Positions 1 to 64,000 of a DNA stretch of 64,000 nucleotides are shown here, piece after piece. Each line of letters opens with the position of its first letter. Positions within the stretch are counted from its first letter, which is position 1. The position numbers and the translations under genes were made by a program. Source of the stretch: Macrostomum lignano (taxonomy: Eukaryota); contig NIVC01001348.1 in assembly GCA_002269645.1 (NCBI GenBank), positions 1-64,000 on the forward strand, read 5' to 3'. A model generated the notes under the pieces. It ran no database searches and had not been told where the DNA came from. It was given only the letters and a program-made list of their open reading frames with translations.

Positions 1-400
1 TCTCTCCTCTCCTCTCTCTCCTCTCCTCTCCTCTCCTTCTTCTCCTCTCCTCTCCTCTCCTCTCCTCTCCTCTCCTCTCCTCTCCTCTCCTCTCCTCTCC
101 TCTCCTCTCCTCTCCTCTCCTCTCCTCTCCTTTCCTCTCCTCTCCTTTCCTCTCCTCTCTTCTCCTTTCTTCTACTATCCTATCCTCTCCTCTCCTCTCC
201 TCTCTCCTCTCCTTTCCTCTCCTCTCTTCTCCTCTCCTCTCCTCTCCTTTCTCTCCTCTCCTCTCCTCTCCTCTCCTCTCCTCTCCTCTCTTCTCCTCTC
301 CTCTCCTCTCCTCTCCCTTCTCTCTCCTCTCCTCTCCTTCTCTCTCCTCTCCTCTCCTTCTCTCTCCTCTCTCTCTCCTCTCCTCTTCGCTTCTTTCCTC
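1..400. repeat. (TCTCC)n pyrimidine microsatellite, in the intron upstream of the first visible SGPL1 exon
   Basis: Direct reading of TCTCC pentamers; ORF 175..489(-) is a translation artefact. Confidence 0.95.
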
Positions 401-439
401 TCTACCCTAACCAACCCTATGCAACATCCCTCACACCAG

Positions 440-3400
440 GCGAAGACCCGCAGCAGCTTCTCGAACAGATTGAGACGCTTCGCACGCACAAAAACCGACC
501 AGATGTTTGCCTACGTGTATTCGGAAGCCGCAGAGGTCCTTGGCCACGCTCTGGCCAAAGCGCAAGAGCGGGCGGCGCTTGATTTCGTTTCTAACGACGC
601 TTCGGAGCTCGGTGGAGGCTTGTCAGCGAGCAGCGCCACCTGGTGGCCGAGTACATGCGGGCGTTTATGCACGAGAATGCGCTCAATCCGACCTTGTTCG
701 CCGCGCTGCGCCGATTCGAAGTCGAACTCGTCCAGATGACCGCCGCCATGCTGAACGCTGGTCCGGCCGCTCGGGGGTAACGTCACCTCGGGCGGCACCG
801 AGAGCGTCCTGATGGCCGTAAAGACCTACAGGGATCTCGCCAGGGCGCGGAAGCCCGGCAGTGGTGGCACGCCAAATATTGTGAGCAATTTTTGTGGGGA
901 TGGAGAAGTTTATAACCCGCACTGCCTATGTCCAACACTGTCTATTAGCCACACTGTCTATGAGCCACACTGTCTATGACCCACACAATCTATGACCAAC
1001 AATGTCTATGACCCACACTATGACCCACACTGTCTATGACCCACACTGTCTATGACCCACACTGTCTATGACCCACACTGTCTATGACCCACACTGTCTA
1101 TGACCCACACTGTCTATGACCCACACTGTCTATGACCCACACTGTCTATGACCAACACTGCCTATGCCAACACTGTCTATGACCCACACTATGACCCACA
1201 CTGTCTATGACCAACACTGTCTATGACCCACACTGTCTATGACCCACACTGTTTATGACCCACACTGTCTATGACCAACACTGTCTATGACCCACACTGT
1301 CTATGACCAACATTGTCTATGACTTACAATTTCTGACCAACACTGTCTATGACCCACACTGTCTATGACCCACACATTCTATGACCAACAATGTCTATGA
1401 CCCACACTATGACCCACACTGTCTATGACCCGCACTGTCTATGACCCACACTGTCTATGACCCACACTGTCTATGACCAACACTGTCTATGACCCACACT
1501 GTCTATGACCAACATTGTCTATGACTTACAATTTCTGACCAACACTGTCTATGACCCACACTGTCTATGACCCACACATTCTATGACCAACAATGTCTAT
1601 GATCCACACTATGACCCACACTGTCTATGACCCGCACTGTCTATGACCCACACTGTCTATGACCCACACTGTCTATGACCCACACATTCTATGACCAACA
1701 CTGTCTATAACCCACACTGTCTATGACCCACACTGTCTATGACCCACACTGTCTCTGACCCACACTGTCTATGACCCACACTGACATGACCCACACAATC
1801 TATGACCCACACTGTCCATGGCCAACAATGTCTATGACCCACACTGTCTATGACCCACACTGTATCTGACCCACACTGTCTATGACCCACACTGACATGA
1901 CCCACACAATCTATGACCCACACTGTCCATGGCCAACAATGTCTATGACCCACACTGTCTATGACCCACACTGGCTATGACCCACACTGTCTATGACCCA
2001 CACTGTCTATGACCCACACTGTCTATGACCCACACTGTCTATGACCCACACTGTCTCTGACCCACACTGTCTCTGACCCACACAGTATATGACCAACAAT
2101 GTCTATGACCCACACTGTCTATGACCCACACAGATTATAACCCAAGCCGTCTACCTTTGTCTACCTTTGTGCAGGTAGCTGCTGTCACAGTGCATCCAGC
2201 ATTTAACAAGGCGGCGCACTATTTCGGCTTGACAATGACCTTGGTGCCGGTGGATCCCGTCAGCCAGACGGTTGATCCTGCAGCCCTACGCGCGGCAGTG
2301 ACATCCGACACGGTCCTGTTGGTTGCCTCGGCGCCGCAGTACTGCCACGGTATCGTCGATCCTGTCGAAGAATATGGCCGTGTGGCGCGAGAGTTCGGCT
2401 TGCCGTTACACGTCGACGCCTGCTTCGGCGGCTTCATGCTGCCCTGGTGAGAACTATCGGACTTGTGGCTGTACTTAAGATGTACTTTGCGCCTAGTGGG
2501 CATTGGTTTGCCTTATATAAGCATCTAGTTAAATGTTGACAATTACAGCTAGGGAAGTGAGGGCTAGGCAGGAGTGAGGTGGGTGGCAATCAGAGTGGGG
2601 AATGGGGCTAGGCAGGAGTGAGGTGGGTGGTAATCAGATTGGGGAATGGGGCTAGGCAGGAGTGAGGTGGGTGGCAATCAGATTGGGGGAATGGGGCTAG
2701 GTGGGAGTGAGGTGGGTGGCAATCAGATTGGGGGAATGCGGATAGGCGGGAGGGAGGTGGGTGGCAATCAGATTGGGGAATGGGGCTAGACGGGAATCTT
2801 AGGCCAGCCAATCAGGATCGAGAAAAAGTCAAGAGACGAAAAGGCACCATCTGATTGTCGAACTGGCAGGGTGGAGAAACTGGGTTACTCTGTGCCGGCG
2901 TTTGACTTTCGCGTACCCGAAGTGACCTCCGTGTCAGCCGACCTTCACAAGTATGGCTTTGCGCCAAAGGTGAGGAAGACTAAAGAGTTGATTTGATTTT
3001 TGAGTATTGCTTCTTTGATAAACCTTGCAATTTATTTGACCCTCTCTGTTAAACCCACAGGGCGCCAGCGTGATTGTGTACCGCACGGGCGGGTTGCGCA
3101 AGCACCAGCTCTACGCCTACTCTGGCTGGCCCGGCGGCCTTTTCGGCTCGCCAACCATGGCGGGCACGAGGCCAGGGGCTACCTGGCCACCGCCTGGGTC
3201 ACCCTGCGCACCATGGGCCAGGAGGGCTTCGTGCGCATTGCCGGCGACCTCATGGAGCTCACCAAGTTCTGGACTGAAGAGATTCGGGCTACAGGGGTAA
3301 GCTAGGGTGAAAAAAGTTAAGTATTCCTACTCATAGTAGTTAATCACTATTTTTTGGAAACTGCACAAACTAACCAGGCGCTAAAAATCGTTGGCTCGCC

Positions 3401-4587
3401 GCAAATGACCTGCTTTGCCATCACCTCGAACAACCCCGCCGTGAACGTCTTCGTTCTGGCCGACCTCTTGGAGGACAAGGGTGAGTTGGACCAGCTTGTA
3501 AGTCTGTTGAGCTCTCAGACACATCAGACACAACATTGTCTAACCCGACAAAACACACAGGTTGGAAAATGGAGCGGGAGTCGAACCCGGACTGTCTGCA
3601 CGTGACGGTGCTGCCGCAGCACCTGGCCAGGCGGGACGACTTTGTCACCGACATCCGCGCCTGCGTTGACAGAATTCTGGTGAGTGCCGTGGCGCTGGGT
3701 GGGGTAACTGCTCACTGCTGCCATCTCATACCTCTGAGACTCTCATCTCTGACACTCTCACCTCTGACACTCTCACCTCTGACACTCTCACCACATCTGA
3801 CACTCTCACCTCTGACACTCACCACATCTGACACTCTCACCTCTGACACTCTCACCACATCTGACATTCTCACCTCTGACACTCTCACCACCTCTGACAC
3901 TCTCACCTCTGACACTCTCACCTCTGACACTCTCACCACATCTGACACTCTCACCACATCTGACACTCTCACCTCTGACACTCTCACCTCTGACACTCTC
4001 ACCACATCTGACACTCTCACCACATCTGACACTCTCACCTCTGACACTCTCACCTCTGACACTCTCACCACCTCTGACACTCTCACCACATCTGACACTC
4101 TCACCACATCTGACACTCTCACCTCTGACACTCTCACCACATCTGACACTCTCACCTCTGACACTCTCACCTCTGACACTCTCACCACCTCTGACACTCT
4201 CACCACATCTGACCCTCTCACCTCTGACACTCTCACATCTGACACTCTCACCTGACACTCTCACCTCTGACACTCTCACCTGTGACACTCTCCCCTCTGA
4301 CACATTCTCACTCTCACTGTAAACTCCCTATATTTTCGAGCTCTCCTAATTTTTTAATTGGCCTCATCAAATAGATTCTTTTAAATATCTAATGTTGACT
4401 TCTAGATACTACTAACTAGCAGAATTTCAGTAGCAAGCAGGACATTTTCCTCGCTAAAAACTCACCGCAGACGGAGAAAATCAAGCCCAAGGGCATGGCC
4501 GCTGTGTACGGCATGGTGGCCCGGGTGCCGGCCAAGGAGCTCATTGACGAGTTCCTGCTGGAGTTCTTCAATCAGATCTACTCATAA
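440..4587 (+). CDS. SGPL1: Sphingosine-1-phosphate lyase (PLP-dependent, group II decarboxylase fold), 5'-incomplete, 7 visible exons, 4 frameshifts as given
   Basis: Exons 440-880, 2175-2446, 2870-2969, 3061-3296, 3378-3480, 3561-3679, 4471-4587, all with AG/GT borders and compatible phases. Motifs: [68 protein letters not shown] (PLP lysine), [19 protein letters not shown]; stop TAA at 4585-4587. Single-base corrections are needed at about 490-494, 623, 773-777 and 3175-3178. Confidence 0.92.
915..2135. repeat. 16-bp minisatellite (ATGACCCACACTGTCT)n filling SGPL1 intron 881-2174
   Basis: About 70 units with variants and internal higher-order duplications. Confidence 0.95.
2555..2790. repeat. 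About 44-45-bp G-rich tandem repeat (about 5 units) in an SGPL1 intron
   Basis: Unit GAATGGGGCTAGGCAGGAGTGAGGTGGGTGGCAATCAGATTGGG. Confidence 0.9.
3740..4315. repeat. 15/18-bp minisatellite (CTCTGACACTCTCAC / ACCACATCTGACACTCTC) in an SGPL1 intron
   Basis: Direct reading; produces the spurious TLTSD/VRVSE ORFs. Confidence 0.95.
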
Positions 4588-4681
4588 ACTGCCGACTCCC
4601 GTCAGTAACAACCAAATGTAGCTAGTTAGTGTCAATTCTATTCAATCACCTGATCTGCTCGCTTCAATGATTACTAAATCA

Positions 4682-4687
4682 AATAAA
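4682..4687 (+). other. Putative polyadenylation signal of SGPL1
   Basis: AATAAA about 95 nt after the stop codon. Confidence 0.5.
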
Positions 4688-4885
4688 AAATCAATCTAAT
4701 TCGACAACCAACTCAACTGAGAATAATTTCACTTGTCGAATGGCGTGTCTTACCTTTGTGACAGGGACGTACAGGGACGTCTGGAGAACCCTGGACTGGA
4801 AACGGCCAACGTTTTTAACGTTCGGCCTTTCCTTCGCTTTTCTATTAATCTTACTAGTGCTTGTGTTAGTAACAAACAAATGAAT

Positions 4886-5390
<505 letters not shown>

Positions 5391-6359
5391 GCTAGGCACC
5401 CAGTTTTTGGCTTTAGATTACCGGCTAGCAACCAGTCCAGAGGAGCTTCCAGAGATCCATGCTTCAATCCAGCACCCCCTAGACCCAACCTGTAGCCTCA
5501 GCTGCAGGTTCACTGCTCAACTCACAAAGATTATGCTCCTATCGTCATCCATCAGGGCAGGCAATGAAATGGCCTGTCGGGATTCTCATTTTGCTGCTCC
5601 CATGCACCCAGCCACCTCGCCTCCCGGATCCCCTGCTTGATTCCGCTCGGTTGCGGATTATCAAGCCAGGTGCGCTCGCCCGCTCGCTTCTCCTTGAGCT
5701 CGGCGGCCTCATCAATCAGACCCGATCTGTAAGACAGTTGAGGATAGAAGATCTCGGCCAGAAGAAGTCAGTCAGGCCAGTCAGGGGGAGAAGAAGATAT
5801 AAAAGACGCTTGGAGCGAGCTTGTTCCGCTGCAAGCATCTCAGCAGCTTCTATCCTCTTCTCCGCTAGCTAAACCCCGTCTTTCCTGCCTGCAAGCGGGG
5901 AGCTGGGCTCATATTTAGGATAGAGCCGACAAGAGGGTAGCGGGCCGCCCGCTGCCTGCGGGGAGCATTGGTGATTTATGGGAAAGTGAGAAAATGGGAT
6001 CTACATAAGGGGGGTTGGTGGCAGCTGCTCATCGCTTGCCCTTGGCTGTTTCCTCTGGCAGGAGAAGCTTGGCTGAGGCGGGGGGGGCAAAGTTAATAAA
6101 CAATTCCGAGTGGAGCAGGGCTTGTGTGGGGGCAGATGAGGACAGACCACCCCAATGTTGCGGCAATGATGAGGTGAGCAGAAGTGTTGAGTACAGGCTG
6201 GTGAAGTTGCTGAGTGGAAATCGATGCACGTTATCTGGTCGAAAGTGGTCGAAATATACTTTTCCCATGATGATAAACTGTTTCATATGGCGGAGCAATG
6301 CCTGATATAAATTATTCAGAACAGTAAAATTAGATAGGCCAGTTGGTGGTTACGAAATT

Positions 6360-6905
6360 GCTCAGACGATTGATGAATGTTTCAGATGTTTGATGAATGC
6401 TTCAGATGATTGATGAATGTTTCAGATGATTGATAAATGTTTCAGGTGATTGATTAATGTTTCAGGTGATTGATGAACGCTTCAGATGATTGATGAATGT
6501 TTCAGATGATTGATGACTGTTTCAGATGATTGATTAATGTTTCAGATGATTGATGAATGCTTCAGATGATTGATGACTGTTTCAGATGATTAATAAATGT
6601 TTCAGGTGATTGATGAATGCTTCAGATGATTGATAAATGTTTCAGATGATTAATAAATGTTTCAGGTGATTGATGAATGCTTCAGATGATTGATAAATGT
6701 TTCAGATGGTTAATAAATGTTTCAGGTGATTGATGAATGCTTCAGATGATTGATAAATGTTTCAGATGATTAATAAATGTTTCAGATAATTGATGAATGC
6801 TTCAGATGATTGATTAATGTTTCAGATGATTGATGACTGTTTCAGGTGATTGATGAATGTTTCAGATGATTAATAAATGTTTCAGGTGATTGATGAATGT
6901 TTCAG
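6360..6905. repeat. 20-bp minisatellite (TTCAGATGATTGATGAATGT)n
   Basis: Direct reading, about 27 units. Confidence 0.95.
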
Positions 6906-6929
6906 GTGGCTGTTGTGTGTTTGAGATGA

Positions 6930-7295
6930 TTGGTGAATGCTTCAGGTTATTGGCAAATGCTTCAGGTTATTGGCAAATGCTTCAGGTTATTGGCAAATGC
7001 TTCAGTCAGGATATTGGCAAATGCTTCAGGTTATTGGCAAATGCTTCAGTCAGGATATTGGCAAATGCTTCAGGTTATTGGCAAATGCTTCAGGTTATTG
7101 GCAAATGCTTCAGGTTATTGGCAAATGCTTCAGGTTATTGGCAAATGCTTCAGGTTATTAGCAAATGCTTCAGGTTATTGGCAAATGCTTCAGGTTATTG
7201 GCAAATGCTTCAGGTTATTGGCAAATGCTTCAGGTTATTGGCAAATGCTTCAGGTTATTGGCAAATGCTTCAGGTTATTGGCAAATGCTTCAGAT
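6930..7295. repeat. 20-bp minisatellite (TTCAGGTTATTGGCAAATGC)n
   Basis: Direct reading, about 18 units; same period and frame as the adjacent array. Confidence 0.95.
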
Positions 7296-8004
7296 TGGTG
7301 TCACAGTCGTTTCCATACTAAAATTTCACAGGTCATATAAGTAAATAACTCTTTGCCTAACGGTGAGTTCACGGTTTAGTTTTGCACATTCGTCAGCAGT
7401 GAAGAAGTTGTACAGAGAAAAAATGCAGCATAGAAGTCATTCCATTGAATTAGAGGAAAGAATTCCTATTCTCTAACTTTCCCACTGTCGCGGAAACTGG
7501 GAGGCGGGGAGCAGTTGAGGCCGTATATTGTGGGCATGTGTGAGGGGAAACAGAGAGAATAAGGTGAATTTTATTGACACAGAACTTGGACCCGCCAGCT
7601 TGCATTTCTAATTGTTGGTCTAAATGACGGAAATTCACACCAAAGCGAACAAAGACTTGCTAAGGCATTTCCCAAACCACTATTTTGTCATTAGGCAAGC
7701 ATTAGATCTCTACAAAGATTCAAAGATTCCCATGGTTGGCAACTGGCCTAATCAGTCCATGATCAAATGCGATCAAGTCTTTATTGTCCCATCTGGCGCG
7801 TGACCTGACCTCGGACAGCCAACGGCCCAGCTGGGGGGGCTCTTTGGCGTGACCTTCTTTGTAATTTTGACGTTTCTATAAAGCAAAACTGACTGGGGTT
7901 GGAGTTTGCCCAAGGAGATTATTTTAAAGCAAAATCTGGAGTGACGAAATCTTTAAAGCTTGTTTTTTATCTATTTTTACGACTTATGAGTGGTTAAACT
8001 GATC

Positions 8005-8835
8005 AGAGAGGGCCAGGGCCAAAATGAAAGCCAGGGGTGCCAAAATGAGAGCCAAGGCGCCAAAATGAGAGCCAAGGCGCCAAAATGAGAGCCAAGGCGC
8101 CATAATGAGAGCCAGGGCCCCAAAATGAGAGCCAAGGCGCCAAAATGAGAGCCAGGGCCCCAAAATGAGAGCTATTGCCCCAAAATGAGAGCCAAGGCGC
8201 CCAAAATGAGAGCCAAGGCCCCAAAATGAGAGTTAAGGCGCCAAAATGAGAGCCAAGGCGCCAAAATGAGAGCCAAGGCACCAAAATGAGAGCCAGGGCG
8301 CCAAAATGAGAGCCAGGGCGCCAAAATGAGAGCCAGGGCGCCAAAATGAGAGCCAAGGCGCCAAAATGAGAGCCAGGGCGCCAAAATGAGGGCCAGGGCG
8401 CCAAAATGAGAGCCAGGGCGCCAAAATGAGAGCCAAGGCCCCAAAATGAAAGCCAGGGCCCCAAAATGAAAGCCAGGGCCCCAAAATGAAAGCCAGGGTG
8501 CCAAAATGAGAGCCAAGGCCCCAAAATGAGAGCCAAGGCGCCAAATAAGAGCCAAGGCCCCAAAATGAAAGCCAGGGCCCCAAAATGAGAGTTAAGGCGC
8601 CAAAATGAGAGCCAAGGCCCCAAAATGAGAGCCAAGGCGCCAAAATAAGAGCCAAGGCCCCAAAATGAAAGCCAGGGCCCCAAAATGAGAGTTAAGGCGC
8701 CAAAATGAGAGCCAAGGCGCCAAAATGAGAGTCAGGGCGCCAAAATGAGAGCCACGGTGCCAAAATGAAAGCCAGGACGCTAAAATGAGAACCAGAGATG
8801 CCAAAATGAGAGTCAGGGATATGCCAAAATGAAAG
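8005..8835. repeat. 20/21-bp minisatellite (CCAAAATGAGAGCCAAGGCG)n
   Basis: About 40 units; related to the array at 37555-38300. Confidence 0.95.
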
Positions 8836-9174
8836 CCTTCCTGAGCCTAACACTGAGACCCCAGATTAGCCAGTCCAAACTCTACTTTAAGGCCTCCTTG
8901 GCCTGAATAAGCTTGTCAGCTACAAACTGCAGCATCGGCCCCACCTGCTGTGCAAAGTTTAAAAGCCAGTCAACAGCGGTGTATAACAAACAATTCTGAC
9001 GGGTTTTAACCGCACGGTTTTTGTTAACAAAGAGCCGTCACCAACTTTAAAGCAAAGTTTTGTGAAAAAAATTGGTCTACACTCTGTAAATGATTTTTCA
9101 GCATTTTTTCGAGTTTTCTACGAAATGAAAGATCTGGTTTGTCGGGTTTCCTAGTTTATGAAGTGAGACATTGT

Positions 9175-9395
9175 CAGGGGTAGGCAAACTACGGCCCGCG
9201 AGTCAACATGCAGCCCTCAAAACCTCTCTATACGGCCCCATCGGGTCCTTTGAAACTTCACAATGTCAATCCAGCCCGCTCAAGATTTGTCTCTTCTCAG
9301 CTCTGTTCGATCTCTAATCTCCTCTCTTTTTTCTTCTCTCCTCTCATCTCCTTTCCTCTCCTCCCTTCTTGTCTCCCTCCTCTCCTCTCTAATCG
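9175..9395 (+). mobile_element. Non-autonomous hAT/Charlie-like DNA element fragment, copy 1
   Basis: Starts CAGGGGTAGGCAAACTACGGCCCGCG, which resembles Charlie-type hAT termini. Internal CCTTTGAAACTTCACAATGTCAATCCAGCCCGCTCAAG matches the reverse complement of about 31075-31120. Followed by a short degenerate CT tract. Confidence 0.6.
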
Positions 9396-10771
9396 TAAGG
9401 CATGTACACTGTCTGTGCCTTGGAAACTGGTCCTAATTCATGGCTGTGAATCACGCTGCCCCGCTAAGCTACTAGCATGGCAAAGGATTTTGGTGCCGCT
9501 AAAACTATCAAAGCCGGAGCTGCAAAGACACGAGACTCCGTCATGCGTGACTTGACCCACCCACCCCTTCCCATCACCTTCATCCCTTCAGCTTCGAAAT
9601 CAATTTCCCCATAGCGCGGAAGCCTGTGCGGGGCAACTCCGGCATCCTCCAGTTTCTTCCTGACACTCAAAAAGCAGAATGCTTCGATGCTTCAAGTGGA
9701 GTTAGGACTGAGTGGGAGATCTGCTCAAGTTGAGGCGAAGAGAGGCTGTTTTGGGGGGGGGGCCTGAGCAGTCAGCCGAGTTGAGACCCGAGAGAGTCAG
9801 CCCAGCACAACACGCCACAAACAACAGCAGCGGCGACCTTCTCCATATGCCGCCGTGCTTCACTCGCTCGCTCTCACTTTTGCCTTGAAGAACTGAGAAA
9901 AGATGAAGGGTGAAATGGATGGAGGAGATATGGCTCTAGCGGGATCATAAACCAGCCATCATCCCGGCCCCTCCTTCCCCGCCTCCCCAGAGTCCCTAAC
10001 GCCTCGCAGCTTCTTCTCCTTGCTTTGCCTGGTTCAGCCTCTTCCGCTTGCCTGCTTAAACTTAGTTTACAGGCAACTCAGACCCGTGTCGTGAGGAGGA
10101 GATGGATGAGCTCCACCCTCGGGCCTATAGTGAACTTCTTTTATCCAGTTTCCTTCATCCGACTTCATTCAAAGCAGATGTCCACCGATGCGTGCTGTTG
10201 GCCAGCCGGCCCAAGCTTTCAGTGTTTTAGTTGTGGGGCATCAATTTTTTATGAGAAACCAGCAATAAAATGTCGATGGCCAGAGCAGACGCAGATGGTG
10301 GCAAGATCAAGTGAAGAAATTGAAAAGCAGAGTCTGCAGCCAACTGGGCGGCAGATTGTGGATTAAGCGGCAGCTCAAGTCTGCGCTCGGCGGCAAGTTT
10401 GTGGGGAAAACCTGTTACGATCGCGAATTAATCCCATTTCCCCAATCGCCTTAATTTCCTCGCATCGATATAACTAGATTTTCCATATCTAAATCTTTCC
10501 ATTCCTGGAAATCTAATGCTCAGAATGCGTCAGAAATGAGGAGGGCGAGGGGATATTTTTGGCGGTGACATTTCCAGCTCTTCCCAATTATCGCTGGACT
10601 GTCTGTTGGGACTGTGGAGAGAGGATGGGACGGATGTGTATCTGATAGTGAGAGAGACGGCCCGGTCCCCCGGTCATGGAGTTCCTAGATCAGCAATCCA
10701 GAGTGGAAACTCTCGGCCCAGAACTCCCATTAGTATATTTTTCTAACACAAGATGCGGATGTTACAGAAGC

Positions 10772-11121
10772 GGGGGCCGTAGTGCAGTGGTCTGGAGCGG
10801 CGCTCTGATGTGCCAGCGGCCCAGGCTCGATTCCAAGTGCAGTCGCATTAATTTTTGGGGCTAAATTGGAATCTCGGCTTGGCTCTGCTCGTGCAATTAA
10901 CGGCCTTGACGGCTAACCCCAAGTCACAGTGAAGTGTACATGCCTAACGATAAATAAAGTTTGGGCCGCTGTACACTCCTGTGTGAGTGTGTGCCTGTGC
11001 GTCTGACTGCGTACGTATCCGCGCGCTTGTGTGCCTGCTCAGGGGAGTCTGCGGAATGGGCAGCAATGCCTCTCGCCGGTTGTGTGACAATGTCGCTTAA
11101 AGTGCGCCAGAGTGCACACAG
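10772..11121 (+). mobile_element. tRNA-derived SINE family A, copy 1
   Basis: A-box-like TAGTGCAGTGG and B-box-like GGCTCGATTCC; the body aligns over about 300 bp with 27297-27600 (e.g. GGCTAAATTGGAATCTCGGCTTGGCTCTGCTCGTGCAAT; GGAATGGGCAGCAATGCCTCTCGCCGGTTGTGTGACAATG). Confidence 0.8.
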
Positions 11122-11980
11122 CCTCCTCTCTAATGAAGAAATGCTACCGAAGCAGATACGAACAGTGTTAGGTCGTCGGCGACTCCAGCTGCCGGGACAC
11201 TTCATCAGCGCCGAGTCGCACTGCCCACAACCGGTGCAGGAGGCGCTGCTGCTGACGCTGACAGGCGCGCACTCAGCGTCTCGTGGGATTTGGACGGCGG
11301 AGCGGCTTACATTCACGCTCAGGTCCCTGAGGCGGTTTCCAATCCAGATGAGCCTATTTTTAGAGCTCCCCGGCACCAAACTGAAGCGGGTCGCAGCTGC
11401 TGTCACTTATCCTTGTTTTTAATGCGCCTCGATCACAGCATCTCCTCCCATCTCAATCGAACGGGTCCGGCTATAACAGCCAGCTAGCCCTACTCACACT
11501 TGAGCAGCTTGTGTGCCATTTACACCCATGGACCGCGAGCACTTCAAAACCAGACGATGTAGAGACTGCTCTTCTTCCGCGAGAGAAGCGGCGTGAGAGG
11601 TGACGCAACCTCCGGGAGCACAGGACCCGCAGGCCCCAGCTGTCACAGAGGGTAAACACACTCTGCAGAACCGATATGGGCAAAGCTGCATGGAGAGGCT
11701 GTGAAAAACAAATACACAGCCTGGTAACCATCGGGTATTAGCAACTCTCTGCCGCTTTTCGCCCCACTTTTTGTTTGTTTTCTTCTTCTTTGGAACTAAA
11801 TTTGTCAGGCATCAACTATGGAAGAAACACGTGCGCCTCTCTCAAGTTTGGCTCCCCCTGTAGAGTTTCGGTGTAAACTAATAATGGGGTTGGATGAAAT
11901 CAATAGCTACAAATGGGAACTGTGTCTTTGTCGCCTCTTTCTAGCAAGTCTGAGGTCTTTGTCTATGAGACTTATTGGGG

Positions 11981-12194
11981 TGGGTTTCACAAAACGCGAA
12001 ATTTCACAACCGCTAAAATTTTTGCACTCACTTTCATATAAAACAGTCTTTTTAGCGGTTATGAAGTTTCGCGGTTGTGAAAGTAGATGACATTTAGCGG
12101 TTGTGAAGTTTCGCGGTTGTGAAGTTTCGCGCTTATGAAAGTGACTGCAATTTTTTTAGCGGTTGTGAAATTTCGCATTTGTTAAAGCAACCCA
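11981..12194. mobile_element. Fold-back / MITE-like element with about 57-bp imperfect terminal inverted arms
   Basis: GCGAAATTTCACAACCGCTAAAA on the left versus TTTTAGCGGTTGTGAAATTTCGC on the right, arms extending to TGGGTT...AACCCA; internal GCGGTTGTGAAGTTTC subrepeats; no clear TSD. Confidence 0.6.
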
Positions 12195-12889
12195 TGCAAT
12201 TATCAATGCATATCGGCCTAATGCCTGCATGTACCCAGCGAGCCACGGAAGCGACTCCCTTTAAAAAGGCCAGTTCTTTCCAAGAAACAACTTGGCGAGA
12301 CAGGCGGAGAAACCCTTACTGTCTGCACAAAATTTTAGATAATTTCGGTATAGCAAAACCGATTTTAACAAACTTGGTCTCGTTTTAAAGTTGAATAAAT
12401 TCTTTTACAACTGGCACGAGTTTCACTAAAAAATCACTAAAATATTTATTCGGCAGGAAATTTCAAAGACACGATTTTTTCGACTGACATCTTCCAAACT
12501 AGAATTTTTTTGAAGATTTCAAACGGTCGAACGGTTGGTTCATTAAAACAAGGCAGGAGAGCCAAACGGGGGGGGACTGAATTTTAACAGACTGAGTTGT
12601 CTGCTCTAATTTGGTGAAGGAGGAGGCTCAATAGGACCCTCGGACCTCTCTTAACCTAGAACCTTAACAGCATAGGACACTTGAGTATTAGCGATCCTGG
12701 CCTGTAGTGGCGACAGTAATGATGCTACAGCAAGCCTTCCTAGTCCCCTCGGGTTGCGTCACCCCCGTGAGGGAAGGAAGGCTGGAAGAGATTCTCTGTG
12801 CCAAATTTGATAAGAACCACCGCTGCATATGAATGAATTTTACATGTTTGGCAGGTTATTTGTGAGGCCTGCATGTTTGTTTGGCACTT

Positions 12890-13625
12890 ATTGCACCAAT
12901 TTAGATACAAATTGCACCAATTTAGATACTAATTGCACCCATTTAGATACTAACTGCACCCATTTAGATACTAATTGCACCAATTTAGATACTAACTGCA
13001 CCGATTTAGACACAAATTGCACAAATTTAGATACTCATTGCACCAATTTAGATACTAGCTGCACCAATTTAGATACTAGCGGCACCAATTTAGGTGCTTG
13101 ATGCACCAATTTAGATACTTGATGCACCAATTTAGATACTTGATGCACCAATTTAGATACTCATCGCACCAATTTAGATACTCATCGCACCAATTTAGAT
13201 ACTTGATGCACCAATTTAGATACTAGCGGCACCAATTTAGATACTTGATGCACCAATTTAGATACTAGCTGCACCAATTTAAGTGCTTGATGCACTAATT
13301 TAGATACTCATTGCACCAATTTAGATACTCATTGCACCAATTTAGATACTTGATGCACTAATTTAGATACTTGATGCACCAATTTAGATACTTGATGCAC
13401 CAATTTAGATACTTGATGCACCAATTTAGATACTAGCTGCACCAATTTAAGTGCTTGATGCACTAATATAGATACTTGATGCACCAATTTAGATACTCAT
13501 CGCACCAATTTAGATACTTAATGCACCAATTTAGATACTTTATGCACCAATTTAGATACTCATTGCACCAATTTAGATACTTGATGCACCAATTTAGTCA
13601 CTAATTGCACCAATTTAGACATTAG
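12890..13625. repeat. 21-bp minisatellite (TGCACCAATTTAGATACTTGA)n
   Basis: About 35 units read directly. Confidence 0.95.
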
Positions 13626-15074
13626 TTTCAAAGCATTATTAATGTGTCATTTACAATTCGGCCATATTTGCATTGGGTTAAAAAACCGACATTTTTTTCC
13701 CGCCTGTCAATCCAAGCCAATTGACGCGAGGTGCTGCATCGCTATAAGTTAGAAAAAAGCTATCAGTGACAATGAACTCACGGACGGCAAACATGGCCTG
13801 CTCCCAACCCTCAGATGATATAAATATAACCCTGTTTGCTCAAATATTAGTCAGTTGATGGCGTGAGTTGAGAGGAGGCTGCATTTAGCTCTCCCAAATC
13901 CTATGCTATCATTAATCTGCAGGTAACTCCACGCAGGCGGGGGGCACATTGTTACCTAATACTAAGTATTTAAACCGATATGGTCATTCGCACAGCTCGC
14001 CAAATCGATGCACCAGCTTCTATCAAATTCATAATCGATATATGAGAGGAGACGACTCAAAAAGAGACCCATGAAAACCAGCATCATTTCGCCGCCCTCG
14101 GGGTGCGTGTGTCAGCCCGCTTCTCAGCAGAACAAACGGTTTCATATTGAGATCCATACAGAAATTTCTCACACATTTCTAACAAACTTCAACCTCTGAA
14201 CCTTCCCACCCCGGCGTGACAGCTGACGTAACAGCGATTCGGATACAAAATTATGAAGTGCCAAGGCCGCATATGAGTCGCATCAAGCCCGTGTCAAACT
14301 TTGTCAAGACCGTCATCATTCGCAATGATTGACACTAGCAGCTATTCAAGTTGCTGTTGGTAAGGTGAAAATGAGGTTAGGTAATATAGCTTCTTCACAC
14401 CTTTCTCTCTCCCTATACCGACAATTAAAACTAGCCCGGCTCATAAGAGCTGTCGCTCTTCCTCGGGCGAGTGAGGAGTTTTGGCAATAGAAAACTCACT
14501 ACTGTATATGGAACGACATAGACATTTTGTTCTCCCATTTTCTTTTTCTTGAGACCGCGGTGGCTTCTAAAGAGGGATTTGGAAGGTAATATAAGAATTA
14601 AAAGGAAGCGGTGGAACTTCCGCGGAGCCTAATTCACTTTCGCTATTCTGTGTGTGGGCCCCTCCCCTCTCCCGTCCCAACCCTCACTCTAAACTGCAGC
14701 TGCAGCCTTGGGCAGAGTCTCTCCGCTCCAGTTGACTTGGCAAGGAGGCGGTTTTCAGTTACGTAACTTCATAATACAACAGACTGTCGCTGACTGCTGA
14801 CTATTGAGCAACTATTCTCTTAGAGATCGGCGCTGAGCTGCGTCTCTGTGCGGCCGAGAGCGAATGAATGCAGCCCGTCCGTGACGCTTGATAAGCGCTG
14901 AGTGGATGAACCTGAGCCAGCAGTCCATAACAGGTGCTTCCTGACCGAGCCCCCAGTGCGCGAACTCGTTGCGTTTTGTTCAGCTGAAAATTCATTTATT
15001 AGCTTTTATTGACTCTTTCTGAGCTTGCCAGGGCGGCCGTTTCTGCTTGGGTGGTTGCTGGTGGACTCGATCGC

Positions 15075-16190
15075 TACATCCTCGATCTCTATGCATCCTC
15101 AATCTCTCAATCTCTATGCTTCCTCAATCTCTGTGCATCCTCAATCTCTGTGCATCCTCAATCTCTCAATCTCTGTGCATCCTCAATCTCTCAATCTCTG
15201 TGCATCCTCAATCTCTCAATCTCTGTGCATCCTCAATCTCTGTGCATTCTCAATCTCTGTGCATCCTCAATCTCTGTGCATCCTCAATCTCTGTGCATCC
15301 TCAATCTCTATGCATCCTCAATCTCTATGCATTCTCAATCTCTATGCATTCTCAATCTCTATGCATCCTCAATCTCTATACATCCTCAATCTCTTTGCAT
15401 CCTCAATCTCTATGCATCCTCAATCTCTGTGCATCCTCAATCTCTATGCATCCTCAATCTCTGTGCATCCTCAATCTCTGTGCATTCTCAATCTCTTTGC
15501 ATCCTCAATCTCTGTGCATTCTCAATCTCTTTGCATCCTCAATCTCTGTGCATCCTCAATCTCTTTGCATCCTCAATCTCTGTGCATCCTCAATCTCTAT
15601 GCATCCTCAATCTCTATGCATCCTCAATCTCTTTGCATCCTCAATCTCTTTGCATCCTCAATCTCTATGCATCCTCAATCTCTGTGCATCCTCAATCTCT
15701 GTGCATCCTCAATCTCTGTGCATTCTCAATCTCTATGCATCCTCAATCTCTATGCATCCTCAATCTCTATGCATCCTCAATCTCTGTGCATCCTCAATCT
15801 CTGTGCATCCTCAATCTCTGTGCATTCTCAATCTCTATACATCCTCAATCTCTGTGCATCCTCAATGTCTCTGTGCATTCTCAATATCTACATCCTCAAT
15901 ATCTACACCCTCAATGTCTACATCCTTAATATCTACATCTTCAATATCTACATCCTCAATATCTACATCCTCAATATCTACATCCTTATAATATCTACAA
16001 TCTCAATATCTACCTCCTCAAAATATCTACAACCTCAATATCTACATCCTCAAAATATCTACAACCTCAATATCTAAATCCTCAAAATCTACCTCCTCAA
16101 AATATATCTACAAACTCAATATCTACATCCTCAAAATATATCTACAAACTCAATATCTACATCCTCAAAATATCTACATCCTCAATCTCA
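15075..16190. repeat. 17-bp minisatellite (CATCCTCAATCTCTGTG)n grading into 15-bp (CATCCTCAATATCTA)n
   Basis: Direct reading; the three 300-350 aa ORFs here are artefacts. Confidence 0.95.
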
Positions 16191-17261
16191 ATGTATATCC
16201 GAACCCCCCATCTATAATTCCTACATTTGTGTATCCAGTCCAAGTCTTCTAATCCAATTCCTTATGCCTTCATTCTATAAATGGTTCAAAACCGTTGCAT
16301 TATTTAATTTTCGCGACTTTAGACAATTCAAGCGCTTTACAACATCAGCAGTAAATTGTTTGTTCAAAGAATCGCGCAAATTGTCTCTTAAATATGTGCA
16401 TTTTGCCGACACATGCGTCCGATTTGAGCACTGGCAAATAGACAGAAAAATGGCCAATCTCTTCCCCATCAATGCGTCCCTATTGCAGCCAACTGTGCAG
16501 CTTCCCTTATCAAATTTGGCCTCAGCTTCATCATCATCATTATTATCATAATCATCAAATTCCTGGACCCGGATTCCCGGTTGGTCAGTCAGTCAGCTCA
16601 TACCTGGCTGAACTGGGCGGCGGCTTGCAGGATTCCGGCAAAGCTGCCGAGAGTAAAATAGGTGAGCTACTACTCCTCCGGTTTTTTCCGCCTCATCCTT
16701 GGCAGAGGGAGGCTGGTCCGGTATGTGAGGTTACGTAAGCACTGCATTTCCATGCAGATTAGTTCATTTCCCTCAAGCCGCCCCCCTCATCTCTGCAGCC
16801 TCACCTATCTGGGACTTTGGGGATTGATGGGGCTTGGCTCCAGACTCCTCCCGTTTCTTCATCTCATCTTCTTCTTCATCATTGATGTCGTGGCCATTTC
16901 TTTCTTTTTCTTCTCAAATCATCGGTTCATTCATTCGACTCCCCCCTCACCTCAATTCAGCCCCTGTTCCCTGTTTGATCCTCAGTTTGCCGCCCTGAGG
17001 GAGGGGGTGAGAGGGGAAGGGGTGGGCAGGAGGCCGGCAACCATCAAAAACTCGATCCTCTCCGGCAAGCAGATTTTAATGAGCTGCCTAAATCGCCTTT
17101 ACATGGAAATGGCTATTCATATTTTTGCTTCATTTTTTTCTCTTTTCTCTGCACGAAGCCCCAATCAAAAGCATTTTGTTAGGCTGTTATCAACCCAATT
17201 TTAACTTAAATTTAAACTTTTTATCTATAGGTAGGACACTAAACACTTCGTTCATGCTCAC

Positions 17262-17365
17262 CCAGTGACAGAATCGGTCACTCTGACATCACCCACTGAC
17301 AGAATCGGTCACTCTGACATCACCCACTGACAGAATCGCTCACCCCACTGACATAATCAGTCACT
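17262..17365. repeat. 31-bp tandem repeat, about 3 units
   Basis: GACAGAATCGGTCACTCTGACATCACCCACT repeated. Confidence 0.85.
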
Positions 17366-18339
17366 TAATGACAGAACCCAAACCAAGCCCATGTGGTGAC
17401 TTTCAAGCCTTCAATCGAATATTAAATCCATGCTTTCGCAAGTATTTCCCTTCTGAAAAATGTCTACACACCCCCAAGAATCTTCTCAAAGATTAATGAC
17501 CGAATGGCACGAAATCGACTGACTTGTGCCGATGATTTTCCAAATGGAGACTGAGCAGATGGAGCTGCGCTTTCTTCGCAGTTATAATTCTTGGTGTGGG
17601 CACGTTTTTTGGCTTAAAGACACGATCGACAGGGGGGAATGAGTTGAGTCGAAGACAGAATAGGAAGGGGCTGAATAGGAAGGAAGCTGACTGATATCCC
17701 CTCACTGAAGGGAGATTTTCGCTTAAGACTCTTCTTTTGGCCAACTGTATACAGTGAAGTTGGGATATCGCTTCCATCTCCGTCAGCTATATTCATAACT
17801 TTTTTGCATAATGAGCCACTTCCTTCTAATCTCCCGAGGGGTGGGGGGAGCGCAACGGTAGACACATTCATCCATTTTTTCATTCAGCTTTTTCATACGC
17901 CGGGATATCGCAGACTGGTTGAGAGGGTCAAAGTTCAAAGACGCCTCCGTCAGACACTCCCTGAGGGCAATTTGAGCCAGTCATTGCTCTGCAGTTGCTC
18001 ACTCACTCAACTAACGGTGATTCTGACTGCTCAATTCACAGGCTGAGGCGAGTCAAAGTCAACGTCTTTGTCTCCATTGTTTCTTTTGTTTCTAGCGCTG
18101 GAACCTTGCGCCTGGACTCAGCATTTATAGCTCATACATGTGCTTGGTGTGAATGCTTTTACAGTTTTTGAAATATGCAATTTCAAATGTTTTTCTTTCC
18201 GGTTCGATGCTTTTAAGTAGCTCAACAAGTTTTAGTCTCTATGGCCAAGTTTGGGGTGGGGCAGAGCAGATCAGCGACCGATTCTCGCGCAAAAGTGAAC
18301 CGGATTCCATTCCGTGCAAGACAACATTTATATCTGCCT

Positions 18340-18745
18340 TGTGTCTATGGCCAATCCTATCTTTACTTTATTTGTGTCTATACTGTCTATGGCCAAGCCT
18401 ATCTGTACTTTATTTGTGTCTATACTGTCTATGGCCAAGCCTATCTGTACTTTATTTGTGTCTATACTATCTATGGTCAAGCCTATCTGTACTTTATTTG
18501 TGTCAATACTGTCTATGGCCATACCTAAATGTACTCTATTTGTGCCTGTACTATATATGGCCAAGCCTATCTGTACTTTATTTGTGTCTATACTATCTAT
18601 GGTCAAGCCTATCTGTACTTTATTTGTGTCAATACTGTCTATGGCCAAGCCTATCTGTACTTTATTTGTGTATATACTATCTATGTCCAAGCCTATCTGT
18701 ACTCTATTTGTGCATACGGTATGAATGGCCAAGCCTAACTGTACA
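18340..18745. repeat. 42-bp minisatellite, about 9-10 units
   Basis: CTGTCTATGGCCAAGCCTATCTGTACTTTATTTGTGTCTATA repeated. Confidence 0.92.
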
Positions 18746-19724
18746 CAGGCTCTGCCAGTAGGTTTTATAGCCTATTTCGAGTCTGTAATGTCTATGGCCA
18801 AGTCTGACTGCACTTCACATGTATTTCTACCTATATACGCTCGTAAATGTAGGTATCCATGGCGCAACTGAACATGCCAATCTATCTTTCATTTTCTAAT
18901 TTCCTTTTCGGGACATTAAAATTTGAACCCGATCAAATTTGGTTCCCTGCTGCGACGCGGTAGGTTTCCCCCACCCACCCCTGCCTCTCCCATAACCGGA
19001 TTGTTAAGTTATTAATGCGACACAGCAAAGGCCCCAAGTCCACTGGGATCTCTGCTCTCCTCCCTCGCTTCTCCCAATTTCCCACGGACTGCGCAACTGC
19101 ATGACCCCTTCAAAGCGCGCCTCTTATTGCTGAGTGGGCGATTAAAGCCAGCACCAACTCAGCAGGCAGCGCTAGCTGGACTCCAGACACCAGGGGGGGG
19201 GGGCTTGCTAGGCCCCTTCCTTCGTCATACTCTTCGGGCCCAACGAAGAGTCACGTGCAACCCCTCGCCCCCTTCTTCCAAGACGGGGCGCCAAGGAGGG
19301 GACCCCAGACGCCCGGGGTTAGATCCCGGATGCCGTCCGCAAAATCCCTTATATCCCCCTTTAAGTCGCCACTTACGTAACTCTTTCTCATTCTATGCCT
19401 TTGCTGGCCTACAGACTATCGACCCTCCTCTAGTCCCACTCTGGCGCTGGGATCCTGAGAGTTTGGGGGAGAGGAAAAAGGGGTGCCAACTTCAGAATCG
19501 CCTCTTGTTCATTCACTTTTTTCAACACATACAGACAGGCACACAGGCATGTTGGGGAAACACGGGCCCAAGTAAATATTGTTGAGCTATTATGAAACAA
19601 GGCCAGAATTGAGGTGAAATGGAGAAAAAAAGCAACAATAAAAATCGAGGCCTGTCAAACCGGCTCAGAGCTCCCAGGGCTATTTAGAAACTCTGTCAAT
19701 ACTGGATGACTCTGTGATACTCTG

Positions 19725-19840
19725 TCAGCCAATAGCAGGCCGCCCCTGCCATCTCTCCCCACCTCTCTCTCTCCATACACCAGCTAAATAGCCGCCACTG
19801 CAGCACTACAGGGCCCCTGGCGCCCCACACTCAATTCGAT
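19725..19840 (+). promoter_or_regulatory. Putative core promoter of the secreted-protein gene
   Basis: GCCAATAG (CCAAT), TAAATAG (TATA-like, about 19785) and TCAATT (Inr-like, about 19831) upstream of ATG 19892; motif match only. Confidence 0.3.
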
Positions 19841-19891
19841 TTCGATCTCTTTCTGCTCCTCTCGCTCGCAGTCCAAGCCTCGCAGTCGGAG

Positions 19892-20848
19892 ATGCTAAAG
19901 CGTCAGCTCATCCCCGCGGTGCTGTTGCTATTCAGCATCGCCGCCTCAGCCTCCGCGGCGCCGTTCCAGTGCAGCATCAGCGGCAGCAACGGATCCCGTC
20001 TAGAAACTGAAGTGCTGGGAGGTCGGCGAATCCAGCAGTCAGTCAGGCTGGCCGCGACCGCGATGCACAGCTGCCAGTGGGTGCTCAACTCCAGCACCTA
20101 CACTGATTACGTAATCGAACGGAACCGGAGCGACGCTGCGAGCTCCTGCCAGCGAGTCCGTGTCATCGGCGGACCCCTCGGCGGCTCCTGGACTGTCACA
20201 GCTCCGTCTGAGCCCGATCTCGACCCCCGCCTGGTTGGCAAGTGTCGCCACAGGCTGGGCGCGGACTGCCGCTACCACCTCACCGACTACCAGGCCGCCG
20301 ACCAGCCCTGCCGCTACGAAAATGGCGGCCCGGTCTGCCAGGAGGCGCCCCGACAGTTCAGCGGCGTTCTGGGTGGCCGCAGCTTCAATGCCACCTGGAT
20401 CCAGCTGGACCTCATCCCGGGAAACTCGAGCAGCTGCGCCTGGGTGCTGCTGGGCAGCTCCGCCAGCCTGTGGACTCACTCCGCCCAGGCTGCCGGCGGC
20501 CGCGCCTGCCTGACCTGCTCGCGTCATGCCGGATCGGGCAAGGTCGCCTGCTCGCCTCCAGCGGCAGCCGCCGCTCCGCCAGGCACCGACTGCGAGCACC
20601 GGCTGGGACCCGACTGCCGGCCGTACATGGTGGACTTCGCCAACTCCGAGCTGCCCTGCCGGGAGACCCGCCGAAGCAGCGGCAGCGGTGGCGGCAGCGG
20701 CAGCAGCTCCCGTCAGGCCTCGTCGGATGCCAGCTACCGGATGCTGATGTCGGACGACGGCGGCAGCAAGTCGGGCGTCCCAGTCGCCTCCTCGCTGATG
20801 CCGCTGCTGCTGCTGGCTGCAGGTGCCGCTGCCTCTCTGAGAAGGTAA
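19892..20848 (+). CDS. Secreted, probably GPI-anchored protein (318 aa) with two copies of an unrecognised Cys-rich domain
   Basis: GC-rich codon usage like the neighbouring exons; signal-peptide-like MLKRQLIPAVLLLFSIAASASA; duplicated motifs VLGGR, SCxWVL, CxHRLGxDCR...PCR; five N-x-S/T sequons; Ser/Gly linker and hydrophobic C-terminus VASSLMPLLLLAAGAAASLRR. AG/GTAACA at the stop could alternatively be a splice donor. Confidence 0.8.
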   Translation: MLKRQLIPAVLLLFSIAASASAAPFQCSISGSNGSRLETEVLGGRRIQQSVRLAATAMHSCQWVLNSSTYTDYVIERNRSDAASSCQRVRVIGGPLGGSWTVTAPSEPDLDPRLVGKCRHRLGADCRYHLTDYQAADQPCRYENGGPVCQEAPRQFSGVLGGRSFNATWIQLDLIPGNSSSCAWVLLGSSASLWTHSAQAAGGRACLTCSRHAGSGKVACSPPAAAAAPPGTDCEHRLGPDCRPYMVDFANSELPCRETRRSSGSGGGSGSSSRQASSDASYRMLMSDDGGSKSGVPVASSLMPLLLLAAGAAASLRR

Positions 20849-20925
20849 CAGACTGGAGTTGCGCCACCGGCTCCATGTGTGTCTACGGCACGAATCTGAA
20901 ACTGATTGTACTAATGTTCCTTGAT

Positions 20926-21165
20926 CGGAAGAATCGCCCACGCCCCCATCGGAAGAATCGCCCATGCCCCCATCGGAAGAATCGCCCATCCCCATCGGAA
21001 GAATCGCCCATGCCCCCATCGGAAGAATCGCCATCCCCATCGGAAAAATCGCCCATGCCCCCATTGGAAGAATCGCCCATGCCCCCATTGGAAGAATCGC
21101 CCATGCCCCCATCGGAAGAATCGCCCATGCCTCATCGCAAGAATCGCCCATGCCCTCATCGGAAG
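20926..21165. repeat. About 24-bp minisatellite (GAAGAATCGCCCATGCCCCCATCG)n just 3' of the secreted-protein CDS
   Basis: About 10 variable units. Confidence 0.9.
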
Positions 21166-21944
21166 GACCAGGCCCCATTGTTCTAAAAGAAATAATATAT
21201 TGGACAAGCGTCCTACTTTGCAAGAAATAAAAGAAGTTGTATAAAAGCAAAACAAAAGAAACACAGAAGCAATGCAAAAACAATGTCTTGTTCAAATATT
21301 ACTAATCAATTGAACTTCAAGATTTCTTACCTCTCTGCAATTTGATTACGCAATCTTTCTGAACTGAATGCTAACCAAATTTTATTTCAAAGCAAATTTG
21401 TACCATTTCTGAACTATTCCCGTCAGTGGTAAAATGCGGAACTCGAATCACCACTAAAGTACACTTTCTGCTCGAGAAACTGAATCACCAAAAATAATTA
21501 TTCCCGTTGCTTTGTCGGGCAATGTTTAATAACTTTTTTATCTGTGCACATCATTTTCTACTCATTTATTTTAAATGCTCACTGGTTGCACAGTTGCTTG
21601 CTTCTTCTAGTAGACAAAGTGGCACGTTTTTCTTCTTGCAGAAACATTGCTTGACCCGATTCGATTGTCCCGTGTGCGTGCTTTGCAGCTGTTTGCTTTT
21701 TTGTGAACAATTACGTTTTTACCAATGTATGTGTTTGTTAGCTTTGTCAGCTTTTTTACGAACGATTTTAGTATAATAAAAAATATTATAATGCTTACAT
21801 ACCCCTTACACACAGTGTGGGCAACACGAGTAATATATTGACACTTCGAATCCCAGCTATGAAATACAAACAATGAAAAACTTGTCATAAATATTTTATC
21901 TGCGTTAGAAAATTTCATTTTTTTGATAGAATGTCATTGGAAAA

Positions 21945-22595
21945 GGTGGAGGTAGATGCGCCATCCCGTGAAGGGAGGGGCGGAAGGCGAAAGGCCATCC
22001 CGTGAAGGGAGAGGCGGAAGGAGAGGCGCCATCTCATGAAGGGGCGAAAGGAGAGGCGCCATCCTGTGAAGTGAGGGGCGGAAGGAGAGGCGCCATCCTG
22101 TGAAGGGAGGGGCGGAAGGAGAGGCGCCATCCTGTGAAGGGAGGGGCGGAAGGAGAGGCGCCATCCCGTGAAAGGGCGGAAGGAGAGGCGCCATCCTGTG
22201 AAGGGAGGGGCGGAAGGAGAGGCGCCATCCTGTGAAGGGAGGGGCGGAAGGAGAGGCGCCATCCCGTGAAAGGGCGGAAGGAGAGGCACCACCTCATGAA
22301 GGGGCAGAAGGAGAGGCGCCATCTCATGAAGGGGCGGAAGGAGAGGCACCACCTCATGAAGGGGCGGAAGGAGAGGCACCACCTCATGAAGGGGCAGAAG
22401 GAGAGGCGCCATCTCATGAAGGGGCGGAAGGAGAGGCACCACCTCATGAAGGGGCGGAAGGAGAGGCACCACCTCATGAAGGGGCAGAAGGAGAGGCGCC
22501 ATCTCATGAAGGGGCGGAAGGAGAGGCACCACCTCATGAAGGGGCAGAAGGAGAGGCGCCATCTCATGAAGGGGCGGAAGGAGAGGCACCATCCC
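21945..22595. repeat. 30/33-bp purine-rich minisatellite (GAAGGGGCGGAAGGAGAGGCGCCATCTCAT)n
   Basis: About 21 units; ORFs in several frames are repeat artefacts. Confidence 0.93.
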
Positions 22596-23229
22596 ATGGG
22601 GGAGTCGCCATTCACCTGGCGCTATCCCACCAGGGGCGAGAAGAGCCTGAAAAAAGCTCTTGACGTCTCTATTACAGATCCCGTGATGCTTAACTACAGG
22701 GGGAACTTTCTGTCCTGATGCAATTACAGAACCCAGGAATCGAAACTGGCTCTCAGCACCAACAGCGGTGCTAAAAAGCCCGTTTGCAACAGAGGCGGCT
22801 ACAATGTTAGGGTGCTAGCCGCCTACCGATGACGGGTGGGCAAGAAGCGGGCGAGGGCAGTCAATCCGAGATCCAATTGTCTCAAATCTGGGTCTGTTGA
22901 GACTTAGCAGACGGAATTTAAGGTTCCCACTGAATATGCGGTTTGCTAATCAGCTTCTTGCTGGCTTACTGTCGGTTTTTACCTGTGACTCACTTGTTCG
23001 TTAGGCAGTCAACGGTGGGAAAGCGTTGAAGAAAACTCGGAGAACCCAACGCGCTGCGCGAGTTTGTAGCGCGCTGTAAAAAAATTCAATTTTCGTAAAT
23101 CCAAAAAATCAGAGCTTCTTCTACAGTATTGCGAAGCTTTTTTACATTTTAAATTTAATTTGGGCTAATTTTAATTGCAAGTAGCAGCTAATGGCTGCGA
23201 AATTCTGTTTTTAGAATTGAAATCTGTAA

Positions 23230-24050
23230 GGGTGTGAATGCTTCAGGGTGTGAATACTTCAGGGTGTGAATACTTCAGGGTGTGAATACTTCAGGGTGTG
23301 AATAGATCCTGGTGTGAATACTTCAGGGTATGAATAGATCCTGGTGTGAATACTTCAGGGTGTGAATACTTCAGGGTGTGAATACTTCAGGGTGTGAATA
23401 CTTCAGGGTGTGAAAAGATCCTGGTGTGAATACTTCAGGGTATGAATAGATCCTGGTGTGAATACTTCAGGGTGTGAATACTTCAGGGTGTGAATACTTC
23501 AGGGTGTGAATACTTCAGGGTGTGAAAAGATCCTGGTGTGAATACTTCAGGGTATGAATAGATCCTGGTGTGAATACTTCAGGGTATGAATAGATCCTGG
23601 TGTGAATACTTCAGGGTGTGAATACTTCAGGGTGTGAAAAGATCCTGGTGTGAATACTTCAGGGTATGAATAGATCCTGGTGTGAATACTTCAGGGTGTG
23701 AATACTTCAGGGTGTGAAAAGATCCTGGTGTGAATACTTCAGGGTATGAATAGATCCTGGTGTGAATACTTCAGGGTGTGAATACTTCAGGGTGTGAATA
23801 CTTCAGGGTGTGAAAAGATCCTGGTGTGAATACTTCAGGGTATGAATAGATCCTGGTGTGAATACTTCAGGGTGTGAATACTTCAGGGTGTGAAAAGATC
23901 CTGGTGTGAATACTTCAGGGTGTGAATAGATCCTGGTGTGAATACTTCAGGATGTGAATACTTCAGGGTGTGAATACTTCAGGACGTGAATACTTCAGGA
24001 TGTGAATACTTCAGGGTGTGAATACTTCAGGGTGTGAATAATTATGATGT
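23230..24050. repeat. 16-bp satellite with two monomer types (CTTCAGGGTGTGAATA / GATCCTGGTGTGAATA) in higher-order order
   Basis: About 50 units, direct reading. Confidence 0.95.
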
Positions 24051-25204
24051 GAATTTTAAGTACGCGAATGCTCAAGATGAGGAAGATTTTTAATCCCCAG
24101 GAAAATAAAGCTATGGGATTAGGCATCTGTTGAAGGGAAAAGCTCTCCTCCGCGAGTTAATCTCTATCTGGGCTGCATCAGTTTGAGGCCGTGACCCCAA
24201 ACCACCGTACAGAGCAGACACTGCTCAAGCTTACTGGACTGAATAGTTTCTTATTTAGCTTGTCATTTTTGCCTATCAGATCAGATCGTGTTCAATCATT
24301 CGCTTCCACAGCCTGTCCACCACGGTTGACCCGACACGGCGTGTGCAATTAACAGCCGATCTCGGCTGAGGCTTGTGAGTTTTTGTTTCTAATTAAAATC
24401 GCCAGGCGGCAGATATGCCGGAGACTAATTCCGAAATGGCTACTGGTAGCTTCGTATCTGAGGGGGGGGGAGTCGAGGGAGCTTCAGAATTTCGGAATTC
24501 GAATCGTCGCTCGACACTGTTGCTAGGGGATCTCTTCCCTCTCGCTCTCTGTTCTGTCTCTCACGCAGCCCCCCCCCAGCTTCAAGACGTCGAGAACTGC
24601 GAAATGCCCCAACATGGCCGTCTACGCACCCCCCCCCCTTCGACAGGCTGGGAAGCCCCTTGCGCGCTGGTTCTCGGGTGACTCACGGACAGCCAGAGAG
24701 GGCCAAGCCAGCTGCAGCAGCAGCAGCAACAGTAGCTTTTCTTATCAAGAAATTGTGAAAGAAAATCCTTATATATAACTAGAAGGCAAAAAACACTCGC
24801 CTAGATCCGCTAAAATCCAAATCCAGAAACAGGAGAAGCCCAATTGCATTCGAAAGGGGATCAACGCTGATGGGGATAGAGGGAAATGAGGAATTTCTTA
24901 GAAAACCAGCGGAGCCAGAGGAAGCCTTTCTGGGCTACGAGAGCAGTAATTGGTGCGATGCGTGTTTGGAATGTCAAGACGCGGTCGGGGGCCAACAGCC
25001 GTTATCAGAGGCTGTGGTAAAAAGGTAGACAGAGGGTTGTCAGGGGGTTTGTCTTGTTTGGGAAACACAAAACCAAACGGATCGCCCAGAATTTCCACCG
25101 AATTTGAAACTGGTTCAAGCTGCTGTCGGAGTGACCCGGTGGCTTTATTAAAACTAGCGTCTTAGTGTAGGCTAGTCTATGCGATGAGCATAGACTGAAC
25201 AATT

Positions 25205-25325
25205 AATGATCGATCAGCAGTACCAGATGAGCAATCAATGATCGATCAGCAGTACCAGATGAGCAATCAGTGATCAATTATCAGTACCAGATGAGCAATC
25301 AATGATCAATCAGCAGTACCAGATG
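25205..25325. repeat. 32-bp tandem repeat, about 4 units
   Basis: GATCGATCAGCAGTACCAGATGAGCAATCAAT. Confidence 0.85.
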
Positions 25326-25825
25326 CATAAAAAGGCTACCTGTGTAATGTCACATATTTTCAAATTGATTGTATAAATTTAAAATAGTTTGCTCATCATC
25401 CAGCCATGAGCTCTAAAAAAATTCCCAATCGCTAGCCAGCCTTGAGATATTCGTGAAGATATGCATTATTAAGGCTCGGCATTCACTCAGAGCTCCATCT
25501 AGTGAGCTGATAAAGAAATCCCATATCCAACAATGCCACAAGTTGCCTTTTTTGATTTCGTGAGCAGTTTGACTCATACCGTACAGAGCTTCCGTTTTAG
25601 CGGGATATTCTACTCTTATCTTAGATGTTTGCCATCTAGGGGATTTTTTTGAATGGGAAATGAAAGCTGAGAAGCCATCAGATTCTATGATATAGTGTGT
25701 GTTTTTTGCTTTGCTAGTGGCTTTTTGAGGTTTTGGTTATCCGATTGCATGAGCGGGGTGTTAATTTGCATTCATTCCGTGAGTCATACAGGCTAGGGGT
25801 TAGCCTGACTGTTACTGGCTCCATG

Positions 25826-27190
25826 TCTAACAGGTGATACCTATGCATAACAGGTGATACCTATGCATAACAGGTGATACCTATGCATAACAGGTGATAC
25901 CTATGCATAGCAGGTGATACCTATGCATAACAGGTGATACCTATGCATAACAGGTGATACCTATGCATAACAGGTGATACCTATGCATAACAGGTGATAC
26001 CTATGCATAACAGGTGATACCTATGCATAACAGGTGATACTTATGCATAACAGGTGATACCTATGCATAACAGGTGATACCTATGCATAACAGGTGATAC
26101 CTATGCATAACAGGTGATACCTATGCATAACAGGTGATACCTATGCATAACAGGTGATACCTATGCATAACAGGTGATACCTATGCATAACAGGTGATAC
26201 CTATACATAACAGGTGATACCTATGCATAACAGGTGATACCTATACATAACAGGTGATACCTATGCATAACAGGTGATACCTATGCATAACAGGTGATAC
26301 CTATGCATAACAGGTGATACCTATGCATAACAGGTGATACCTATACATAACAGGTGATACCTATGCATAACAGGTGATACCTATGCATAACAGGTGATAC
26401 CTATGCATAACAGGTGATACCTATGCATAACAGGTGATACCTATGCATAACAGGTGATACCTATACATAACAGGTGATACCTATGCATAACAGGTGATAC
26501 CTATGCATAACAGGTGATACCTATGCATAACAGGTGATACCTATGCATAACAGGTGATACCTATGCATAACAGGTGATACCTATGCATAACAGGTGATAC
26601 CTATGCATAACAGGTGATACCTATGCATAACAGGTGATACCTATACATAACAGGTGATACCTATACATAACAGGTGATACCTATGCATAACAGGTGATAC
26701 CTATGCATAACAGGTGATACCTATGCATAACAGGTGATACCTATACATAACAGGTGATACCTATGCATAGCAGGTGATACCTATGCATAACAGGTGATAC
26801 CTATGCATAACAGGTGATACCTATGCATAACAGGTGATACCTATGCATAACAGGTGATACCTATGCATAACAGGTGATACCTATACATAACAGGTGATAC
26901 CTATGCATAACAGGTGATACCTATGCATAACAGGTGATACCTATGCATAACAGGTGATACCTATGCATAATAGGTGATACCTATGCATAACAGGTGATAC
27001 CTATGCATAACAGGTGATACCTATGCATAACAGGTGATACCTATGCATAACAGGTGATACCTATGCATAACAGGTGGTTCCTATGCATATTAGGTGATGC
27101 TTATGCTTAACAGGTGATACCTATGCATAACAGGTGATACCTATGCATAACAGGTGATACCTATGCATAACAGGTGATGCTTATGCTTAA
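25826..27190. repeat. Highly homogeneous 20-bp satellite (CAGGTGATACCTATGCATAA)n, about 68 units
   Basis: Direct reading; only scattered single substitutions (e.g. TACATAA). Confidence 0.97.
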
Positions 27191-27296
27191 CAGAGAGGAT
27201 TGGGTCAAGCAAATATCTAACATGACCCATTCCCTTCACATTCTATTACTTAGAGGTATATCAAGGTTTTAGCCCAGGTTCAAGGTTCAAGGTTCA

Positions 27297-27600
27297 AGCC
27301 GTAGCCCAGTGGTTGAGCGCCGCGCTCTGATGTTTCAACGGCCCAGGCTCGATTCGAAATGCAATCCCACTAATTTGGGGCTAAATTGGAATCTCGGCTT
27401 GGCTCTGCTCGTGCAATGATGGCCAACCCTAAGACACATTGAAGTGTACACGCCTTCCCGTGTGAGTGTGTGCCTGTGAGTATGACTGCGTACGTAGCCG
27501 CGCACTTGTATGCCTGCTCAGGGGAGTCGGCGGAATGGGCAGCAATGCCTCTCGCCGGTTGTGTGACAATGCTGTTTAAAGTGCGCCAGGGTGCACACAG
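27297..27600 (+). mobile_element. tRNA-derived SINE family A, copy 2
   Basis: GCCGTAGCCCAGTGG (A box) and GGCTCGATTCG (B box); body homologous to 10772-11121 but lacking about 30 bp internally. Confidence 0.8.
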
Positions 27601-27798
27601 TCCCTGCCTCTACTCGTAATATAAAGAGAAAACCGGTAAAGCAATTCACAATACTATTTACTGTCTAAGAAATAAAAAATATTAGTGACAGAATTCTTGT
27701 CTTTCCCATGCAGTCTGACACCATTAGTTTCGTTCTCAAGACAATTGTTTCCATAGACGACTGGCTAACAGCCGCATGTACGGGAATTAGCAATAAGA

Positions 27799-30700
27799 CT
27801 ACAGGAAGGCGTCAAACTCCTGCTTGAAGTTATTCTTCTGATTCAGACTCTGCCTAGTTGAGTCTCCGGATGCCTCATCAAATTCATTAGCGGCCGCCCT
27901 CGCCGCCCCCGCAAAGTCCACAGATTCGAAATCTTCGAAGAGTCCGTCGAAATCGAAGCCGGCGTTGGAGCGGCCGGGCGGCCCATCGTCGTCTTCGCCG
28001 GGCCACCGGCCGGCGGCGCGGGCCGGACTGTCGGGCCGGCGCTCGGCCAGCTCGCGTTGCCGCCTTTGCTCAGCAACAATCTGCTCGATCTCCGCCGCGC
28101 TCAGGTAGAAATCGCCGTCGTCAGCAACCGGCACAGTCTCCGCTCCGACATCGTCGCCTTCCAGACTCTCCGCCCCAGCTGACGGAGTCGTCCGACCGGA
28201 ATCGGCGCCCGCTCGGCAAGTCTGGGGCGTCGGCGGCGACAGCGGCGGCGACTGGTCGCTTCCTGAGCTGACAATGACCGCGTCGATGTAGAAACTGTTG
28301 TCGAATTGCTGCGGCATCACCAGGTCGGCGCCGACAGACGCTGGCCAAGGATCGTCGCTGTTGCTGTCATCGTCGACATCCTCCGGCAGGGTGTGCAGCG
28401 GCGGCGGCACCCGGGCCCGGACGATCTCGCCGGCACTGATGGGGAAGGCCGGCCAGCAGCTCTCCAGTTCCGCATCGTCGGCCCCGGCGTCGGTGCAGCA
28501 GTCCACCTGGTCGTCCGGATCGTCGCCATAGTTGTTCGACGTCGTTGTAGCGACGGAAGCCGTGCCAGCGGCGGCGGCCTCTTTGATGTTGAGCGACAGA
28601 GCCCGGCCGGGGTTTGGTGAGAAGACCGGAACGGCTCGAATGCGTTGGATCTGCTGCTGCTGCTGCTGCTCCGAGCCGGGGCCTTCGGCTATCGAAGCCG
28701 CCGTGGAGGCCGCCGCTGCCGCCGCTGCAGTAGAGGCGGCCGCTGACGAAGCAGAACGCTGGCCGCGGTAGACAGAGCCCATGAGGGTGCAGCGCTTCTG
28801 GAACTGTTGCATCGCGCAGTACACGTCTGCGGGGCGGACGTGGGGAAGTGATGTTGGAGTTTGAGCAGTAATTTGGTCACTGACTGGCGCTAATCTAGGC
28901 CAGGAAACCTTTACGAGTCTTGGTAGTCGTGAATCAACAAGGAGCAGGCCAGCAGATTAGTAAGATGCAATCTGGCCCAGACAGATCATGACCCAGGAGA
29001 GAAGGCCATAAGCCACAACAGGAATTAACCAAGAAAATAAGCATAAGGCAAATTAACATACGCTCGTAACATTCGTTCGCTAAAGTGGCCTGTTTGGATA
29101 AGCCCTGTTCCTTCACAGGTCGCAGCAGCCGAGGTCAGGAATCGCCAGGTGCGTGGCTGGGATTACACTGCTTTTTTGAGGAAAAAACACACTTAGACTG
29201 ATGGGAAGAGCCCGACTCCCCCTCCCCCCCCCCGCGGGGCAGTTCGCGATCCCGTGATTCCGGCTCTAATATGATTATGCCTCATAGAGGAGCCTGAGGG
29301 TTGGGAAGACGGAGAGCCCCCCCCCCCGATTTACCTGTGCGCATTTGCCTAATTGGGGGCGAGTGCCTGACAAGAAAGAATTACAGGAAAGAGTCGCAGA
29401 ATTATTATTAGGGGAAATCGCGAGCAGGAGAGGCTGGGCTGAGGCAGCAGCGAAGCGAACAAGATCTGTTCGCTGTTTGCTCAAGTCAAAGAGAAATTTT
29501 TCCGCAAGCATAGCTGGGGTGATGGTGGGCATGAGGTAAAAAAAGGGGGGCTACACTGCACTCAAGAAAATTAAGATCTTGATGGGTGTGATAAGAAATT
29601 CTATCTTCAAAATTATCTTTATGAGGTTCCTCATTGCTATGGGGAATGCGAAGGCTTTTTATATTCCTAGTGGTTAGAGCGTCGGACTCACGACTTGAAG
29701 GTCGGGGGTTCGATTCCTGATCCCACTGGAACGATTTGTGTCCTTGAGCAAGACGCTTAACTCTGCACTGCTTCAGTTCACCCAGCTGTAAAATGGGTGC
29801 CAGCATTAGCTGGGGTAATTGGGGCTGTGTGTGGCGACCCCCCAGTCCTTGGACTGAACAGCCGTACGCAGCCGTCAGATGCGCCGTGCAATAGCTGCGG
29901 CTGAACTGTCGGTTGCACATCTGGGCCTATTGGGGAAGGTGCAATCAATTGTTATTCTTATTTTTTTATTGTTACATTCCTAGAATACAGCATTTACTTT
30001 AATCTCATTCCGTGGAAAATGCCTAGATGGTAAATTCAGTTTGATGATCGGTCATACAGTGAGACCCCACCCTATGACCAAGATGGGAAATTCAGCTTGA
30101 TAGTCGGTCATGCAGTGAGATCCCACCCTATGACCACGATGGGGAATTCAGCTTGATAGTCGGTTATGCAGTGAGACCCCACCCTATGACCAAGATCAGA
30201 AATTCAGCTTGATAATCGGTCATGCAGTGAGATCCCACCCTATGACCAAGATCGGAAATTCAGCTTGATAGTCGGTCATGCATAGCCATTTTATAGCCAA
30301 GCAAGCTACTCAACCAACCATCAGCTCGACTATTTCGTCTGGAGTAGGCGCCGATCACGTGACGATATCTGACGGCCACCGCCCAGAGCGAGTTGGGCAG
30401 CACGATGGTCTCCAGCAGCAGCAGGATGATGTACTCTGAGCCGCTCCGGCTGGGCCATGCCACCAGCGCTGAGAAGTCCAGAATCTGTTGATGTTGTTTA
30501 CGTGAATCTTTCTTAGAATCCGTGATAATGGACAGAATTAGAAGGCAGCGTTTCTTGAAAATCTTTTAAAGACTCAAAAACTTTTGTAGCATCAAAAAAT
30601 AGGTCGCTACCGTTTCTTAGAGAAGGGAAGAGGAGAGGAGAGGAGAGGAGAGGAGAGGAGAGGAGAGGAGAGGAGAGGAGAGGAGAGGAGAGGAGAGGAG

Positions 30701-33700
30701 AGGAGAGGAGAAGAGAGGAGAGGAGAGGAGAGGAGAGGAGAGGAGAGGAGAGGAGAGGAGAGGAGAGGAGAGGATGGGATAGTAGAGGAGAGGAGAAGAG
30801 AGGAGAGGAGGGGAGAGGAGAGGAGAGGAGAAGAGAGGAGAGGAGAGGAGAGGAGAGGAGAGGAGAGGAGAGGAGAGGAGAGGAGAGGAGAGGAGAGGAC
30901 AGGAGAGGAGAAGAGAGGAGAGGAGAGGAGAGGAGAGGAGAGGAGAAGAGAGGAGAAGAGAGGAGAGGAGAGGAGGGGAGAGGAGAGGATGGGATAGTAG
31001 AGGAGAGGAGAGAAGAGGAGAGGAGAGAAGAAGAGAGGAGAGAAGAGGAGAGAGGAGAACTGAAAATAAACACAAACATTGAGCGGGCCGGATTGCTATT
31101 ATGAAGTTCAAAGGTCCCGAGGTCCAGATACAGAGGCTTATACGCTCGTAGCGGGCCGCACGGGGACCGCAGGCCGGAGTCTGCCGACCCCAGTTCTACG
31201 AGGTCTACCATGATTGGCAAATTATCCCGGGAATCGAGCTCGGGTCCTCAGCCACAAACCTCCGGCAAAATGGCATGGATTTGCATTGGAGCTCCAACCT
31301 CAGCTGCGTCAATTGATGCGGTCAGTGAAAGCTTTTTCTAAGAAAACAAAATTTGCAGGCCGTGAAACGCAAGGCTGCATGGGAACGCAGGCCGCTGGTC
31401 ACTTTGACCCGCAATGACCCGCGTCGATGTTTACACTCGCCGCTCGGATCGAATTCCGTCGTCGTGCCCTCCACCCCCACCCACAATTTTTCTCTGAACC
31501 ACCTTGTTTGGGGAGGCTGGCGCTGGCGACAAAGGGAGAAAAAAGCTATATTTTTTAAAAATGAGGGGCGCTGCTGCGAGAAGATAGGCGACTGGAGACC
31601 ATGCAGGCAAAAGAGAGGGTGAGAGAGATCGATCGACATCAACCCCCCCCGTTGTCCCCCTGTCATCGCCCCAATGGCCAACATAGTGTCCAATGTTGAT
31701 GGTGCTGAAGGGTCCAAGCCACCCCAGTTCAACTGCATGAAGCCAAGGAGATCCACAGCCAGAACTTAATTCTTGCCCAACCTTACTTTTCAAACAACTG
31801 TCTTAAATTTTGGCTTAATAAATTTTTCATAAAATAACTTTGTATAGCTTCATTTTTTAAAGCTCAATACAATCTTCACATTATCCGGTAGAGCAATACC
31901 CGGTATTCTGGTCAGGAGCTTTTAAAATACTATTTTTGCATTAAATCGGCCTAGTTGTCTGACAAAGAGTTGGCGACTCCAGACTCCTGGGGTCTGGGTC
32001 TCCTTGTCCCGGCGCATAGCACACTTCAGCCTTTTGTTGTTTAAATAAGCGGCACTGAAACAAGACCAGTTTACCGCACAGGAAATGAAGAGAAAGTTGA
32101 ATTGCTTTGCCACTTCGGTTTTGGCGGCTTGTTTATTGACTGTGGACCGAGTGACTGACATGAGTAAAAAAAGAAAGTGTTGCATATCTGACCGTTTCTA
32201 AATTTCTGTTGACATTGACAACACAACTTATACTGTAAGGTGGAAAACCAGTGAGGCGTCACCCATGGAAACTGGCTGCCCATTAATGCCGATCACGGGT
32301 CACCGGTTTCTCATCTGATTATGCAACTTGCAGCTCCTCTCTTTGGCCGCCAGGTTAACCCGGTTTTTCCTATGATGGGGCCAGGCGGAGGCTGGAAAAT
32401 TGATAAGAGAATGTCCTGCGCGCCAGATTCAGTTTGGTCTCAAATATTGGGCACAGGGTTTCGATTGAATTTGCGGGAGACTCCGCCCCAGGAGTTGATT
32501 ACATTATGCTTACAGATTCCTGAAATTCGAGTAATACCAATATTTCCTTGACTCTACTAACTCTAAGTAGTGTTTAAAGAAAATAAAAAACTATTTTGTT
32601 TCTTGTTTCTTCTGCAACGTACTTATTTCTTAGAATCAGTAGCATTTTATGGTCCTTTTGACGTTTTCATCCTTTAAATATAAGACATTTTTGTTCCTCA
32701 ATTAGGCTAACAATTATGAAAATTTAGTAATGTTGAATTTGAAATGCATCAATACTTTAACAAGCATCAGTTAAAGGACAATTTTTTTTATAAAATTGTT
32801 ATTGAAGTTTCAACTTCCAAATTCCATATTCCATATTCAAAATCCATATTCCATATTCCATATTTCATATTCCATATTCCATATTCCATATTCCATATTC
32901 CATATTCCATATTCCATACTCCATATTCCACATTCCATATTCCATATTTCATACTCCATATTCCACATTCCATATTCCATATTTCATACTCCATATTCCA
33001 CATTCCATATTCCATATTCCACATTCCATATTCCATATTTCATACTCCATATTCCGTTTCCCACACCCCGCACACCGGCTCACCAGCATGGGCAGGTGGT
33101 TAAAGAAGAACGCGATGGCGTTGGCCAGGCTGGTCACCCGCCAGGCCTCCCAGGCGTGCTTGCGCGCGTCGAACTCCGCCGAGAGGCGCAGCTGCTGGCC
33201 GGGCTTCGTCGATACGGCACTACCGCCGCCACCGTCGTCTGAGCCGCCGCCGCTGCCACCGGCGCTGCTACCAACAATGCGAGTGACCATCTCCTGAGCT
33301 GGATGGCGAGCTCGTCGCAGGTGCAAGAAGCTGTCCAGACTGCAGGCTGCGCAGATGAAGCCGGAGGCTGCGTTGCAAGCGCCGATGATTATCGAGTAGG
33401 TGAAGTCCAGCTGGCTGGGCAGAAACCGGCAGCGCAGGCTGGCGTCTCTGGGATCGGTTGAAACTCGAACCCAGAGGTTGACGGGCACAAGGCCTGTGAA
33501 TTCGGAAGAGGGGGAGGGGGTTAAATGCCTTTTTAAATTAATTCCATTGGAAATAAGCACTTTTAAGAATTTTAGAACTTAGAGTTCTAAAAATAGCAGC
33601 CAATTAAATCGATGACCGCTGCTTCACTATCTAAAAATAGCAGCCAATTAAATCGATGACCGCTGCTTCACTATCTAAAAACAGCAGCCAATTAAATCGA

Positions 33701-34846
33701 TGACCGCTGCTTCACCATCTAAAAATAGCAACCAATTAAATTGATGACCGCTGCTTCACCATCTAAAAATAGCAGCCAATTAAATCGATGACCGCTGCTT
33801 CACCATCTAAAAATAGCAGCCAATTAAATCGATGACCGCTGCTTCACCATCTAAAAATAGCAGCCAATTAAATCGATGACTGCTGCTTCACCATCTAAAA
33901 ATAGCAGCCAATTATAATTCATCCTTCATTAGGCTAATTATTAGTTTCTAATTATCGATTACATTTCGATAAATGTAATTTAGTGATGTAGTGAACTTCT
34001 CCGAAAGTCCATGTGTACATAATGATCCGTCATGCGATTGATCATAATTATCGTTTATCGTGTCCTACAGCGATTAAGGAAAATTTAATAATAAGGGACA
34101 ACTCAACCTCATGCATTGTACTGTATTCTGTGTATTCTGTGGTTTTGACTGTGGGCTGTAGGCATTGTCGAAAGAGTCACCAAATGTTATTGATGTTGCA
34201 TTTAAAGGTTAGACCTTCAGGAACAAAAAATGGTCACCCGTTAGTTCTCTGTCCTACTCTTTTCGAATATTACTTTTCACAATATGATGGCGTGATTGCG
34301 ACGACCTTGGGGAATCCCCAAAGGTCAGCGCCCACCTCACTCTCACTGGCGCGATAGGTGGGCAGTTGGAGACACTTTCTAAAAATAGCAACCAATCAGA
34401 TCTCCAGGGCAGCCTGAAGAAGCCTTCTCACCAGTGACAAAAGCGGCGCACGACCAGACGCTAACGATGAGCAGCGGCTTCACCTTGTTTGTCACCCAGC
34501 CGTTGTAGACCGGGCCGCCTTCCTTTCGCAGCAGGAACAGCCGATCAACGGCAAAGAATGCCGTGCCCAGCAGCGACACCAGCAGAGACGAGTGCAAGCT
34601 GAACACGAACAGGCGGCAGGTGACCGCCGACCACGGGATTCCCCCAAGCACCACGCTGATGAGCAGCGGCGCAGCTAGCAAGGTGTACAGCGCGTTCCTC
34701 AGCATCAGGCCGGCCAGGCAGATGTCCAGGCTTCTGAGCAGGCCTCGGAAGTGCAGCAGCAGCAGGCAAAAGAGACCCAGCGATGGCACCGCCAGAACTA
34801 ACAGGGAGAGCCAGGCTATGGCCTCCTGCCTGTAGAACTGTGCCAT
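27799..34846 (-). CDS. Class A orphan 7TM receptor, GPR153/GPR162-like, 4 coding exons, 672 aa, long acidic low-complexity C-tail
   Basis: Exons 34846-34432, 33493-33084, 30484-30319, 28826-27799; phases 1,0,1 join in frame (2019 nt). Seven hydrophobic segments: [34 protein letters not shown]...[66 protein letters not shown]7/helix-8 LPxxLWxxxRYR resembles GPR153/162 from recall; no search was run. Confidence 0.8.
29665..29945 (+). mobile_element. tRNA-headed CORE-like SINE family B, near full length, in GPCR intron 3
   Basis: Head TAGTGGTTAGAGCGTCGGACTCACGACTTGAAGGTCGGGGGTTCGATTCC (A and B boxes); central GTGTCCTTGAGCAAGACGCTTAACTC...CTGTAAAATGGG resembles the MIR/CORE domain; second copy at 49561-49766. 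Confidence 0.85.
30030..30285. repeat. 56-bp tandem repeat, about 4.5 units, next to the GPCR exon-3 donor
   Basis: GAGACCCCACCCTATGACCAAGATGGGAAATTCAGCTTGATAGTCGGTCATGCAGT. Confidence 0.9.
30615..31193 (-). mobile_element. hAT/Charlie-like element copy 2 containing an expanded (TCTCC)n tract (about 30625-31058)
   Basis: The reverse complement begins CTGGGGTCGGCAGACTCCGGCCTGCGG and shares internal sequence with 9175-9395 before running into about 430 bp of TCTCC repeat. Confidence 0.6.
32818..33056. repeat. 7-bp repeat (ATTCCAT)n beginning about 27 nt from the GPCR exon-2 donor
   Basis: Direct reading. Confidence 0.93.
33587..33912. repeat. 44-bp tandem repeat (7.5 units), each carrying a MEF2-consensus CTAAAAATAG
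   Basis: Units start at 33587, 33631, 33675 (variant CTAAAAACAG), 33719, 33763, 33807, 33851, 33895; unit CTAAAAATAGCAGCCAATTAAATCGATGACCGCTGCTTCACCAT. Confidence 0.93.
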
Positions 34847-35439
34847 GCTCTGTCTACTGCTTCTATTTCTTGCGGAGTTTCTCTCTGTATTTTTGCTGCT
34901 TTTAGCAACTGTAGCTACAGAAGGAAGGCTTTCTCCTTTTCCATAGGGTGGAGTCAAGAGCATTCAAGAGCCGAAATGATTTTTTTCTCGCCTTGGTCCT
35001 TTGCCCCCCCCCCCCCTGTTTCTCGCTTTCTCAATTTCTGCGCTATGCTAGCAGAACTCCAGTTTGAGCACAAATTCAGCTTAAGCGAGTAATCCGTACT
35101 GAACCAAATCGATAAGTTTTTAGCGGGGGTTAGAGAGAGAGAGAGAGCAAAGCCACCGCAAAGCTGCTCAGCGAGGCATGATGTAAGAACAGTTTATTAG
35201 GTTTACAATCTCAAGCTGATTTGGTTTCAACATGCATTAATAAATGCGAGTGCGTGCGTTTTTGACGTACCTTCATAAAATTTGCAGACACTGCATGAAT
35301 TCCAAACTGAGGATAAGACGACGCCCAGGGTCTCAGAGGTCTCAGACTTTGCCGTTGGACTCCTTGTGTTGCGAAATCTGAACTAGAACAAGAGCGAATA
35401 TCGGAAGCAGAACCAGACAAAACAACCAGAAATAGAAGA

Positions 35440-36215
35440 AAAACAGGAATAAAAATAAAAAAACAACACAGAAAAGTGACAAAAAAGAACAAGAACGAGA
35501 ACAATATAGCGAGAGCAAGAACCACAACCAGAACCAGAACAAGAGCCAGAACCAGAACAAGAGCCAGAACCAGAACAAGAGCCAGAACCAGAAAAGAACC
35601 AGAACTAGAACTAGAACAAGAACGAGAACCAGAACAAGAACCTGAATCAGAACCAGAAAAAGAGCAAGAGCAAGAGTCAGAGTCAGAACCACAACCAGAA
35701 CCAGAACAAAACACGAACCAGTACAAGAACCAGAACCAGAACACGAACCAGAACAAGAACAAGAACCAGAACCAGAACAAGAATCAAAACCAGAACCAGA
35801 ACAAGAACAAGAACAAGAAACTAGAATAAGAGCCAGAACCAGAACAAGAATCAAAACCAGAACCAGAACAAGAATCAAAACCATAACCAGAACAAGAACA
35901 AGAACCAGAACAAGAACAAGAACAAGAAACTAGAATAAGAGCCAGAACCAGAACAAGAATCAAAACCAGAACCAGAACAAGAATCAAAACCATAACCAGA
36001 ACCAGAACAAGAACAAGAAACTAGAATAAGAGCCAGAACCAGAACAAGAATCAAAACCAGAACCAGAACAAGAATCAAAACCATAACCAGAACAAGAACA
36101 AGAACCAGAACAAGAACAAGAAAAAGAAACTAGAATAAGAGCCAGAACCAGAACAAGAATCAAAACCTTAACCAGAACAAGAACCAGAAAAAGAACCGGA
36201 ACCGGAGCAAGAACA
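35440..36215. repeat. Compound (AGAACC/AGAACA)n purine-rich hexamer repeat between the divergent GPCR and troponin T genes
   Basis: Direct reading, with about 90-110 bp higher-order duplications. Confidence 0.93.
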
Positions 36216-37242
36216 CGAGAGCTTAAGGGCAATTTCCTTCGATCACGTGTGACCTGATTCGTGAACTAATTGAAATTCAAACTAAATGTCCTTATGATTA
36301 AGACCAGATAAATGATTAAAATTTCGGAGCCACGCAAACGGAAACTTTCCCTAAGACAGCAAAAAATCACTGACAAAGGTTCTGACTATCGCCAGCTTAG
36401 CTCGTACGAACCGCAATTTAAACTGTCAAAGTACGCACTATTCAAGTGGAGAACAAATTCACTGTTTGGAAAAAACAAGTCGCTATTTTGCTATGCTGAA
36501 TGAATTCCGCTAAGGCCTGCTTTGCCGTTGACATTTCGCTGCTCCGCAGGCATCCCTTCACTTTTCTTCGCTCTCCCCAATGCCCCAAAATCCCTTCGGT
36601 TTCGAAAAGGTTTTCATAAAAAGCAACAGGCGCGCGCGCGCGCGCACGAAGCGACGTTCAAATGCCAGAGAGGCTTGACGTCCGACCCAGCGAGGCTCTG
36701 TGTACAAAACAGGACCAACCCCGGAGCCAACGCTGCCATTGATTTCATTGCTTCAAGCCAGACAGAGCCAGCCGTCGGCATTTTCTTTGCTTCTAGTAGG
36801 AGCGCAGGAAATGCAAGTGTTCGTTGCCAGTATCGATCGACTTGCCGACTGTGCGGTGCGTGGCATGAAGCACAGAGAGAGAAGGTTAGCCTTAGCATCC
36901 CTCAAGGCCACTAAAGTTTCCCTTGCATACAGAATATGCCCCTCCAGCATAAGGGGGGGGGGCTACCAGTGGCACAATTTCTGCAACGCGACGATGCAAT
37001 TCGAAGTCCACCACCACCACCACCACCACGCCCCCGCGCCTTCCCCGCGGACCCTCCTCCCCACCTCCACAGGGGGGATGTCAGGAATGGGAATAAATGC
37101 GCAGACACTTACTGGCGCGGCCATCCCGCCCGCTTTTCCCGACGCTTTCCGCCCAGCCGAGCCGAGCAAAACATTTCTTTAATATCAACTTTCTCTCTAG
37201 CTTTCTGTTTGTCGGCAGAGCCCAGTTGTCAACAGCGAGTCC

Positions 37243-40200
37243 ATGGCCGACGAAGAGAACCAGTGAGTCCTTTGAGGGGCTGTGAAATATGCAGTATCCG
37301 TATTAACCAACTATTTTACAGTTTAACCATGATCTAGTAATTGAATCTCAGTAGGAGGCTTTTGATATTGCGGTAATACTCCTCTGAGCATTTCTCAGTG
37401 GCTTAACGAAGCAACGCCTGAGCTACAAGACCAGCTGAGCAAATGATTAATAATGCTTTGGACTGGAGTAAAAGCTCTGGGGGGACATACCAATGCATTG
37501 TCCCCCCCACCCCATCTTGTGAGTCGTTGTGGTAATCAATAATTTTTCTTCAGGGCGCCAAAATATAGCGCCTTCGGCGCTAAAATGAGTGCCTGCGGCG
37601 CTAAAATGAATGCCTGCGGCGCTAAAATGAGTGCCTTCGGCGCTAAAATGAATGCCTGCGGCGCTAAAATGAGTGCCTGCGGCGCTAAAATGGGGCCAGA
37701 GACGCTAAAATGAGTGCCTTCGGCGCTAAAATGAGTGCCTGCGGCGCTAAAAAGAGTGCCTTCGGCGCTAAAATGAGTGCCTGCGGCGCTAAAATGAGTG
37801 CCTTCGGCGCTAAAATGAGTGCCTGCGGCGCTAAAATGAGTGCCTGCGGCGCTAAAATGAGTGCCTTCGGCGCTAAAATGAGTGCCTTCGGCGCTAAAAT
37901 GAGTGCCTTCGGCGCTAAAACGAGTGCCTGCGGCGCTAAAATGAGTACCTGCGGCGCTAAAAATGAGTGCCTGCGGCGCTAAAATGAGTGCCTTCGGCGC
38001 TAAAACGAGTGCCTGCGGCGCTAAAATGAGTGCCTGCGGCGCTAAAATGAGTACCTGCGGCGCTAAAAATGAGTGCCTGCGGCGCCAAAATGAGTGCCTG
38101 TGGCGCTAAAATGGGGCCAGAGACGCTAAAATGAGTGCCTGTGGAGCTAAAATGAGTGCCTTCGGCGCTAAAATGAGTGCCTGCGGCGCTAAAATGAGTG
38201 CCTTCGGCGCTAAAACGAGTGCCTGCGGCGCTAAAATGAGTGCCTTCGGCGCTAAAATGAGTGCCTGCGGCGCCAAAAGGAGTGCATACGCTGCCAAAAT
38301 TTAGTCATGTACATGTATATGTTGAATTCTTGGCTTTGTCCCCCCACCATAAAATCCATGACGACGCCCCTGCTGGACAATCAATTTCGGACAAGTTCGG
38401 GCGATAACGGAAGAGAACTCCAACAACTCCAACGTTTAACAATGCACGCCGACTCTACTATTAGTAGCTTGTAGGCGCATAAATTTCAAATCCGAAATGA
38501 CACAGCAGCAATGCCCTAAAACACACAATGACCGCGCAGAGAGCCGACAGTCGAGGAGGAGGCTGCGGCCCCTCCGGCCCAGCAGGAGGAGGAGGCCGAG
38601 GCAGCGCCACCTCCGCCGCCTCCGCCGCCGGCTGAGAAGCCGAAGCAGCTGCACCAGGGTGCCAGCTTTGCTGAGTAAGCCCCCCCCCCCCTCGGCCCAG
38701 CATCCCCGAGTATCCCTCATCCGCTGTGCAGAGTTGCTGCTTTCCTCTTGATTCTACAATATGAATAACAAACACAAATCAAATACATATCATAATTGCT
38801 TTCAGCTTTGGTTGCTTGCCTTGCGCTTCTAGTAGCTGGTAGTAATTGTTAGCTTCTGCAGCGTCAGCCATGGTAGCAGTAGTATTCAGTAGTATATCTG
38901 ATTGTGCATGCTGGCGGTCGGTGAATGGGAGGTAGGAGCTCTGCGTATTCGGACTGCGTGCCAAGCCAGCCACGAGGAGTCTGTATTGCTGCACCTGATG
39001 AAGCGTTCTGTAATCATCACTGAACGGCACTTTATTTCCAGAGACGAAAGCGGTCGTAACGAGGCGCAGATTCGGATGGAGGTGAGCAGATTTGGTTGCC
39101 AGGACAATGTTGGCCTTAGCGACTTTGTTTATTCTAATGAATTTATTACCTTATTGCCTTATTACCTTATTCCCCATCATTGCGCAGGAGGAGAAGAAGA
39201 AGCGCATGGCCAAGATGGAGGAGGAGATGAAGGAGTACGAGGAGATGCGCAAAGAGGAGCGGGAGAAGCTGGCACAGGAGATCTCGGAGCTCAGGTCCAA
39301 GCGGGTGAGTTGTTGCAGCCTTCTGACACAGTCACTCTGGTGCGCTTATCACTCCCGGTGTACTGTCATTTTGTCACTCTGGTGTGCTGTTATCTTGCCA
39401 CTCTGGTGTGCTGTTATCTTGTCACTCTGGTGTGCTGTTATCTTGCCACTCTGGTGTGCTATTATCTTGTCACTCTGGTGTGCTATTATCTTGCCACTCT
39501 GGTGTGCTATTATCTTTGTCATTCTAATGTACTGTTATCTTGCCACTCTGGTGTGCTGTTATCTTATCACCCTGGTGTGCTATTATCTTGTCACTCTAAT
39601 GTACTTTTATCTTGTCACTCTGGTATGCTATTATCTTGTCACTCTAATGTATTGTTATCTTGTCACTCTAGTATGCTGTTATCTCGTCACTCTGGTGTGC
39701 TATTATTTTGTCACTCTTGTGTGCTATTATCCTGTCACTCTGATTTATTGTCTCACAGTCACTCTGGTGTACTGTCACACTCAGTGCCCCGAGCGTATGC
39801 CACTATTTTACTCTCTTAGCACTATAACTAACAAACTGGCAATTAACCTGTCACCGAAACCGCCACCGCTGCCACCCGCCCGGCCTTCCGGTTTCCAGGA
39901 GCAGAGGAAGCAGGAGCGGGCCGAGGAGGAGAAGCGGCTGGCTGAGCTGCGCGCCGTCGAAGAGCAGAAGCGACGCGCCGAAGAGGTTTGGAATTGCCAT
40001 TATTTAAACATTGGAGTTCCCATTATACTACTGATTGTCGCCTAGATTAGTAGCCTGCTAAGTATATGAGCTCTCTTTGTCGATAATTTTCGAACGCAAT
40101 TTTTCTGCCGCTGTCTCTGCAGGAGGAGCGACAGCGCCGCAAGCGCGAGGAGGAGGCCAAACGAAAGGAGGAGCGGGAGAAGAAGAAGAAGGAGGCTGAG

Positions 40201-43200
40201 GAGCGGATGAAGAGTCAGAGCCAGCGCAATTTCACAATCAGCAAGAAGTCTGGCGGCGAGGTGAGCGGAGGTTGCTTAAGCTGATTGCTTAAACTTGCAC
40301 TCCGTGACCCTGGTCAGCGATATCCTGTTTTAGAGCAGCTTCTCACGCAATTCGATTTAGATTATTCTAGTTTTAATTTTTAATCTGAATAATTTCTTCC
40401 CAACTCATTGCCAAGGACTACTCAAGTCCTTGAGTACGTTTCTTGGAAAATTTTAAAAGACAGGTTTCACCAAAAAACGTACAATCGTACATGCCCCGTG
40501 CCTAAAATCATAAGAATGGCAAAAACTCTCTCGACTTATTGGTTTTATGAATCTGTTTTATGAATTTTTGTTTAAATGACTGTGAAACAATATGTGTAAC
40601 AGAATGATAAAATAGATTCATAGAACCAATAAGTCGAGAGAGTTGTTGCCATTCTTATGATTGTTAGGCACAGGATATAAAATTAACACAGAATTATATA
40701 TTTTAATGAGAAGCTTTATGAACATCAATAGAGCTATAAGAAGGGCAAGACACATCAAAAGAAGAACATTGGGTCTGCCTTCTATCAGAAGCAATAACAA
40801 CAGAGCCAGAAGCTGAAAACATGAAAACCTTCTATCTCGGCATTGTTTTTCAAGAGGTTTTCCAAGAAACGTTGTTTCCCATCTTTCTACTTGAGCAGTC
40901 CTTGCTAATTGCATTAAAATTAGTAGTAGTTTTTGTAATTGACCACCTGTACACCAAAAGCCATCATTCAAAGCCTGTTCACTATGTTGAATTCATATGA
41001 AAAAGTCGAATTCATAAAAGACCAAACACATTCTTAATTACCAAATTGTAGGCTGACGCCAAGAAGCAGGTAAAAATTAACGGGAAAGCAAATCGATTCC
41101 CGGTGGAAATTTGACCCTCCTCTAGGAGCCAAGAGTTTCAAATGCGTTAGTCAAGGGTGCACGCTCCGTACTAAGCCATCAATGTATAAAATGCACGATC
41201 GCGGGAGGTGGCACTAACGAACTGTTTCCCAAGTTGTTAAACACGGACCGGGCATTCGCCAGTTATTACTATAAGTAGAAGCCTTAGCAACTATTCGGTA
41301 ACAAGTTGGCCGCATCTTTAGTCGAAATTTATTGCGCATCGAAAACCAACTATTCACCTTGCATTTGCTCTCAGTCCTTGACCTGAATTGAATGACCACG
41401 CAAACCCAATATTGGATCATTTTTAATGCGTACATCTGGGCGATGCATGTATTTTTTAATACCAGTGGAATTCATAGAAATTATCGATCGATAGAGACTG
41501 TATGCTGGCCTTGGCTAGGCGGAGTGAGGTGGCTGCATGGTCAGGGAAAGGGGTAGAGTAAATAAGGGTAGAATGCCACTGTACAATGGAAGGCGCAATG
41601 TACATTTACAAGAGCTCAACCAATCAGAATCGCCTTTTGTTAATTTTTTAATTAACCGCAGGCTGGAGCCTCCGGCGCGGACGAAGCCAAGCAGGGCAAG
41701 TCCAAGGAGCAGCTGGAGGCCGAGAAGAAGGCCGCTCTGGAGCAGCGGGTTCAGCCGCTGAATATTGACGGATTCAGCGAGTCTCAGCTGCAGGAGAAGG
41801 CCAAGGAGCTGTTCTCTAAGATCTACTCGCTCGAGGGAGACAAATATGATCTTGAGCAGCGGTTCAAGGGGCAGAATATGGAGGTGCGGTTTTATATGCG
41901 TGTTTTTGACTTATATAGTTTGAACAGTTTCCAGTTTGAGTAGTTTGCAGTTAGAGTAGTTTGCAGTTCGAGTAGTTTGCAGTTCGAGTAGTTTCCAGGT
42001 CGAGTAGTTTCCAGGTCGAGTAGTTTCCAGTTCGAGTAGTTTGCAGTTCAAGTAGTTTGCAGTTCGAGTAGTTTGCAGTTCGAGTAGTTTACAGTTTGAA
42101 CAGTTCGTAGTTCAAGTACTCGAAGTTTCTCATCAAAGTTGCAAATACGATTCGAATTTCAGATGGTCGAGCTCACAGAGCGCGCTCGTCAGATGCAGAA
42201 GGGGTGCGTGTGCATTGTTTTGAAGGATTTCTATCAGGAAGTCGTTAACAAAACAGCTTTGTAATAAAAATCGATTAAAACACTCAAATCTTCCTTTTAA
42301 ATTCTCAGAGGCCAGAAGGGATCCAGCAGCAAGGTTCAGACTGCTCCGTAAGTCGAAACTGCCGCTAATATTTCGTAAAAAAACAACAGAGTAAAGATAA
42401 ACCCAATAAATTATCTTTGTTTTGCATTGTCATTTTTAGTGACCCGCTGTCCGAGAAACTTGGCAGCATCCCGGTAAGCAAAGCAAGGCTCCGACTTTTA
42501 ATTATCTGTTCCATTCGGCCACTCCCCGTGCTCTTCCGCTTCTTTCCGCTCCGCTTCTTTCTGTTCCGCTTCTTTCTGTTCCGCTTCTTTCTGTTCCGCT
42601 TCTTTCTTTTTCGCTTCTTTCTGTTCCGCTTCTTTCTGTTCCATTCCGCTTCTTTCTTTTTCGCTTCTTTCTGTTCCACTTCTTTCTGTTCCGCTTCTTT
42701 CTGTTCCGTTCCGCTTCTTTCTTTTTCGCTTCTTTCTGTTCCGCTTCTTTCTGTTCCGCTTCTTTCTGTTCCGCTTCTTTCTGTTCCGCTTCTTTCTGTT
42801 CCGCTTCTTTCTGTTCCGCTTCTTTCTGTTCCGCTTCTTTCTGTTCCGCTTCTTTCTGTTCCATTCCGCTTCTTTTTTTCGCTTCTTTCTGTTTCGCTTC
42901 TTTTTTTCGCTTCTTTCTGTTCCGCTTCTTTCTGTTCCGCTTCTTTCTGTTCCGCTTCTTTCTGTTCCGCTTCTTTCTGTTCCGCTTCTTTCTGTTCCGC
43001 TTCTTTCTGTTCCGCTTCTTTCTGTTCCGCTTCTTTCTGTTCCGCTTCTTTCTGTTCCGCTTCTTTCTGTTCCGCTTCTTTCTGTTCCGCTTCTTTCTGT
43101 TCCATTCCGCTTCTTTTTTTCGCTTCTTTCTGTTTCGCTTCTTTTTTTCGCTTCTTTCTGTTCCGCTTCTTTCTGTTCCGTTCCGCTTCTTTCTGTTCCG

Positions 43201-43542
43201 CTTCTTTCTGTTCCGCTTCGTTCCGCTTCGTTCCGCTTCGTTCCGCTTCGTTCCGCTTCGTTCCGCTTCGTTCCGCTTCGTTCCGCTTCGTTCCGTTCTC
43301 CATGAGAAGCTCCGCGCCGCCCGCAGCCGAAGATCGTGATGTACAGCCAGTACGAGCGAGTCAAAGACCACCGCGGCTTCGGCGAGCGTCAGGATCTGTT
43401 CAAAGGCCCGATCTACGGCATCGAGTACGAGCGGATCAAGCCCAGCTCGAAGGTCATCCTGACTGAGAGCGGGCCGAGGGCCGTCGAGATCACCGAGAAC
43501 GGTGACGAGCCAGCGCCAGCCGCCGTTGAGGCAGCCGAGTGA
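37243..43542 (+). CDS. TnT: Troponin T (invertebrate type), 12 coding exons, 368 aa
   Basis: Exons 37243-37262, 38540-38674, 39042-39081, 39188-39304, 39899-39985, 40123-40260, 41052-41069, 41662-41883, 42163-42203, 42309-42347, 42440-42473, 43327-43542; total 1107 nt in frame. Acidic N-terminus MADEENQEPTVEEE, E/K/R coiled coil, RNFTISKK, KSKEQLEAEKKAALEQRVQPLNIDG, KAKELFSKIYSLEGDKYDLEQR, PPKIVMYSQYERVKDHRGFGERQDLF. The 18-nt exon is the least certain. Confidence 0.92.
37555..38300. repeat. 21-bp minisatellite (CTAAAATGAGTGCCTGCGGCG)n in troponin T intron 1
   Basis: About 35 units; related to 8005-8835; right flank ends ...GACGACGCCCCTG, which looks like a TIR. Confidence 0.95.
39325..39785. 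repeat. 24-bp minisatellite (GTCACTCTGGTGTGCTATTATCTT)n in a troponin T intron
   Basis: About 19 units starting about 20 nt after the donor at 39305. Confidence 0.92.
41925..42110. repeat. 16-bp tandem repeat (AGTAGTTTGCAGTTCG)n in a troponin T intron
   Basis: About 11 units. Confidence 0.9.
42535..43295. repeat. 15-bp (TTCCGCTTCTTTCTG)n grading to 10-bp (TTCCGCTTCG)n in the last troponin T intron
   Basis: Direct reading; source of several spurious 290-350 aa ORFs. Confidence 0.95.
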
Positions 43543-44046
43543 AGCTGAAAGCAACGGCAGACTTTAATAATTTTGTTAATCCCCATCTCTAATCGCCTCT
43601 AAACGGACTGGAGGCTCATTTTTTCGCTAAATGTTCAGTCCTTCTTCTTCATTGGCCTCCGCCACCCCCCCCTTCAAGCCCGCCGTCGGCCTTCGATTTC
43701 GTTGTGTGTGTGTTTTTTATGCTAGAAACATTTTCAATCACTCGAGCCATCTAGCCAGAACCGGGCATCTTTGAAATTATTCAGCCAACTCTCCGCTTAA
43801 GTCTGCGAGTAGCAATGTCCAACTCTTCACTTTTAAATCGGAAAAGTGAGCATCGTTAGCAACTATGTTATTAAAGTAGCATTCTTACTGCTTATTTAAC
43901 CTTCTATTCAAACGATATTTCTCAAGCCTTGGCAACTGTGCTAGTAGCAGCTTCATCAGCGCATTAAATCTATAACTAATAATTATAACAAATTTCCCGC
44001 TTGTGCCTCCCCGCTTTTCTCTCGCACCGCTTTTTTTAACATAATT

Positions 44047-44052
44047 AATAAA
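44047..44052 (+). other. Putative polyadenylation signal of troponin T
   Basis: AATAAA about 500 nt after the stop, at the end of a UTR-like stretch. Confidence 0.45.
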
Positions 44053-44761
44053 AGTCATAAATTTTTTGACTGTCTGTTTCTTTCTACCACTGGAAATGTA
44101 CTCAGAAGAATGTCAGTCAAAAATGCACCAGCCGCCTCAGTATTAAAGTGTTCAAATAATTCATATCTGCTTATGTACTCGTATATTCGTACATGTCAAT
44201 TTTGCACCATTCACCCGATCACAATTTCAACCCCTTTGGAATACGACAGAAACTCATTAGCGCTTCCAAAAGCAATAAAAAAGCACACAGTTTTTCTTAG
44301 CCAACTGTCCCAAGTCTCCGACTGAGAAAAATACATTTTTTATTAGAATCTGGAGTACAAAAAGCACTCCTTTGACCAATAAAAATTGCTTTTTTTACAA
44401 TTCACGAACTGGTTCTGAAAATCGTACTTAAATGGGAATGTTTAACTATTTGTTTCGTTTTTGCGTTCTTGTTTATTAAGAAATTGACAGGCAAGGCTGG
44501 TGCGTAAAAAGTTAAAGTTTTATGCAAACTGAAATTGTTAGTTTATTTTGAATTTCCTTATAAAGTCAGCTTTAAAGTTGTTACAGAATTGTATTGCGTT
44601 ATGATTAACATTGTGCCGAAAAGCGAACATGGCTGTACAGAAATCAATGCCAAACTTCGGTACACACTACTGCAAGTAGGAAGGGGAAAGTGTGTAAGTC
44701 TTGTGGCCGTGGGAGACTTTGGTGCAACAGAAATCTGCTGCATGAGTTGCTGAAGAGCGTC

Positions 44762-45148
44762 TAGCTGAGTGTGTAGCTGAGTGTGTAGCTGAGTGTGTAG
44801 CTGAGTGTGTAGCTGAGTGTGTAGCTGAGTGTGTAGCTGAGTGTGTAGCTGAGTGTGTAGCTGAGTGTGTAGCTGAGTGTGTAGCTGAGTGTGTAGCTGA
44901 GTGTGTAGCTGAGTGTGTAGCTGAGTGTGTAGCTGCGTGTGTCTACAGCTGAGTGTGTCTACAGCTGAGTGTGTAGCTGAGTGTGTAGCTGAGTGTGTAG
45001 CTGAGTGTGTAGCTGAGTGTGTAGCTGAGTGTGTAGCTGAGTGTGTAGCTGAGTGTGTAGCTGAGTGTGTAGCTGAGTGTGTAGCTGAGTGTGTAGCTGA
45101 GTGTGTAGCTGAGTGTGTAGCTGAGTGTGTAGCTGAGTGTGTAGCTGA
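44762..45148. repeat. 12-bp repeat (AGCTGAGTGTGT)n between the convergent troponin T and pseudokinase 3' ends
   Basis: About 32 units. Confidence 0.95.
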
Positions 45149-45306
45149 GGTTATAACACGCTCTAGCTGTGTGTGGGAGTTTCTCCCTCAAATCTATCTG
45201 ACGCTTAAATCAAGCTGATTAGGAAAATGGTCATAACCATTTATGGAAATGTTAGCGTGCTGCAGAAGGTTGTGAGGCCAAGTGTAATAAATACTGAGCC
45301 GAGAAC

Positions 45307-46745
45307 TTAAGCATCCGAATGCGGTCTGAGCTGCTGCTGCAGCTGTTGCCGGTGCTCTTGAAAAAACTGTCTGTACTGAAGAGGCTGTTGCTGCTGATGA
45401 GGTGCTGATGAGGTAGTTGTTGGCGGTGGCGGCGGTGCAAACCTAACGGGCCTGGGCGGCCTCAGCTGCTGCTGCGGCAAACTCGAAGCCACTGCCGTGT
45501 GCCCGGCGCCCCACCGGGCAAAGCTGAATCCGCTCTCAGACTGTCCCAGGCCGATGCCGCTGTCGTGCGAACCAATCGGCTCGGCCTGCTGTTGCTGCTG
45601 CTGCTGCGGAGGCGGCGGCGGAGGCAGCGGCAGAGGAAGCTGTTGATGCGGCTGCTGGACAAGCAGCTGTTCGAAGTTCGCTCGCGCCGTCGCCAGCTGC
45701 TCAGCTGATTCCGTCGCTTGGCGCCGACGCAGCGCCGCCTCCTGGCGCCAGCGGCGCGCCTCGGCCTCAGCGTCGGCCAGGCGGAGCTCGCAGGCCTCCA
45801 GGCGGAGCCGCAGCTGCTGACCGGCCAGCCGCTCGGACTGATAGCGGGCCCGCAGCTGACGAGCCTGGCTGAGGAGCCGCTCGTACCGCCCGTCTCCGCC
45901 GCCACCGCCGCCGCCGCCGCTGCCGCCGCAAAAGTCGCCATAGTCGTCATCGAAGCCGTTGCTGCCGGTGAGCTGCGAGTTCATCGAGGTCATAGAATCT
46001 GCGCCGGGGGTGTACTCCAGAACCTGCGTGCAGAGGAAGACAGGCATTGATCCCTCTCCCCTCAGATGGGTAAATAAATGTTCGCAGAAGGGCCGCGGGC
46101 ATCCTGGAGCAACCCTTTCAACGACATCGTATGAATACCACAGCCAGCGCTGAAGGCAACTCTGAAGACAGCCCTGACTTTCTAATCGTTAGGCATGTAC
46201 ACTCTCTGTGATTTTGAGGTTGGCGCCCTGATGGCTGTGAATCGCAAGAAAACCCCCAGGCCAAGTTTAGTGCAAAAGCTATAAGATTAGATGCGTCCGC
46301 GCACGGATTCGAACCCTTGGCTCCCCGCGGAGACTGAGTTATTGCCTTGAAAAGCTAAGGATCCCCGAGAATGCATGTAGGATTCAATAAATCCAACGAA
46401 AAAATAAAAAACTGAGTTCTTGAAAACTGCGATCTCCAGGTTCCGTTACCCGGATAGAAAGTCGCAAAAGCAAAAGACAAATTACTTGGCACCTGGCTAA
46501 AATTCGAACCCCCACCTGGCCCAGTCGACCCGTTCGCCCGTACGACAATCCGGGCGAAGTCAGCCGGGCAGGCAGCTGGGCGCCGACAATTTCGTGGTCG
46601 CTCTGTGATCTCGGCATCATTGACATTCCGCCCGCCACCGCTGATGCAGCCGCAGGCGCCGCCGCCGACGCCACTGGCGACATTCCGGCAGTCGGCGTCG
46701 GAGTCGCTGACGGAGACAGAGTTGCGGAGGCTTCGACGTTGCCCG

Positions 46746-46776
<31 letters not shown>

Positions 46777-49700
46777 GCCGCTGCGAGAGCCTCGCCAGAA
46801 CAGATGCCGCAAGCCACCGCCGCCGCGTCGCTTCGATGTCTCCGACGTCGACGCTGCTGGGTTAGTTGACGACGCTGACGCTGCCGACTCGCTTTGATGT
46901 CCGGCAACGGCGTCGACTGTCTGCGAGCGCGGCAGGTTGGTCGATTTCCACTTCTTGGAGCGGAAAAACAGACGCCGCTTTTTGTCCTTCGGCTTGGCCG
47001 CCTCGCCCGCCGAGGCTGCGCCTGCGGCTGCCGACGCCGAGAGCCCCGCCGATGCGTTGCGGCTGCCGATGCTGTCCGCTGAGGAGCAGGTCGGCAGCTG
47101 GTTCGACGACGGACTGGGCGACGGCAGGCCGGAGCTGCTGAATGGCGCGCCAAGACTGCTGTAGGTTGTTGCCGGGCCTGAAGGTGAGGGAGAGCACCGG
47201 GTGTGTCTGTCCCGATGTGTCTGTCCCGATGTGTCTGTCCCGATGTGTCTGTCCCGATGTGTCTGTCCCGATGTGTCTGTCCCGATGTGTCTGTCCCGAT
47301 GTGTCTGTCCCGATGTGTCTGTCCCGATGTGTCTGTCCCGATGTGTCTGTCCCGATGTGTCTGTCCCGATGTGTCTGTCCCGATGTGTCTGTCCCGATGT
47401 GTCTGTCCCGATGTGTCTGTCCCGATGTGTCTGTCCCGATGTGTCTGTCCCGATGTGTCTGTCCCGATGTGTCTGTCCCGATGTGTCTGTCCCGATGTGT
47501 CTGTCCCGATGTGTCTGTCCCGATGTGTCTGTCCCGATGTGTCTGTCCCGATGTGTCTGTCCCGATGTGTCTGTCCCGATGTGTCTGTCCCGATGTGTCT
47601 GTCCCGATGTGTCTGTCCCGATGTGTCTGTCCCGATGTGTCTGTCCCGATGTGTCTGTCCCGATGTGTCTGTCCCGATGTGTCTGTCCCGATGTGTCTGT
47701 CCCGATGTGTCTGTCCCGATGTGTCTGTCCCGATGTGTCTGTCCCGATGTGTCTGTCCCGATGTGTCTGTCCCGATGTGTCTGTCCCGATGTGTCTGTCC
47801 CGATGTGTCTGTCCCGATGTGTCTGTCCCGATGTGTCTGTCCCGATGTGTCTGTCCCGATGTGTCTGTCCCGATGTGTCTGTCCCGATGTGTCTGTCCCG
47901 ATGTGTCTGTCCCGATGTGTCTGTCCCGATGTGTCTGTCCCGATGTGTCTGTCCCGATGTGTCTGTCCCGATGTGTCTGTCCCGATGTGTCTGTCCCGAT
48001 GTGTCTGTCCCGATGTGTCTGTCCCGATGTGTCTGTCCCGATGTGTCTGTCCCGATGTGTCTGTCCCGATGTGTCTGTCCCAATGTGTCTGTCCCGATGT
48101 GTCTGTCCCGATGTGTCTGTCCCGATGTGTCTGTCCCAATGTGTCTGTCCCGATGTGTCTTTTTTCAATGTGTCTAACTGTCTGTCCCAGTTCGTCCGCC
48201 CTGATGTGTCTTTTTGTTGTGTCTGACCCAATGTGTCTGTCCTGATGTGTCTGTCTGTAGGTGGCTGTTCTCGATGTGTATTTCTCAATGTGTCTGTCCC
48301 GATGTGTCTTTCTCGATGTGTTCACCCTAATGTGTCTTTCTTGGTCTGTCTGTCCCGATGTGTCTTATCCGATGTGTCTGATCCGATGTGTCTTTACATG
48401 TGAATTAGTTATATATTTTAATTCCTCGTCCTGTTTATTTGCAACACTTGCTACTCACATCCAGTGTGGTCAGTAGTACAGATCAGCTTCTAGGTACCCA
48501 AACTGACTCACCATATTTGTCTCCGTAGAGGCGGCTGCGCAGGTCCATCAGGCTGCGCAGCTGCTTGCACAGCTCGCTGGCCGAGATGCGCAGCTGGGGC
48601 ACCTGAAGTTTTGGGGGAACGGGCGGTGGAGACTGCTATCGCTGGCCGGCTTTCACTTTTTTTCAAGTCCCTGAGTTCGAGTCCGCCGCGCGGCCACACT
48701 GATCTGAGGCTCGAGCACCACTCTGTTGTATTCTATATTTTTGTGTATTCATTTCATCAAAATTCACCTGTGTGAGTATTGACAACTTTGGCTTATGAAA
48801 TAAATAGAAATGAATGTGAAAAAGCAACTTTCACTACAAAACTACACGAAATACAAAAATAGAATGGTTATCTTCACTAGGCCCCAGATCGAATGCAATC
48901 ATTGATTTTGTGATTTCAAGGGGACTTTTTATTATCTCAGCAGTGTATTTTTTCAGGAAATTCGCCCCCTAAGAACTAAACTATCCTTGAGTTTTGCGAC
49001 CTGTTATGCTACAATGGTCCTTGGTCGAACTGTTTCCTTAAATGTTCTCCCCCTTAGTGGCATTTTAAGTCAGTCTCCAGTCCAGATGCTTTACTGAGTC
49101 CCTGGCTTGGGGATAACTGCTCTAGCTACTCAACACTAATTATGAGCCTCACCTCGTACAGGCAGGACCGCACCAGGTGTTCCAGCGAGCCGGCCAGCTC
49201 CCTGGGCAGCAGGCCGCAGCCCAGGCTGAGACCTTCCTCAGCCAGCAGGTCCCGGCGCCGCTGCCTGCCGCCGCTGCCGCCGCCGCCGATGGTGAAGGCC
49301 GACCAGAGCAGCAGGCCGAACGCCCAGATGTCGGCCGCGGAAGTCGCCACCGAGGCCGACGCCGCGTCGGCCGCCGCCGACTCCGGGCAGGCCGGACTCA
49401 CCCGGCAGCAGCGGCGCCACAGCAACTGCACCTGAGGCGGCGGCTCGGAGGACTCAAATCTGGCGAATAACAGGCCGCCCAGCTTCACTGTGAACCGGTC
49501 TGTGCGCTCCATCAGGCAGTTCTCCAGCGTCTGGGAGGAAGGTAAAATACTCTAGCGAGATTTTTTAATACACCTGCCCCAATGGCTAGATGTTCAACCG
49601 ACAGCTCAGCCGCAGCTATTGCGCGGCGCATTTGAAGGCTGCGTACGGCTGTTCAGTCCAAGGACTGGGGGGAGGGGGGGGGTCGCCACACACCCTCAGT

Positions 49701-52700
49701 TACCCCAGCTATTGCTGGCACCCATTTTACAGCTGGGTGAACTGAAGCAATGCAGAGAGTTAAGAGCCAGGCCACTCACCAAGTCGCAGTGCAGGACGCC
49801 CTTCCTGTGCAGGTAGGCCAGCCCGGCCGCCGCCTGATGCGCCAGGCTCACCAGGATCTCCCAATCGTGCAGGAGGCGGTCGCCTTGCCGCAGCAAAAAC
49901 TGTCGCAGGTTGCCGCAGTTGACGTGCTCAACCACCAGGGTGTAGCGGCTCTGGCTGGGCAAGTACAGGCCCAGAAGGCGGAGCACGTTTGCGTGGTCCA
50001 GGCGCCTGGGATGATAGGCGATTTTTAGAGGGAAATTTTTAAGAGTTTGCCAGTTTTTTTGGGTCTAAAACTGAATTCTAATGGCTGGCTAATCTGTACA
50101 TTTCATTTCTGTCTAATCTATAGATTTAATGGCTGTCTAATCTCTGGATCTAATGGCTGTCTAACCTATGGATCTAATAGCTGTCTAATCTATAGATATA
50201 ATGGCTGTTTAATCTATATATCTAATAGCTGTCTAATCTATGGATCCAATAGCTGTCTAATCTATAGATATAATGGCTGTTTAATCTATATATCTAATAG
50301 CTGTCTAATCTATGGATCCAATAGCTGTCTAATCTATATATCTAATGGCTGTCTAATCTATATAATTTTGTTATGTAATTCCAATCCAATCTCATAATGA
50401 AGTGAGAATCTTGAAGCATGATAGTCTCTAAGCATGAGAATCGAAGCATGAGAAAGCATGAGAATCTAAGCATGAGAATCTAAGCATGAGAATCTAAGCA
50501 TAATTATCCAAGCATGATAGGGGATATCCATTTGTCTAAAAATATTTAAAATATTTTCTCACTTACATAAGAATGAACGCCTCATTCCTCAAGCAGGCGG
50601 TAATGTCGCTGGAGTTGTGCCTCCGGGTCACCGCAGTCACAGCCTCCGATCCGTAGCGACCTTGATGAAACGTCTGAAAAAATGGCGGAAGAATTTTGAC
50701 TTAAAAAATTCTTTCTTAGGAAAAATAAGAAGTCCGTTTTTTGCCCACCGATGACACACGCAAGAACCCGTGGGATTCTTCCATGCATGTAACCTTGCGT
50801 GTTTCTAGATTTCAACCGGCCCCCCAAACGCGGGCGCGCCATCTGCTGGAGACCGCGGCTTCGGCAATGTTCTTTTCTATTTTTTCTCTGTTTGAAAGCA
50901 GCCGTTCGAGTGATTGATTGGGGCAGGTGCCACTGGGCGCGTCTACTTGTGCCTCATCGTGTGGGATACTAATGACTTTACAAAATAGTTGGCTGTTTGG
51001 TTTCAACTGGCATGGCCATGACTGGTCTCTCCATGTGCAGGCTTGATGTCGGCTTGGGCGAGATTTGAATGGCCAGTGTCCTCTTGTACAGCTGTGTAGA
51101 TGCGTGGGTTCTATTGTACAGCTGTGTAGATGCGTGGGTTCTATTGTACAGCTGTGTAAATGCGTGGGTTCTATTGTACAGCTGTGTAGACGCGTGGGTT
51201 CTATTGTACAGCTGTGTAGATGCGTGGGTTCTATTGTACAGCTGTGTAGATGCGTGGATTCTATTGTACAGCTGTGTAGACGCGTGGGTTCTATTGTACA
51301 GCTGTGTAAATGCGTGGGTTCTATTGTACAGCTGTGTAGATCGGTGGGTTCTATTGTACAGCTGTGTAGATCGGTGGGTTCTATTGTACAGCTGTGTAGA
51401 TCCGCTATGCTAAATATTGTAAGCAAAGTTGTAAACTGGATGGAAAACCTCAGTAAGCGCTGCTGCTTACTAGCCAAGGTCCGGCGATAAAATTTATAAT
51501 TAATTAGATTCCTCATAAAACAAAGTCCTATAAATGTTTCTCCCCGTTGGCGTACGCTCGTAGAGACAATTCTATTAAATGTATTTCATTTTCTAGTGTG
51601 GCTGGCCATCTGGCCATCAGTTGTTTACTTTGACGTTTGAATAATATGTGCTGAGCTGCTAGGGTTTTGAGAATGATATTATTGAATTTGATATTACTAC
51701 TGGACTCAACTGACTGATAGGAACTTATAGACCGGAAGTGAGCATATAAGACCCGATTGATAGACCGGAAGCGAGTGTATTAAACCCGATTGATAGATCG
51801 GAATTAAGCGTATTAAACCCGATTGATAGACCGAAAGTGAGCGCATTAGACCCGATTTATAGACCGGAAGTGGGTGTATTAAACCCGATTGATAGACCGG
51901 AAGTGAGCGCATTAGGCCCGATTTATCGACCGGAAGTGAGTGTATTAAACCCGATTGATAGACCGGAAGTGAGCGCATTAGACCCGATTGATAGACCGGA
52001 AGTGAGTGTATTAAACCCGATTGATAGACCGGAAGTGAGTGTATTAAACCCGATTGATAGACCGGAAGTGAGCGTATTGAACCCGATTGATAGACCGGAA
52101 GTGAGCGTATTAAACCCGATTGATAGACCGGAAGAGCGCATTAGACCCGATTGATAGACCGGAAGTGAGTGTATTAAACCTGATTGAAAGACCGGAAGAG
52201 TGTATTAGACCCGATTGATAGACCGGAAGTGAGCGCATTACACTGAATCGACCGATCGGAAATGCAAACATGAGGCCCCGTGGACAGAAACAACGTCTCA
52301 CCGTCAGCTGCGACTCTGTGCCGTCGGTGCACTCGGAGCCCAACTCGATGTCGTCCACTGGCAGCCGCAGGAAAGCTTCAACGTCTGCGGAGCCGGGGTG
52401 TCCCGCCAACAGCTGCCCGAGACTGCGGCAGGCTCGGTACCTGTCAATCATTTGTCGGACGCTAGCGAATTTCTCGTGCCGAAGCACGTAGCACTGGCCG
52501 TCGTCATCGCGGTGAATCCACAGGTGCTTCACGGTTGAGTCGCTTCTGCAGAAGTGAAGGAGAAGGAGGCTTTTTGAAGAGGTCCAGTTTCAAAAGACTT
52601 TTGAAGAGGTCCAGTCTCAAAAGCATTTTGAAGAGGTCCAGTCTCAAAAGCATTTTGAAGAGGTCCAGTCTCAAAAGCATTTTGAAGAGGTCCAGTCTCA

Positions 52701-54194
52701 AAAGCATTTTGAAGAGGTCCAGTCTCAAAAGCATTTTGAAGAGGTCCAGTTCGAGCACATTTTAAAATTATAACCGCCATCCTGTTTTGTAAGCTCGGTT
52801 CTGGGACGCATCAGCTACCGATAGGAAAGAAAGCGAGATTCTGCATCATTTTCCCACTTGGTCATTTTTCCTGCCAATTTTAGCGAATTCTAAAGTGGCT
52901 GCCGCAATGGCGGTCAGTTTGGGTAGAGGAGCACCGGCACACTGTGTACCTGCTTTTGCTGACCAACCTCTCTTCATTGCAGGACACGGAAGTTCGGGGC
53001 ATCCCAGCGGGTGGTGCGACATGAAGACAGTAGCCTCTTTAGCCAACCGGTGCCTGTGGTTTCCCGTCAACTGTGGTTTAGCTTAGGAAAAGCGGGACAC
53101 TGGTAGCTAGCTAATTAGCATAATTAATGCGAATTCCAGGCCCACATGTACAGGCCGCCGAGCTGTCAGTCAGGCGGTAGCTGCATTTGGTGCAATAAAT
53201 TGGCGATGTTGCACAACATATACAAGGTTCAAGTCGCTACAGATGATGAGGACCCGCTGAAGTTTCCTGTAACTGAATGCACAGTTTTATGCTAAATCCC
53301 CTCGTTAAATAATCTCCTAGCTAGATAATTCCCTAGCTAGATAATCCCCAAGCTAGATAATCCCAAGCTAGATAATCCTCAAGCTAGATAATCCCCTAGC
53401 TAGAAAATCCCCAAGCTAGATAATCCCCAAGCTAGATAATCCCCTAGCTGAAAAAATCCCCAAGCTAGACAATCACTAGCTAGATAACCCTTTCGATAGA
53501 TAATCCCCAAGCTAGATAATCCTTTAGATAGATAATCCCCAAGCTATATAATCCCCAAGCTATATAATCCCCAAGCTAGATAATCCCCTAGCTAGATAAT
53601 CCCCTAGCTAGATAATCCCCTAGCTAGTAATCCCCTAGCTAGATAATCCACTAGCTAGATAATCCTTTCGATAGATAATCCCCAAACTAGATAATCCGAT
53701 AGCTAGACAATTCCCTATGTAGATAATCCCCAAGCTAGATAATACCCTAGCTAGATAATCCTCTAGCTAGATAATCCCCTAGCTAGATAATCCCCTAGCT
53801 AGATAATCCCCTAGCTAGATAATCCCCTAGCTAGATAATCCCCTAGCTAGATAATCCCCTAGCTAGATAATCCCCTAGCTAGATAATCCCCTAGCTAGAT
53901 AATCCCCTAGCTAGATAATCCCCTAGCTAGATAATCCTTTGGATAGACAATCCCCTATCTAGCTAATCCATAGCTAGACAATCCCATACATTATTCGAAC
54001 TGCAGCCAAATCCCCGGATCAGCAGCCGCCGCACTCACACAAAGGACAGGGCCAGCCTGCGCTTGAAGCTGCGCACCAGGAAGCTGCCCTCCGGCATCGG
54101 GCCCAGCACCGCCGTGGCCAGCAGTGGCGCCATTTCCTGAAAGAACCAGGCCTCCTCCCGGATGTCCGGCATTCGAAATTTGGCTGGATCGTAT
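45307..54194 (-). CDS. SH2 domain + tyrosine-kinase-like pseudokinase + low-complexity/coiled-coil tail; 5'-incomplete, 8 exons, at least 859 aa
   Basis: Exons 54194-54039, 52545-52302, 50673-50567, 50005-49780, 49530-49153, 48602-48512, 47177-46516, 46023-45307; all AG/GT and phase-compatible. SH2: AWFFQEM...EGSFLVRSF...LALSFV...VKHLWI...[11 protein letters not shown]. Kinase fold: [84 protein letters not shown]. Confidence 0.88.
47200..48390. repeat. 14-bp satellite (GTGTCTGTCCCGAT)n, near-perfect core of about 65 units, degenerate distal end
   Basis: Fills intron 47178-48511; the repetitive parts of the 340-630 aa ORFs are artefacts. Confidence 0.97.
49561..49766 (-). mobile_element. 5'-truncated copy of CORE-like SINE family B in a pseudokinase intron
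   Basis: The reverse complement matches about 29755-29945 (CTTCAGTTCACCCAGCTGTAAAATGGGTGCCAGCA...CCTTGGACTGAACAGCCGTACGCAGCC...GCAATAGCTGCGGCTGA). Confidence 0.88.
50080..50362. repeat. 24-bp tandem repeat (TAATGGCTGTCTAATCTATAGATC-like)
   Basis: About 11 units in intron 50006-50566; a short (TAAGCATGAGAATC)n follows at about 50428-50518. Confidence 0.88.
51085..51400. repeat. 30-bp minisatellite (CTATTGTACAGCTGTGTAGATGCGTGGGTT)n
   Basis: About 10-11 units. Confidence 0.93.
51715..52250. repeat. 33-bp minisatellite (GATTGATAGACCGGAAGTGAGCGTATTAAACCC)n containing ETS-consensus ACCGGAAGTG
   Basis: About 16 units, about 11 with an intact ACCGGAAGTG. Confidence 0.93.
52573..52750. repeat. 27-bp tandem repeat (TTTTGAAGAGGTCCAGTCTCAAAAGCA)n, about 6.5 units
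   Basis: Direct reading; lies next to the acceptor at 52546. Confidence 0.92.
53315..53985. repeat. 16-bp minisatellite (CTAGCTAGATAATCCC)n
   Basis: About 42 variable units. Confidence 0.93.
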
Positions 54195-54484
54195 CTTTCA
54201 AAGTGAACAAAACAGAGATAGCGAAGAAGGGCGCCGGGTGATGAGGGAGAATCAGTTAGATTAGTTGCTAGGTGGCGCTGTCTCCTGGCGCATTGTTCCC
54301 GAGTTTGCTGCTGTCAACTGCGCTCCGGTGATGGCCACGAATTGGCTGTCCCTGGATTGGAATGAGAGATTGGTGATTAGTAGTGTCACGGTATGATAAA
54401 ACTTGTGTATCGATAATTGTTGATAAATTATGCATCATGAAACCAAAAAATTGGATGGAAAAAGCTGCATTAGCAAATGATTCA

Positions 54485-55162
<678 letters not shown>

Positions 55163-55859
55163 CAGGGATACTCAATTCTCAACTTTCTCCCACTATACTG
55201 GCCCCTCTCTAACATCCCAAAATGTCAGTTAAACTGCAGTTTGCAGCTGAGCGCCGCACCACCATCGCAGCACACAATGGCATGACTGAAGTTCCTCTCC
55301 CAACTCAAACTGACCCCATCGATCAAGGGTCTAACAGCCAAAAAATGAACCGAAATTAGCCCCAAAGCCTCAGCCCTCCTGCGGTCAGATACTGACAGAC
55401 ATGCTCGAACTTTTGGTTTGACACAGGCCCCCCAGGCTGGCCGCCACCCGCTGGTCGAGTAAATATTTATCGGCGGTCGCTAAGCCCCGCCTCGTGCGCG
55501 AAAAAAACCGCACAAGGTCGCACAAGTGGCCGCTATTTGGCCCCTGAAAATAATTATCTTAAACCGGCACTTCAGTGGCTGGGGGCATATCAGGTCGAAC
55601 TAGATGGTATTTTTAAAGATATCTTAGGAATTCCCAGGCCACGCAGTGTATAGCTATGGATTGAAGCTGATTGACAAGGACAGGCGGGAGGTGTCGGTTT
55701 CGCACCTGCACTCTTTCTAGTTGAGCATTGGGCAATGGGGAATTGGTTGCTATGCGCAAAAAACGATCCCCTTCTGGGGCATAATGATACTTTATACATT
55801 TTAAGCTCTGCAGTCTTGACCACCTCTCTGCAATTTGAATCGGTCACCTCTCTCGTCTA

Positions 55860-56450
55860 GCACTCTCTCCCTCTCTCCCTCTCTCCCTCTCTCCCTTTCT
55901 CCCTCTCTTCCTCTCTCCCTCTCTCCCTCTCTCCCTCTCTCCCTTTCTCCCTCTCTTCCTCTCTCCCTCTCTCCCTCTCTCCCTCTCTCACTCTCTCCCT
56001 CTCTCTCTCACTCTCTCCCTCTCTCCCTCTCTTCCTCTTTCCCTCTCCCCCTCTCTCTCATTCTCTCCCCCTCTCTCTCATTCTCTCCCTCTCTCCCTGT
56101 CTCCCTTTCTCCCCTCTCCTCCCTCCTCTCTCCTCTATCCCTATCTCCCTCTCTCCCTGTCTCTCTTTCTCCCTCTCTCCCTCTCTTCCTCTCTCCCTCT
56201 CTCACTCTCTCCCTCTCTCTCTCTCTCTCACTCTCTCCCTCTCTCCCTCTCTCCCTCTCTCCCTCTCTCCCTCTCTCTCTCACTCTCTCCCTCTCTCCCT
56301 CTCTTCCTCTTTCCCTCTCCCCCCTCTCTCTCATTCTCTCCCCCTCTCTCTCATTCTCTCCCTCTCTCCCTGTCTCTCTTTCTCTCTCTCCCTCTCAACC
56401 TCTCAACCTCTCGCCCTCTCTCCAGCCCCTTCTTTTCTATTCTCTCTCCT
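55860..56450. repeat. Degenerate (TCTCCC)n / CT-rich microsatellite
   Basis: Direct reading. Confidence 0.93.
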
Positions 56451-57364
56451 CCATCACTTGCTCTTTTTCTTTATCCTTCATCTTTATCTACTCACATTTT
56501 GCAGTCAGCTTGAGTCTATCAATGATACAGTAACAGTTAGTCATCAAGAATAAAAGCACCGAAAAGTCTTGCTCTGCAGACACACTAGACTGTATGCTCA
56601 GTCTCAGATCTGGCACGAACCGTCGCGCAATATGAGCTATAGACCCCCCCCCCGAATAAGTAAGTAAATTAATTCGAGTTTTACTGCTCGATTTTACCGC
56701 ACCCACGCGCTGAATGCTGATGCCGATCTTCCAAGACATCATTCGCAAGCAAAACCGAATGACGAATAAAAACATTTCTAAGTTCAAAATATGATATAGC
56801 TGAATATAGTTGCTATGCGATTAAAATCTGGGTAGCCGGAGGCCAAATTCAAGCAGTCCTTGAGAAAGAATCTGGAGCGGTCAGGTCCACTGATCAAATA
56901 AATGAGCTGCTCCTTTGCAATCCTTTCTGTCAAACGAAACTCTATATCCAGTTGTCTAGCTTCAGACGTCCTTGGCCGATTCCTGATCGGATCCCTAAGC
57001 CAGATCTGTCCGTCCCAGTTTTGTTGAAGAACAAAAAATTTTTTTCGAGGTGCGGGTCGGCCCCGGCTGAAGCAATAAAACTGCATTTTTTTCTCTCTTT
57101 CTGGACAACCCGGCGGAGATCGTAAAACTTCGGGAGGTCAACGGGGCTTATCTGATCTCGGCGCCCGTCGTGGAGACAGCGAAGACTCGCCCTGCCTCCA
57201 CCCTCCAAAGCGGAGATTTTTTAAACAAGATTTGCAACAATATTTATGCCATCTGTATAGTCCGGCTGTAGTCTGACTCACACTGTTGCGGTGCCTGCAG
57301 CTCCTGGACACCGGTTTCAGAGGGCCTGACAATAACCGCTCTGTTGTTTCTGACAGGCACTGAA

Positions 57365-57980
57365 TGGTCACTGACAACCACTGTTGTCATTGGTATATTG
57401 TTACTGGCAACCACTATGTTGTCACTGGTATATTGTCACTGGCAACCACTATATTGTCACTGGTATATTGTCACTGACAACCACTATATTGTCACTGGTA
57501 TATTGTCACTGGCAAACACTATATTGTCACTGACAACCACTATATTGTCACTGGCAACCACTATATTGTCACTGACAACCACTATATTGTCACTGGTATA
57601 TTGTCGCTGGCAACCACTATATTGTCACTGGCAACCACTATATTGTCACTGGCAACCACTATATTGTCACTGGCAACCACTATATTGTCACTGGCAACCA
57701 CTATATTGTCACTGGCAACCACTATATTGTCACTGGTATATTGTCGCTGGCAACCACTATATTGTCGCTGGTATATTGTCGCTGGCAACCACTATATTGT
57801 CACTGGCAACCACTATATTGTCACTGGCAACCACTATATTGTCACTGGTATATTGTCGCTGGCAACCACTATATTGTCACTGGTATATTGTCGCTGGCAA
57901 CCACTATATTGTCACTGGCAACCGCTATATTGTCACTGGTATATTGTCGCTGGCAACCACTATATTGTAACTGACAACTA
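57365..57980. repeat. 21/14-bp minisatellite (TATATTGTCACTGGCAACCAC / TATATTGTCACTGG)n
   Basis: Direct reading. Confidence 0.93.
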
Positions 57981-58799
57981 TTAAATAGTCCCTGACGAGT
58001 ACCCTGACTGCCTTGACAACTACAACAGTGTCCTTAGCAACCTGGCGCCCCTGCTAACTGACAAAATTTTAATTTCCACTATTTAATATTTTACACCTCT
58101 CAGCTCATAATTCTTCCCATAGAGAAACTTGGCTAAAAATATTACATAAGTGTGACGCAACCCGCTCTACATCAACGCCCAGTCTCCCAGTGATGTGGGA
58201 GGTTGAACAACATGTATTTCTCCGCATTAGTCAACAAACGAAACGTGCTATTTCGAGCTAGAGTCATCATAAAATCTTCACATGTAGGCTATATGATAAA
58301 TGTATAATATCTACATGCTCAATGAATATAGATCCTGAGAACTCCGTAGAGTATTCAAATGTGCGAAATTGCCTTTGTTGTCCTTGGGACCACCGCCAAC
58401 CCCAGCGCAGTTAGTTGCCAAGCGCAAGAAGTATAGAATATTTGCCGACACGCTAAAACAAACCTTCGCACTGCTCAGACCCTCTCGCCTACAGCACAGC
58501 CACTCCATCCAATTAAAACTATGTCTTTCTAAGCTTTCTAAGCTTGTCAATTCATTATCGCACAGGGACCGCGACATGGAGTACTGGAATTTCTATCTAG
58601 CTAGATTGAGTCGATATTTTGATGCGAAAAGTATAGAATTCTCATACCGTTTTCAACAGTAAGAATCTTTTCCTTCTCCTACAGATTGCCTTTTTAAGAT
58701 TCCAATCGCGCTTGGAGCTAAATTGGAAGTCAGTTTTGAGGACAGAGCAGCTCCATGGTTAACGCATCCGACTCTCCGCGGGTTTGATTTGGTAACCTC

Positions 58800-60840
58800 A
58801 CTGCCTCTCTAGCTCTCCTCTCCTCTCCCTGCCTCTCTAGCTCTCCTCTCCTCTCCCTGCCTCTCTAGCTCTCCTCTCCTCTCCCTGCCTCTCTAGCTCT
58901 CCTCTCCTCTCCCTGCCTCTCTGGTTCTCCTCTCCTCTCCCTGCCTCTCTAGTTCTCCTCTCCTCTCCCTGCCTCTCTGGTTCTCCTCTCCTCTCCCTGC
59001 CTCTCTGGTTCTCCTCTCCTCTCCCTGCCTCTCTAGTTCTCCTCTCCTCTCCCTGCCTCTCTGGTTCTCCTCTCCTCTCCCTGCCTCTCTAGTTCTCCTC
59101 TCCTCTCCCTGCCTCTCTAGTTCTCCTCTCCTCTCCCTGCCTCTCTAGTTTTCCTCTCCCTGCCTCTCTAGTTCTCCTCTCCCTGCCTCTCTAGTTCTCC
59201 TCTCTCTGCCTCTCTAGTTCTCCTCTCCCTGCCTCTCTAGTTCTCCTCTCCCTGCCTCTCTAGTTCTCCTCTCCTCTCTCTGCCTCTCTAGTTCTCCTCT
59301 CCTCTCCCTGCCTCTCTAGTTCTCCTCTCCCTGCCTCTCTAGTTCTCCTCTCTCTGCCTCTCTAGTTCTCCTCTCCCTGCCTCTCTAGTTCTCCTCTCCC
59401 TGCCTCTCTAGTTCTCCTCTCTCTGCCTCTCTAGTTCTCCTCTCCCTGCCTCTCTAGTTCTCCTCTCCCTGCCTCTCTAGTTCTCCTCTCCTCTCCCTGC
59501 CTCTCTAGTTCTCCTCTCCTCTCCCTGCCTCTCTAGTTTTCCTCTCCCTGCCTCTCTAGTTCTCCTCTCCCTGCCTCTCTAGTTCTCCTCTCTCTGCCTC
59601 TCTAGTTCTCCTCTCCCTGCCTCTCTAGTTCTCCTCTCCCTGCCTCTCTAGTTCTCCTCTCCTCTCTCTGCCTCTCTAGTTCTCCTCTCCTCTCCCTGCC
59701 TCTCTAGTTCTCCTCTCCCTGCCTCTCTAGTTCTCCTCTCTCTGCCTCTCTAGTTCTCCTCTCCCTGCCTCTCTAGTTCTCCTCTCCCTGCCTCTCTAGT
59801 TCTCCTCTCTCTGCCTCTCTAGTTCTCCTCTCCCTGCCTCTCTAGTTCTCCTCTCCCTGCCTCTCTAGTTCTCCTCTCCTCTCCCTGCCTCTCTAGTTCT
59901 CCTCTCCTCTCCCTGCCTCTCTAGTTCTCCTCTCCCTGCCTCTCTAGTTCTCCTCTCTCTGCCTCTCTAGTTCTCCTCTCCCTGCCTCTCTAGTTCTCCT
60001 CTCCTCTCTCTGCCTCTCTAGTTCTCCTCTCCTCTCCCTGCCTCTCTAGTTCTCCTCTCCCTGCCTCTCTAGTTCTCCTCTCTCTGCCTCTCTAGTTCTC
60101 CTCTCCCTGCCTCTCTAGTTCTCCTCTCCCTGCCTCTCTAGTTCTCCTCTCTCTGCCTCTCTAGTTCTCCTCTCCCTGCCTCTCTAGTTCTCCTCTCCCT
60201 GCCTCTCTAGTTCTCCTCTCCTCTCCCTGCCTCTCTAGTTCTCCTCTCCTCTCCCTGCCTCTCTAGTTCTCCTCTCCCTGCCTCTCTAGTTCTCCTCTCT
60301 CTGCCTCTCTAGTTCTCCTCTCCCTGCCTCTCTAGTTCTCCTCTCCCTGCCTCTCTAGTTCTCCTCTCTATGCCTCTCTAGTTCTCCTCTCCCTGCCTCT
60401 CTAGTTCTCCTCTCCCTGCCTCTCTAGTTCTCCTCTTCTCTCTCTGCCTCTCTAGTTCTCCTCTCTCTGCCTCTCTAGTTCTCCTCTCTCTGCCTCTCTA
60501 GTTCTCCTCTCCCTGCCTCTCTAGTTCTCCTCTCCCTGCCTCTCTAGTTCTCCTCTCCACTCCCTGCCTCTCTAGTTCTCCTCTCCTCTCCCTGCCTCTC
60601 TAGTTCTCCTCTCCTCTCCCTGCCTCTCTGGTTCTCCTCTCCTCTCTCTGCCTCTCTAGTTCTCCTCTCCTCTCCCTGCCTCTCTAGTTCTCCTCTCCTC
60701 TCCCTGCCTCTAGTTCTCCTCTCCTCTCCCTGCCTCTCTAATTCTCCTCTCTTCTCCCTGCCTCTCTAGTTCTCTTTCTCCCTCTCTCACTGCCTCTCAA
60801 GTTCTCTCTCCCATCTCCCACTCTTCCTCTCTCCCTATCT
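58800..60840. repeat. About 2-kb pyrimidine-rich 22/27-bp satellite (CTGCCTCTCTAGTTCTCCTCTC[CTCTC]C)n
   Basis: About 85 units, with higher-order blocks. Confidence 0.96.
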
Positions 60841-61554
60841 CTAGCTTGGAGTCAACCCATGGGCCAACCCCCACGGCACAGAGGGTGTGCATGCCTCTGA
60901 CATCGAGAAAGCCAGGGCCGCTGAAAGCCACCGGGAACATATTGTGTGAGCGCGCGTTCAGGGTTCAGAGGAATGGGCACGACTGCTTGCTTCCCGGTGG
61001 CTGCGGGTCGACTTGTCGCCTTGATTTGCGGCAGCACCCAAATTGCCCCCTGCAAAAAAGTCTAAATAGTCAGTTTCCCTGTCCAGATACTTTATTTAGC
61101 ACTCCCCGGCCGCAGACAATTGCCAGCAGCGCTTGCGAGACAATAAAAATGCATGTCCAATCTGCCCCCCCAGCTGAGCCGCCACCCAGCGGGACCCCCC
61201 ATCTGCCCTTCTCATTGCAATCTGCAAATTGGCTACTCAAACTCAAATTTGGACAAGCTAAACTTAAAGGCATTGTAAAACTTCTATGCACAATATGGTC
61301 CCAAGATTTATGCACCCCTTGGATAGAGATGATATTGTGGGGGGGGCGGTGGGGTTGGTGAGACAGTTCTCAGAACTTGTCAAATCTAATGTTTAGCTGT
61401 CTACTTACTTCAAGGGCTTTACCTCTGTAGCAGCAACGACGATTTTATCGTTAGACAGGAAAAATTAATTAGCGGATATTAGTTTATTAGGTATAAACTT
61501 GCAGAATAATTAAGCTAGGTAATTGGAATAAATCACTTAGATTTCTCCCTCCAT

Positions 61555-61870
61555 ATCTGTATATCTATCTAGATTTCCCTAGGTCTTCATAGATCTCTAT
61601 AGATCTCTCTAGTTCTTCCTAGATCTCTATAGATCTCTCTAGGTCTTCCTAGATCTCTATAGATCTCTCTAGGTCTTCCTAGATCTCTATAGATCTCTCT
61701 AGATCTTCCTAAATCTCTCTAGATCTCCCTAGATCTCTCTAGATTTCTCTAGATCTCTCTAGGTCTTCCTAAATCTTCCTAGATCCCCCCAGGTCTTTTT
61801 AGATCTTCCTAGATCTCTCTAGATTTCTCCAGATCTCTCCAGGTCTTTCTAGATCTCTCTAGATCTCCCT
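61555..61870. repeat. 10-bp repeat (TAGATCTCTC)n, degenerate
   Basis: Direct reading. Confidence 0.88.
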
Positions 61871-62689
61871 AGATCTCTCTCATGCCTCATCAGATTTTCT
61901 ATTTCTAGGCCACACCCTAAATCTCTTAAATTCTTTTTTCTCCATCTCTAGACGTCGCTAGATCTCATGCTAGGTTTTTAGACTTTTCTCAATACATAAA
62001 ATATTTACTCTTTAGATTTTCTATAGATGCTGGCTAAATAATTCATTGGCCAACTACCATTCGAGAATATATTGATTTCAACTAAGTGTATTTTTAAGCC
62101 TCTTGGCGTGTGTGGCATCTACAGCAGAGAAGGCGTAAATTTACTTGGGAATTGAGACTCTTCAACCAATTTTCTCCATTTAGCCAAATAAAATCTCAGA
62201 GACACTTCATCGGGCACTTTGAGTGGTGAGAAAATTTTCAGCAAATTACTGCAACTCGACTCTGAAGGACTGACTAATGTCATTTGTTGGCTGAGGAAAT
62301 TCACTCATCTAGTCTGGGACAGCGGGTCTGGGCAGCATTAGGTCACACTACTACATATAGATGATGTTCGAGAGGCACTTTGCCAAGGCTTAGGGATGTC
62401 ACTAGCTACAGTATACCTCTAGCTGGCACAAATGGATACACAAATCAGTCAGTCACTGGCCAGCTTTGGAAATTAGGGATTACGCAACGTTGCAGAATGG
62501 ATTAGGCAATCTCGGCTAAGAAAGCAGTAACTAAGAGAGAGGGCAAATACTGTTGCTTTTCTGGTGGAATTTTCTGCAGGAAGATTGGCAGTCTGAGGGA
62601 AGGAGCAGCACTAATTGATTTGGCGGCAAACTTCCCGTCAGCACCAGCAGGCTTTAGTTATACTGCAGTGCCGGTATTTCTGGATGTTT

Positions 62690-63935
62690 CAGTCAGCTCA
62701 CTCAGCTCCGCAACCATTAGGATCCGCTCACTCAGCTCCGCAACCATTAGGATCCGCTCACTCAGCTCACTCAGCTCCGCAACCATTAGGATCCGCTCAC
62801 TCAGCTCCGCAACCATTAGGATCCGCTCACTCAGCTCCGCAACCATCAGAATCGCCTCACTCAGCTTCGCAACCATCAGAATCGCCTCACTCAGCTCAAC
62901 AACCATCAGAATCGCCTCACTCAGCTCAACAACCATCAGAATCGCCTCACTCAGCTCAACAACCATCAGAATCGCCTCACTCAGCTCAACAACCATCAGA
63001 ATCGCCTCACTCAGCTCAACAACCATCAGAATCGCCTCACTCAGCTCAACAACCATCAGAATCGCCTCACTCAGCTCAACAACCATCAGAATCGCCTCAC
63101 TCAGCTCAACAACCATCAGAATCGCCTCACTCAGCTCAACAACCATCAGAATCGCCTCACTCAGCTCAACAACCATCAGAATCGCCTCACTCAGCTCAAC
63201 AACCATCAGAATCGCCTCACTCAGCTCAACAACCATCAGAATCGCCTCACTCAGCTCAACAACCATCAGAATTGCCTCACTCAGCTCAACAACCATCAGA
63301 ATTGCCTCACTCAGCTCAACAACCATCAGAATTGCCTCACTCAGCTCAACAACCATCAGAATTGCCTCACTCAGCTCCGCAACCATCAGAATCGCCTCAC
63401 TCAGCTCAACAACCATCAGAATTGCCTCACTCAGCTCCGCAACCATCAGAATCGCCTCACTCAGCTCAACAACCATCAGAATCGCCTCACTCAGCTCAAC
63501 AACCATCAGAATCGCCTCACTCAGCTCAACAACCATCAGAATTGCCTCACTCAGCTCAACAACCATCAGAATTGCCTCACTCAGCTCCGCAACCATCAGA
63601 ATCGCCTCACTCAGCTCAACAACCATCAGAATTGCCTCACTCAGCTCCGCAACCATCAGAATCGCCTCACTCAGCTCAACAACCATCAGAATCGCCTCAC
63701 TCAGCTCAACAACCATCAGAATCGCCTCACTCAGCTCAACAACCATCAGAATCGCCTCACTCAGCTCAACAACCATCAGAATCGCCTCACTCAGCTCAAC
63801 AACCATCAGAATCGCCTCACTCAGCTCAACAACCATCAGAATCGCCTCACTCAGCTCAACAACCATTAGGACCCACTCACTCAGCTTCGCAACCATCAGA
63901 ATCGCCTCGCTCAGCTCAACAACCATTGGGACTTA
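62690..63935. repeat. 30-bp satellite (CTCACTCAGCTCAACAACCATCAGAATCGC)n, about 41 units
   Basis: Direct reading; open in three frames only because the monomer lacks stops. Confidence 0.96.
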
Positions 63936-64000
63936 CCCACAATAGAGACGTAAAAACAAAGCACTGATAACTTACCGGCTTGAAAAAGTAAAGACGCCAC

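Follow-up and report, generated by a model that had tools for sequence, protein, structure and literature searches.

A gene on the minus strand of a 64,000-nucleotide stretch of Macrostomum lignano contig NIVC01001348.1 (assembly GCA_002269645.1, positions 1 to 64,000; the whole stretch is referred to as the window) encodes an SH2 domain, a tyrosine-kinase-like domain without its ATP-binding motifs, and a long tail. The locus raises the question of whether such a product is a decaying kinase copy, an atypical enzyme or a non-catalytic protein, and from which group of kinases it derives. Taken together with the mechanism proposed below, the locus is probably a functional gene belonging to an ancient family of Tec/BTK-derived cytoplasmic pseudokinases of metazoans that is apparently undescribed.

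Gene structure

The eight exons join in frame to 852 codons and a TAA stop codon, with GT donors and AG acceptors at every junction (Table 1), in agreement with a preliminary description of the locus that had proposed eight in-frame exons without stops. The splice model is backed independently by the UniProt automatic model A0A1I8I8K7 (P0006), in which the junctions are identical for exons 1-6 and 7/8, and by the introns of a paralogue and of the Nematostella and Lineus genes. The 5' part of exon 7 is where A0A1I8I8K7 departs from the eight-exon model. In the 5' half of this exon all three reading frames are open, and no other element of the gene model is as uncertain as the frame chosen there; it is supported by the splice phase, by gene model P0011 and by a motif of 12 residues shared with the paralogue. 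An alternative phase-0 donor of exon 7 is located approximately 42 nt downstream (CAA/GTAATT).

The start methionine is conserved in the paralogue, no similarity between the two genes was found upstream of it, and 47 in-frame codons are open before the ATG. The 9.8 kb upstream consist, on visual reading, mostly of tandem repeats and hold no long ORFs; the flatworm gene may have further upstream exons past the window edge. No alternative kinase-like exon that restores the Gly-rich loop, the VAVK motif or DFG was found anywhere in the window.

Table 1. Coding exons of the M. lignano gene and the features encoded in them (window coordinates)
Feature	Position	Strand	Remarks
Whole CDS, SH2-pseudokinase-coiled-coil gene	45307..54172	minus	8 exons, 852 aa + TAA
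Exon 1	54039..54172	minus	aa 1-45, phase-2 donor; start Met, first half of SH2; FLVR at 54082..54071
Exon 2	52302..52545	minus	aa 45-126; remainder of SH2, betaD His at 52532..52515, SH2-kinase linker
Exon 2, beta1/degenerate Gly-loop (13 residues)	52343..52305	minus	
Exon 3	50567..50673	minus	107 nt, aa 127-162
Exon 3, beta3 EAVTAVTRR without Lys	50646..50620	minus	
Exon 3, alphaC with E157 kept	50595..50569	minus	
Exon 4	49780..50005	minus	aa 162-237; hinge, alphaD-alphaE, first half of catalytic loop (HCDL)
Exon 5	49153..49530	minus	aa 238-363; TLEN (catalytic-loop Asn kept); activation segment without Tyr
Exon 5, segment (10 residues) with DFG Asp to Gly	49488..49459	minus	
Exon 5, ACPE	49392..49381	minus	
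Exon 5, DIWAFG	49332..49315	minus	
Exon 5, Gly-rich insert	49287..49249	minus	low pLDDT
Exon 6	48512..48602	minus	aa 364-394; final kinase helices (subdomain XI, Arg kept)
Exon 7	46516..47177	minus	aa 394-614; Ala/Ser/Gly-rich disordered tail
Exon 7, basic-aromatic motif (17 residues)	46983..46933	minus	conserved with paralogue
Exon 7, basic-aromatic motif (18 residues)	46833..46780	minus	conserved with paralogue
Exon 8	45307..46023	minus	aa 615-852 + stop; includes poly-Gly
Exon 8, 79-residue heptad helix	45888..45652	minus	
Exon 8, Pro/Gln tract	45639..45586	minus	
Exon 8, DSG-containing Ser/Gly stretch	45570..45532	minus	

Domain organization

An SH2 domain directly upstream of the kinase domain, already recognized in the preliminary description, was detected by Pfam at aa 9-81 with 37.8 bits (cut-off 21), and AlphaFold2 predicted this region with a pLDDT of 90-97. 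The FLVR arginine (betaB5, R34) is invariant in 17/17 aligned sequences and the betaD histidine (H52) nearly so. The alphaA2 arginine is absent both from the 15-residue segment concerned and from the equivalent helix of every family member; the BC turn (within a segment of 14 residues) is reduced to about two residues, and the BC loop is short family-wide. Judged from its residues, the domain is likely, not certain, to bind phosphotyrosine, and as the alphaA2 arginine is absent and the BC loop very short, binding may be weakened or altered.

The Pfam domain PK_Tyr_Ser-Thr matched aa 138-378 with 92.4 bits (cut-off 23.1). The best PDB match for the single flatworm sequence was Fes/Fps (3bkb; E 1e-21), aligned over SH2 and kinase domains. 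Relative to Fes, GRGNFGEV is replaced by 12 residues without a Gly-rich loop, beta3 reads (T)AV(T) without lysine (AVTAVT), and HRDLAARN reads HCDLTLEN, in which the HRD aspartate is kept (HCD) and the arginine lost. These substitutions, and the persistence of the alphaC glutamate (E157) and of DIWAFG, had been read correctly beforehand. The loss of the DFG aspartate also stood, but its reading as GGL was one residue off: in the register of the Fes and family alignments the equivalent is GLL (G256-L257-L258, in a 10-residue segment). The APE glutamate, the subdomain-XI arginine and the catalytic-loop asparagine are kept as well. The domain thus combines a kinase fold with the loss of both the beta3 lysine and the DFG aspartate (Gly256), the features of a pseudokinase.

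AlphaFold2 returned a confident SH2 and kinase fold for aa 1-394 (pLDDT 87.5, pTM 0.83), for which the top Foldseek matches were the SH2-kinase structures of Abl, Fes and Csk, with a TM of approximately 0.8 to the FGFR2 kinase domain; in this predicted model the fold of a tyrosine kinase is preserved and well packed. Phosphotransfer appears very unlikely owing to the family-wide loss of the Gly-rich loop, the HRD arginine and the Mg-binding DFG aspartate. The window protein may bind some nucleotide, since the HRD aspartate, the catalytic asparagine and the alphaC glutamate are kept.

The C-terminal tail is low-complexity outside a single helix, the heptad-like character of which had been noted before: one unbroken heptad register spans aa 660-738 (79 residues; z = 4.7, 1/2000 shuffles), and AlphaFold2 predicts one helix of about 80 residues at approximately aa 658-737 (pLDDT 95-98). 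The tails of family members are 270-750 residues long, with helical and charged segments. Against shuffled controls, tail similarity between the flatworm and the other phyla gave z < 2, and that between Nematostella/Acropora and Ptychodera z of approximately 2.6.

Family across animals

Members were found by an exhaustive HMMER search in Lineus (E 1e-45), Nematostella (E 2e-36), Ptychodera and Acropora, i.e., in Nemertea (Lineus), Cnidaria (Nematostella and four Acropora species) and Hemichordata (Ptychodera). They are represented by Nematostella LOC5521937, Acropora LOC114959827, Lineus LOC135490620, a Ptychodera protein labelled 'abl-1-like' and M. lignano BOX15_Mlig000806g1. In the HMM-aligned read-out all members carry Gly in place of the DFG aspartate, read H-x-(D/E) with the arginine missing, and have no Gly-loop; the family motifs are VK(L/I/V)(G/S)G(F/L)xxAR, which includes the Asp to Gly change of DFG, and H-x-(D/E)-L-x-x-x-N, with GxGxxG absent. 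The APE glutamate, DxWxxG, the subdomain-XI arginine, the catalytic-loop asparagine and the FLVR arginine are invariant. The relatives have also lost the HRD aspartate (HNE/HGE) and the alphaC glutamate (A, Q, H or Y).

Against active SH2-containing tyrosine kinases the family was monophyletic in 200/200 (SH2 and kinase), 198/200 (kinase only) and 170/200 (SH2 only) bootstraps of neighbor-joining trees, which are distance-based and in which long-branch effects are possible. Five introns of the window gene share position and phase with the Nematostella gene, and three of these five also with Lineus. Among them, the intron of exon 1, the phase-2 intron in a Met codon (exon 3) and the phase-0 intron after H-x-(D/E)-L (exon 4, also in the paralogue) occur in both Nematostella and Lineus, and the phase-0 intron after LT (exon 2) in Nematostella.

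The term 'lineage-specific' used in the preliminary description did not hold, as the same architecture and degenerate motifs are present in Cnidaria, Hemichordata and Nemertea, and in a paralogue; the loss of the ATP-site motifs therefore pre-dates the separation of cnidarians and bilaterians and did not take place in flatworms. As to whether the protein belongs to an already described pseudokinase family, the database entries of all members are 'uncharacterized' or mislabelled ("Tyrosine-protein kinase", "abl-1-like", "Src42A-like", "BMX-like"), and a literature search yielded no published description of an SH2-pseudokinase-coiled-coil family, which is apparently undescribed.

The family-wide comparison bears on whether the protein is an atypical working enzyme or a nucleotide-binding allosteric switch, which would bind ATP as STRADalpha and JAK JH2 do and either phosphorylate weakly in a non-canonical way or control a partner. 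Some pseudokinases without the DFG aspartate still bind nucleotide, and the window protein, besides its retained HRD aspartate, catalytic-loop asparagine and alphaC glutamate, has Arg143/Arg144 adjoining the beta3 position in a fold predicted with high confidence. However, every family member lacks the Gly-rich loop and the beta3 lysine and has Gly for the DFG aspartate, and the additional loss of the HRD aspartate and alphaC glutamate in the relatives indicates no family-wide constraint on these residues, which speaks against a conserved catalytic or nucleotide-dependent role and makes this explanation unlikely.

Relationship to Tec kinases

N-terminal to the SH2 domain, Pfam detected a PH domain and a BTK motif in the Nematostella, Acropora and Ptychodera proteins, the BTK motif scoring 24.0, 20.7 and 26.9 bits (Pfam cut-off 24), at or below this cut-off in the two cnidarians. 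An SH3 domain before SH2 was indicated below threshold in Nematostella only (E 0.013) and detected in neither the other members nor the window protein. The flatworm copies start at the SH2 domain: Pfam found no PH domain or BTK motif in the window protein, and neither the window nor the paralogue locus showed a PH-like exon when searched by tblastn with the N-termini of the relatives (E >= 1). Searched against PDB, the family profile matched BTK SH3-SH2-kinase with 177 bits, ABL1 with 174, Fes with 149 and Src with 148, and the top-scoring active kinase against the family HMM was a PH-BTK-SH3-SH2-kinase protein.

The Tec clade was sister to the family in just 20/200 bootstraps (approximately 10%), and as the tree leaves the sister group unsettled, the Tec origin rests on domain architecture and on a narrow profile lead over Abl. 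The long branch of the family draws other long branches in the tree. With PH and BTK motif upstream in cnidarian and hemichordate proteins, and BTK as the best solved-structure match, the family is best read, as far as sequences tell, as a pseudokinase offshoot of Tec that already existed when cnidarians and bilaterians separated. The gene is filed as Tec-derived or Tec-like and not as a Tec kinase, given the lost catalytic motifs, the weak support for a Tec sister group and a BTK lead of just 3 bits over ABL1.

The long forms share with the Tec family (BTK, ITK, TEC, BMX, TXK; Monosiga MbTEC) the order of PH and BTK motif, SH2 and kinase domain; two motifs read from the sequences, L-x-(K/R)-Y-P in the linker and W-x-x-D where the kinase domain starts, resemble the Src module. 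The new family differs from Tec kinases in that the kinase domain is degenerate in every member, that a disordered coiled-coil tail follows this domain, which in Tec kinases is the last part of the protein, that PH, BTK motif and SH3 are missing from the flatworm proteins, that the SH2 domain lacks the alphaA2 arginine, and that the tree does not place it inside Tec.

Alternatively, the SH2-kinase unit could have come from Fes/Fer, Abl or another Src-module or Fes-type kinase and acquired PH and BTK motif by exon shuffling. This origin is suggested by Fes as best PDB match over SH2 and kinase for the single flatworm sequence, by Fes and Abl structures leading the Foldseek list, by ABL1 scoring nearly as high as BTK with the family profile, by the unsettled sister group and by the joining of coiled coils to an SH2-kinase unit in Fes/Fer as well. 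Fes and Fer, however, are active kinases with an F-BAR domain and coiled coil at the N-terminus, whereas the coiled coils of the family are C-terminal and the catalytic motifs of the window protein are lost. Pfam scans of the window protein and of five family members gave no FCH/F-BAR domain, and no F-actin-binding domain was found in any member scanned. Moreover, the long forms of Nematostella, Acropora and Ptychodera have PH and BTK motif in Tec order (with the limit given above for cnidarian BTK motifs), and Fes falls behind BTK once other phyla are included in the profile. A Fes- or Abl-type origin is accordingly improbable.

Following the Tec-derived reading, there is about an even chance that the family is a previously unrecognised, eumetazoan-wide, non-catalytic Tec branch. 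Its product would be a scaffold with the order PH-BTK-SH2-pseudokinase-coiled-coil, perhaps with a PDZ ligand at its end, and would act as a built-in non-enzymatic reader or regulator of phosphotyrosine (ancestrally also phosphoinositide) signalling. The branch would pre-date the cnidarian-bilaterian split, have persisted for >600 million years among cnidarians, hemichordates, nemerteans and free-living flatworms, and apparently have been lost from vertebrates and ecdysozoan model organisms.

Paralogue and selection

A second M. lignano paralogue, located within a syntenic block, is 57% identical in SH2 and kinase domains. Its introns share six positions and phases with the window gene, the intron of exon 6 is of the same phase in both, and its counterpart of exon 3 is of the same length (107 nt). 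Between the paralogues dN was 0.38 and dS at least 1.07; omega was 0.36 by NG86 (upper bound) and 0.014 by maximum likelihood, both rough values as dS is saturated. Neutral decay, named beforehand as a possible outcome, is thus at variance with the constraint seen, and by this codon comparison the window gene is under purifying selection, not decaying. That it is a recently degenerated flatworm-specific kinase copy, decaying or neo-functionalised, is very improbable: M. lignano has many duplicated genes, UniProt holds several near-identical copies of the window gene, and the tail is low-complexity and fast-evolving, but relatives with these degenerate motifs come from four other phyla or classes, introns are shared, the family is monophyletic, the ORF is intact over eight exons and dN is below dS.

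Proposed function

As an inference only, the protein would most likely be a non-catalytic phosphotyrosine-binding scaffold which self-associates through its tail; the earlier proposal, in which it reads phosphotyrosine as a scaffold or dominant-negative adaptor and oligomerises through its tail, appears plausible. The ancestral protein would have begun with PH and the BTK zinc motif, continued with a degenerate SH3-like stretch, SH2 and pseudokinase, and ended in a long disordered tail with coiled coils; this form is still seen in sea anemone, corals and acorn worm, and the flatworm copies begin at SH2. The SH2 domain, with its FLVR arginine and betaD histidine, would dock on phosphotyrosines produced by active tyrosine kinases, the rigid unit of SH2 and pseudokinase would offer a docking or allosteric surface, and the 80-residue heptad helix of the tail would turn the protein into a dimer or higher-order form. 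Phosphotyrosine signalling complexes could in this way be assembled or sequestered without catalysis. More speculatively, the basic-aromatic motifs of the tail might replace the lost PH domain in membrane association.

Tec kinases such as BTK and ITK receive much study as drug targets. Accounts of their evolution usually follow a single active lineage from choanoflagellates to the five mammalian paralogues. If the present reading is true, a conserved dead sister lineage of Tec with its own coiled-coil tail fills a gap in this account, joins JAK JH2 on the short list of ancient cytoplasmic pseudokinases derived from tyrosine kinases, and provides a natural experiment on an SH2-kinase unit stripped of catalysis. 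The family is carried by tractable models, namely Nematostella and Macrostomum (with RNAi and transgenesis), so its function is directly testable. For genome annotation, the present labels wrongly imply an active enzyme.

Comparison with other pseudokinases

In JAK, as here, a pseudokinase derived from a tyrosine kinase (JH2 in JAK) comes immediately after an SH2(-like) domain, and JAK1 was among the top PDB matches. The JAK pseudokinase has a FERM-SH2 module before it and the active JH1 kinase after it, whereas Pfam gives no FERM domain and one kinase domain only in the window protein, the tail of which consists of low-complexity sequence and one helix. JAK JH2 binds ATP; the ATP-site residues of the window protein are more degenerate.

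The PEAK family (PEAK1, PRAG1/Pragmin, PEAK3) comprises pseudokinases which dimerise via helices and the long disordered regions of which scaffold phosphotyrosine signalling. The likeness, drawn from established knowledge, is one of working principle and not of sequence relationship; PEAKs have no SH2 domain, and the helices by which they dimerise lie on either side of the pseudokinase, in contrast to the single long heptad helix far downstream in the present protein.

PTK7/CCK4, RYK, ROR and ErbB3 are likewise pseudokinases of the tyrosine-kinase group that are conserved across metazoans. They are transmembrane receptors without SH2, whereas the new family is cytoplasmic, no signal peptide or transmembrane segment being evident by eye on the sequence. 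PTK7 and RYK-like proteins were among the sequence matches.

Gene model and existing annotation

The minus strand of the window between 45200 and 54500 was translated in three frames, and exon edges were set from splice-site consensus sequences and reading phase. The eight in-frame exons of the preliminary description were recovered as open stretches with GT-AG junctions, and joined they give an intact 2559-nt reading frame of 852 codons with a TAA stop. All seven introns start with GT (GTGAG or GTAAG in six), a pyrimidine-rich tract and AG precede every acceptor, and intron lengths range from 249 to 1628 nt. Four of the larger introns (1, 2, 3 and 6) each hold a distinct tandem array. Unit lengths in these introns are 14, 24/72, 30, 33, 27 and 16 bp, and copy number reaches 85. 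The array of 14-bp units stops roughly 20 nt short of the acceptor of exon 7; upstream of the gene, 10 kb (54500-63926) are filled with similar arrays. No alternative exon that would restore the Gly-rich loop, VAVK or DFG, the case the preliminary description had named against its own reading, was found in a search of the window. The window gene is real and functional. (A string resembling an SH2 N-terminus, …DFLFFLRK, lies in intron 2 just 5' of exon 3; with an E-value of 0.4 against a Fes-like query it is probably a chance match.)

The nearest matches in protein databases come from Macrostomum lignano, a free-living flatworm. UniProt A0A1I8I8K7 (798 aa, automatically named "Tyrosine-protein kinase") represents the same gene, with identical junctions of exons 1-6 and 7/8, and differs solely toward the 5' end of exon 7; several partial, near-identical models are also present. 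The gene is already predicted in databases, and its pseudokinase nature is absent from its annotation.

Coordinates of features in the window and, where marked, at L001, the locus of the M. lignano paralogue
Feature	Position	Strand	Remarks
Exon 1	54172-54039	-	
Exon 2	52545-52302	-	
Exon 3	50673-50567	-	
Exon 4	50005-49780	-	
Exon 5	49530-49153	-	
Exon 6	48602-48512	-	
Exon 7	47177-46516	-	
Exon 8	46023-45307	-	
Tandem arrays in introns	47202-48393, 50077-50364, 51084-51401, 51727-52240, 52572-52750, 53295-53985		
SH2-N-terminus-like string	50791-50678	-	intron 2
Basic-aromatic motif 1	46983-46933	-	aa 459-475; conserved with paralogue
Basic-aromatic motif 2	46833-46780	-	aa 509-526; conserved with paralogue
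DSG stretch	45570-45532		aa 766-778
Troponin-like gene, window	~39040-43520	+	
Troponin-like gene, L001	27945-31570	-	collinear with window copy
Paralogue intron 3, L001	16441-22083		
318-aa single ORF	19892-20848	+	signal-peptide-like N-terminus, hydrophobic C-terminal tail, two repeated Cys-rich units (…C.HRLG.DCR…)
194-aa ORF	34379-34963	-	several hydrophobic helices and DRL motif; possibly a GPCR-like exon
341-aa ORF	27799-28824	-	acidic, low-complexity
T-arm-like strings	46290-46330, 48650-48700, 49590-49760		introns 7, 5 and 4

Domains, catalytic motifs and predicted structure

Pfam places an SH2 domain at aa 9-81 (37.8 bits) and PK_Tyr_Ser-Thr at aa 138-378 (92.4 bits). The best sequence match of solved structure was an SH2-kinase construct of Fes/Fps, aligned from aa 5 to 381 (E 1e-21). 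This alignment bears out most of the motif changes noted previously: the Gly-rich loop GRGNFGEV is replaced by TDGTESQL, the beta3 Lys is lost (EAVTAVTRR), HRDLAARN reads HCDLTLEN, and the alphaC Glu and DIWAFG persist, as do the APE Glu and the subdomain-XI Arg. Regarding DFG, the loss of the Asp stands, but the register first given (GGL) does not; the Fes and family alignments both identify G256-L257-L258 as the equivalent. (Membership of Fes/Fer or of JAK, raised by the first PDB matches, is rejected on grounds of domain architecture.)

Structure prediction, one of the checks proposed at the outset, modelled both domains with confidence. For aa 1-394, AlphaFold2 with a 17-sequence alignment predicted a canonical SH2 domain and a two-lobed kinase fold (mean pLDDT 87.5, pTM 0.83); confidence was low only at a Gly-rich insert (aa 322-328) and along some of the activation segment. 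Foldseek against the PDB returned SH2-kinase structures of Abl, Fes, Csk and Src for this model, and FGFR2 (TM ~0.8) for the kinase domain alone; the inter-domain arrangement closely matches none of the former four (TM 0.5-0.6 overall).

Relatives in other phyla

A profile of the two M. lignano paralogues was searched exhaustively with HMMER against 1.84 billion representative proteins and the 150 best matches were examined. Two proteins named "uncharacterized", from Lineus longissimus (XP_064631962.1, E 1e-45) and Nematostella vectensis (XP_001641821.3, E 2e-36), scored above the mass of ordinary tyrosine kinases and aligned from the SH2 domain through the kinase end. Alignment of the 150 matches to a family HMM, compared at the key columns, added proteins of Acropora palmata, A. 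millepora, A. muricata and A. digitifera (labelled "uncharacterized", "Src42A-like" or "BMX-like") and one of the hemichordate Ptychodera flava (labelled "abl-1-like"). A word-indexed protein search with the single sequence and two family alignments yielded nothing beyond M. lignano proteins, RYK-like receptors and bacterial kinases. As this search missed known members and the top 150 of the exhaustive search were used, the taxonomic distribution is a lower bound.

In every family member the DFG-Asp position is Gly, within VK(L/I/V)(G/S)G(F/L)xxAR, and the HRD Arg is absent, giving H-x-(D/E): HNE in Lineus, Ptychodera and the paralogue, HGE in cnidarians and HCD in the window protein. A GxGxxG loop is missing from all of them. 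HRD…N and DFG were present in virtually all active kinases among the 150 matches listed. In a distance tree of 37 SH2-kinase sequences the family was recovered in 200/200 bootstraps (kinase alone 198/200, SH2 alone 170/200).

The Nematostella and Lineus genes were mapped exactly, with 21 and 13 exons, respectively. Window introns 1 (after LSF, phase 2), 3 (in Met after IL, phase 2) and 4 (after H-x-(D/E)-L, phase 0) are common to both; introns 2 (between LT and TF, equivalent to LPW/AI, phase 0) and 5 (between CLYE and V, equivalent to CLRT/D, phase 0) are common to Nematostella, in which intron 6 (phase 1, about 30 residues past intron 5) has a counterpart at a similar distance. These common positions support common descent and validate the window splice model independently of RNA data.

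The gene had been regarded as lineage-specific to flatworms. That reading is contradicted by the same degenerate motifs in Cnidaria, Nemertea and Hemichordata, by the bootstrap result and by the common introns. The same losses in cnidarian and bilaterian members place the loss of the catalytic machinery before the cnidarian-bilaterian ancestor, which makes the protein more interesting in evolutionary terms than was first supposed. The literature searched, including work on Tec-family evolution and on SH2 pseudokinases of invertebrates, flatworms and Nematostella, yielded no account of a cytoplasmic pseudokinase family that is Tec-like or bears an SH2 domain; a listing in the pseudokinome survey by Kwon et al. 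(2019) is possible. Nor was such an account found in the classification of holozoan tyrosine kinomes (PMC8662651), the paper on phosphotyrosine in early holozoans (PMC4342544) or a 2026 paper on an ancestral Tec kinase (PMC13648279).

Probable Tec-type ancestry

The order PH, BTK motif, SH3, SH2, kinase defines the architecture of the Tec family. The longest Nematostella, Acropora and Ptychodera isoforms carry an N-terminal PH domain and a BTK zinc motif followed by SH2 and kinase domains, with BTK-motif scores of 24.0, 20.7 and 26.9 bits, respectively, against a Pfam cut-off of 24. The cnidarian stretch between BTK motif and SH2 looks SH3-like, with sub-threshold SH3 scores in Nematostella only. 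The top active kinase against the family HMM was a PH-BTK-SH3-SH2-kinase protein. A four-sequence family profile run against all PDB sequences ranked BTK SH3-SH2-kinase first (177 bits), ahead of ABL1 (174), Fes (149) and Src (148); the best kinase-only chains were ITK and BTK. The distance tree did not resolve the sister group: the Tec clade held that place in only ~10% of replicates, and the long pseudokinase branch joins other long branches. The family is termed Tec-derived on architecture, not on phylogeny, and the window protein is not filed as a Tec kinase.

No PH domain or BTK motif was detectable in the Lineus protein, and both M. lignano proteins start at the SH2 domain. Searches with the N-termini of the relatives (tblastn) matched no PH, BTK or SH3 exons in either the window or the 10 kb that precede the paralogue. 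The start Met is common to both paralogues, with no similarity upstream of it, and the rest of the upstream minus strand in the window consists of tandem repeats. Further upstream exons might in principle lie beyond the window edge.

Paralogue and duplicated block

The paralogue PAA84360.1 (BOX15_Mlig000806g1, 671 aa) has the same layout of SH2, degenerate kinase and tail, and is 57% identical to the window protein across SH2 and kinase. Its seven exons lie on L001; the first six introns match those of the window gene in position and phase, and exon 3 is 107 nt long in both. Its catalytic positions (beta3 K to N, alphaC E to A, HNELVLDN, VKVSGLEFAR) are degenerate in a different way, as expected if constraint on them relaxed after an older loss. 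A dN/dS comparison of the two paralogues gave an omega below 1 across SH2 and kinase: dN was 0.38 and dS, which is saturated, at least 1.07, with an NG86 omega of 0.36 (an upper bound) and a maximum-likelihood estimate of 0.014. A troponin-like gene adjoins the pseudokinase gene downstream, in convergent orientation, at both loci (50-94% amino acid identity per exon-sized HSP); this collinear neighbour indicates that the paralogues arose when a block or the whole genome was duplicated. Reading frames of 1400-1850 codons are open in each of the three forward frames of paralogue intron 3, a pattern characteristic of very long tandem repeats like those in the window introns.

C-terminal tail

The tail diverges faster than SH2 and kinase between the paralogues. 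Within it, the basic-aromatic motif RRL(G)FFRSKKWKS(T/A)NL is kept in both proteins, and so is the heptad helix, which contains …CELRLADA…W(R)Q…. The heptad-like helix reported initially was corroborated twice: AlphaFold2 of aa 615-790 gave one 80-residue helix at about aa 658-737 (pLDDT 95-98) with disordered flanks, and a register-versus-shuffle test found a single a/d register across 79 residues (z = 4.7, 1/2000 shuffles). Flatworm tails had no significant similarity to those of other phyla (Smith-Waterman against locally shuffled tails), and a candidate Cys-containing coiled-coil motif across phyla (CELRLAD / SCKDKLD / KCLREVE) was dropped for this reason.

The basic-aromatic motifs look like polybasic membrane- or calmodulin-binding segments; the Ptychodera protein has a similar RERRRQWRNWFCR stretch directly after its kinase domain. 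The C-termini of Nematostella/Acropora (…PQTTL), Lineus (…KVTLL) and Ptychodera (…TESNV) all conform to the class-I PDZ-ligand consensus (S/T-x-hydrophobic-COOH); in the flatworm proteins the last residues are …HSDA and …LESD (window 45310-45324). Speculatively, this may point to an ancestral PDZ-mediated localisation, perhaps lost in M. lignano. Each tail examined has a DSG tripeptide among Ser and Gly residues (the paralogue with SQDSGIACG, Lineus with SSDSGVSL, Nematostella with RSDSGSRRNS). The tripeptide recalls the DSGxxS phosphodegron; its placement with respect to the coiled coil is not constant, and its recurrence in Ser-rich sequence may be due to chance.

Possible function

The window gene is intact and constrained. 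The FLVR Arg and betaD His are invariant in the SH2 domain. The kinase domain is well folded and lacks residues to position ATP/Mg; the relatives also lack the catalytic base. The window protein probably belongs among the tyrosine-kinase-derived pseudokinase scaffolds. For its mechanism, we infer that the SH2 domain would bind phosphotyrosine sites, the pseudokinase would offer a docking or allosteric surface and the tail helix would mediate self-association, so that the protein would scaffold tyrosine-kinase signalling, or compete in it, without catalysis. More speculatively, the basic-aromatic motifs of the flatworm tail might replace the lost PH domain in membrane binding. Since the alphaA2 Arg is absent and the BC turn is two residues long throughout the family, SH2 ligand preference may be unusual; as the window protein keeps HCD, the catalytic Asn and the alphaC Glu, it may bind nucleotide to some extent.

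Other features in the window

The 318-aa ORF may encode a secreted or GPI-anchored protein. Short strings resembling tRNA T-arms, GGTTCGAATCC and GTTCGAGTCC, occur in three introns of the window gene; ARAGORN called no tRNA. A longer element is common to other parts of the window as well, with several copies whose translation reads …ESDALT…, which suggests a tRNA-derived SINE.
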